Of a DNA stretch of 64,000 nt, positions 1 through 64,000 are shown in pieces. Within the stretch, counting starts at the first letter, position 1; each line of letters begins with the position of its first letter. The stretch lies in contig NIVC01000083.1 of assembly GCA_002269645.1 (NCBI GenBank), positions 372,001 to 436,000 of the forward strand, given 5' to 3'. This DNA comes from Macrostomum lignano (lineage: Eukaryota). Under the pieces are notes generated by a model, which worked only from the letters and a program-made list of their open reading frames with translations, was not told the DNA's origin and did not search any database. The position numbers and the translations under genes were made by a program.

Positions 1-3000
1 TTCACATATATGTTTGACATGGTGGCTCTTTTATGTTTGACATGGTGGCTTTTTTATGTTTTACATGGTGGCTCTTTAATGTTAGACATGGTGGCTCTTT
101 AATATTCGACATGGTGGCTCTTTAATGTTAGACATAGTGGCTCTTTAATGTTCGACATGGTGGCTCTTTAATGTTAGACATGGTGGCTCTTTAATATTCG
201 ACATGGTAGCTCTTTAATATTCGACATGGTGGCTCTTTAATGTTTGACATTGAGGCTCTTTAATGTTTGACCTGGATTCACATATATGTTTGACATGGTG
301 GCTCTTTTATGTTTGACATGGTGGCTCTTTTATGTTTGACATGGTGGCTCTTTAATGTTAGACATAGTGGCTCTTTAATGTTCGACATGGTGGCTCTTTA
401 ATGTTAGACATGGTGGCTCTTTAATATTCGACATGGTGGCTCTTTAATGTTAGACATGGTGGCTCTATAATGTTAGACATGGTGGCTCTTTAATATTCGA
501 CATGGTGGCTCTTTAATGTTTGACATTGAGGCTCTTTAATGTTTGACATGGTGGCTCTTTTATGTTGGACATGGTGGTTCTTTTATGTTCGACATGGTGG
601 CTCTTTTATGTTTGACATGGTGGCTCTTTACTGTTTGACCTGGATTCACATATATGTTTGACATGGTGGCTCTTTTATGTTTGACATGGTGGCTTTTTTA
701 TGTTTTACATGGTGGCTCTTTAATGTTAGACATGGTGGCTCCTTAATATTCGACATGGTGGCTCTTTAATGTTAGACATAGTGGCTCTTTAATGTTCGAC
801 ATGGTGGCTCTTTAATGTTAGACATGGTGGCTCTTTAATATTCGACATGGTAGCTCTTTAATGTTAGACATAGTGGCTCTTTAATGTTCGACATGGTGGC
901 TCTATAATGTTAGACATGGTGGCTCTTTAATATTCGACATGGTGGCTCTTTAATGTTTGACATTGAGGCTCTTTAATGTTTGACATGGTGGCTCTTTTAT
1001 GTTGGACATGGTGGTTCTTTTATGTTCGACATGGTGGCTCTTTTATGTTTGACATGGTGGCTCTTTACTGTTTGACATGGAGTCACATATATGTTTGACA
1101 TGGTGGCTCTTTTATGTTAGACATGGTGGCTCTTTAATGTTAGACACGGTGGCTCTTTTATGTTCGACATGGTGGCTCTTTAATGTTCGACATGGTGGCT
1201 GTTTAATGTTAGACATGATGGCTCTTTAATGTTTGACATTGCGGCTCTTTAATGTTTGACATGGTGGCTCTTTTATGTTGGACATGGTGGTTCTTTTATG
1301 TTCTACATGGTGGCTCTTTTATGCTTGACATGGTGGCTCTTTAACGTTTGACATGATGGCTCTTTTATGTTCGACATGGTGGCTCTTTTATGCTTGACAT
1401 GGTGGCTCTTTACTGTTTGACATGGAGTCACATATATGTTTGACATGGTGGCTCTTTTATGTTTGACAAGGTGGCTCTTTAATGTTTTACGAGGTGGCTC
1501 TTTAATGTTCTTCATGGTAGCTCTTTTATGTTAGACATGATGGCTTTTTAAATTTCGACATGGTAGCACTTTAATGTTAGACATGGTGGCTCTTAAATGT
1601 TTGACGTGGTGGCTCTTTTATGTTCGACATGGTGGCTCTTTAATGTTCGACATGGTGGCTTTTTAATGTTAGACATGGTGGCTCTTTAATGTTAGACATG
1701 GTGGCTCTTTAATATTCGACATGGTGGCTCTTTAATGTTAGACATGGTGGCTCTTTAATATTCGACATGGTGGCTCTATAATGTTAGACATGGTGGCTCT
1801 TTAATATTCGACATGGTGGCTCTTTAATGTTTGACATTGAGGCTCTTTAATGTTTGACATGGTGGCTCTTTTATGTTGGACATGGTGGTTCTTTTATGTT
1901 CGACATGGTGGCTCTTTTATGTTTGACATGGTGGCTCTTTACTGTTTGACCTGGATTCACATATATGTTTGACATGTTGGCTCTTTTATGTTTGACATGG
2001 TGGCTTTTTTATGTTTTACATGGTGGCTCTTTAATGTTAGACATGGTGGCTCTTTAATATTCGACATGGTGGCTCTTTAATGTTAGACATAGTGGCTCTT
2101 TAATGTTCGACATGGTGGCTCTTTAATGTTAGACATGGTGGCTCTTTAATATTCGACATGGTAGCTCTTTAATATTCGACATGGTGGCTCTTTAATGTTT
2201 GACATTGAGGCTCTTTAATGTTTGACCTGGATTCACATATATGTTTGACATGGTGGCTCTTTTATGTTTGACATGGTGGCTCTTTTATGTTTGACATGGT
2301 GGCTCTTTAATGTTAGACATAGTGGCTCTTTAATGTTCGACATGGTGGCTCTTTAATGTTAGACATGGTGGCTCTTTAATATTCGACATGGTGGCTCTTT
2401 AATGTTAGACATAGTGGCTCTTTAATGTTCGACATGGTGGCTCTATAATGTTAGACATGGTGGCTCTTTAATATTCGACATGGTGGCTCTTTAATGTTTG
2501 ACATTGAGGCTCTTTAATGTTTGACATGGTGGCTCTTTTATGTTGGACATGGTGGTTCTTTTATGTTCGACATGGTGGCTCTTTTATGTTTGACATGGTG
2601 GCTCTTTACTGTTTGACCTGGATTCACATATATGTTTGACATGGTGGCTCTTTTATGTTTGACATGGTGGCTTTTTTATGTTTTACATGGTGGCTCTTTA
2701 ATGTTAGACATGGTGGCTCTTTAATATTCGACATGGTGGCTCTTTAATGTTAGACATAGTGGCTCTTTAATGTTCGACATGGTGGCTCTTTAATGTTAGA
2801 CATGGTGGCTCTTTAATATTCGACATGGTAGCTCTATAATGTTAGACATGGTGGCTCTTTAATATTCGACATGGTGGCTCTTTAATGTTTGACATTGAGG
2901 CTCTTTAATGTTTGACATGGTGGCTCTTTTATGTTGGACATGGTGGTTCTTTTATGTTCGACATGGTGGCTCTTTTATGTTTGACATGGTGGCTCTTTAC

Positions 3001-3240
3001 TGTTTGACCTGGATTCACATATATGTTTGACATGGTGGCTCTTTTATGTTTGACATGGTGGCTTTTTTATGTTTTACATGGTGGCTCTTTAATGTTAGAC
3101 ATGGTGGCTCTTTAATGTTCGACATGGTGGCTCTTTAATGTTCGACATGGTGGCTCTTTAATGGTCGACATGATGGCTCTTTAATGTTCGACATGGTGGC
3201 TCTTTAATGTTTGACATGGTGGCTCTTTAATGTTTGACAT
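1..3240. repeat. 23-bp tandem satellite (GACATGGTGGCTCTTTAATGTTA-type) with higher-order blocks; runs off the window start
   Basis: About 140 diverged 23-bp units. A variant unit (CCTGGATTCACATATATG) recurs at 271, 639, 1950, 2226, 2617 and 3008; spacings of 276, 368 and 391 are 12, 16 and 17 units. Confidence 0.95.
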
Positions 3241-3734
3241 TGTGCTTTTTTGTGTTTAGCATTTGTGTTTTTAAGGTTTTTGAATAAAAAAATCTTTTTG
3301 CACTACTAAGATTCGAACCCAGGTCGCTGCATTAGCAGTCCAGTCTGTTCGCATCTATGCTATCTCTTGTCAATTGGAATACGTGAATTGTGGCCCTTAT
3401 AATTAAATTCTTATAGCAAATCGGTTAGAGTAAAAAGTTATGACATAATCAATTTCTCAGTCAGCCAGTATCAGTGTCAATTTAAGTTAGCAATATTGTT
3501 ACGCAATTTAAATCAAGTTTTGTGTGCATTTGTTCGGCACTGTTTTCAACTGGTTGTGATGTAATCTTTATCACAATTGGAATTCAGTCAGTCAGTTTTT
3601 TCTCTAGCATTCTTACAATGCATTTCAGGTCGAAAGAGCTGCTTGACCTTTGCAAAAAAGCATGTTTTTCGAATATTTAATCCCTTTAATATTGAGCAAT
3701 TTCTTAGCCAAGATGCATGTACCGTCCCAGGAAA

Positions 3735-3852
3735 ATTTCTGATCGAATGGTGCAAGTTTGAAGAAAATCGGTTGAGCCATTTTTTCTGAAATCTATCGCA
3801 TACCTACCTACCTACCTACCCACAGACAACTCATTTTTAGTATATAGGAAGA
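3735..3852 (+). mobile_element. Possible Helitron/DINE-like non-autonomous element 3' portion
   Basis: GCAAGTTTGAAGAAAATCGGTTGAGCCATTT followed by (TACC)n and TTTTAGTATATAG resembles the layout of invertebrate non-autonomous Helitron ends. Recognised by pattern only. Confidence 0.35.
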
Positions 3853-4059
3853 ATATGCACATTTCAGCCAGTCACGCGCAGATATGACAAGACAGCGGGA
3901 GCCGAATATATGTACATTGTCAGCCTGTCCTTTTGAAATATAATTATATTTGGTTTGCGATGTGGGCCTGTCACCCAGTGTGAACCACAACTTTCAGGCA
4001 CTTTCAGTTCAACTCTATTAATTTGTAGATTTGCTTTAAAAAATAATTTAACATATTAA

Positions 4060-6148
4060 ATGGGCAACATTTGCCCCACTTTGAGTCCGGTGAGTTTTCT
4101 TAATTAATTTTAGCGCCTTGGTTTTACTAAAGAGACGAATATGAGACATTGTTTTGAGAATCTAACCTTCAGGGGGTGTGAGATGGGTATGAGATAACAC
4201 TGTGAGATAGGTATGAGATAACACTGTGAGATGGGTATGAGATACCACTGTGAGATGGGTATGAGATACCACTGTGAGATGGGTATGAGATACCACTGTG
4301 AGATGGGTATGAGATAACACTGTGAGATGGGTATGAGATACCACTGTGAGATAGGTATGATATACCACTGTGAGATGGGTATGAGATACCACTGTGAGAT
4401 AGGTATGAGATAACACTGTGACACTGTACATGTAGGTATGAAACTAGTGTCGTGGGGTATGAAATCGAGCCTACACTAAGATAGAAATGAGATAATGAAC
4501 TATATTTATATCATAATTTAATGAACTGTCGAAAATTATTGTTTTACATTCCAGCCCAGCTCTGGTCCCACAGAGCGCAGCGGTCTGATTGCCAACCAGC
4601 ACTCCGCTCCGATCAGACCCCAGCAACCGAGGGATCATCAGACTTATCAAGTCCCGGCTAGGCAGAGAGATCCCAGTGAGCACCACTACACCGCTAAATC
4701 CATTGATAACCGTAGGTCAAAGATTTCAGGTAAGAGAATGCAGCTCAAGTTTCTTGAAATCTTGCAAAACATTTTAATTTCAAACTGGACATAATTTTTC
4801 AGAAGACTCAGATTTGAATTTTTCAAGAATCGGATTGGAGAATTTGGACAAACGGTTAAATGTAAGTGCATGTGAGGTGTGGTGTGGATATGTTAATTGT
4901 CTTTTGTTAAGAAATATTAGCATGGGCTAAATTCTATGTCAATGTACACTGGCTCCTCGGGGCCTTTTCCTCTGGGCAATTAAACACACACCCAACACAC
5001 AATCCATGTACACTACGAGGTGTCCGGCTGTGGCGGTCCGGTTAATTTTGGTGGTGGGGTAAGTTAGATCTACATATGACCGAAAGGTCCGGCAAGGGAG
5101 ACTTGGCTAATTTTGAGTAATTGTGATATAGTTATATGCTGCATGTGAAGGAGAGGAAACCGACTTAGGGCGGTCCGGTTAATTTTGGTGATGGGGTAAG
5201 TTAGATACATGTGACCGAAAGGTCCGGCAAGGGAGACTTGGCTAAATTTTGGGTATTTGTGACATAGTTACATGTGAAGGAGAGGAAACTGATTTAGGGC
5301 GGTTCGGTTAATTTTGGTGGTGGGGTAAGTTAGATACATCTGAACGAAGGGTCCGACTGGTTTTTGCGGTGTTTGATTTCATGTTGGGCTTATGCTTTCG
5401 ATAGGGTGACTTAATAACGAAGTCCTGTATAGTTGGGATATGTTGTTAGATGACCTCGCGATAAGTTTAGATTTTTGACCAAATTAGGTCGACCTAGTTT
5501 AGCGGTTTCTCAACACGCGGTTCAGAATAAGCGTAAAACTGCAACCTAGACCGTTACTCCTGGGGTAAACATCACGTAAAAGGACGAAACGAGCTGTCTA
5601 CCATGTCTGACCATTCACATAAAAATAAATACGTGCACCGTCAAACAAGGAAAACGTTAAAATTAAAGTTCCCCGACGTATTAACGATCTACCTGATCGC
5701 TGAGTTTTACCTGAGTTCTACTTGTTCAACATTTGCTCATTAGGATTACTCATTTGGGGTAGTTTTACGTCGACTGTGTCTCTTGGGACATAGCCACTTC
5801 GACTTCCTCGTGCGGTTCGTGACCTTACTCCGGGAGAAACTGAGAGCGGTAGAGGTTATGCTGGTTTAGTCGAAGGATTTAGAGATGTTAGTCGAGCCGG
5901 CGATGCGGACCCTTGACGCAAGGTTCTGAGGCGGCGATTCCCCTTGCCAACGGTACTGTTGCGTCCTTCTCCTCTGTAAGTCCGCGCTAAACGATCAACG
6001 CAGCGAATTGAGACTCAGCTTGCGAAAGTCACGTTTAAAACAGGCTGACTCCTCTCATCTGCTCGTCGACCCGCCTAAACTCTCCGACCCCTGGCTCCGC
6101 CCACTCGCGGACCGACTCCGGCCCGCCGCCGACGACGAAAGCCTTACT
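4060..6148 (+). CDS. Uncharacterised ~275-aa protein, N-terminus MGNICPTLSP (possible myristoylation/palmitoylation), helical core; last two exons readable only after complementing the sequence
   Basis: Normal-orientation exons: 4060-4089 (MGNICPTLSP|gtgagt), 4555-4729 (ttccag|PSSGP...SKIS|gtaaga), 4803-4861 (ttttcag|EDSDLNFSRIGLENLDKRLN|gtaagt). Exons in the complemented reading: 5425-5611 (ttcag|DISTLYNNLLERYSNLKTGLIQLDQIAKELCAK...QMVQT|gtaagt) and 5772-6148 (tgcag|ADTENPVSVKLKEHAKHW...RRLLLSE*). Phases 0,1,0,1 all match and the total is 828 nt. The last acceptor is the least certain site. Confidence 0.7.
4184..4420. repeat. 24-bp intronic minisatellite (GTGAGATGGGTATGAGATACCACT)
   Basis: About 10 tandem copies in intron 1 of the unknown gene; explains ORFs 4110-4424 and 4162-4431. 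Confidence 0.9.
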
Positions 6149-6149
6149 G

Positions 6150-6430
6150 CTACGAACGCAACAATTATTGTTGCAACAACACAACGAAAACTACGATGAC
6201 AACGAAGACGACGAAAAGACGAAGACTAGAAAGACGACCGAGACAACGAAAACAACGAAGACGACGAAGACGACGAAGACAACGAAGACGAAGACGACGA
6301 AGAAAGTAAAAGAAGACAACGAAGACGACGAAGACAACGAAGACAACGAAGATAATGTACATGTAGAAAGGCGAGAAAGACAACGAAGACTACGAACGAA
6401 AACGACGAAGAGAAAGACAAAGGAGACAAC
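6150..6430. repeat. Degenerate 9-bp-type repeat (reads GAAGCAACA/GAAGCAGCA when reversed) just after the stop of the unknown gene
   Basis: Raw (ACAACGAAG/ACGACGAAG)n; produces ORFs 6165-6483. Confidence 0.75.
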
Positions 6431-6828
6431 GAAGACGATTCGAGACAATTAAAGTCTTCAAGACAACGTAGACAACTAACCACGAAGAAAATAAGATTTA
6501 GCCAACCTCGAACTCGTAGTCCCGATCTTCCCTCACGTGCGGGCCCCCACTAAACGATTAAAAGTGTGGCCGTTGACGAAATGTTAAAGGAAAAGTGAGC
6601 TACGCACGTAGTTACATCTGAAACCACATATAGTCGCATGTCACATGTTACATGTGAGCCCCATCGATTTTAACTAAGAACCAGCTACGTCAGTAATGTA
6701 CGTACACGTAAAACATGACAACTTAGTCAGTTTTAGCTTTTATTAACGCTTTAGTTTATCGTCTACACATGTGTACGTTCAATTTCGTCAAACAAACAAC
6801 AACAATTTGCTCCCACCCTTCGGCCCCC

Positions 6829-7443
6829 GGTATAACGCCTAGCACAATATACATGCGGCCTTTCATAGACCGATATATCATTTCACATGCGGTTATTTCA
6901 TGCGTTTAATTCCCAAGATCATTTAACATGCGGTTATTTTTTACGTACTAATTGTTCGTGTTTTTGATACTTTCTTCGTACGGCTCCGCGCGTAGTGTTT
7001 TTTAATGGCATTTTTTTCATTTTATCTTTTGCATGTACGTAGCAAATTTTTTGTTTTTATTAATCATTTTGTTTCAAAAATGCAAATGATGATAAATTGC
7101 ATGTAAAAATTTTTTCTTGAAATTATATAACGAACTTATAAGTTAAATAACAGTATTGAATCGTTTCTTTGAAGTAACTGATAAATCGCATTAAATGCAT
7201 TACCACAGCATGTAGTTACGAAAACATACGACGCGACTTTCGAACTTGTTCATATCAATTCTTAACATTCGTCTACTAACACGAACCTCCAACATAAAGG
7301 AGGCCAATGCTATCTAAATGCGGTCGGTTTCTTAAACATGCGGTCTACATTCGGTGAATTTCGCAAACATGCGGTCTACATGCGGTCGATTTCGTAAACA
7401 TGCGGCCTTAAAAGGCCGCATATGATGTGGAAGGCGTTATACC
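6829..7443. mobile_element. 615-bp MITE with perfect 12-bp TIRs and an 8-bp TSD (inside the complemented block)
   Basis: Raw TIRs GGTATAACGCCT (6829-6840) and AGGCGTTATACC (7432-7443), flanked on both sides by CGGCCCCC (6821-6828, 7444-7451). Restored reading: TIR CCATATTGCGGA, TSD GCCGGGGG. Subterminal CATGCGG repeats are present. Confidence 0.85.
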
Positions 7444-7631
7444 CGGCCCCCGTTGGGCGCCTAGTCGGGACTTAACCCGAGACGGCGACTCCCCGTGAAG
7501 GTCCCCGGATTCGGGCTCTATGGGTGTACCAACCCGGGGCTGCAGATCCGGTCCCCTTAAAACCCCGATGATTGGGTTTGGATACTATGTTCTGTGGCGG
7601 TTGGGTTTTCACCTTAGTCCCTGCCACGACT

Positions 7632-8141
7632 CTGGCTCAGGTGGGTCCGGTGGGTGGGTCGTCTGTTCAGGAGCCCTCACGCGCTTTTTGTCTTAACCTT
7701 TACTTTTACAACCCATATGATGACTTTCGGCAGGTTCTCGCCCCTTTGGGTCTTCAGAACCTTATACCGAACTGATAACCTCGCTCAGACCTTCCGAACA
7801 TAGGCTCCCGCTCAGAGGATAGTTCTCCATTTTCATCTGTTTTTGGGAGGATATCCCGACGTTCGGTGTTCCCGTAGCGGTTAGGTCGAGTTATAACCCC
7901 CGGTCCGGTTCCCCCCTCCCCGTGTTCCCCGTTCTCCTTTGGCCTGAGTCGGCCAAAAGGGGCTAAGCCCTGCTTGAAGGTTGGGTCCTGAGGTTAAGGA
8001 CAGTCTCTACTCTCGGTTCTGTGTTATCCGTCCCTCTGTTGGTCTCCTCGGTCGTCTACCTGGTTCCGTCCGTTCCACCTGGCCCGTCCATCCCGTCTCG
8101 AGTATTGAGGCTCTTAACCTTCCGAAGATTACCGGTCTATT
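7632..8141 (+). mobile_element. Probable retroelement remnant: 170-codon open frame (146 aa from ATG 7701) seen only in the complemented reading
   Basis: Complement gives MKMLGILLKAVQERGNPEVLEYGLTIGASLEGLYPRASLLSRG...QYWGPGQGGRGTRGKRKP...LLMAR*. The strand is A/G-rich with a G/R-rich stretch like gag-type ORFs; no family recognised. Confidence 0.35.
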
Positions 8142-8994
8142 TTCTTATTTTCGTATTTTCGTTCCCCTATTTTGGCGCGACCCTACGGTCGGGTCTTTTT
8201 TTTCTAACCGTCTTTCCTCCTCGTGGACTTGGGATTGGGCCCCGTGTCGGAGTCCCGACCGTAGTTGACCCGAGATGGCATGTGAAAACACTTACCAGCA
8301 GAAAGGACGTCCCGCCCACGCTGGCCCCCGAGTTCAGAGCAAGATCGGTGCGACGTCAGGTCTAGAGGTTGAGTGAGGTACATGTGGGGGGATTGGGTTC
8401 CGGCTACCGGTTTAATAACCTTACATGCTTTTTTCTTAACCCAATAAAAATCTTATCCGTGTCGGGGAGGCCCCGCCTGGGAATCTTTTAACCCGACCGG
8501 CTTCGGTCCGGTTAGCCTAACGCGTGTTGGGAATCTGTTCGGTGGTCTCTCCGTCGGTCCCATTTTTGTCAGTCTCTGGCAATCTGGCTACGTCAGTAAT
8601 GTACGTACACTTACATGTAAAACATGACAACTTAGTCAGCTTTAGCTTTTATTAACGCTTTAGCTTATCGTCTACACATGTGTAATAATCGATTTATAAT
8701 CGATTGAAAACTAAATGTAGTAAAAATATCTAAAAATATGGACTACTTTTGATAAAATAGTTATAAAGCAAGTACAGAAGTGTTTAAAAGCGTCAAAGCG
8801 TTAGACAACATTGAGATAAATTTGTAAGAGATATTAAGAGGATGATTTTTTTATTCAACGAAAAACATCAAGAGTATATACCGTCTTTCTTTGATGAGTG
8901 TTTTTAGGTACTTTATATAACATTTTAACGTGATTGTGATACACGTGTAACGTGATTGAATTGAAAACGTAGCAAGTTTTTAATGGTGTACTCA

Positions 8995-10118
8995 TGGTAT
9001 CGTGCGAGTGACTATGGTATCGTGTAAGTGACTACGGTATCGTGTGAGTGTGACTACGGTATCGTGTAAGTGACTACGGTATCGTGTAAGTGACTACGGT
9101 ATCGTGTAAGTGACTACGGTATCGTGTAAGTGACTACGGTATCGTGTAAGTGACTACGGTATCGTGTAAGTGACTACGGTATCGTGTAAGTGACTACGGT
9201 ATCGTGTGAGTGTGACTATGGTATCGTGTAAGTGACTACGGTATCGTGTGAGTGACTATGGTATCGTGTAAGTGACTACGGTATCGTGTGAGTGTGACTA
9301 CGGTATCGTGTAAGTGACTACGGTATCGTGTGAGTGTGACTATGGTATCGTGTAAGTGACTACGGTATCGTGTAAGTGACTACGGTATCGTGTAAGTGAC
9401 TACGGTATCGTGTAAGTGACTACGGTATCGTGTGAGTGTGACTACGGTATCGTGTAAGTGACTACGGTATCGTGTGAGTGTGACTATGGTATCGTGTAAG
9501 TGACTACGGTATCGTGTAAGTGACTACGGTATCGTGTAAGTGACTACGGTATCGTGTAAGTGACTACGGTATCGTGTGAGTGTGACTACGGTATCGTGTA
9601 AGTGACTACGGTATCGTGTAAGTGACTACGGTATCGTGTGAGTGTGACTACGGTATCGTGTAAGTGACTACGGTATCGTGTGAGTGTGACTACGGTATCG
9701 TGTAAGTGACTACGGTATCGTGTAAGTGACTACGGTATCGTGTGAGTGTGACTACGGTATCGTGTGAGTGTGACTACGGTATCGTGTAAGTGACTACGGT
9801 ATCGTGTAAGTGACTACGGTATCGTGTAAGTGACTACGGTATCGTGTAAGTGACTACGGTATCGTGTGAGTGTGACTACGGTATCGTGTAAGTGACTACG
9901 TTATCGTGTAAGTGACTATGGTATCGTGAGTGTGACTACGGTATCGTGTAAGTGACTACGGTATCGTGTAAGTGACTACGGTATCGTGTGAGTGTGACTA
10001 CGGTATCGTGTAAGTGACTACGGTATCGTGTAAGTGACTACGGTATCGTGTGAGTGTGACTACGGTATCGTGTAAGTGACTATGGTATCGTGTGAGTGTG
10101 ACTACGGTATCGTGTGAC
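8995..10118. repeat. 20/22-bp tandem array (raw GTGACTACGGTATCGTGTAA; restored CACTGATGCCATAGCACATT)
   Basis: About 54 near-identical units lying between the 3' ends of two convergent genes. The raw unit has 2 CpG; the restored unit has none. Confidence 0.95.
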
Positions 10119-10978
10119 TATTTTAGAATTCAGAAACGGAGACCACGATTTCGGGGACCACGTTGGAGTCGTTTTTAAACAGGTAGGGATTACGTTTAAA
10201 TGAGATAAGTTTATTTACGCGCAAACTTCGAAGGAAAACCATAATTTTTGTATAAACCATATTGTTTTCGTAGCCAAATATCAATTTAAATTTTAACAAA
10301 AATTGTATAAACTGATAAATTGATAGTGAACTTATATTCATTTTTTGTCAGTGTTGAAATCATGTCGACTTCAAACGTTTTCGTTTTGTAACGCTAATAA
10401 GCTTTTTTGTAATAAAGTAAAAAATAAAGCCTTTGTCAAGTCTTTAAAATATATATAAATTTCATGAACCAAGCTGATTTTATTGAGTAGTTATTCCAAA
10501 AAATGCATACTAATTAAGAACGTAGACACTCTCATAAAAAACATTAACACTTTAGGGTATCTTCGTAACGATTAGGTATTATACGTATACGTCAACATCA
10601 TCGTCGTCATTTCAATAACAAATATCAAAAATAATGTACACTTTCAAAGTAGTCTTTTTTTATTTCAAGGCAGTCAGTTAATTGCTACACTAGCATTTTC
10701 AAACCTCCATCCCGTTCCCCCGTCGCCAAAGATAAAGTGTGGTCGGTTAGTCTTACGAAGACCACCACATCTCCCGATCCCGAACAGATTTTCCGTTACA
10801 TGTGCGCCTCACTCCACCCCGACAAGCTAAAAAACGCATGCCCCACCCCCTTAGGAGTCGGTTATTCTTAAGAGCGCGCTTGTTAAAGATGGAGCGTCGA
10901 AGATTTTTCTAGTGTCCTCGGTGAATTTTGTTCTTTGTTATTCTTTTGTAGTCACGGATTTTAGATTAACAAAAAAGA

Positions 10979-13900
10979 AATGTTAGCGAAGGGGTACGCG
11001 AACTACCCGGGTAACTCGTAAGACAGCGTGTGACACAGTTGTAGATCGCCCGGTCGAAACGCTATTAGAAGGAGGAACAACCCGTGCAACTTTTAGGTAG
11101 CGTCTATAAGGAGGACGAATCAGCCCAGGTCGCTGCCCAGGTGTTACGGCTTCCGTGCCTACGTTAGCAGCCCACAGTCGAACAGCCGGGACACTTGCGT
11201 CTCTTAGTGCAAAATTACGAAAGAACATCATTAAAAATGTTTCGTGACAGAATCACTGTCACGTAGTGTTAATGCATGAGTATGTCTCATTCTAGCTGGC
11301 CTCTAAATGTTGGCACGTGTTTGGGCCATGACCATGACCACGTTCCCTACGTCCATATCCCTCATGCGTTCGAATGTGGCCAGCTTGAGCTTTTTAATCC
11401 TGTGAATTTCATGTGTACGTCTGTGTACGTGTTTTTATCCGTTAGCCCCATATCTACACACGTGAACGAACGAAATTTCCTATACCTTATTTAATGTTTT
11501 GCTGTGTCCTTGTGGTTCTACTGTGGTTTATATGTAAATCTAGCACTACGTCGTCGTCCTCGTTGTCATAGTTTTCCTGTTCTTTGTACGTTATAATTAA
11601 CTCTGTCGTAACGGTAATTTTATAACTACGAATAAACATTTTGTAAAAATTTATGAAGTAAATAGGTACAGATATTCATAACTGAATAACCGCCAACCGC
11701 CTCACTCCACCAACCGCCTCCTCACTTCACCAAACGCCTCACTCCATCAACCGCTTCACTCCACCAACCGCCTCCTCACTTCACCAAACGCCTCACTCCA
11801 TCAACCGCCTCACTCCACCAACCGCCTTACTCCACAAACCGCCTCCTCACTCCATCAACCGCCTCACTCCACCAACCGCCTCACTCCATCAACCGCTTCA
11901 CTCCACCAACCGCCTCCTCACTTCACCAAACGCCTCACTCCATCAACCGCTTCACTCCACCAACCGCCTCCTCACTTCACCAAACGCCTCACTCCATCAA
12001 CCGCCTCACTCCACTAACCGCCTCCTCACTTCACCAAACGCCTCACTCCATCAACCGCCTCACTCCACCAACCGCCTTACTCCACAAACCGCCTCCTCAC
12101 TCTATCAACCGCCTCACCCCACCAACCGCATCACTCCACCAACCGCCTCACCCCACCCACCGCCTCACGACCCGATGTTCCTTTTCCATACGTAAATCCC
12201 CGATTAAAACACGGCGTCAAGTCCGACTCTGCAAGCCGTACGCAACAGGATGTGGTCCCGTTTTTTATTGCTGTTACTCCACCCTGTTACTCCTTAATTG
12301 TTTGGCTCCTGACGGCTGTCGAGACCCGAGCCTATTCCTGAGGAGCAGTAACAGCGACCATAACGGCGGAGGAGGCCGTGAACTTATTGACAACGATGTT
12401 TGTTATTGTTTTAGTCAGTTAAACCAACGTTCGTCGTAGAAAAAGTGACTTACTGTTGTGTTAAAAATTTTTTCTCTTAAAGTATTACTCCCAACTGGCG
12501 TTAACTTAAGTTCGTCGTGTCATAAAATGAACGTATCAAAAAAAAAATGCTCATGTACGTTTAATAAGACATCCAAATTTTAGCCTGTACGGAAGTTCGT
12601 TTGTTTTTTCCAGCTTAATTGTAAATATTTTAATTAAAAAACTAAAGACCTATTTCGCAAAGCACAAGTGGCGTTGAATAATGGACTTGAGAGAAGCAGA
12701 GAATACCGACTTCAACATGGTCTTTATCGCGTTTATTCGTTTTGAATCGTAGTCTTTAAGTAAGTTGAGATGAGTATCATTTTGCGTGTCAAAAATTCAT
12801 CGTTTTACACAAGTATGAATGCTTTATAGCTGGTCAAGAAACGCGTAGAGCCGCTACATGAAAAGGAAGAGCAGCACGTCGTCGAAAAACTGCAGAAACT
12901 CCTTCCGGGGTTTAAGCGGAAGCAGTAGGACCTGTCCACTCTTAACTTACGCCGTAATCCGAATGTACCCTGATGACCTCCCTCGACCGTTGACTGTGAG
13001 ACCCTCCGACCGGGTCGTTGACTGTGAGACCCTCCGACCGGGTCGTTGACTCCTAGACCCTACGACCGGGTCGTTGACTGTGAGACCCTCCGACCGGGTC
13101 GTTGAACCCTAGACCCTCCGACCGGGTCGTTGACCCCTAGACCCTCCGACCGGGTCGTTGACTCCTAGACCCTCCGACCGGGTCGTTGACTCCTAGACCC
13201 GCCGACCGGGTCTTTGACTCCTAGACCGTCCGACCGGGTCGTTGACTCCTAGACCCTCCGACCGGGTCGTTGACTCCTAGACCCGCCGACCGGGTCTTTG
13301 ACTCCTAGACCGTCCGACCGGGTCGTTGACTCCTAGACCCGCCGACCGGGTCGTTGGCTGTGAGACTCTCCGACCGGGTCGTTTACTCCTAGACCCTCCG
13401 ACCGGGTCGTTGACTGTGAGACCCTCCGACCGGGTCGTTTACTCCTAGACCCTCCGACCGGGTCGTTGGCTGTGAGACTCTCCGACCGGGTCGTTTACTC
13501 CTAGACCCTCCGACCGGGTCGTTGACTCCTAGACCCTCCGACCGGGTCGTTGGCTGTGAGACTCTCCGACCGGGTCGTTTACTCCTAGACCCTCCGACCG
13601 GGTCGTTGACTGTGAGACCCTCCGACCGGGTCGTTGACTGTGAGACCCTCCGACCGGGTCGTTTACTCCTAGACCCTCCGACCGGGTCGTTGGCTGTGAG
13701 ACTCTCCGACCGGGTCGTTGACTCCTAGACCCTGGCAAAGTTAGGTGTCTCTGCCGATTCGATCGTTCCTTCGAGTTATCATTTAGAATAGTTCGCCTTA
13801 AGTTTCGCACGTAACCACATTTTAACAGACATGACGTGTCGAGGCGTCAGAGTGTCAGTATTTGTCGAACAGCTTGAGGTCAAAGCGTCTCGGCAGTCAC

Positions 13901-16900
13901 AGGTCGAGGACTCGCCGGTGCAGGCAGTTGAGGACCTTGAACAGCAGCAAAGACGGACCCTTTTTGAGCGCGTAGTGGAGCCGTTTGAGCCAGAACAGGT
14001 CGTCTGGCCTGGGCGAACCCAGGAACCAAAACTTCCGCAGGTTGTCAGCCGGCTCTCAAGCGTACAGCAGGGTCATCTGGAGGAGCCTGTACCACGGGTA
14101 GTCGTGGCTCTTCTTGACGACCGTCGCGAGCAGGACCCGCATCGCAACGTTCCGCAGCATCTTCGACATCCGGGTGAGGTGGGCCTAGACGAGTTACGGC
14201 ATCTAAACCGCTTTGTCCGACAGTTGTTTCAGCGGGTAACCGCAGTTGCCAAATCGCAGCGGACAGAGCATGCGCCGGTGAACAAGCAGAAAGAGCGCAA
14301 AAGAACGCAGGGTTTAGAGGGCCTACACTTAAGACCGCAGCGCAAAGCAGTACGCTGCCAACAACTGCCCGCACGGCACGACCTCCTTGAAGCCGTGGAC
14401 TCCCCCAAACCTGCCAAACTGACAAACTCGACTTCGTTAAAAATGTTCGAGCTTTGAAGTAACTAGACAAAATAGTAAGACAATGCGTAAAACAATGCTT
14501 CAGTACTATTTTATCAGCATCTAAGTATTTCGGTTATGGGGGTTGTAGCCTAGTGGTTAGAGCATCGGACTCATGAATTGAAGGTCGGGGGTTCGATTCC
14601 TGATCCCACTGGACTAATTTGTGTCCTTGAGCAGGAGAATTAACTCTGCATCGCTTCAGTTCACCCACAGATAGAATAACTTCTAGTATCTGTGGTTGTA
14701 ATCAATTATTATTATTCTGAGGCAAATAACACGTCGAGATGTGCCATTTCTATGATTTTTAGGCACATTTTATGTACGTTGGATATAAGATTAACATAGA
14801 ATCCTAATTTTCTTAACGAAAAGCTTCATGAATATCAATAGATTGGGTCTCCTTTCTATCAAAAGCGATAACCATTTTTGTGCCGAATAAATGAAAACCT
14901 CCATCTCCGTAGTGTATTTTTCAGTAAAAACTGCCTTCTGAAATATTCCAACAAACGTACATGCAGCTAGCCCACAGGTTCCCCGATGTGAAATTTCGAA
15001 TATTTAAAGTTTCAAGTTACGATACGAAGAAAAGCTCACGGTACAGAGTGCTATTACCTTTGGCTATTAATCAATGAATTTTGAATAATTTTACAAGGAT
15101 ACCTTTTCATCATAGCCGAGCCCCTCCAGCATTTGAGCTTCTCCGGTTGTTAGGCCGGACATCTCTTGCAGGATTATGTCCACCAGCTCGTCGGACCTCT
15201 TGCCTTGGCTCAACTCCTTCCATCTGTCGGCGCCGCCAGAAATATACTCACCGCACCGTTCCCATTCCGGCCTAGGGGTGGAGTGATTGAGTAGACTCAG
15301 TAGATTTGATTGAGTAGACTCAGTAGATTTGATTGAGTAGACTCAGTAGATTTGATTGAGTAGACTCAGTAGATTTGATTGAGTAGACTCAGTAGATTTG
15401 ATTGAGTAGACTCAGTAGATTTGATTGAGTAGACTCAGTAGATTTGATTGAGTAGACTCAGTAGATTTGATTAAGTAGACTCAGTAGATTTGATTGAGTA
15501 GACTCAGTAGATTTGATTGAGTAGACTCAGTCGATTTAATTGAGTAGACTCAGTCGATTTGATTGAGTAGACTCAGTCGATTTGATTGAGTTGACTTAGT
15601 GGATCAGACAAGGTAAACTCTAATTAATTAGTAAAGCAAGATGATTAAAGTCTTATACCTTGGAGTTGCTGTGCCCTTCAGTTGTTCAGCTTCAGTGTAG
15701 TACTGATCCCGTTGCTTCAAAACTTGTTCGTACAGATCTTGAAGGGCTCTGGAATCAAGGAGATCATGTACAAAATAGACTATACGCTGGTATAAAAGTT
15801 TATTGATTACGAATTTTTAGATTTTTGTATAATTTGGACATGTGAAACAGACAAACAATTTCATTTGCTAACTCGGGACGATTGAATTTTTATAAAAGTA
15901 CAATTGTGAGACAACACATTACCGAAACACATTTTGTTATTATGATAAGTGAGAACTCGCTAGATATTTAGCTAAAGTTCATCCTTAAAAGGATACAGCA
16001 GTTGGACTGAAGAGTGAAAAATAACTGGGAAAATTAAACTGGGGTGAAGGGTTGGGGCAATTAAACTGCGGTGAGATGGGTGGGGCAATTAAACAGGGGT
16101 GAGAGGGGTGGGGCAATTAAACTGGGGTGAGATGGGTGGGGCAATTAAACTGGGGTGAGAGGGGTGGGGCAATTAAACTGGGGTGAGAGGGGTGAGGCAA
16201 TTAAACTGGGTGGGAGGGTCGGGGCAATTAAACTGGGGTGGGAGGGGTGGGGCAATTAAACTGGGGTGAGATGGGTAAGGCAATTAAACTGGGGTGAGAT
16301 GGGTAAGGCAATTAAACTGGGGTGAGAGGGGTGGGGCAATTAAACTAGGGTGAGAGGGGTGGCGGAATTAAACTAGGGATAGACAGTCGACCAATCAGAG
16401 TCAAGGAGGAGTTAAATTGAAAACTTGAGGAGATGGAGGGGTAGAGGTCCTGAATTAACTTAAATGCATTTTAACTTTGTACAGTTGACACGATTCTTCC
16501 GTACATACTGGTATGTACACGTACATAAAAACACGCGTTACACGAATGGAAAAGGGTGAACCCAAAATTTTCTAAGATGGTTTGTGCAGTGCTAAACATA
16601 TTCCAACGAAGTGATATCTGCAATATTTGTTGTCCTATACTTGAAGCTCAGTTGTCCATTCGAGTTCGTGATCTCAGCCTCTCGCTGATCAGAAGGGCAG
16701 GTTTGATCATCGTATTTGCTGAAGCTCGATTCCGCGTCCTCAGTTTGAGTTTGACAGTTGCTGAGCTGCCTGAGATTTCCTCTGCGTCTAATTAGTCCGT
16801 TAGCATTAATTAATAAGTATAGCAGTTACCACAGCATTATTGCCTCATAGTCGATTTTCATATATTACTCATCAGTAGTGCATATATAATACAAACTCCA

Positions 16901-19900
16901 AATGCTCGTGCGAGCTACATGAGGGCGAAAATGCAACAGAATAAGCTGACCAGATTTGGGCACCGATTCAAATTTAGAGCGCCGTTGTTATATAAAGTTA
17001 TAGGCTGACTGATTATACAGTTTATACTGGTCAACGATTTGAGGAAAAATAATTTTAACGGTATTGCAATAATCCTGGATTGTTACTTCTTTCTTTTCAG
17101 GGGGTACAACAGTCCCACCTATCTCATTGTCAGGCATGTGTGCCTCAGGGGTTGGCCCTATGAACGAGCCATAGATTACTACGGTTTAGACCCCCCCCCC
17201 TGAGCTATACCTTGTACTTTGAACCTTATCTTAATTAGTTTTACACACCTGTGCTCATCAATGAGTTTATCCGTATCTCGCTTATAATTTCCGTACTCCT
17301 CCTCCATGCTGGCGAACTGGGCGGACACAGTTTCGAATTGGCGCCGCGGCACCACGTCGGAATAGTCCGCCTCCATGCGGGTGATCCGGTCGATCAGGTC
17401 GGCCTGCGACTTCTTGGCCTGCGGGTTTGGTTTTAACAAATGTAACTATGAGAATTATATTCTCTTGTTGTCAAGGGATTTCGGTGAGAAAGATAAATGG
17501 GATTGGGGATTAGAAAATTAGGATAATTAGGAGGTAGGGGACTTTAGGGGTAGATTGAAAAAAACGGGAGATTAGGGAACTCAGGGGAATGGGAAATTTT
17601 AGTGTTTGGTTTTTAGAATTTTCTGAGGATTAGAGAAGTTACAGTTTTGAGATGGTAAATTTAACGGAAAATTAGGAGGAGGTTGGGGAATTTTGGAGGA
17701 TATTGGGGATCGGAGAACTAATTTCCCCGAATTTAGGAGGAGGTTGGGGAATTTAGGAGGATATTGGGGAACTTAGGAGGATATTGGGGAATTTAGGGGT
17801 AATCAGGGAATTTAGGAGGATATTGGGGAACTTAGGAGGAGATCGGGGAATTTAGGAGGATATTGGGGAACTTAGGAGGATATTGGGGAATTTAGGAGGA
17901 GATCGGGGAATTTAGGAAGAGATCGGGGAATTTAGGAAGAGATCGGGGAATTAAGAGCCTTCCACACCTGGTTGAGTCCGATTCGCAGCTGCACAGGGTC
18001 CTCGCCGCTGTCCTCAGAATCGGCAGCCTTCTTAAAGATGCTCATGTCCTCCTGTTGCGAGCGGAGCTCGTTCATGTCGGCTACTAGCAGCTTCCTGCTG
18101 TCGGCCTCGTCTCGATAGCGTTGCTGCATATCGGTGAGTTCGGCTTTCAGAGTCTCGACCTGCTGCTCCAGATCGTGCTGCTGTTCGTGCATTTTGTCGA
18201 TTTTCTCTCTCAGGCCGAGGTTGAGAGAGCGGAGCTGCCGCATTTCTGGGGGAGAGGGCGGTAATTTGGTATGGTTGTGAGCTCAACTGTTGTATTTGTG
18301 TCCGAGTTCTCTAGATTTGAGGCAATGTCCGTGTTCTCTAGATTTGAGGCAGTGTCCGTGTTCTCTAGATTTGAGGCAGTGTCCGTGTTCTCTAGATTTG
18401 AGGCAGTGTCCGAGTTCTCTAGATTTGAGACAGTGTCCGTGTTCTCTAGATTTGAGGCAGTGTCCGTGTTCTCTAGATTTGAGGCAGTGTCCGTGTTCTC
18501 TAGATTTGAGGCATTGTCCGAGTCCTTTATATTTGAGGCGTTGTCCAAGTTCTCCAGATTTGTGGTGTCAGTATTCTCTAGATTTGAGGCATTGTCCGAG
18601 TTCTTTAGATTTGAGGCAGTGTCCGTGTTCTTTAGATTTGTCGCGGTGTCCGTGTTCTCTAGATTTGAGGCATTGTCCGTGTTCTCTAGATTTGAGGCAG
18701 TGTCCGTGTTCTCTAGATTTGAGGCATTGTCCGTGTTCTCTAGATTTGAGGCATTGTCTGAGTCCTTTATGTTTGAGGCGTTGTCCAAGTTCTCCAGATT
18801 TGTGGTGTCAGTATTCTCTAGATTTGTGGTGTCAGTATTCACTATATTTGTGGTGTCAGTATTCTCTAGATTTGTGGTGTCAGTATTCACTAGATTTGTG
18901 GCGTCAGTATTCACTATATTTGTGGTGTCAGTATTCTCTAGATTTGTGGTGTCAGTATTCACTAGATTTGTGGCGTCAGTATTCACTATATTTGTGGTGT
19001 CAAATCTCAAGATTCATTGTGTCAATGTTCGCTAGATTTGTGCTGTCAAATCTCTAGACTTGTGGTGTCACTGTTTTCTAGATTTGTGTTGTCAGTATTT
19101 TCTAGATCTTTGGTATCAGCATTCTCTAGATTTGTGTTGTCAGTATTTTCTAGATCTTTGGTATCAGCATTCTCTAGGTTTGTGTTGTCAGTATTTTCTA
19201 GATCTTTGGTATCAGCATTCTCTAGGTTTGTGTTGTCAGTATTTTCTAGATCTTTGGTATCAGCATTCTCTAGATTTGTGTTGTCAGTATTTTCTAGATC
19301 TTTGGTATCAGCATTCTCTAGATTTGTGTTGTCAGTATTTTCTAGATCTTTGGTATCAGCATTCTCTAGGTTTGTGTTGTCAGTATTTTCTAGATCTTTG
19401 GTATCAGCATTCTCTAGGTTTGTGTTGTCAGTATTTTCTAGATCTTTGGTATCAGCATTCTCTAGATTTGTGTTGTCAGTATTTTCTAGATCTTTGGTAT
19501 CAGCATTCTCTAGATTTGTGTTGTCAGTATTTTCTAGATCTTTGGTATCAGCATTCTCTAGATTTGTGTTGTCAGTATTTTCTAGATCTTTGGTATCAGC
19601 ATTCTCTAGGTTTGTGTTGTCAGTATTTTCTAGATCTTTGGTATCAGCATTCTCTAGGTTTGTGTTGTCAGTATTTTCTAGATCTTTGGTATCAGCATTC
19701 TCTAGATTTGTGTTGTCAGTATTTTCTAGATCTTTGGTATCAGCATTCTCTAGATTTGTGTTGTCAGTATTTTCTAGATCTTTGGTATCAGCATTCTCTA
19801 GATTTGTGTTGTCAGTATTTTCTAGATCTTTGGTATCAGCATTCTCTAGATTTGTGTTGTCAGTATTTTCTAGATCTTTGGTATCAGCATTCTCTAGATT

Positions 19901-21296
19901 TGTGTTGTCAGTATTTTCTAGATCTTTGGTATCAGCATTCTCTAGATTTGTGTTGTCAGTATTTTCTAGATCTTTGGTATCAGCATTCTCTAGATTTGTG
20001 TTGTCAGTATTTTCTAGATCTTTGGTATCAGCATTCTCTAGATTTGTGTTGTCAGTATTTTCTAGATCTTTGGTATCAGCATTCTCTAGATTTGTGTTGT
20101 CAGTATTTTCTAGATCTTTGGTATCAGCATTCTCTAGATTTGTGTTGTCAGTATTTTCTAGATCTTTGGTATCAGCATTCTCTAGATTTGTGTTGTCAGT
20201 ATTTTCTAGATCTTTGGTATCAGCATTCTCTAGATTTGTGTTGTCAGTATTTTCTAGATCTTTGGTATCAGCATTCTCTAGATTTGTGTTGTCAGTATTT
20301 TCTAGATCTTTGGTATCAGCATTCTCTAGATTTGTGTTGTCAAATCTCTATAGATTAGCGTTGTCAGTGTTCTCTAGATTTGTGTTGTCAAATCTCTAGA
20401 TTAGCGGTGTCCGTGCTCTCTAGAAGTGGTGGCCATCAAGATTTTCTTGTTCTTTAGAAAAGGATTTCTGTATTCTCTAGAGTGATTTCATCTGACGGTC
20501 GGTTAAAGAGTTTCATGGCAGGCAGTTCAGTGAAGAAATTCACAGGGGAGCAAGTCCGGCAGTCCGGCAGCCCAGCAGGGTGCGCACTTATATCGACTAA
20601 AAAACTGCTAAGATCGCTAATATGAGATGAGATGTGTATCAGAATCTTTAAGATGAAGCTCCCTAGTACCGCAAATCTCAGTATTAAAAACTGGGCACAT
20701 GCAAGACCGTACTGAGTTTTAGGATTTTTCAAAAGCTCACCGTCCTTCTCCTCAGCCCGGATTGCCATGATCTTCTGGTCGCACTCCTGGCTCAGCGTCC
20801 ACAGCATCTCCTTCATGGGCTCGAGTCGGCGGATCTCGTCGCGCAGATGAGCGATCATCATCTCGTACTCGCGCTTGATGGCCGCCAACAACGGCTTGTA
20901 GGTTTTAAACGCTTCGATGAGGTATTCGAACACTTCACGGTGAATCTGCAGCCGAATAGTGCTGGCAGCCACCTCCGTGACATTGTGCGACTTCAATTCG
21001 CGTTTGAGATAGCCTTCGAGCTGTTCAAGAAATTTCGGTTTCGGTAGAAGATTCGGCCGACCAGCTGATTCGTCGTCAATGACAACCAGGCGACTGTCTT
21101 TGGTGAGCAGCACCTGGCTGTCGGGCACCGTGCGGCAGGAGGCGTGAGCCGGCCAGGTGTCCAACAGTCCGCTGGCCTCGGCGCCCGAGTTCAATGGTTT
21201 GGTTAGCGAAGGCGGAGGTAAGACGTACTTTTGGCCCTGCACCTCGTAAGTCATGGACTTGTCGGCGGCTGCTGTGGCGTTGCCAGCCGCTGCCAT
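10979..21296 (-). CDS. TSNAXIP1: Translin-associated factor X-interacting protein 1-like (coiled coil plus C-terminal EF-hand-like region), ~707-737 aa
   Basis: Normal minus-strand exons: 21296-20741 (LPKPKFLEQLEGYLKREL...EVFEYLIEAFKTYKPLLAAIKREYE), 18245-17968, 17418-17249, 15748-15659 (...TATPR), 15271-15103 (PEWERC...RWKELSQGKRSDELVDIIL...GLGYDEK). Exons read as plain reverse of the given strand: 14397-13855 (VPKFLQHGTPVNNRRMTKR...VEWAYSFYDALQRY...DAFKTKDPSGSGLLDKTEF), 12928-12822 (DDEGEFGAF), optional 12394-12305, and 11189-10979 (ADKLTPDDCIRAFGIVDP...RMGKRL*). All junctions are GT-AG with matching phases. Confidence 0.9.
11690..12170. repeat. 17/20-bp intronic minisatellite (raw AACCGCCTCACTCCACC)
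   Basis: Tandem array in the last intron of TSNAXIP1, inside the complemented block. Confidence 0.9.
12985..13732. repeat. 28-bp intronic minisatellite (raw GACCCTCCGACCGGGTCGTTGACTCCTA)
   Basis: About 27 units; the exact complement (not reverse complement) of the unit at 35905-36597. Confidence 0.95.
14539..14670 (+). mobile_element. tRNA-derived SINE (A box, B box, conserved core)
   Basis: GGGGTTGTAGCCTAGTGGTTAGAGC (A box), GGTTCGATTCC (B box), then TGTGTCCTTGAGC...GCTTCAGTTCACCCA resembling the Deu/Nin-type SINE core. Related copies at 29209-29350 and 37466-37740. Normal polarity, so it bounds the complemented block on the right. Confidence 0.75.
15281..15600. repeat. 23-bp minisatellite (GATTGAGTAGACTCAGTAGATTT)
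   Basis: About 14 copies starting about 8 nt from the TSNAXIP1 acceptor at 15272-15273. Confidence 0.9.
16035..16375. repeat. 28-bp G-rich minisatellite (GGGGCAATTAAACTGGGGTGAGAGGGGT)
   Basis: About 12 diverged copies, intronic. Confidence 0.9.
17690..17952. repeat. 20-bp purine-rich minisatellite (GGGGAATTTAGGAGGATATT)
   Basis: Tandem copies in TSNAXIP1 intron 2. Confidence 0.85.
18300..20420. repeat. Compound 27/24/48-bp array filling TSNAXIP1 intron 1
   Basis: 27-bp units (TTCTCTAGATTTGAGGCAGTGTCCGTG) grade into 24-bp units and then ~27 near-identical 48-bp dimers (~19060-20340). Explains ORFs 18210-20399. Confidence 0.95.
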
Positions 21297-22548
21297 GGCT
21301 GCAGTAGCGTTTTAATGTGCTTTAAACCGACTTCAAAGTATGGGAAAATAAACGGAGCACAGCTTTTCTTAAACACTGAAATGAATAAATATTTTAACTA
21401 TTAAATTCTTTCGGAATTTTGTCTTCCTAAAAATTTTCTCAAGCAAACAGAAAGAAGTTTAATTTTCAGCAACAATCTAGTTGATGAGATATTAAAAGCA
21501 TATTTGTTATAAAAATGTACACAGAAAAACATTATACCTATAAAATTCTAAAAGTTTTCTAATTTATAATTATGACTCAACCTTCTAGAATATCAAAACA
21601 TAACTTTGCTAAAAGGTTCATGATGTACGAAGTACATTTTAAAGCAGTTTGCTATAATTTGAGTTTTGGGTTTTTGGATCTGAGTTTTTGAGTTCTTGGG
21701 TTTTCAGTGTCTCTGGTGTTCACTGAGTTTATTGCACGCAGATGTAATTAAAGTACTGTAAAAATAGAAAAGGCCATATAGCTTGTCTAATACGTATTTT
21801 ACTTATTTCCCTTGTTCTTATAACTTGACCAAGAATGATTATTTAAATGCACATGTAAATCAGGTAAAATTAAAATTTTAAAAAACATCTATAGTATAAG
21901 AATTAGATTCCGAAAATTCCAAAAAACAATAAGTTTTAATAAAATATATTAAAGAAATTAGAAATACCAGTTTCAATGCGAATCCGAATCAGACTAACCA
22001 TCAAATACTGTTGATGTTGCATTTAAGAGACTATCTTAATAGGGCTTTAATAGCTTCTATGAAATTACAATGGTTAAACTCTAACCTAAAACCCTAATTG
22101 TAAAATTTAAGGTGACAGATTTTTACTATAGGTAAAACGTAAATCGTAACTCAGGTAAAGCTGAATAAAAAGCAAATTTATGCAGTTCGAAATTTACTTT
22201 CATTGTACTAGAAACAATAGTGTGTGTCTATTTATTAGTATGAATATTTTTATTTAAATAGCAAAAATTTTATTATGCTTTAAAAGAATAAACAAACAGT
22301 ATTATACCTTACAAAGTTAAACGTGCTTTTAGATTTTGTTTTTAATAGTAAACTTACTTTTATCAAACCACTCTATTCTATGTAAAATAATTGTGCTTAT
22401 ACGACTGACGATATTTATTCAGCTAGCCACGCGCATCCAGAATCATCCTCTCACAGTCCATTTAAAATAAAACTTCACCATAAGTACGTAACGTTGACTT
22501 TTGAAGCAACGTTAATTTCATATCATTTTAGCTACATCATTACAAAAA

Positions 22549-25500
22549 ATGTTGTCCACCGACGGTGCTAATAAAAAGCCACTAATGCCACTTGCCCAGT
22601 CTGACTACATGACAAATAATACCACAACCAATACTAACAGTTCATACTGTGGCACCGGATTTGCTGATTTTCACCCAGTTAACGTTGACTTTGACAATTT
22701 TTTGCCCCAAGGTCAAAGTCAGACGTCGCCATCATCCATGTTTCCAGCTGAGTGGAATGGCCATGCTCAGGAAGGCTCTATCTTTTCAGATGCAGTTTTT
22801 AATCATGTTGGTAATGGTAACTACCCACAGCCACAGGTCAGCAGCTCAAGTTTCATCATGAGCTCCACTAAGCCAGGTCAATATGGTTGCATAGATTTTG
22901 AATCTCTTCAGCAGAAGATTTCTCTAAAGAAGCAATCATTAGACATTCTTCAGGGTGTTATCCCTGACCCTCTTGGTCTAGAAGCAAATCATGAAAAAAA
23001 GGCATATATGACCAACACAGAGCGCATTCAAGTGCCTTCTTCTGACCATGTAGCAGAAATTGTTGGAAAAAATGGTAATTATTTTTTATTATGATTTTTG
23101 AGCTTTTGGTTCTAGATCTGAGATGATTTCTTTGGTTTTTCATTTGTATAAATTTATTAGACCTAATAATATTAAATTAAACTATTAGGCCTAGTTAATT
23201 TGTATTTTGCATTATTGTTCTAAAATAAGCTTTTGTAACTTATGCTTAAAATAGACTAATAGACCTAAGTCTTAAACAGACATGTGCAACCTCCAAAATT
23301 CAGTTGGCCATGCAACTTAGTATTAACAAAAATGTGACATAGTTTTTGGCTAAAAATGCGACTTACATGTAAAAAACTCTAAAGGAAAATTACCGCAACG
23401 TTGGGTAAATGGCAGGAGTAACTCTGACTGTCTTATTAAGCCAAAATGCCTTATCAGCTACTTTGTACTACTACTTGTGTGTTTTTTTTTGGGTGGGCAT
23501 TTTTGCGACTTCCTTGGTTGGCTGCCAAATCAGTCGGCCAGGTTGGCCAACTCGGTTGACTGTTGTGCATGTATGGTCTAAAATAAAGAATTTTTATTTA
23601 TAAATTTAGATAAATAAGTGCTAGCCTGCTATACTTAGGCCTAGCTACCTAGTTAAGTTTATTACTTTGCTTGCATTGTTTTATCATTTAATAAATAAAA
23701 ATATATTATTATTTGTCTATAATTTTATTTTTAGGCAGTGCTTATCTCCATGGTACTATAGAAATAATTTCTATCTTATTCCAACAATACTGTGGGAATA
23801 ATTTTCTGCTTATCCATATGGCACACTGATGAGATAGCTGCCCTATCTTTTACATATGCCATGGGAATAATTTTCTGCTTATCCGCATGGGACACTGACA
23901 AGAAAGCTGCCCTATATTCTATATATGCCGTGAGAATAATTTTCTGCTTATCCGCACGGCACACTGACGAGATAGTCGCCATATCTTCTATATATATATA
24001 TGCTATACCTGAATAGTATATAGCTTTTTGAAAGGGAATTTAAATTAAAGATACTAAAAAGCTGTTGATCTGGATCAACACCATGACCAGCATTTTTTTG
24101 CATAAAAAAGCCATTAAATCTTTACTTCTATTAAACAAATTATCAAGCAAAGTTGTTATATTGCACTTAAACCATAAGTACTAAACTAAATTATTCCCAC
24201 GGCATATGTAAAAGATGGGCCAACTATTTTGTCAGTATGCTATGCAGATAAGCAGAAAATTATTCCTATGGTACCATGGGGATAAGCACTGCCTTATTTT
24301 TATTTGATCAATTTTTAAATTAGATACTTGATAATGAATCTAATAGAGTTTTTACATAATTTATTATTAAAAAAATATTCCTTGAAGTTTTAGTAGCAAT
24401 CTTTCTTTATCCCTCTGCCTTTTCCTAATTCTAAGAATGTATTTTTCTAATTAAAAATGATTTTTTTCAATTAGGCCTATTGAAATCTTATTGGCATTCT
24501 TTTGTTTTATAATCCCTAAGCAACCATATTCAAACTGCTCAACTACCAAAATAGGTGTGTACAGTTGGTGTGCATCACTCCAAAGCAATAGTGTGCATGT
24601 ATATTTAGCATGCACTTCATAGAATCATGCAGAAAAAATTGTGTGAAGTAAAAAAAGATACAAAAATATTCATTTTAAGCAAAAAATTCAAGCTTTCTAG
24701 GGTTTTTAAGTTCATAATAAAATATTTAAACAAATATTTGTGTGTATCAATTTTCAGCAGGGAATAAATAGTATTGTCAAAAAAGCAGAAAAATTAACCA
24801 AATTATTTTTAAAAAAAAGTTTCATTATGCAATACAAAAAAGGTTTTTATTATCACAATGTGAAAAAGGTCATTTATTGTCATAACACCATCATAGTTTT
24901 AAGAATAGGTGTGCACTCAAGTTTTTTTAGTGTGCATTTGCAATTATTCAATTTTTGTTTGCGTATGCACTTAGCATGATCTAGACTATGGCCAAGTAGG
25001 TCCAATTTTGTATCACAATCCCCATTAAAAAAGAGTCAACATTGATATAGGACATTGACTCTAGTATAACTAAAAATTACATTTCATATTTTTTTCTTTG
25101 AAACTCACTTCCAAGTCAATTTAAATTGTCATTACAATCCATTGAAACATAGGCGTAGCATAGTTACAGAAGTATGTAGCTTATATTCACTTTTGTTATG
25201 CAATCATTTAAATTATAAAATTATATGTAGATGATTGCAAGATGAAGCTGAACTCACTTTCATCTTATGATCACCCCAAAATATAAAATGTACTTCCATT
25301 TAACTAGGGGATCATAAGGCAAAAATGAGTGGGGGCTACCTAGAATTGGTTTGCAGTTTTTGCTGCTTTTGGTGGCTTTGCAGCTTTCTATTTGTGGACA
25401 TTATAGAGGCTAAAATGATAGGAAAAGCCAGGATATATAATCTTCTAGCTTAACATAAATAGCCTGAAAGTGTTAATAAGCCAATGTTGCATTTTGTTAT

Positions 25501-28500
25501 TATTCTTATTGCCTTGGTAATTAGTGACTTTAGATGCATGCATTTATTATTTCTCTATATCTAACATTTCAAAACTAATATAAATATATACTAGATTTGG
25601 TATTATTATGTATGCTAAGTAGATAGCCATCAAATATTTGATGATAAAAGAAATATCATGTAAAAAAGCATTATATAGACAAAAGAAAAGTCATGTTAAA
25701 GCTAAAAGATTCATTTGGGAATTGCTACAATGTCAAGGCCTAGAGGAAATTTCTATAATGCTATGATTCTTAGGAAAGAAGTACTAAAATATAAAAGCTT
25801 AGGGGAGAAGAATTGCTAAGATGTCAAGGCTTTAGGGTTAGGTTTAGGTCAAGTTTGGGTTAAGGTTAGGATAAAGGTTTTAAGGTTGATAGGGGATTTT
25901 TTAGATTTCAATGTTTATGGGTAACATTACTAAGATGTCAAGGCTTGCAAGGAAAATAGCTGAGATATCAAGGCTAAAGTCAAAAGCTACATGTAGTTAA
26001 TTCAAAACTTTATTAAATTTGTTGGCTCCTCACAAAGGAGGAAAGGTTGCTGATAAACAAAGTGTCATATAAAAAATAAATAAAGCATATTGTCAAAGTT
26101 AGAAAATTTATTTAGGAATCACTATGATATCAAGGCTTGGAGGATATAACTATAATGCTATAGTGCTATAATGACTCTTGGGGATAATAACTGAAATGTC
26201 AATGCTCTAGGGTTAGATTTAGGCTAAGGTTAGGTTTTTGACAGATTTCTTAAATATCAAGGCTTTTAGAGGGTTATCACTAAGCTGTCAAAGGGGAAAT
26301 TGATATGATAAGGCTTGTGGGGGGGGGGAATTGCTGAGATATCAAAGCTTACAAAGGACTACTAGGGTATATTCCAAAGAGACACTACATGTAGTCTGTT
26401 TAAAAAACTTGTACTACATTTTTTTCTCCCCAATAGGGTGCACTGATTGCTAGTATATGTACTAGATTTGGTAAGTAGATGCTAAGTAGATAGCCATCAA
26501 TTATTTAAATAAATTTATTATAAAATAAACTTATTTAAATATGTAAGATTGTCAATCTAAATTTACTTTAAATTACTTTTTTAGCTTTAAATACATTTTT
26601 TTATTTTAAGGAGGTATAAAAGGATTGTCCTTTTAATTTTCAATTGAAGGTTAAGTATACTATTTACAGTAGAATACTTATTGTTATATATTGTATGCTA
26701 TTTATTTTTTCCTTTGCACTATATATAATATTATTAATCAATTTTTAGACCTAGCATAACTTGGCTTTTGTCCAAGCCTAAATTTGAATTGAAACTTTGA
26801 GCAGTCTTTTGACTTGTATGTTTTTAATAAAATTAATAAGTATTATAAAGATTATTATGCAAAAGCAAACTTATAAATAAAAAGAATAGTATATGCTACT
26901 AAAGATCAACAAAATTCTAAGACAAAATATTATAAAGCAGTTAAATGACATTAGTGACCTTGCTATATCTTTTTGTCCTTACTGGTTTCTAAGCTAGTGC
27001 AATATGGCAATGTATGTGTATATACTATGTGTACCATATTTTGGTTTGTATTGAAGCATTCATAGAAACAGTACCTTGACTTTTAAATAAAAAAATGATG
27101 CAAAAGATATATGATACAATGGCAATGGCATTTCTACTCCTGTAATCAAAACCAGAGTGTTTAAACTTCTTATTTGCAATTGCCAATTTAAAAAAAATAT
27201 ACTGAGTTTCTTATATAATCAAAAATGGTTTTGTCATGAGCACTATTTGAAAACAACAGAAATGTATTAATTGATAATAATAGGTCTTTTGTTTAAATTT
27301 TAACTACAAATTACTTTGTCTTTAGATATGTCATAAGTAATGTCACTGATGTGGAAACAGTCGCACATGAACAAAAACTGTAGCAATCATAGTTTCATAG
27401 TGCCCCCACCCCCAATATCAATCACCCTCTGGCAGTGCTGGTACAGCTTCTTCCCACCTTGCAGGTTTTTTTCCTCCAGCAGCCAGAACCAGTGCAATCT
27501 GCCACAAAATGAATTGGATTTGGCCAGAGATCCCAGTGTGCTGGAAAAAAGTCATTAAAATTCTGATCATCAACCTTGGTGGTTGGCAAAGTTGTACAGA
27601 TGGAGACTCGCTTGGTCTCACTAAGTGCAGTGACATTACTTATAACTTATTAAAAAAAGTGTCATTTCCTTGGTCATAAAAATCATAAAAATCATTATAT
27701 CCCATATACTAAAATCATTTATCTACCAGGCCAACGCATCAAGCAGCTTCGAGAGCAGCTCAAAGTGTGGGTTAAGACGCCGTCTCGTGATGAGCCGCCT
27801 ATTTTCGAAGTGACTGGCCTACCAGAGAAACTTGCCGAAGTAAGTACCCCAACTAATAGAGTGACTCACTGCCAGTCATAGATTAATAAAGTGACTCACT
27901 GCCAGCATAGACTAATAGAGTGACTTACGGCCAGTCATAGACTAATAGAGTGACTCACTGCCAGTCATAGACTAATAGAGTGACTCGCTGCCAGTCATAG
28001 ACTAATAGAGTGACTCACTGCCAGTCAGACTAATTGAGTGACTCACTGCCAGCCATAGACTAATAGAGTGACTCACTGCCAGCCATAGACTAATAGAGTG
28101 ACTCACTGCCAGTCATAGATTAATAGTGACTCACTGCCAGTCATAGACTAATAGAGTGACTCACTGCCAGTCAGACTAATAGAGTGACTCACTGCCAGTC
28201 ATAGACTAATAGTGACTCACTGCGGTCAGCATTGTTTAACTCCACCCAATTGAACTGCGCTATCCCGCAGGCCAAGTGTCACATTCTGCGAATGAGCGAG
28301 CACTTCACCAAAGTGCAGCAGGAGCGGATGCAGCGCACCGAGCCGAATCGAATGGAGGACCGGCTGTACGTGGAGCAGGACAAAGTCGGCCTGATTGTCG
28401 GCGCCAACGGGCAAACGATTCGCTGGGTGCAGCAACTGTCAGACACGCATATCGCCACTCCGCGCAAGCAGGAGTCCTTTCCTGGCCTGCCGCCGCCGCA

Positions 28501-30005
28501 AACTTATTTCACCATCTGCGGCGCTACAGACAAGGTGAAGTTTGCTAAACAGCTCATCTGCGAATACGTCACTCTGCGCTGCCAGGGCCTCTGGCTCGAT
28601 CCCGATCTGGAGCCCTCCGCCGAGGCCTCCAAATTGGTGCGCGATTTTCACCAGCGCCGTCAGGTTGAGGATACTCAGCGCAAGACGACTGTCGGACCGT
28701 CGAATGGCGGCGGCGGCGGATCTTCTGCTGCAAATGGACCTGCTGCTTCAGTTAGACCTGCTGCTGGGAGCGGAAGTGAGTACACTAATTGAGTCGTCCA
28801 GGCATACATGCGCAACTCCTTGATTAACGCATATTTGGGTAAACGGCAGGAGTTGGTATCATTGTTTTGTTAAGGCTAAATTCCTCGTCATCTAATTAGT
28901 ACTCCGCCTGTATTTTTGGATTGGCATTTTCGCGACTTACCTTTGCTGGGTGTTGCCCATGTATGCGATAAGAAAAGATTGTTATTGCTTTTGCTAGGAG
29001 GCAGTCCCAGTGTTCATCTTTTGATATGTTGTGCCTTTCTATTAGTGTGTTTTTCGGCGAAAACCAGCCTCCTTAACATTTTCTAAAAACGTAGTTCTCC
29101 CGACCTTCTACTTAAGTAGTTCTTGATGGGCAGAATTGCAATCAACAGCTCAGCCGCAGCTATTGCGCGGCGCATCTGAAGGCTGCTTTTGGCTGTTCAG
29201 TCCAATGACTGGAGGGGGGGGGGGTCGCTGGCACCCATTTTACAACTGGGTGAACTGAAGCAATGCAGAGTTAAGTCTCCTGTTGAGACTTAAGTAGGTC
29301 GAGAATTGAACCCCCGACCTTTCTAAACACTAACCGCTAGGCTCCAAATCCTTGCTAATTATTAATAACAAATACAACAATGGGGTTGTAAAGACACTGC
29401 TAGGACAATGAAGGACAGACTGTCATCTGCTATTCCCTCCCGCAGTTGACGCCATCAGCAAGTACGCTGTGTCCTCATCAGCCTTGCCGACTAGCCGAGG
29501 GGCTGGCGGCAGCATCGGAGGCTTCGGCGACTTTGCCGGCAGCGGCAACGGCGGTGGCGCCTCGGCTGCCAGCGTTCGCCAGCTGATCAACGACATGGAA
29601 GACATGTGGAGCCGTTGCAGCATCTCCGATCAGCAGAACAATAGCACTGCTACTGCTGCTACTACTGGCAATAGTAGTATTAACAATAATGCCCCGATTG
29701 TTAATCCGTTGCTAATGTCGGCCGTTAACGCCAGCGCCTGGTATCCGCCGCCGCCGCAGCAGCAGCCGCCAGCAGCTTCGCTGTACAGCATGAGCGACCG
29801 GCGCTATTCGTCCGCCGATTTAACCAACGCCGCTGCTGACGATGCCGGCTTTGGAGGCTACGGGAATCCGCAGCAGCAGCAGCAGCAGATTCCGCCAATG
29901 CCAGTTGGCCCTGGCTTCCAGCAGCAGCAGCAACTGCCTGCTATGAAGAAATCGGTCAGTGAAGAGCAGGTCTCGCCGCAACTGGTTGGACCCGGCTGGA
30001 TGTAG
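22549..30005 (+). CDS. MEX3: MEX3-like two-KH-domain RNA-binding protein, ~566 aa, no C-terminal RING
   Basis: Exons 22549-23074 (ERIQVPSSDHVAEIVGKNG|gt), 27730-27839 (QRIKQLREQLKVWVKTPSRDEPPIFEVTG), 28271-28775 (KH2: KVGLIVGANGQTIRWVQQLSDTHIATP) and 29446-30005. Phases 1,0,1 match. KH1 matches the MEX3 signature VPSSEHVAEIVGRQG...IKTP.R.EEPVF.VTG. Confidence 0.85.
23734..24293. mobile_element. PIF/Harbinger-type MITE, 560 bp
   Basis: TIRs GGCAGTGCTTATC(T/C)CCATGGTAC at both ends, TTA TSD on both sides (23731-33, 24294-96), and internal ~70-bp subterminal repeats present in both orientations. Confidence 0.85.
27850..28225. repeat. 30-bp minisatellite (TAATAGAGTGACTCACTGCCAGTCATAGAC) filling MEX3 intron 2
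   Basis: About 12 copies occupying nearly the whole 431-bp intron. Confidence 0.9.
29209..29350 (-). mobile_element. tRNA-derived SINE copy
   Basis: Reverse complement reads GGATTTGGAGCCTAGCGGTTAG...GGGGGTTCAATTC...CTCTGCATTGCTTCAGTTCACCCAGTTGTAAAATGGGTGCCAGC, the same family as 14539. Confidence 0.75.
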
Positions 30006-32907
30006 AAACACTCGACGCATCGCTGCAGCTTCATGCTGGCTTCATCCTAACTAAATTTAATGCCATTATTCAGTTGCTCGATTAATAAATATTTTAAGAT
30101 TATAAAAATAGTGTTTTATCCAGTTAATGGGATTTTGAAAGATAATTAAGTATTTTTCTATCGTATTTAACTATCGGATCGATTACTAATAATCCAATTT
30201 ATTTATATAAAAAAGCATTTCGATTTTTTTATAATCAGTGCAGTGCAAATCCTCTGTATTATTAAATTCTCGCGTGTGCTATTTTTAACTACTAAGATGT
30301 ACTTTGCTAGTAGTATATGTTTCCATCTATAATCTATTGTGCGAAGATAGAGAAATATCTCTTCCATTTTGGATTTAACTGCTGCCGGTTTTATATCGAT
30401 TTAACTAATTATAATATAATTATCATAGTAGTAGTAGTAGTGTGTATTATCCCCAGAATTTCAATTGGCTTACCAATTATCTAAGAGATTTAACAGTGCT
30501 AATTTTAATCTGCCTCCCTAATTATTGCTCTCAGTTTTGGCGCGTACTTTTTAACTTACCTTACGTGCAGCTTGCCCGATTGTTTTTAAATCTATTTTAT
30601 GTATTTGATGTTTTACTAATCTGTCTCGGTTTTTATTTATTATACCAATTCGTCTCCAAATATAGTTATAATTTACTAGAAAACTACTTAATTATATTCA
30701 TATTATGAGTTAACTTTAATAAATGTACTCAAATTTAGTCTCAGATGTGAAATGCAAACGAGTTTGATTTGGTAGATATTATTATTATTATTATTATTAA
30801 GTATGTTGTTTAATTTCCAACTCTTCTGTGGATTGAATAGCCTATAAATTATTATGATTATGCATAGTAACTAGTGCTGCTCGTTGGCATATTAAAGAAA
30901 CATTTCATAGCTTATTTTTCTGCAGTTGCACCCCAAATTGATAATTATTCATCAGCCATTTGTCTATGGTGTGTTTTGTATTTTTTTATATATTTTTTCG
31001 AATAACCCGATGAGTATTCTATAAATCTATAATATAATATTCAAAATAAGGCTATGCAAATCTAATATTTATCTACAAATTATTTTCTTTTCTACTAAAA
31101 TTGCTTGCAGCCAGAGAATGGTTAATTCATTGGAACAAAGAATGCTTTTAATTTTCACCTTTATTCCGTCATCTAGTTTGATTAAAAGTGCAGTTAGTTT
31201 TTTAAATAGAGTAGACAAACATGTTAGTGTTGCTGCATTCTTTTTTTATTAATGTGTTACAGCTTGATGGAGTAAATGCTTTTTTATGTTTTAGTGCAGA
31301 TCTCACGTGCAGTTCAAAACTTATCCAGGTGTGTCATTAACGGATCATATTAACAATTAATTACTGTTTTCTATGCTGTTTCATCGTATTTTTGATAAGA
31401 AAAATATTACAACTATTTAAAAAAACTTTTCTATAATAAATACTGATTATAACGAGGCTTTTATCGAATGGCGTTCCATCACACCTGCCCTCCACCCCAG
31501 GCATTTTGCATGTTAGCTGTGTCAGCAACTGTCAAAAAACTTTTGATTCAATGCTTCGGATTGCAAATGCACGGCACAGCTATCGCTTATATTTATATTT
31601 ATAAATCTACTCTAATAACTATTGTTCTCATATTGATTTGTAATCCGGTCAGGTATTTTTAAATTCCATAAAGTTATTTAATAGAATTAGCATAGTCACA
31701 TATCTATATCACCTTATAGTGTTTTAAATCTGTCAGTTTTTTTGAGATGAAAAATGAATTCGAACAATTGAAAGATCTTCGTGTACTTTTGGTTTCCAGT
31801 GTTGCTCATAGTTATAAGTTTTCAAATCATCCATCGCTTTAATGTTGTGTTAAAAATGAAATTATAACAGTTAGAAAAACTATTTATCCCAGTTATTATA
31901 TTTCTGTTGTGTTGCTATCCAATTTTCAGCCCTTATCCGCAGTTTCTGCTCTTCTTAACTTTATAAAGTTCAGTTCGAACTTTGTCGATGTTGCGTTATG
32001 TTGCTTCTCATTTATCATCATCGATTAACTAAGTTTGTCACCTTTGATTAACAAAATATGAGCTATGTTATTTTTTTACTCAGTTCGAATTCATCAAATA
32101 GCAAACTTGGCCACCTCTCGAATCTTCGAAAGTCTATTTTTTAAAAGATTTTTGTCGCAAAATAAAATTCAGGATTGAAAAAACTTAACTGTCAAACAAA
32201 AAATGCGTGTTGCTTTTTTGAACTGCCTTTTGTTTACAAGACTTACAACCAATGTGTACAGGTGTGCATGTAATGTACACGTACACGCCCAGCACAGCCC
32301 TCCGAAAGAACTCGGAGCTATGCATATGTACGTATGGTTCTCAGTTTCAGGTTTAGCAGCAATTCAGAGAACTGTTTCTTCCGAACCATGACCTTCAACC
32401 AAGCCCTAAAAAGATCCCTTAGCTGCATCATTTCCGAGAAAGTGAAACAGCCGAGCGCCGGGCACAGTCGTAATTTTTTTACATTCGATCGCTTTCTGAA
32501 CTTTATGCTTTGTGCACTATTAAATCTATGCTGTAGGTTAGGAAGTTGCGTTCCCTAATGAAACTTTTTCGCCGTGAAAGTAAATAATTATAACATCATA
32601 ACGAATAAATCATGGCTGTTGTTTCACACTCCGAACAATTCTAGACCTACAGCCGAGTTTTTCTGTCATAAAAATTAGCTAAAGTACTTTCAATATAGCA
32701 CAGTCAGCGGCCAATGTGTCTAGACAATATTTTAAAGATTTTTCAAAACAATATTAATACTTTATAAGCTGCTGCAACTTGCAAGGGACCGCGAAAATGA
32801 GCTCTAAATTTTACACAAAGTTCTGAACCAGAACCTGTGTATTCCTCGTGGGGCGCTTAATTATTAATCTCGAAACTTTACACTGCCAAAACAGGGGAAC
32901 TTTAAAG

Positions 32908-34328
32908 TAGGGGGCGACCCAGTCCCGGGCCCGGGCCCGAAAAGTCGGGAATCCCGACCAAAATCGTGGCCCGACCCGGGCCCGGGCCCGACCCTAAAAA
33001 AGTCGGGAAATCGGGACAAGTCTTTTTTCCCTAAAGGCACTAACCGCGTGCGAATAAGAATAAAATTATTTTTCAACATATTCACACTAATTTACCTTTA
33101 ATTCCAGCCCCAGGAAAATGCAACTGCAACTGCAACTGTCTGTGACCGTGAGTGTCAGCCACAGCAGTTTCCACTTTCCAGGAAGATCGGATTTTTTCCA
33201 GGAAGATAAAATTAAAACAGTTTTGCAATACTTTTTTGCAATATTGATTCCACTTTACACGCTGCAGGCTGCAGCCTAAAAGCAAAAATATGATTCTTTA
33301 AAAAGTTGATTTGTCATTTTTAAGCTTTTGTAAATAACATTTCCTATTTACATTCCAAGAAGTACCTATTAAGGGCCAAGGCAACCATTTTTCCAAGAAG
33401 TTTGCTATCTATCAGTATCAGAGTTTGTAATCGTGTTCATATTTGTATCGTATTCGTAGGTAGTCGTAGTCGTAGACTCATAGTATCGTATTCGTAATCA
33501 TATTCGTTTAGGTGGGTAGGTGAGCAGGTAGGCAGGTATCAGCTAATTACTTGTATTTCCATTGTCTGTTTGCCTGTTCTGTTGAGACAGTTGAGTGTTG
33601 TGTTGTGTTGTCACTTCATTTGTGTTCTGCTCTGTTGTCTTGTCTTGTTGTCTTACTGAATACTGACTGTGTACATGGCTCTTTACATTGAAGCTATGTA
33701 AAGGAACTAAAAATTCAAATAAAAGAATCAATCAATTGATTTGGTTCTTACTTCCTTACTGCTTCCAATGCCAAGTGCCTTACACTTAATGCTTCAGCTT
33801 TTCTTCTTTTTGATTACTGCCACTGCCAGTGCCAGCCGCACTGCCGCAGTGCCTGCTTGCCTACCTCACTGCCTGTTAGTGTCATTGTCACTGGCACACA
33901 CACAGTACTTGTGCCACACAGGGACATTGAATTTGAACTATTGAGTATATTGATATTTGAGTATTAAGTCTTTTAATGTAACTCTTATCTATTCTGAAGT
34001 CGTAACTAATGTATTAAATAATAATAATATTTATTATATTTATATATTATTATATATTTAATGTATTTATATATTATAATATATTTGATGTTTATCATAT
34101 ATTTATTATACATTTAATATATTATATTAAATTTAAAAATTCATATATTTATTATATATTTAATAGTAATCCGCATATGCTAAAAGTATTAAGATTTATT
34201 ATGATTTTTTTCCAATTATTGAGCTGTCCTAAAGATCTTGTCCCGAATTCCCGAGGCCCGACCCGGGCCCGAGTCCTCATTCCCGGGCCCGACCCGGGCC
34301 CGACTTTGGCCGTCCCGGTCGCCCCCTA
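32908..34328. mobile_element. Non-autonomous hAT element, 1421 bp
   Basis: Termini TAGGGGGCGACC and GGTCGCCCCCTA, 8-bp TSD CTTTAAAG on both sides (32900-32907, 34329-34336), subterminal CCCGGGCCCGA repeats; no transposase ORF. Confidence 0.9.
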
Positions 34329-35509
34329 CTTTAAAGACACGAAATTTCACAAAATTGAAGTCTTCTACGAGCTGTCTCTCCAGTGCAATTTGACATTCAA
34401 ATTTCGGGTTTGTAAAACGCCCCCCAGCGAAGCGATCGACAGCCTGTTCCAATGGAGTTCGATCGGCTTACAAAATCCTATAGTTTAAAGAACAAAAGAC
34501 AAAAAATGCAATTACCACAAAATAATATTACTTACAGTAGACAGAGCTGATCTGGGCCAACAGGTAGAACGTTAACAATCAAGGATAAAAACATTAAATC
34601 CATTGCGCATGTAGTTTGTTTATTTTTCAAGATTTTAGGTTTGCATTTCATTTCAAGCGTAGAATAACTGTCGGTTAAAACCATTTCGGCAGCACAAAAG
34701 TTCTTTAAATTCATTAAATTTTACAAAAAAATGATAACAGAGCAACAACAAATTTTAACTGCTACTTATAGTATTATTATATTATATTAGTATCAATATA
34801 ATAAAGAATGATGCAATTTGTACAAGTATAAATATAACAATATAATAAGCTAACAATTACCTTTTATGAGGTTTTTATATTTTATCAAACATCATTTTTT
34901 GTTCAATCTTATAGATTTCAGTTTGAGCAGCATTTTACGATTAACTTAGCTTCATTCGAGAAACAAATCAAACCAAACAATCCATTTCAGGTTAGATAAC
35001 ACAGGTGAAAAAAAGTACACGGCGACAAAATGCTCAGTATAAACTACTTCTAGTACTACACAGAGAATATTTTGCATTTTTACTACAAGTTAGGTATTTT
35101 TGAAAACTGACACATCTAAACGGAGATTTATTGCCAAAGTTAAAAGCAAAATACTCAAGACGAACGTAAAACGTGTCTTAAATAAAAATTATCAAGTCAG
35201 AATGTTTATTTTCTGCTCCTTCCCTGCACTACTTTTAGTAAAATAATTAGTTCACTTTTTTAGACAATATAGGTTTATTTCTACTATAAGTAGACTATGA
35301 CAAGACATTGACATCGACAAGATTATATTCTTTCCTACCCTGCACTACTTTAAGTAGAATAAATTAATTTGAAAAGAATTTTTTAGGCTTTTTTCTGTAT
35401 TGATACCAGAAGTAGACTACAACGGACATTAAAATTAATTATTGATGGTATTTTTTTGTCTCAACGAACACAGTCACAGTTTCTTCACCACCTAGTTTAA
35501 TTCAATAGC

Positions 35510-37288
35510 TTAATAAACATAATTCTGCGGAGCTTCAGGCGGACAGAAGCGCAGTACGAAAGCGATAAAGCCGCGAATAATTGACTGGCCAATCTGGGGG
35601 CAGCTGGGCGACAGGCAGAATTGTTCGGCGCGAATTCGCAGATCTCTGAACACCGTGCGGTTGTAGGGATTTCGATTCGAACAGTAGCGCAAGATCAGAA
35701 ACTTGTAGTACAGGAACGGGGTGACAATGGAGCCATAGCCAGTGAACAGCATGAGAATAACTGCTGGCATTAGGAAGATCTCATTCAGAGCGATTAGGGT
35801 CAGGATGGTGCGCGTGTTGCGGTCGATGTAGCTGGTCAAGCGGAGCACCTGCGGTGGGTTTTTTGAGTTGCGGTAATTAGCACCTGGTTGCCTAGCAACT
35901 AAGGATCTGGGAGGCAGGTGGCCCAGCAACTGAGGATCTGGGAGGCTGGTCCAGAAACTGAGGATCTGGGAGGCTGGTCCAGAAACTGAGGATCTGGGAG
36001 GCTGGCCCAGCAACTGACACTCTGGGAGGCTGGCCCAGCAGCTGAGGATCTGGGAGGCTGGTCCAGCAACTGAGGATCTGGGAGGCTGGTCCAGCAACTG
36101 AGGATCTGGGAGGCTGGTCCAGAAAGTGACACTCTGGGAGGCTGGCCCAGCAACTGACACTGGGAGGCTGGCCCAGCAACTGAGGATCTGGGAGGCTGGT
36201 CCAGAAACTGACACTCTGGGAGGCTGGTCCAGAAACTGAGGATCTGGGAGGCTGGCCCAGCAACTGACACTCTGGGAGGCTGGCCCAGCAGCTGAGGATC
36301 TGGGAGGCTGGTCCAGCAACTGAGGATCTGGGAGGCTGGTCCAGCAACTGAGGATCTGGGAGGCTGGTCCAGAAAGAGACACTCTGGGAGGCTGGCCCAG
36401 CAACTGACACTGGGAGGCTGGCCCAGCAACTGAGGATCTGGGAGGCTGGTCCAGAAACTGACACTCTGGGAGGCTGGCCCAGCAACTGAGGATCTGGGAG
36501 GCTGGCCCAGCAACTGAGGATCTGGGAGGCTGGTCCAGAAACTGACACTCTGGGAGGCTGGCCCAGCAACTGACACTCTGGGAGGCTGGCCCAGCAACCG
36601 AAGATCGGTAGCCAGCAGCCATAACAGTGTAAGTCCGTGGGTTGAGTTGCAGCGAATAACAAAACGTGAGGAGACCTCACAGGCTCACGCCAATATATTT
36701 ATTGCCAAAGTTAGGGTGGGTGTAAGCACCCTAAGCACACACACGCCGCAGCGCTAAACCCCAACCCCCAAACCAGCCAGACGTGCGCATTTAAGTGCAC
36801 GCGCACCAACAAGCGAGACTACAACAGCAATGAACCCCGGCCCGCACCTGATCAGTCACAGGCAGCTGCTGCCTGGTCACCAGCTGCCTGGTGTACACGG
36901 TGGAGTGCAGCAAAGCGAACAGGAACACAGGGACCAAAGCCAGAGTGACCGGGGCAGGCGCCATAGCAAAGATGAGCACAAACAGCAGGTAGTGAGCATT
37001 ATCCTCAGCCAGCAGTCGCCGCATGCCGTCCATATTCATTGTGACGCCGGCCTCCCGAGCTCGGGTGTGCAGCTTCAAAGCGGAGGCGACGCCGTACGCT
37101 AACAGGGCCCTGGTGTGCCAGGCGGGCAGGGAGGTGAACAGGTACAGAACAGTGAACACCAGGGTGCCCAATCGGGCCATGTACATGAGAAAATCGTGGT
37201 TGCCGCCTCGACCAGCTGCTGGCTGCTGCTGCTGTTGCTGCTGCTGATTGCTTTCATCTACATGATCTCCACCTGCTTGTTGAGACAT
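35510..37288 (-). CDS. TMEM33: Transmembrane protein 33 (Pom33/UPF0121 family), ~259 aa
   Basis: Exon 37288-36848 (...LLAEDNAHYLLFVLIF...LALVPVFLFALLH...TDQ|gtgcgg) and exon 35848-35510 (ccgcag|VLRL...NEIFLMPAVILMLFTGYGSIVTPFLYYKFLILRYCSNRNPYNRTVFRDLR...). Both halves match TMEM33 motifs; phase 0. Confidence 0.9.
35905..36597. repeat. 28-bp minisatellite (CTGGGAGGCTGGCCCAGCAACTGAGGAT) in the TMEM33 intron
   Basis: About 25 units with variants CTGACACT and TCCAGAAA; explains ORFs 35892-36680 and the N-terminal part of 35510-36622. Confidence 0.95.
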
Positions 37289-37465
37289 CTCTAATTTTGA
37301 TTTCTTTACTTGTTTATGGCTGTTCTGTAGGTCAAATTTGAGATTGCAGTCACATGCAAGGAAGTAATAATTGTACTTAATGTTGCGTCTTATGAGCCTC
37401 TGACACATACAAGTTGCAGAAGTCTGCAGAATCTATGGTTGCAGACTATTTAAATTTGAGTTAAG

Positions 37466-37740
37466 CATGTTGCTCAATGACACAAATCGTTCCAAGTGGG
37501 CAAAGAATCGAACCCCTGACCTTTTAGTTGTAAGTCTGACACTAACCAATAGGCTACAACCCCTAGTTAATTCTCAACTCTTTATTGCTTCAGTTCACCC
37601 AGCTGTAAAATGGGTGCCAGCATTAGCAGGGGTAATTGAGGGTGCATGTGGCAACTGCGCCCCAAACCTTAGACTGAACAGCCATACACAGCCTTCAGAT
37701 GCATCTCTGCACATTAGAGCAGGTGCAATCAATTACTATT
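37466..37740. mobile_element. tRNA-derived SINE with its head inverted relative to its body
   Basis: 37466-37563 is the A/B-box head on the minus strand. 37567-37740 is the core and tail (ATTGCTTCAGTTCACCCAGCTGTAAAATGGGTGCCAGC...) on the plus strand. Confidence 0.65.
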
Positions 37741-38624
37741 ATTTTTATCAAATTCGACAATGGTAGAGAAGCAATCAAATCTAAAGAATCCTAATGATTA
37801 TAAAAGATAGTAACAAATAAAATTGCATTCAGCTTAGAAAAAAACAGGGTGCTATAAACAAAAGTTGATATATCATGGTAAATATTTTAAATTTAACACA
37901 AAACCTAGCTTGAGTTTTTATAGAATCCTAAGCGTAATATATTTGTTTTTTTAATATACAATTTTCTTACAGATAATTGTATTAATAATTAGTTATGGCT
38001 ATAGAAATTTATGGCGTCTATAATAATTAGTGTTTAAATACAACTATAATGGCTATAAATATTTTTGTAGAAAAGAAATGTTCTATTGTTTATAACTATG
38101 GAAATATGGCTTAGACTTACTTAGGTCAAAGCTGACTCAACTAGATCTTTTACTAGTCCATGTTATGGCTACATCCCTAATATCATTGCTAGGGGCCTAT
38201 GCTAATCAAAAATCATATATAGGCATATGATAATCATATTTTAAAAGTAACTATCCTCTATAGGAGGTAAACCTTTTTAAATAGCTATTTTCCATTATAA
38301 AATAAGCAAGAAAATATATTTTGCTTAACAATTTTGAAATTATTGAATAAATACCAAGGGTATCTAAAGTAGACTCTTTAGAAGGTCTTGGTAAATGCCA
38401 ATAAAAGACAGTCATTTTGTATATAGATAGAAAGTTTTGAATTCTATTTAAGGTATCAATAATAAACCTTCAAAATTTATAGTCTTTGCCTGCAGTGCTA
38501 AAAATTAAAAAGGTTGGTTAAACTAACAAAAAAATCTAAATAGGATTAGGGCCTAGTCTGAATATAAAATCATGCTTTTAATACTGTATAAAGTTAGTTG
38601 CTTCAGTATTTAGGACCTACAATT

Positions 38625-38945
38625 ATATTTATCTTTTTTATAGTTTACCTATATCCCTTTTTGCTGCCTTTTTAGTGCCTCTATATTCTATAGCTATGTG
38701 AAGTGTGCATCTTAGCAGTTTATAAGGCCTTTTTTCTAGGATATACCTGTTTTATAGCTAGTTTTCTTTGCATTTTCAATCTTTGCTTTAACAACTTGGC
38801 ATTATATTTTATAGCTTTAGCTTTTTGCTTATAGTCCTTACAGTCCTTAAGGGCTTTACAAACTGCTAAGATGCACACTTCACATAGCTATAGAGGCACT
38901 AAAAAGGTAGCAAAATGGGATATAGGAAAACTATAAAAAGATAAT
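38625..38945. mobile_element. Small fold-back/MITE-like element with ~110-bp inverted arms
   Basis: ATCTTTTTTATAGTTT.CCTATATCCC...TAGCTATGTGAAGTGTGCATCTTAGCAGTTT at ~38631-38725 is inverted at ~38855-38945; a partial third copy lies near 40240. Confidence 0.65.
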
Positions 38946-38977
38946 TAGCATGATAAGGCATTTATTTTAGCATTATA

Positions 38978-39782
38978 TGAGGGGTGTTTCAAAAGTAACA
39001 AGAATTTTGTTATAATTTTTGATTGGATAAATGTATGAACCTGAAATTTTCACCCAACAATTTTACATAAATGAACAACTAAAAGCTTTATATTTTAGGC
39101 CTTATATAGTTGCACGCAACTGTGTAATTGTAAATGAGAGTCTATGCCTCGAGAGTGAAGATTACAATTTTTGTCTATGGAAAAGACTCAAAAAAGTTTA
39201 AAATTTGAAGGCTTTTAAACTTCTGCTAAATTTGGCTACTTTTCATAAGGGCCCACTCTTTCTGCTTTCTATGGGCAAAGTTTCTTGGGAATAATCTTGC
39301 AGTTTTGAGCTGCATGGCATTCCTGGTTAAAGTTGCAATTTCTGACTGATGTGGCCACAGAATATTCTATAAAAGTGGCTCAAACTTTTTCCAACTGAGA
39401 CTATGGATAGTCTGAAAATGTCGTAAGTTTTTTAGGAGAAGGAAATTAACAAAACTAGTGCATCATTGCGAGAAGGGTATCTAGATGAATGTAACTTTGT
39501 AGAGCTTGCTGAAATTGCTAAAGAAATAAAAAATTATGCAAGATTTTTGACTTAAAACACATTTAAACTTGGTTACTTTTGCCATAGACAAGAATCAAAA
39601 TTTAAAATTTGGAGGCATGATCTTCTATTTACAATTACACAGTTGCATGCAGCAATAAAAGGCTTAAAATAAAGCTATTAGTTGTTCATATGTAAAAAAT
39701 TGTTGGGTGAAAATTTCAGGTTCATACATTTATCCAATCAAAAGTTATAACAAAATTCTCGTTACTTTTGAAACACCCCTCA
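38978..39782. mobile_element. Tc1/mariner-type MITE, 805 bp
   Basis: TA|TGAGGGGTGTTTCAAAAGTAAC ... GTTACTTTTGAAACACCCCTCA|TA, with imperfect TIRs of ~190 bp and a TA TSD. Confidence 0.9.
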
Positions 39783-41804
39783 TAGGTACTGATTTTTGTG
39801 CCAAAGGCACTCATTTTAATAACAAAGGCATAATATTTTGGCACATTGAAGAAAAATTATTGATTACCACAAAAGGTCACAAGGTGAGATGGGGCTAGGG
39901 AGATAAAGCTTTTATTAGGGGAGATAACTCTACCTCCCAATATAGTAATGTGCTTACATTAGATGCTGTCTACCATTATCAAGGCCAAAATATCAAATGA
40001 CCCTTGCTTGAGTACAATTAGATTAGATGGCATGGCTAGGCCTATTTTGTAATTAGTTTTATATAATAAATTATTTCTAGTTAAAATAATAATAACTACT
40101 ATAATAGTAAAAATAATAACCTTTTAAGCTTAGTAAGTAATAGAATAATAAAAAACAAATTTAATATTATTGAATACCTAGTTTTATTTAAATGCATATA
40201 AACAATTTTAGGCAATTAGACCTATTTAAATATAATTCTAATTATCTTTTTATAGTTTGCCTATATCCTATTTTTGCTGTCTTTTAAATTTTAGGCCCAG
40301 TGCTTTTATAACTATATAAAGTACCTATAATACTTAAATACTAAAATGGGTGCTTGTAGCAACAAAAAAGTGCCTATATTGCCAAAATGAGTGCTTACAA
40401 TGCTAAATTGAAAGCTTGCAATGCCAAAATGAGTGCTTGCGGTGCCAAAAAGAGGTGCCTATGGCATTAAAATGAATAGGCCTAGGCCTATCTATAACTG
40501 CAAGCTGTAGCACCAAAATCAGTAGTGATAAAATGATTCTCAAAATAATAAAAATGAAGCCTGAAGGAATTTAGTCATGGGATAGGCCTATACAGGTTGA
40601 ATTCTTTGCTTTGTCTCTCCTACCATAAAATCCATGGTAATGTCCCTAACATAGTATAATGACATTGTATTAGAGAAATTTGCTAGGGCCTAAGATATTG
40701 GCAATGGCAATGGCATAGAAAGACAAACACAAGAATCTAGACAAGAAATAGTTTCTAGATAATGGGGCCTAAAATAGGCCTAGGCTCTAAAAAGGGATAC
40801 TTGATACTAATAGTTGATAGCTACTAGGTGCCATAGGTGGTTAAATCTTTCTAATTTCAATGATAGGACCTAGCCGCCTAGGCCTAGCTAAATTTGGCAA
40901 CAAAGTTACTGACCACTGACTGACCCATAAATTCTATACCAGCCAAGTTTTGGTTTAAAAAATTGCATTGATTTGATAGCTTCATATATATCATGTTGGC
41001 CAACACTAGGCCCTAACAGCCACAGGAATTTGGCTAGGCCTATCTGTATAGTAGGGCCTACTCTAGTCAAAATCAAACAAAAACTATGAAGCAACAAAAT
41101 GCTAAAGTTAAAAATCTAAACAAATAATTGAAATACGATAGGCCTATGTAGTGCACAGATTCAAATACATACAGGACAGGAGTTGAAGATACAACACTGT
41201 CACTGACTGACAGTCAGTAGGCCTACCTATGTATGTATGTATATTATATTGACTCTAGCTACTATCAAGTTGTTGATGAGATGTTTGATTTTTTAATCTA
41301 ACCGATTACTTTATGTATGTATGGACAGAATTATATGCCTAATTATGCCTACCGGCGGCGGGCGGTGGCTATACAGAGAAAAGAATGTAAAATATCGAAT
41401 TCGTTTATGATTTCAGGACTCAATGAAAAAAAAAATTTTTGTATTTTTTGTTTACATTTTAAAACAAAACTAAACGGACGCCCTAGTTAGATAGAATTAC
41501 TTAGCTTAAATCCCCGTTTTAGGTTTAATAATAGTTTTTTAAACAGATTTTGAAGACCGAGAAGGCAAGCCTGCGCGGCAAATTCTCTGCACTAAGCTCA
41601 CGTTCATGTATACGGCGGTCTCTCATGCTTGGATATCCAGGACAGAATTTTCACTCACTTGGTTAGTCCTTGACCCAATGAATGTTATTTTTAAGCTTAC
41701 CTTACACTCAATTTTTCGTTAGTACCAATTTCATGTCATAAATATGCAGAGTACACGTATAGTATATAAGTGTGTATGAATTATATCCATGCATGTCCCT
41801 GATC

Positions 41805-42870
41805 GTCCTTCGAGCCTATACCGGCGGGTCCCGCAGCAGCTAATCGACGCTGTCATGTCGCTGTTTTGTGATACTCGAGCTGCTGTGGTGACGGCGGACG
41901 GCCTGTATGACCTGTTCGACACCTTATCAGGAGTTCTGCAGTTGACACACTATCGCCGTTCCTCTTTGTGCTACTGCTGAACTGGATGGTTCGGACCCAC
42001 TCCCCTCGGCTGACGACGGCTTCCTGCTGCGCCAACGGCCTCGCCCTCCTGTCCTCGTTCGTCGAAGGTGCCCAGCGCGCCAGATCGATCGCAGGCTGCT
42101 GGTCGAGGTGGCATCGAGCGTCGGTCTGTCATGGTTACCCGTCAAGGGTCCATGAGAATTGCCCGCAGACAAATTGCCCGCCGAGATTTGCCCGCAGGAG
42201 ATTTGCCCGTGGAGATTTGCCCGCCGAGCTTCTCCCGCGGAGATTTGCCCGCAGTGCATTTTGCCCGTGAGCGAATTGCCCGTGGAGATTTGCCCGCCGA
42301 GATTTGCCCGCAGTGCCCAGCGAGCGAGCGAGTTGCCCTTAATTTGCCCGCGAGCGAGTTGCCCGCCGAGTTTTTTCCCACCGAGGTTTGCCCGCAATGC
42401 TTTCTTACTGCAGCGCATTTGGCAGCTAGATTCTGTCTGCATTGCCCCCCCCCCCAAAAAAAATATGCATTTGATATGCAGTTACTATCAAAACGTTTTG
42501 ATCGTGTTAATCTCTTTATTAAGATTTAAATGTACTAAGCATTGGGAAGGCAATGCAGACAAAATCTGCCGCGTGGCTAAATGCGCTGCAGTAAAAAACC
42601 ATTGCAGGCAAACCTCGGCGGGAAAAAACTCGGCGGGCAACTCGCTCGCGGGCAAAATGCACTGCGGGCAAATCTCCGCGGGAAAAGCTCGGCGGGCAAA
42701 TCTCCACGGGCAAATCTCCTGCGGGCAAATCTCGGCGGGCAATTTGTCTGCGGGCATTTCTCGTGCTCCCCAAAACGCTGTCCGACCGGCAGAGGGCTCG
42801 GCTGTGACAGGCGGTGGTCGAAACCGTCCTGCTATATAACGCCGAAACGTGGACGCTGACGGCTACTGTA
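41805..42870 (+). pseudogene. Decayed RTE-type non-LTR retrotransposon reverse transcriptase fragment, interrupted by a MITE
   Basis: Frameshifted LRAY-RVPQQLIDAVMSLFCDTRAAVVTADG...SGVLQ-DTLSPFLFVLLLNWMVRT (RT GVxQGDxLxP motif), resuming after the MITE as AVVETVLLYNAETWTLT. Confidence 0.8.
42146..42770. mobile_element. Fold-back MITE (PIF/Harbinger-like: GGG termini, 3-bp TSD), 625 bp
   Basis: Long inverted arms built from TTTGCCCGC repeats (~42146-42445 vs ~42549-42770), with CAA on both sides (42143-45, 42771-73). Confidence 0.85.
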
Positions 42871-42884
42871 CATGTAGCTGGAGC

Positions 42885-43610
42885 GTCAGTAGAGAAGGAA
42901 GAGAAATAGAGAAGAGAATATAGGAGAAGAGAGGACGAGAGGAGAAGAGAGGACGAGAGGAGAAGAGAGGACGAGAGGAGAAGAGAGGACGAGAGGAGAA
43001 GAGAGGACGAGAGGAGAAGAGAGGACGAGAGGAGAAGAGAGGACGAGAGGAGAAGAGAGGACGAGAGGAGAAGAGAGGACGAGAGGAGAAGAGAGGACGA
43101 GAGGAGAAGAGAGGACGAGAGGAGAAGAGAGGACGAGAGGAGAAGAGAGGACGAGAGGAGAAGAGAGGACGAGAGGAGAAGAGAGGACGAGAGGAGAAGA
43201 GAGGACGAGAGGAGAAGAGAGGACGAGAGGAGAAGAGAGGACGAGAGGAGAAGAGAGGACGAGAGGAGAAGAGAGGACGAGAGGAGAAGAGAGGACGAGA
43301 GGAGAAGAGAGGACGAGAGGAGAAGAGAGGACGAGAGGAGAAGAGAGGACGAGAGGAGAAGAGAGGACGAGAGGAGAAGAGAGGACGAGAGGAGAAGAGA
43401 GGACGAGAGGAGAAGAGAGGACGAGAGGAGAAGAGAGATGAAATCGGCGAGGAGAGAGAAGGGAGAGGACAGAAGAGAGAGGGGAGGGAACAGGAGAGGA
43501 GAGGAGAGGAGAGAAGACAGAGAAGAAAGAATGGAGAGGAGAGAAGAGGAGAGGAGAGGAGAGGAGAGGAGAGAGGAGAGAGGAGAGGAGAGAGGAGAGA
43601 GGAGAGGCGC
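42885..43610. repeat. 18-bp purine repeat (GAGAGGAGAAGAGAGGAC) with AG-rich flanks
   Basis: About 28 perfect copies; source of ORFs 42519-43730 and 42863-43627. Confidence 0.95.
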
Positions 43611-44314
43611 AAGCCTTGAGAGAGCATCCGGCTCTCTCACAGAGCTATTGCAAAGTTTCAAAGGACCCCGAGGGCCGGATGGAGAGGCATGTGGCCCACA
43701 GGCCGGAGTTAGCCGACCCCTGATTTGCAATGTAAATTTAATTTGCAGCCAGTTCCGTTTGACATTTTAGCTACATGTACATTTACTAGAAGTAGTGCGC
43801 ATAGAAAATATATTCTAAATTTGTCAAATTCAGTAGCTATATGCGCACGTTCGAATATAGCAATGAGGCTTGATAATATTTTAAATGAGATACACTGTAT
43901 CTGTTTCTACGAAAGGACCCAGCTCACACTCAAGTAGAAGCAGAATGCTATCCTTTAATTACTATTTGATTTGCATGCGCAGAGTCTATAGAAAGTCTTT
44001 CTAGACTTTAATCTTGTTTATCAGTTGACAGTACCAAAGCTTTATCTAGATTCATTAGAAGATTTTAGCAGCGAGTTTTAAATTCAATTTTGTTGTCAGC
44101 GGCATGCGCTAGCTCCGTTTTGATAAAGTTTATGTTTAGTGCATGCTATTGCAATGCTTGACTGCTTGTGTGTCCATTAATTATACTGTTCTGTGGAATA
44201 AACAGAAGCTGATCGAGGAGTTAGGGCTATCAACTGTTAGCAGTGAGCATTAGAAGGTCAAAGGGAGAAGGGAGAATTTACGAGCGTCCAGTGACAGTCT
44301 GGAGGCTTGGGGGA

Positions 44315-44800
44315 GAATTGTGGTGACAATCTGAAGGATTAAGGGGGAATTGCGGTGACAATCTGAAGGATTAAGGGGGAATTGCGGTGACAATCTGAAA
44401 GATTAAGGGGGAATTGCGGTGACAATCTGAAGGATTGGGGAAGGAATTGCGGTGACAATCTGAAGGATTGGGGAAGGAATTGCGGTGACAATCTGAAAGA
44501 TTGGGGAAGGAATTGCGGTGACAATCTGAAGGATTAAGGGGGAATTGCGGTGACAATCTGAAGGATTGGGGAAGGAATTGCGGTGACAATCTGAAAGATT
44601 AAGGGGGAATTGCGGTGACAATCTGAAGGATTAAGGGGGAATTGCGGTGACAATCTGAAAGATTAAGGGGGAATTGCGGTGACAATCTGAAGGATTGGGG
44701 AAGGAATTGCGGTGACAATCTGAAGGATTGGGGAAGGAATTGCGGTGACAATCTGAAGGATTGGGGAAGGAATTGCGGTGACAATCTGAAGGATTGGGGA
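44315..44800. repeat. 32/33-bp minisatellite (GGGGAATTGCGGTGACAATCTGAAGGATTAAG)
   Basis: About 15 tandem copies. Confidence 0.9.
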
Positions 44801-45319
44801 CTTTCAAAAGAGGGAATTCAAATGACCAGAACTTCATGGCACTAAACAGAGCGCTTGATAAAAATTGAAATTTGAGATAATTCTACACACACGGGATCAT
44901 TGCAGCTTGCATTGAGAAGTGCTCAAACGTAAGATTTTCTCACGTCATCATGCTCAATATAGATAGGAGGGTAAATACAGACTGAAAGCTCGAATTTCTC
45001 TGTAGACTCTTACCCCCCACCCCCCCTTAATAGCCAGGTGGCACATGGGTCACCTTTTCTCTAATAGTATAATAATTGTGCTCCGGCTCTGTGCAGCATA
45101 TCTCTGCTTTACTTGCTTGCGGCAGTTGCTTGACAGACTGCAGTTATAGCGGTCTGCAAACTGCCACTTCAGCTATTTTCTGGGGTGGGGTGGTGGTGTA
45201 GGGTGCAGCTGAGAGACAGACCGGCAGTCAGTTGGGGCGCAAGGACACCTTAAACTGCAGATCTAGACAAGGAAACAGGGGCCTTTAGCTGTTTTTGTTT
45301 GACTGTAGAATAGCTTGAC

Positions 45320-46410
45320 TTATCTTGGCGCCCCTCTTGCAGTAGCTTTGGCGCCACTTGCAGTAGCTTTGGTGCCACTTGCAGTAGCTTTGGTGCCACT
45401 TGCAGTAGCTTTGGCGCCACTTGCAGTAGCTTTGGTGCCACTTGCAGTAGCTTTGGTGCCACTTGCAGTAGCTTTGGCGCCTCCTTGCAGTAGCTTTGGC
45501 GCCCCCTTGCAGTAGCTTTGGCGCCACTTGCAGTAGCTTTGGCGCCCCCTTGCAGTAGCTTTGGCGCCACTTGCAGTAGCTTTGGCGCCACTTGCAGTAG
45601 CTTTGGCGCCACTTGCAGTAGCTTTGGCGCCACTTGCAGTAGCTTTGGCGCCCCCTTGCAAGCTTTGGCACCCCCTTGCAGTAGATTAATTTGGCGCCCC
45701 CTTGCAGTAGATTAATTTGGCGCCCCCTTGCAGTAGATTAATTTGGCGCCCCCTTGCAGTAGATTAATTTGGCGCCCCCTTGCAGTAGATTAATTTGGCG
45801 CCCCCTTGCAGTAGATTAATTTTGCGCCCCCTTGCAGTAGATTAATTTGGCGCCCCCTTGCAGTAGATTAATTTGGCGCCCCCTTGCAGTAGATTAATTT
45901 GGCGCCCCCTTGCAGCAGATTAATTTGGCGCCCCCTTGCAGTAGATTAATTTGGCGCCCCCTTGCAGTAGATTAATTTGGCGCCCCCTTGCAGTAGATTA
46001 ATTTGGCGCCCCCTTGCAGTAGATTAATTTGGCGCCCCTTGCAGTAGCTTTGGCGCCCCCTTGCAGTAGATTAATTTGGCGCCCCCATGCAGTAGATTAA
46101 TTTGGCGCCCCTATGCAGTAGATTAATTTGGCGCCCCCATGCAGTAGATTAATTTGGCGCCCCCATGCAGTAGATTAATTTGGCGCCCTAATGCAGTAGA
46201 TTAATTTGGCGCCCCCATGCAGTAGATTAATTTGGCGCCCCCATGCAGTAGATTAATTTGGCGCCCCCATGCAGTAGATTAATTTGGCGCCCCCTTGCAG
46301 CAGATTAATTTGGCGCCCCCATGCAGTAGATTAATTTGGCGCCCCCATGCAGTAGATTAATTTGGCGCCCCCTTGCAGTAGATTAATTTGGCGCCCCCAT
46401 GCAGTAGCTT
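45320..46410. repeat. Compound 21-bp (TTGGCGCCACTTGCAGTAGCT) and 26-bp (TTGGCGCCCCCTTGCAGTAGATTAAT) array
   Basis: 21-bp units up to ~45680, then 26-bp derivatives. Confidence 0.95.
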
Positions 46411-46689
46411 TGGCTTTCCAGACTGTATCTTTAGAACTCCCCGGTCTGAGGGTCTGATAGCTCTCCAACTCTCACCCTCGGTCTCTGCCTGTCCCTGAGA
46501 AAATAGTGTTGTTGATTAGCGTTTTACTGGTGGCATGCGTGTTGACACAAGTATAATTTATTATGCCGTTAAATTTATTATGCATATGTATAAACTGCGC
46601 AATGTTGTTCAAGAATTTTTTTAAATTATGGCTGTAGCGGAGCGCCAAATGTATTCTCACCAACTCTCACTCCACCTCTCACTGTCTCG

Positions 46690-46714
46690 CCTCACCTTAT
46701 CTCGCTCCACCTCT

Positions 46715-46777
<63 letters not shown>

Positions 46778-46899
46778 ACTTGCCCTGACGAAGAAATATA
46801 AAGAAATATAATAATCTCGAAACATCGGCAATTCAATTAAACTGACTTTCTTCAGTCCTTTGTACCGTTACCGTGTCAGTGCCTGAGATTGGAGGTGCC

Positions 46900-46937
<38 letters not shown>

Positions 46938-47110
46938 TCTCTGTGTGTCTCTCTCTCTCTCTGTCTCTCTCTCTCTCTGTCTCTCTCTCTCTGTCTCTCT
47001 CTCTCTCTGTCTCTCTCTCTCTCTGTCTCTCTCTCTCTGTCTCTCTCTCTGTCTCTCTCTCTCTCTGTCTCTCTCTCTCTCTGTCTCTCTCTCTCTCTGT
47101 CTCTCACTCC

Positions 47111-47192
<82 letters not shown>

Positions 47193-47264
47193 ATCTCTCT
47201 CTTCCTCTCTGTCTCTCTCTCTGTCTCTCTCTCTATCTCTCTCTTCCTCTCTGTCTCTCACTCC

Positions 47265-47328
<64 letters not shown>

Positions 47329-47401
47329 ATCTCTCTCTTCCTCTCTGTCTCTCTCTCTGTCTCTCTCTCTATCTCTCTCTTCCTCTCTGTCTCTCTCTCT
47401 G

Positions 47402-47477
<76 letters not shown>

Positions 47478-47862
47478 CTGTGTGTCTCTCTCTCTCTCTG
47501 TCTCTCTCTCTCTCTGTCTCTCTCTCTCTCTGTCTCTCTCTCTCTCTCTGTCTCTCTCTCTGTCTCTCTCTCTCTCTGTCTGTCTCTCTCTTTGTCTCTC
47601 TCTCTCTGTCTCTCTCTCTGTCTCTCTCTCTCTCTGTCTCTCTCTCTCTCTGTCTCTCTCTCTCTCTGTCTCTCTTTCTGTCTCTCACTCTCTCTGTCTC
47701 TCTCTCTCTCTGTCTCTCTCTCTGTCTCTCACTCCCTCTCTGTCTCTCTCTCTCTCTGTCTCTCTCTCTCTCTGTCTCTCTCTCTATCTCTCTCTTCCTC
47801 TCTGTCTCTCTCTCTGTCTCTCTCTCTCTCTGTCTCTCACTCCCTCTCTGTCTCTCTCTCTG

Positions 47863-47943
<81 letters not shown>

Positions 47944-48060
47944 CTCCCTCTCTGTCTCTCTCTCTGTCTCTCTCTCTATCTCTCTCTTCCTCTCTGTCTC
48001 TCTCTCTCTCTCTGTCTCTCACTCTATCTCTCTCTTCCTCTCTGTCTCTCTCTCTCTCTG

Positions 48061-48093
<33 letters not shown>

Positions 48094-48136
48094 GTCTCTC
48101 ACTCCCTCTCTGTCTCTCTCTCTCTCTCTCTGTCTG

Positions 48137-48167
<31 letters not shown>

Positions 48168-48228
48168 ATCTCTCTCTTCCTCTCTGTCTCTGTCTCTCTG
48201 TCTCTCTCTCTCTCTCTGTCTCTCTCTC

Positions 48229-48272
<44 letters not shown>

Positions 48273-48362
48273 TCTGTCTCTCACTCCCTCTCTGTCTCTC
48301 TCTCTCTCTCTGTCTCTCTCTCTCTCTGTCTCTCACTCCCTCTCTGTCTCTCTCTCTCTCTG

Positions 48363-48395
<33 letters not shown>

Positions 48396-48432
48396 ATCTC
48401 TCTCTTCCTCTCTGTCTCTCTCTCTCTCTCTG

Positions 48433-48465
<33 letters not shown>

Positions 48466-48562
48466 ATCTCTCTCTTCCTCTCTGTCTCTCTCTCTCTCTG
48501 TGTCTCTCTCTCTGTCTCTCACTCCCTCTCTGTCTCTCTCTCTGTCTCTCACTCCCTGTCTG

Positions 48563-48597
<35 letters not shown>

Positions 48598-48640
48598 TTC
48601 TCTTTCTCTCTCTCTCCCTGTCTGTCTCTCTCTCTTTCAC
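46690..48640. repeat. Interrupted (CT)n microsatellite field
   Basis: About 1.8 kb of CT with GT/AT/CAC interruptions; source of the SL- and RE-rich ORFs. Confidence 0.95.
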
Positions 48641-49015
48641 ACACGCACAAAACTACTGCACTGAAATACAACTAAGTAATTAGTCGTCAAGGAAGTTTTA
48701 TCTTGTGGAATAAAAAAATCAGATCAACTATAAACCAACACGGTTCGGCTGAAGCTCTGGCATTTGGGCTGACTGGTCCCTCAGTCTCTCTAACCCTGAC
48801 TCCACACTGCAACTGCCTGAATCTGAAACTTCCTGAGCAGCCAGAGGGTGGTTGAGTGAAGATTCTCATTGGTTCTGGGCCAAGGGGCAGGGTGGGCCAT
48901 ACGCTATATGAATGCAGCATTTAGGTAAGTTGCAGGTAAGAACGACCTGCAAGACGGCAACGCAAAGAAGCAGAGAATCAGGCCATGCTACTAGTAAATC
49001 TACTTTGATAAATTT

Positions 49016-49029
49016 GCAGCCATAGCAAC
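49016..49029 (+). promoter_or_regulatory. Imperfect RFX X-box upstream of the AGBL start
   Basis: GCAGCCATAGCAAC ~90 bp upstream of ATG 49116; the right half-site is strong and the left is weak. Confidence 0.3.
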
Positions 49030-49115
49030 CAAGGTCAAGGCGAGCTTCAATGCGAGAGTCTAACCGTACAAAATCAGCAAATTGATTTGCAGTAATCGAA
49101 TAGTTTTTTTAAATC

Positions 49116-62498
<13,383 letters not shown>

Positions 62499-62624
62499 GA
62501 AAATGTTTGGTATTAGTTTTCAAGACTCCTCTTATCTACATCAGTCAGTGTCACTCCATTTTCCCTTCTCTCATCTTGATCTTTCGTTGTCATGACTTCA
62601 TCAGTGGGCTTCGATCACAACAAC

Positions 62625-64000
62625 CTTATCACTTCAGTGTCTGTCTGTCATCACAACCTCATCACTTCAGTGTCTGTCTGTCACCACAACCTCATCACTT
62701 CAGTGTCTGTCTGTCACCACAACCTTATCACTTCAGTGTCTGTCTGTCACCACAACCTCATCACTTCAGTGTCTGTCTGTCACCACAACCTCACCACTTC
62801 ATTGTCTGTCTGTCACCACAATCTTATCACTTCAGTGTCTGTCTGTCACCACAACCTCATCACTTCAGTGTCTGTCTGTCACCACAACCTCACCACTTCA
62901 GTGTCTGTCTGTCACCACAACCTCATCACTTCAGTGTCTGTCACCACAACCTCACCACTTCAGTGTCTGTCTGTCACCACAACCTCATCACTTCAGTATC
63001 TGTCTGTCACCACAACCTCACCACTTCAGTGTATGTCTGTCACCACAACCTCACCACTTCAGTGTATGTCTGTCATCACAACCTCATCACTTCAGTGTCT
63101 GTCTGTCACCACAACCTCACCACTTCAGTGTATGTCTGTCATCACAACCTCATCACTTCAGTGTCTGTCTGTCACCACAATCTTATCACTCCAGTGTCTG
63201 TCTGTCACCACAACCTCACCACTTCAGTGTCTGTCTGTCACCACAACCTCATCACTTCAGTATCTGTCTGTCACCACAACCTCATCACTTCAGTGTCTGT
63301 CTGTCACCACAACCTCATCACTTCAGTGTCTGTCTGTCACCACAACCTCACCACTTCAGTGTCTGTCTGTCACCACAACCTCATCACTTCAGTGTCTGTC
63401 TGTCACCACAACCTCACCACTTCAGTGTCTGTCTGTCACCACAACCTCATCACTTCAGTATCTGTCTGTCACCACAACCTCATCACTTCAGTGTATGTCT
63501 GTCACCACAACCTCACCACTTCAGTGTATGTCTGTCATCACAACCTCATCACTTCAGTGTCTGTCTGTCACCACAACCTCACCACTTCAGTGTATGTCTG
63601 TCATCACAACCTCATCACTTCAGTGTCTGTCTGTCACCACAATCTTATCACTTCAGTGTCTGTCTGTCACCACAACCTCACCACTTCAGTGTCTGTCTGT
63701 CACCACAACCTCATCACTTCAGTATCTGTCTGTCACCACAACCTCATCACTTCAGTGTCTGTCTGTCACCACAACCTTATCACTTCAGTGTCTGTCTGTC
63801 ACCACAACCTCATCACTTCAGTGTCTGTCTGTCACCAGAACCTCATCACTTCAGTGTCTGTCTGTCACCACAACCTCATTACTTCAGTGTCTGTATGTCA
63901 CCACAACCTCATCACTTCAGTATCTGTCTGTTACCACAACCTCATCACTTCAGTGTCTGTCTGTCACTACAACCTTATCACTTCAGTATCTGTCTGTCAC
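62625..64000. repeat. 33-bp minisatellite (CACCACAACCTCATCACTTCAGTGTCTGTCTGT); runs off the window end
   Basis: About 41 copies. Confidence 0.95.

What the first reader, a model, noticed from the sequence alone, without database searches (positions are those of the whole stretch)
5015..14500. A ~9.5-kb block is complemented in place ('mirror' DNA), not inverted
Seen: neither real strand of this block encodes anything sensible. Swapping A<->T and C<->G without reversing yields canonical exons, GT-AG sites, a MITE and normal-looking intron composition. Exons, introns and repeats are all affected, as one contiguous block. Established: polymerases copy antiparallel, so inversions and template switches give reverse complements, never an in-place complement. 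Inference: most likely a processing error, for example a gap-fill or patch segment in lower case that was reversed but not complemented, or a deliberate edit. If raw reads supported it, the finding would be extraordinary. Either way it hides 5-6 exons from standard annotation.
Basis: partly seen in the sequence, partly recalled or inferred. Interest (0 to 1): 0.9.

Follow-up and report, generated by a model that had tools for sequence, protein, structure and literature searches.

The report
Complemented-in-place block: public assembly error
A 9,521-base stretch of the deposited Macrostomum lignano (flatworm) reference genome has every base swapped for its complement without being reversed; this is almost certainly a data-processing error, and it hides five exons of two genes from every standard tool.

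Summary
As given, it matches nothing on either strand. After complementing base by base, without reversing, it is 99.75-100% identical to a paralogous contig of the same assembly. That is the same identity as the untouched flanks, and there is no scar at either junction.

The window is Macrostomum lignano assembly Mlig_3_7 (GCA_002269645.1), contig NIVC01000083.1, positions 372001-436000. The deposited record is 100.000% identical to the window as given over 26,170 bp, including nearly all of the block. So the error sits in the public record and was not planted in this window.

Complementing restores five coding exons with canonical AG/GT sites:
- the last three exons of a TSNAXIP1-like/EF-hand gene, which GenBank annotates here as a "partial" 413-aa protein against 707 aa in the two paralogs;
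- the last two exons of a 275-aa gene, for which no copy from this contig was found among the deposited proteins.

Collinearity with both flanking genes, with a tandem repeat crossing the left junction and with a sea-cucumber orthologue shows complement-in-place, not reverse-in-place. A protein from the older ML2 assembly carries this copy's allele with an intact C-terminus.

Verdict: a processing artefact, not biology. The pipeline step responsible is unknown, and raw reads could not be checked.

The parts
5015..14535 (.). The block: every base is the Watson-Crick complement of the true base, with order unchanged. It equals NIVC01000083.1:377015-386535 and is 9,521 bp long.
   Evidence: Base-by-base comparison with paralog contig L003 switches from identity to complement at 5014|5015 and back at 14535|14536. 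The alignment is continuous only after complementing. The window as given is identical to the deposited contig L004.
4938..5355 (+). A 65/129-bp tandem repeat that crosses the left junction. The copy at 4938-5014 has normal polarity and the copies at 5015-5355 are complemented.
   Evidence: The flank copy aligns to the complemented block with score 44. The maximum for shuffled flank sequences is 23, and the as-given, reverse-complement and reversed block score 14-18. TRF extends the array across the junction only in the complemented version.
4060..4861 (+). Exons 1-3 of the left gene, readable as given: 4060-4089, 4555-4729 and 4803-4861. The gene is a paralog of PAA91649.1 BOX15_Mlig006240g1 (275 aa, no Pfam domain).
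   Evidence: The exon chain was derived from L003 and is the only canonical GT-AG solution. The product is exactly PAA91649.1. These exons are found exactly in the window.
5425..5611 (+). Exon 4 of the left gene, readable only after complementing.
   Evidence: The L003 exon matches the restored sequence exactly and is absent from the sequence as given. tblastn aligns residues 87-150 only in the restored sequence.
5772..6148 (+). Exon 5 (last, including the stop codon) of the left gene, readable only after complementing.
   Evidence: Exact match to the L003 exon in the restored sequence only; tblastn.
15103..21296 (-). Exons of the TSNAXIP1-like/EF-hand gene (Mlig004790.g3) that are readable as given, covering residues 1-422. 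The GenBank CDS PAA91620.1 ('partial', 413 aa) spans 21296-15127.
   Evidence: tblastn of P0056; P0060 sequence and locus; Pfam TSNAXIP1_N, 1.5e-26.
13855..14397 (-). Hidden exon of the TSNAXIP1-like gene (residues ~423-602, containing the EF-hand pair), readable only after complementing.
   Evidence: tblastn 99.5% in the restored sequence only. Acceptor cag| and donor |gtgag. EF-hand match to calmodulin, E = 3e-5. Collinear tblastx hits to the Apostichopus japonicus orthologous locus.
12822..12928 (-). Hidden exon of the TSNAXIP1-like gene (residues 603-638).
   Evidence: tblastn 100% in the restored sequence only; ccag| ... |gtaagt.
10979..11189 (-). Hidden last exon of the TSNAXIP1-like gene (residues 638-707 plus the stop codon).
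   Evidence: tblastn 100% in the restored sequence only; acceptor cacag| and TAA stop.
12988..13733 (.). A 28-bp minisatellite inside the block. It matches the normal-polarity array at 35890-36606 only after complementing, which makes it an in-window internal control.
   Evidence: blastn of the complemented block against the rest of the window gives 26 HSPs, the best 88.5% over 714 bp. The block as given has no hit inside it. TRF.
8996..10115 (.). A 20-bp minisatellite (about 55 copies) inside the block; it is the main site of length differences from the paralog.
   Evidence: TRF; megablast.
14539..14608 (+). A tRNA-like (SINE-like) element of normal polarity that starts 4 bp after the right junction. 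It marks the first unaffected sequence.
   Evidence: Rfam tRNA, 31.4 bits. A related copy lies at 37505-37563 on the minus strand. It is identical to the paralog as given.

Best explanation
The block is a data-processing artefact in the deposited Mlig_3_7 assembly of Macrostomum lignano (GCA_002269645.1, contig NIVC01000083.1, positions 377015-386535).

Shown: an A<->T, C<->G substitution was applied to a coordinate-defined interval of an already contiguous sequence without reversing it. Equivalently, an inverted interval was reversed without being complemented. The true sequence is the in-place complement. It carries the last two exons of a 275-aa gene on the + strand and the last three exons of a 707-aa TSNAXIP1-like/EF-hand gene on the - strand.

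Consequence: because the string no longer resembles any real strand, reads, transcripts and proteins cannot align to it. The deposited annotation therefore truncates one gene, and no copy of the other from this contig was found among the deposited proteins.

Inferred: that no raw read supports the deposited string, and that the change happened after consensus and polishing. The step responsible in the Canu 1.4 / Pilon 1.20 / SSPACE 3.0 / submission pipeline is unknown.
For: 1. The switch is exact and single-base at both ends. Given = paralog up to 5014, given = complement of paralog for 5015-14535, and given = paralog from 14536, with no inserted, deleted or duplicated base at either junction.
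2. Unique segments of the complemented block are 99.75-100% identical to paralog g2, the same as the flanks at 99.7-99.9%. As given, the block has no hit on either strand. The same holds against the more distant paralog g1.
3. The window as given equals the deposited contig at 26,170 of 26,170 bases, including positions 5127-14535 of the block.
4. Complementing restores five exons with canonical splice sites and full-length proteins. As given, P0056 aligns only for residues 1-422 and the 275-aa protein only for residues 3-88.
5. Three lines show complement-in-place rather than reverse-in-place. A tandem repeat continues in register across the left junction. Both flanking genes continue into the adjacent end of the block. 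Exon order matches the sea-cucumber orthologue.
6. GenBank annotates this copy as 'partial', 413 aa, ending 24 nt before the donor site of the last exon outside the block. Paralogs g1 and g2 are 707 aa.
7. The restored protein has Y17/R55/V688. That combination is carried by UniProt A0A1I8HM83, predicted from the older ML2 assembly with a complete C-terminus.
8. From established knowledge, templated synthesis is antiparallel, so no known mutational process turns a sequence into its non-reversed complement.
9. Polarity statistics single out this block alone in the window and in none of the paralog loci.
Against: - Raw PacBio and Illumina reads could not be inspected, so the absence of read support is inferred, not shown.
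- No step of the published pipeline is known to me to produce complement-only output.
- The interval length (9,521 bp) and offsets are not round numbers and are not byte-aligned. They give no clue to a buffer or chunk bug.
- The ML2 evidence rests on only three diagnostic residues.
- A truncated gene model would also be expected if the block were physically real.
Confidence: 0.97

Rival explanations
1. The DV1 worm genome physically carries this sequence: one of the three paralogous copies suffered a real event that replaced 9.5 kb by its non-reversed complement.
For: The string is in the deposited assembly, and the gene model there is truncated, as it would also be if the sequence were real. 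Raw reads were not checked.
Against: - No known polymerase or repair pathway makes a parallel-strand copy (established knowledge).
- The relation is exact over 9,521 bases, with the same 0.1-0.25% divergence from the paralog as the flanks and no junction scars.
- The older ML2 assembly of the same line yields three full-length proteins, one with this copy's allele combination.
Confidence: 0.01
3. The block is an ordinary inversion, a foreign insertion or merely divergent sequence, and the apparent 'complement' signal comes from odd composition.
For: The block is rich in tandem repeats, which can distort dinucleotide statistics.
Against: - blastn searches both strands, and the block as given finds nothing in either paralog, so it is neither collinear nor inverted.
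- The complemented block is collinear at 99.75-100% and restores five exons.
Confidence: 0.005

Closest known systems
Inversion misassembly or a true chromosomal inversion
   Same: A contiguous block with two sharp breakpoints inside otherwise collinear sequence. It interrupts the genes that cross the breakpoints.
   Different: An inversion is the reverse complement, so it aligns on the minus strand and its exons stay readable. This block aligns on neither strand. Exon order and strand stay collinear with the flanks once it is complemented.
Strand-flip errors in SNP or genotype data (alleles reported on the opposite strand at an unchanged position)
   Same: A symbol-wise complement with the coordinate order kept; a pure bookkeeping error with no physical counterpart.
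   Different: Strand flips affect isolated sites in variant tables. This error affects 9,521 consecutive bases of a deposited assembly contig. The comparison is from my own knowledge and was not tested here.
Fold-back or palindromic artefacts of long-read sequencing (for example PacBio missed-adapter chimeras)
   Same: Strand-related artefacts of the same read technology that was used for this assembly.
   Different: Those produce reverse-complement duplications next to the original. This block has no duplication and no reverse-complement relation.
Mirror-image (L-) DNA and parallel-stranded DNA
   Same: A hypothetical parallel-strand copy would read as a non-reversed complement.
   Different: Chirality is not represented in a sequence file, and parallel-stranded duplexes are in-vitro constructs that are not copied by cellular polymerases (established knowledge). 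Nothing here points to either.
TSNAXIP1 (translin-associated factor X-interacting protein 1) family genes
   Same: The gene partly hidden by the block has the TSNAXIP1_N domain (PF15739, 1.5e-26). It is collinear with the annotated Apostichopus japonicus TSNAXIP1-like locus.
   Different: The flatworm protein also carries a C-terminal EF-hand pair. That exon is one of those hidden in this copy.

Membership tests
In-place (symbol-wise) complement artefact | Every base of the block is the complement of the homologous base, in the same order | tested here: met
   The junction regions are shown base by base. Unique segments are 99.75-100% identical to paralog g2 after complementing and have no hit as given.
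In-place (symbol-wise) complement artefact | Flanks unchanged and collinear, with no gain, loss or duplication of bases at the junctions | tested here: met
   The alignment runs continuously through 5014|5015 and 14535|14536 in the complemented version.
In-place (symbol-wise) complement artefact | Complementing, not reversing, restores continuity with the flanking features | tested here: met
   The tandem repeat continues in register across the left junction. The left gene continues on the + strand at the left end and the TSNAXIP1-like gene on the - strand at the right end. Exon order matches the sea-cucumber locus.
In-place (symbol-wise) complement artefact | The deposited string is not supported by raw sequencing reads | not testable with these tools
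   No read archive is accessible. Indirect evidence only: an ML2-derived protein with this allele is intact, and the GenBank gene model stops before the block.
Chromosomal inversion or inversion misassembly | The block equals the reverse complement of the ancestral or paralogous arrangement | tested here: not met
   blastn on both strands finds no hit for the block as given against L003 or L005.
Edit confined to this window (planted control) | The public record differs from the window within the block | tested here: not met
   Window 5127-31296 matches NIVC01000083.1:377127-403296 at 26,170 of 26,170 bases.
TSNAXIP1 family (the gene affected) | TSNAXIP1_N domain (PF15739) above Pfam's gathering score | tested here: met
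   93.3 bits against a cut-off of 27 for P0056. The window's exon at 20742-21296 hits 52 PF15739 proteins.

The most novel reading that the evidence does not exclude
The most novel reading not excluded is that the Macrostomum lignano DV1 genome really contains a 9.5-kb segment that is the non-reversed complement of its paralogs. That would imply an unknown process able to synthesise or ligate DNA in parallel polarity. I could not inspect raw reads, so it is not formally excluded.
Probability: 0.01. Interest if true: 1.

Novelty: not a real feature. Interest (0 to 1): 0.3.

Why it matters
Mlig_3_7 is the working reference genome for a regeneration and transgenesis model flatworm. At this locus 9.5 kb of it cannot be read by any aligner, gene finder or read mapper.

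- Mlig004790.g3 is deposited as a 413-aa partial protein instead of 707 aa.
- No copy of the third Mlig006240-type gene was found among the deposited proteins.
- Any copy-number or paralog analysis will count two copies here where there are three. A 2023 study of this assembly reports many 2-copy blocks with 3-fold read coverage (PMC10733133). Linking that to errors of this kind is my speculation.

A complement-only error is invisible to ordinary both-strand searches. It is nonetheless easy to detect with a strand-polarity likelihood ratio, which found this block to within about 300 bp from composition alone. It can also be found by aligning the complement of each contig back to the assembly. 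If one such block exists, the assembly, and others made with similar pipelines, deserve a scan.

Tried and rejected
- A word-indexed protein search with the hidden EF-hand exon found nothing. The search with the flanking exon missed the species' own proteins. Only a concatenated exon query retrieved P0056, so those early negatives reflected the index and were not evidence.
- Exact-ORF look-ups meant to find raw-read (Logan) contigs failed for the block ORF and also for a flank control. They are uninformative.
- A brute-force exon chaining run timed out. Restricting it to consensus splice sites gave one solution, which was verified as PAA91649.1.
- A literature search for complement-without-reversal artefacts found only designed control sequences, not assembly errors.
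- The assembly paper's methods and a later paper on this assembly do not identify a responsible step.
- I considered a buffer or 2-bit-packing bug. I set it aside because neither the start offset (377,014 bases) nor the length (9,521) is byte-aligned or round.
- I considered a misplaced separate contig. I rejected it because the junctions are seamless and in register.
- Reverse-in-place was rejected on collinearity.
- Other negative-LLR bins (43.0, 55.5 and 57.0 kb) are short, low-complexity, or positive at order 3.
Full report
**1. The observation**

The window is all upper case and has no Ns.

- **Dinucleotides.** CpG o/e is 1.29 inside and 0.65 outside, GpC 0.64 against 1.15, CA 0.78 against 1.14, and AC 1.25 against 0.83.
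- **Likelihood ratio.** I compared the sequence as given with its complement under a Markov model trained on both strands of 16-64 kb. The log-likelihood ratio is negative in 18 of 19 500-bp bins of the block and in 10 of 108 bins elsewhere. The block sums to -421 nats.
- **Change point.** A composition-only change point falls at 5152-14242. The next most negative segment in the window reaches only -37 nats and is a low-complexity repeat.
- **Controls.** The same scan is positive in every 1-kb bin of both paralog loci.

**2. Internal controls in the window**

The block as given has no similarity to the rest of the window. After complementing, its 28-bp minisatellite (12988-13733) matches the normal array at 35890-36606, with a best alignment of 88.5% over 714 bp among 26 HSPs.

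A 65/129-bp tandem repeat crosses the left junction. The flank copy (4938-5014) aligns to the complemented block with score 44. Shuffled flank sequences score at most 23, and the as-given, reverse-complement and reversed versions of the block score 14-18.

**3. What is encoded**

- **Hidden EF-hand exon.** The complemented block has a 218-codon open frame at 13804-14457 on the minus strand. It contains an EF-hand pair (Pfam 8.8e-6; calmodulin chains at 3e-5). The equally long frame in the sequence as given hits nothing.
- **Orthologue collinearity.** The right flank carries TSNAXIP1_N exons on the minus strand. In a tblastx against the Apostichopus japonicus TSNAXIP1-like locus, nine flank exon pieces are collinear, and the two pieces from the complemented block (14397-14293 and 14247-14083) continue the series. 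The block as given gives only low-complexity noise.

**4. Source of the window**

A concatenated exon peptide retrieved Macrostomum lignano PAA91648.1 (BOX15_Mlig004790g2, 707 aa) at 97% identity. Its cluster holds three Mlig_3_7 copies:

| Copy | Length | Contig |
|---|---|---|
| g1 | 707 aa | NIVC01001635.1 |
| g2 | 707 aa | NIVC01000082.1 |
| g3 | 'partial', 413 aa | NIVC01000083.1 |

Window 5127-31296 as given is identical to NIVC01000083.1:377127-403296 at 26,170 of 26,170 bases with no gaps. Window position p therefore equals contig position 372000 + p, and the block is contig 377015-386535. The complemented block is in the deposited public record.

**5. Exact anatomy**

Against the g2 contig, the window as given aligns over 3849-5014 (99.8%) and again from 14536. 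With the block complemented the alignment is continuous. Base by base, the relation switches from identity to complement at 5014|5015 and back at 14535|14536, with no extra or missing base.

Unique segments of the complemented block are 99.75-100% identical to g2, against 99.7-99.9% for the flanks. As given they have no hit on either strand. The same pattern holds against the roughly 95%-identical g1 copy.

**6. Genes affected**

*Left gene (+ strand).*
- A unique canonical GT-AG exon chain in the g2 contig gives a 275-aa product that is exactly PAA91649.1.
- In the window, exons 1-3 (4060-4089, 4555-4729, 4803-4861) are intact.
- Exons 4-5 (5425-5611, 5772-6148) exist only after complementing.
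- No copy from this contig appears in that protein's 90% cluster.

*TSNAXIP1-like/EF-hand gene (- strand).*
- Residues 1-422 are encoded as given (21296-15103).
- The remaining residues (about 423-707) lie in the hidden exons 14397-13855, 12928-12822 and 11189-10979. All three have canonical acceptors and donors after complementing.
- The GenBank CDS for this copy ends at window 15127. That is 24 nt before the donor site of the last readable exon and 592 nt before the block.

**7. Complement-in-place or reverse-in-place**

The two operations are reverse complements of each other, so only context can separate them. Three observations fit complement-in-place only:
- Each flanking gene continues into the adjacent end of the block on its own strand.
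- The left tandem repeat continues in register.
- The alignment to both paralogs is collinear through both junctions.

**8. Artefact or biology**

Templated DNA synthesis is antiparallel, so no known process converts a sequence into its non-reversed complement (established knowledge). Several further points argue for an artefact.

- **Exactness.** The relation is exact and scar-free, and the block carries no extra divergence.
- **Independent assembly.** The restored g3 protein differs from g2 only by F17Y, which gives the combination Y17/R55/V688. UniProt A0A1I8HM83, from the older ML2 assembly, has exactly that combination with a complete C-terminus. ML2 also yields g1-like and g2-like full-length proteins.
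- **Timing (weak inference).** Indel and mismatch rates against g2 are the same inside and outside the block, and the five exons have no frameshift. This suggests the change happened after consensus and polishing.
- **Pipeline.** The published pipeline is Canu 1.4, Pilon 1.20 and SSPACE 3.0, followed by filtering for submission (PMC5730564). I could not identify the responsible step.
- **Interval size.** The interval is not round and not byte-aligned. That argues for a coordinate-defined string operation rather than a buffer fault (inference).

**9. Limits**

- Raw reads were not available.
- Exact-ORF look-ups that might have reached read-level assemblies failed for a control as well.
- Only about 150 kb of this assembly was examined: the window plus L003 and L005. 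How common such blocks are is unknown.
Inverted repeats survive complementing.

**10. Verdict**

It is not a biological feature. Its value is as a correction to a model-organism reference and as a kind of assembly error that standard checks do not catch.

Noticed in passing
window 14539-14608 (+); related copy 37505-37563 (-): A tRNA-like element (Rfam tRNA 31.4 bits; ARAGORN calls no tRNA) begins 4 bp after the right junction of the block. A second copy, 80% identical, lies elsewhere in the window. It is probably a tRNA-derived SINE. Its position next to the junction may be coincidence.
   Followed up: partly
window 15103-15127 (-): The GenBank CDS PAA91620.1 stops 24 nt short of the exon's donor site rather than at it. 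That would fit a genome-guided transcript model fading out where junction-spanning RNA-seq reads could not map end to end into the complemented block.
   Followed up: partly
L005 (NIVC01001635.1) 24704-25255: In the g1 paralog the left gene is annotated as only 129 aa (PAA65609.1), against 275 aa in g2. That locus has normal polarity, so this is a separate annotation or divergence issue.
   Followed up: no
window 24000-27000 and 38000-41000: These AT-rich stretches (GC about 0.28-0.32) have almost no CpG (o/e 0.02-0.14) while GpC o/e is about 1.7-1.9. CpG depletion here is far stronger than in the rest of the window.
   Followed up: no
window 18.3-20.4 kb, 42.9-43.6 kb, 46.8-48.7 kb, 59.1-60.0 kb, 62.4-64.0 kb: Very long tandem or low-complexity arrays give open frames of hundreds of codons in several frames on both strands. 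They are also where the three paralogous copies differ most in length.
   Followed up: partly
window 22516-30002 (+), 36794-37432 (-), 55127-57485 (+): Other genes in the window, all with normal polarity: a KH-domain gene (annotated as 566 aa on this contig), a TMEM33/Pom33 exon (1.1e-24), and cytosolic carboxypeptidase (M14) exons.
   Followed up: partly
window 6826-6851 and 7421-7446: A 26-nt inverted repeat (81% complementary) with arms 569 nt apart inside the block. Inverted repeats are preserved by complementing.
   Followed up: no
tool behaviour: The word-indexed protein search did not return PAA91648.1 for two queries that this protein contains at about 99-100% identity. It did return it for a longer concatenated query. 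Negative results from that tool should not be read as absence.
   Followed up: yes

What the first reader, a model, noticed from the sequence alone, without database searches (positions are those of the whole stretch)
10979..15271. TSNAXIP1 crosses the right junction and finishes in reverse-only text
The normal exon 15271-15103 ends ...LEGLGYDEK|gtatcc (phase 0). The expected continuation VPKFLQHGTPVNNRRMTKR appears at 14397 only when the + strand is read backwards without complementing, preceded by ccccctcag. A 543-nt exon follows with an EF-hand-like loop (DAFKTKDPSGSGLLDKTEF), then DDEGEFGAF and a terminal exon ending RMGKRL*. Exon order and direction are preserved, which shows the block is not reversed relative to its flanks. 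An automated annotation would call this gene truncated.
Basis: partly seen in the sequence, partly recalled or inferred. Interest (0 to 1): 0.75.

Follow-up and report, generated by a model that had tools for sequence, protein, structure and literature searches.

The report
Complement-only assembly error truncating flatworm TSNAXIP1
A 9.5-kb stretch of a public Macrostomum lignano (flatworm) genome contig was written as the complement without being reversed, which hides the last three exons of an otherwise intact TSNAXIP1 gene and made the public annotation call it truncated; it is a data error, not biology.

Summary
The window is a verbatim slice of GenBank contig NIVC01000083.1 (Macrostomum lignano, assembly Mlig_3_7), positions 372001-436000. 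Window 5015-14535 (9,521 bp) is written complement-only in place, which is the same as reverse-only text of the minus strand. Both junctions are sharp to the base. When the block is complemented, the window runs colinearly through both junctions with two paralogous contigs of the same assembly.

TSNAXIP1 lies on the minus strand in 8 exons. Exons 1-5 (21296-15103) are in normal text, and exons 6-8 (14397-13855, 12928-12822, 11189-10979) are in the block. All introns are GT-AG. The stitched 707-aa protein differs by one residue (Y17F, exon 1) from the annotated paralogue PAA91648.1. It aligns end to end with TSNAXIP1 orthologues.

The error is in the public record itself. The record is 100.000% identical to the raw window over 26,170 bp, including the block.

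No known biological process makes complement-only DNA. The best explanation is a half-applied strand flip during assembly or post-processing. The step that caused it is unknown. Interest is low as biology, but the error is worth reporting to curators.

The parts
5015..14535 (.). Complement-only block (9,521 bp), equal to NIVC01000083.1:377015-386535. The text is the base-by-base complement of the true + strand, not reversed. This is equivalent to reverse-only text of the minus strand.
   Evidence: blastn of the raw window against paralogous contig L001 matches 3849-5014 and 14536 onward. The complement-only window matches 5015-14535, with L001 coordinates continuous at 26027|26026 and 16011|16010. 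After in-place complementing, single HSPs cross both junctions. In the 20-mer table, the block shares 7600/7735 20-mers with L001 only as reverse-only, and 0 under the other three transformations. The CG/GC and CA+TG/AC+GT dinucleotide asymmetries flip only in this interval.
5014..5015 (.). Left junction (normal | complement-only). On the paralogous contig it falls inside a predicted 275-aa gene with no Pfam domain (about window 4060-6150, + strand).
   Evidence: Base-level comparison and gene list of L001. L002 starts at window 5127, so this junction is not covered by the fetched piece of the window's own record.
14535..14536 (.). Right junction (complement-only | normal), inside intron 5 of TSNAXIP1 and 3 nt from a tRNA-like element.
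   Evidence: Base-level comparison. It is present identically in public record NIVC01000083.1.
20741..21296 (-). TSNAXIP1 exon 1 (ATG at 21296), containing the TSNAXIP1_N domain. Normal text.
   Evidence: Pfam PF15739, E = 1.4e-25, 90.2 bits. Exon model; tblastn.
17968..18245 (-). TSNAXIP1 exon 2 (coiled-coil region). Normal text.
17249..17418 (-). TSNAXIP1 exon 3. Normal text.
15659..15748 (-). TSNAXIP1 exon 4 (30 aa; skipped in the older 677-aa UniRef models). Normal text.
15103..15271 (-). TSNAXIP1 exon 5, the last exon in normal text. It ends ...GLGYDEK|gtatcc. The public CDS for this copy stops at 15127, inside this exon.
13855..14397 (-). TSNAXIP1 exon 6 (543 nt, 181 aa, EF-hand-like pair). 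Readable only as reverse-only text.
   Evidence: tblastn on the corrected window gives E = 2e-117 and 99.5% identity to PAA91648.1. Orthologues from a mollusc, amphioxus and a mammal align here.
12822..12928 (-). TSNAXIP1 exon 7 (DDEGEFGAF...). Reverse-only text.
10979..11189 (-). TSNAXIP1 exon 8, ending ...RMGKRL with stop TAA at 10981-10979. Reverse-only text.
12988..13733 (.). 28-bp satellite in intron 6, inside the block. It serves as an internal control, because the same satellite family occurs in normal text at 35890-36606.
   Evidence: The two arrays share 52/166 14-mers only when the block copy is complemented, and 0 as written, as reverse-complement or as reverse-only.

Best explanation
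The block is a text-level error in the deposited assembly. For a 9,521-bp stretch of contig NIVC01000083.1, only one of the two operations of reverse-complementation was applied. Either an opposite-strand piece was reversed but not complemented, or an in-place piece was complemented but not reversed; the two give the same text. The underlying genome is normal here. TSNAXIP1 copy g3 is an intact 8-exon, 707-aa gene, and its exons 6-8 fall in the garbled text. No aligner or gene finder reads DNA in that way, so the public annotation stopped in exon 5 and labelled the gene partial.

Shown here: the transformation, its exact limits, the intact gene, and the presence of the error in the public record together with the truncated annotation.

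Inferred: that the cause is software or handling. The published pipeline was Canu 1.4, then Pilon 1.20, then SSPACE 3.0. Which step produced the error is unknown.
For: 1. The transformation and its limits. Flanks match two paralogous contigs as ordinary reverse-complement. The block matches only as reverse-only (7600/7735 and 3502/7735 20-mers; 0 otherwise).
2. Window-internal evidence that needs no outside data: the dinucleotide asymmetry flip and the satellite control.
3. The gene is intact. It has 8 exons, all GT-AG, and 707 aa, with one substitution against PAA91648.1 and two against PAA65610.1. It aligns at full length to TSNAXIP1 orthologues. The exons in the block are recovered by tblastn only after correction.
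4. The error is in the public record. L002 (NIVC01000083.1:377127-403296) is identical to raw window 5127-31296, with 26,170/26,170 bases matching and no gaps. The record's own annotation gives a 413-aa partial protein that is an exact prefix of the stitched protein. It calls no gene in the block, whereas both paralogous contigs carry full 707-aa genes.
5. An older, independently built gene model (UniRef A0A1I8HM83, 677 aa) carries this copy's allele (Y17, R55, V688) and the complete C-terminus.
6. From established knowledge, DNA strands are antiparallel. Inversion, recombination, replication and transposition can yield reverse-complements but never complement-only sequence.
Against: No raw reads could be examined, so the claim that the molecule is normal rests on paralogues, on an older gene model and on biochemistry.

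The published pipeline contains no step known to me that complements without reversing.

Substitution and indel rates against the paralogue are no worse inside the block than outside. This neither dates the error relative to polishing nor points to a culprit.

The left junction was not seen in the fetched part of the record itself.
Confidence: 0.94

Rival explanations
1. The block was introduced when the window was cut or prepared for this scan (a planted or accidental edit), and the public record is normal.
For: A complement-only block is what a simple script would produce. I cannot inspect GenBank directly, only the copy held by the tools.
Against: The DNA fetched for NIVC01000083.1 is identical to the raw window through the block and the right junction. 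Independently of any DNA text, the 2017 public annotation truncates this copy in the last exon before the junction (413 aa, partial) and calls nothing in the block. Both sister contigs have full genes.
Confidence: 0.03
2. This is a real chromosomal inversion, or an ordinary misoriented segment (reverse-complement), in this paralogous copy.
For: Inversions and misorientations are the common kind of strand anomaly in draft assemblies of this repeat-rich neopolyploid genome.
Against: This was tested directly. The block shares 0/7735 20-mers with either paralogue as written or as reverse-complement. blastn on both strands finds no HSP of 300 bp or more in 5015-14535 for the raw text. Exon order is preserved, and paralogue coordinates are continuous across the junctions. 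The block ends carry no inverted repeats longer than 11 nt.
Confidence: 0.005
3. Copy g3 of TSNAXIP1 is a genuinely truncated paralogue or pseudogene, as the public annotation implies.
For: The public product PAA91620.1 is 413 aa and labelled partial. Neopolyploids do lose duplicate genes.
Against: Exons 6-8 are present at the expected positions, in order and in frame, with canonical splice sites. They are 100% identical in protein to copy g2 once the text is complemented. A decayed remnant would not be perfect, and it would not be complement-only.
Confidence: 0.01
4. The deposited text is a faithful record of real DNA made by 'swinger' polymerisation, meaning systematic A<->T + C<->G exchange as proposed by Seligmann.
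For: The transformation and the sharp switches are exactly those described for 'swinger DNA' in GenBank, for example the 16S gene of the Kamimuria wangi mitogenome (PMC4942731).
Against: No polymerase is known to do this. By that author's own account, only the complement rule has ever been seen in DNA records, and that is the one rule a strand-handling slip produces. The block keeps perfect coding capacity for a protein it could not express. Two sister copies and an older model of the same allele are normal.
Confidence: 0.002

Closest known systems
TSNAXIP1 (translin-associated factor X-interacting protein 1), including paralogues BOX15_Mlig004790g1 (PAA65610.1) and g2 (PAA91648.1) in the same assembly
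   Same: The TSNAXIP1_N domain is present. The length is 707 aa, with 1-2 residue differences from g2 and g1. Identity to named orthologues across Metazoa is 35-45% over the full length. A C-terminal EF-hand-like pair is present. In mouse the gene is needed for sperm head formation and male fertility (PMC10304756).
   Different: Nothing biological differs. Only the deposited text of exons 6-8 and the resulting 413-aa 'partial' annotation (PAA91620.1) are different.
'Swinger' A<->T + C<->G sequences reported in GenBank (Seligmann; e.g. 16S rDNA in the Kamimuria wangi mitogenome)
   Same: The text transformation is identical (complement without reversal), embedded with sharp switches in otherwise regular sequence.
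   Different: Those cases were interpreted as products of an unusual polymerase state. Here sister contigs, an older gene model and the truncated annotation point to a record error. This case is nuclear, 9.5 kb long, and cuts through two genes.
Ordinary assembly misorientation or inversion errors
   Same: A contiguous segment has the wrong strand sense, flanked by correct sequence, and it breaks gene models.
   Different: A misorientation is a reverse-complement and stays alignable and annotatable on the other strand. This block aligns to nothing on either strand, so standard QC by alignment sees it as unrelated sequence, and reads cannot map to it.

Membership tests
TSNAXIP1 protein family | N-terminal TSNAXIP1_N domain (Pfam PF15739) above the curated cut-off | tested here: met
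   90.2 bits against a cut-off of 27, E = 1.4e-25, residues 94-189 of exon 1.
TSNAXIP1 protein family | Colinear full-length similarity to named orthologues, including the C-terminal half encoded in the block | tested here: met
   109 hits. For example, Liolophura gives E = 1e-176, 45% identity and 98% coverage. Orthologues align to exons 6-8 only on the corrected text.
TSNAXIP1 protein family | C-terminal EF-hand pair | tested here: inconclusive
   EF-hand_7 scores 27 bits (cut-off 30) and EF-hand_1 scores 23.7 bits (cut-off 25.4). There is a weak calmodulin match in the PDB, E = 0.002. UniRef names the paralogues 'EF-hand domain-containing protein'.
Complement-only (A<->T + C<->G) block in a sequence record | Matches homologous normal sequence only after base-by-base complementing without reversal | tested here: met
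Complement-only (A<->T + C<->G) block in a sequence record | Sharp single-base switches to regular sequence on both sides, with no gap, duplication or loss | tested here: met
   Junctions are at 5014|5015 and 14535|14536, and paralogue coordinates are continuous.
Complement-only (A<->T + C<->G) block in a sequence record | Absent from the physical DNA (which would make it a record error rather than a real molecule) | not testable with these tools
   This needs raw reads or PCR.
Chromosomal inversion / misoriented contig segment | The segment matches the reference or paralogue as its reverse-complement | tested here: not met
   0/7735 shared 20-mers as written or as reverse-complement. No blastn HSP on either strand.

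The most novel reading that the evidence does not exclude
The most novel reading is that the deposited text is true, and that one of the three paralogous copies carries 9.5 kb of DNA synthesised with systematic A<->T + C<->G exchange ('swinger' replication).

A less exotic and more likely reading is also not excluded, at roughly 0.15. On this reading the block is not a one-off slip but the product of a reproducible fault in a widely used assembly, polishing or scaffolding step or script. Further complement-only blocks would then sit undetected in this and other public assemblies and would truncate gene models.
Probability: 0.002. Interest if true: 0.95.

Novelty: not a real feature. Interest (0 to 1): 0.2.

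Why it matters
As biology it does not matter. The gene is an ordinary, intact TSNAXIP1 paralogue.

As data quality it has some value:

- A public reference contig of a model flatworm contains 9.5 kb that aligns to nothing on either strand.
- The error removes 294 aa (414-707) from one annotated protein (PAA91620.1).
- It hides part of a second predicted gene.
- It would distort copy-number, paralogue and read-coverage analyses at this locus.
- It is invisible to QC that only considers forward and reverse-complement matches.

A k-mer reversal-asymmetry statistic found the block from the sequence alone. The same statistic, or a complement-only self-alignment, could be run over whole assemblies.

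Tried and rejected
- Word-indexed homologue search with only the 237 aa spanning the junction found nothing. The full-length query worked.
- I tried to date the error relative to Illumina polishing by comparing substitution and indel rates against the paralogue inside and outside the block. An apparent difference came from a variant cluster at 30.5-31.7 kb. Without it, the rates are about 1.0 per kb inside and about 1.7 per kb outside, and homopolymer indels are alike. The result is inconclusive.
- I looked for inverted repeats at the two block ends, which could hint at an inversion-prone structure that was 'fixed' badly. Nothing exceeded 11 nt.
- I looked for other complement-only stretches. 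There are none in the rest of the window, where the only other negative 1-kb bins are slight and lie in simple or tandem repeats such as the (AGTT)n at 55508-56146. There are none in 58 kb of the two paralogous contigs.
- A literature search for complement-only or reverse-only errors in assemblies found nothing relevant. Only the 'swinger' literature describes the pattern.
- The assembly paper's methods list no step that would explain the error. The 2023 re-analysis notes errors in Mlig_3_7 but not this kind.
- ARAGORN finds no tRNA at the junction-adjacent element. Rfam gives a marginal tRNA hit.
- One tblastn run was accidentally made with all 109 retrieved proteins and produced unreadable output. 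It was redone cleanly.
Full report
**1. What the sequence shows**

On the minus strand an exon runs from 15271 to 15103 and ends ...LEGLGYDEK, followed by the donor gtatcc. Nothing downstream on either strand continues it.

Reading the + strand text backwards without complementing from 14397 gives VPKFLQHGTPVNNRRMTKR..., preceded by ccccctcag. This stays open for 543 nt, down to 13855, and is followed by gtgaga. Read the same way:
- an exon at 12928-12822 starts DDEGEFGAF;
- an exon at 11189-10982 ends RMGKRL, with TAA at 10981-10979.

Together with four upstream exons in normal text (21296-20741, 18245-17968, 17418-17249, 15748-15659), the model has 8 exons and compatible phases. All seven introns are GT-AG, and the product is 707 aa.

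**2. The extent and nature of the anomalous text**

Ordinary double-stranded DNA has f(XY) close to f(revcomp XY), but not close to f(YX). In this window CG < GC and CA+TG > AC+GT everywhere except about 5-14 kb, where both relations flip. A 4-mer log-likelihood of "forward versus letter-reversed", trained on the rest of the window, is negative in the nine 1-kb bins from 5001 to 13001. Elsewhere it is positive, apart from three slightly negative bins that lie in simple or tandem repeats.

A satellite gives an internal control. The 28-bp array at 12988-13733 shares 14-mers with the array of the same family at 35890-36606 only when complemented without reversal (52/166, against 0 for the other three transformations).

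**3. Identity of the gene and of the organism**

Exon 1 carries Pfam TSNAXIP1_N (90.2 bits against a cut-off of 27). Exon 6 has a sub-threshold EF-hand pair, with a weak calmodulin match in the PDB.

The stitched protein retrieves 109 relatives:
- The best is a 707-aa Macrostomum lignano protein (BOX15_Mlig004790g2, PAA91648.1), reported at 100% identity and coverage.
- Next come named TSNAXIP1 proteins from molluscs, annelids, echinoderms, cephalochordates, cnidarians and vertebrates, at 33-45% identity over 94-100% of the query.

Exact comparison shows a single difference from g2, Y17F, in exon 1. The 286 residues encoded by the anomalous text are identical.

tblastn of g2 and of mollusc, amphioxus and mammalian orthologues finds only residues up to about 422-450 of each query (aa 422 for g2) on the raw window. 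It finds the remainder only after the block is complemented. In mouse, TSNAXIP1 is needed for sperm head formation and male fertility (PMC10304756).

**4. Exact junctions**

The g2 gene lies on NIVC01000082.1 (locus L001).
- The raw window aligns to it at 3849-5014 and from 14536 onward.
- The complement-only window aligns at 5015-14535.
- L001 coordinates are continuous at both switches, 26027|26026 and 16011|16010.

With the block complemented in place, single HSPs run through both junctions (3849-10115 and 8986-19622).

A table of shared 20-mers makes the point cleanly:
- The flanks match the paralogue's gene strand only as reverse-complement (975/1013 and 7264/7511).
- The block matches only as reverse-only (7600/7735).
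- All other transformations give 0-1.

The third copy, g1 on NIVC01001635.1 (L003), is more diverged but behaves the same way.

The block is therefore window 5015-14535 (9,521 bp), complemented in place. The right junction lies in intron 5 of TSNAXIP1. The left junction lies, by homology, inside a 275-aa predicted gene without Pfam domains.

An inversion is excluded. The block does not match as a reverse-complement, and there are no inverted repeats at its ends.

**5. Where the error lives**

The 90% cluster of g2 contains a third NCBI entry, BOX15_Mlig004790g3, "partial", 413 aa (PAA91620.1). It is an exact prefix of the stitched protein.

Its contig, NIVC01000083.1, was fetched around the gene as L002. 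It is identical to the raw window from 5127 to 31296, with 26,170 of 26,170 bases matching and no gaps. This includes 9.4 kb of the block and the right junction. The window is therefore NIVC01000083.1:372001-436000, and the block is record 377015-386535.

The record's CDS starts at the same ATG (window 21296) and stops at 15127, inside exon 5. No gene is called in the block. Both sister contigs carry full 707-aa genes. The annotation is independent of the DNA text served by the tools, so the error predates the 2017 annotation and was not added to the window.

An older model, UniRef A0A1I8HM83 (677 aa), equals the stitched protein minus the 30 residues of exon 4. It carries this copy's allele combination (Y17, R55, V688). 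This shows the allele with a complete C-terminus in an independent gene build.

**6. Explanation**

No replication, recombination, inversion or transposition event can yield a complement-only segment, because the strands of DNA are antiparallel (established knowledge). Coding sequence that is perfect only when read in a chemically meaningless way cannot be under selection in that form.

The best explanation is a half-applied reverse-complement on an interval, or on a read-sized piece of about 9.5 kb, somewhere between assembly and submission. The published pipeline was Canu 1.4, Pilon 1.20 (with Illumina and RNA-seq), then SSPACE 3.0 (PMC5730564). None of these steps is known to me to do this, so the culprit is unknown.

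Substitution and indel rates against the paralogue are similar inside and outside the block. I cannot say whether the flip came before or after polishing.

A later study confirms the three-copy structure of Mlig_3_7 and says that it contains errors. It does not describe this kind (PMC10733133).

**7. Comparison with what is known**

The gene is a known, annotated family member. The text pattern equals Seligmann's "swinger" rule A<->T + C<->G, reported in GenBank DNA records such as the 16S gene of the Kamimuria wangi mitogenome and interpreted there as biology (PMC4942731). That paper notes that this is the only rule ever seen in DNA records, which is what strand-handling slips would produce.

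A search for descriptions of such errors in genome assemblies found none.

**8. Verdict**

- The feature is an artefact of a public record, not a property of the genome.
- Interest as biology is low.
- There is practical value in correcting NIVC01000083.1 and PAA91620.1, and in screening assemblies for complement-only blocks.

Noticed in passing
window 4060-6150 (+ strand), across the left junction 5014|5015: On the paralogous contig a 275-aa gene with no Pfam domain is called here (L001 24893-26982). In this window it is cut by the left junction. No annotation for this stretch of the window's own record was fetched, because L002 starts at window 5127. It is probably a second gene model lost to the same error. 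After correction, open frames of 84-141 aa appear.
   Followed up: partly
window 14539-14608 (+): A tRNA-like element sits in TSNAXIP1 intron 5, 3 nt to the right of the junction. Rfam tRNA scores 31.4 bits (cut-off 29) with a damaged T-arm, and ARAGORN does not call it. It is probably a tRNA-derived repeat or pseudogene. It is also present at the same place in paralogue L001.
   Followed up: partly
window 15103-15127: The public CDS of copy g3 stops at 15127, which is 24 nt (8 codons) before the true exon-5 donor rather than at it. A possible reason is that RNA-seq-based transcript models lose coverage near a junction whose partner exon cannot be aligned.
   Followed up: no
window 15659-15748: The older 677-aa UniRef models of this gene (A0A1I8HM83, A0A1I8I4E0) lack exactly the 30 residues of exon 4. 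This is either an alternative isoform or a model error in the earlier annotation.
   Followed up: partly
window 22549-30005 (+): The neighbouring KH-domain gene (Pfam KH_1) is annotated at 566 aa here, 567 aa on the g1 contig, but 469 aa on the g2 contig. The gene models differ between paralogous copies.
   Followed up: no
window 10-3244, 8996-10115, 18298-20390, 46903-48635, 59167-59974, 62615-64000 and others: The tandem-repeat load is very heavy, with 42 TRF rows at score 400 or more. Examples are a 3.2-kb 23-bp satellite, 1.7 kb of (CT)n, (GTCT)n, and satellites inside TSNAXIP1 introns whose copy number differs between the three paralogous contigs. The gene spans 10.3 kb here, against 9.6 kb and 8.6 kb on the other two contigs.
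   Followed up: partly
window 30500-31700 versus L001: A cluster of substitutions and small indels separates copies g3 and g2 here (about 50 variant positions in 1.2 kb). The rest of the 28-kb alignment has about 1-2 per kb.
   Followed up: no
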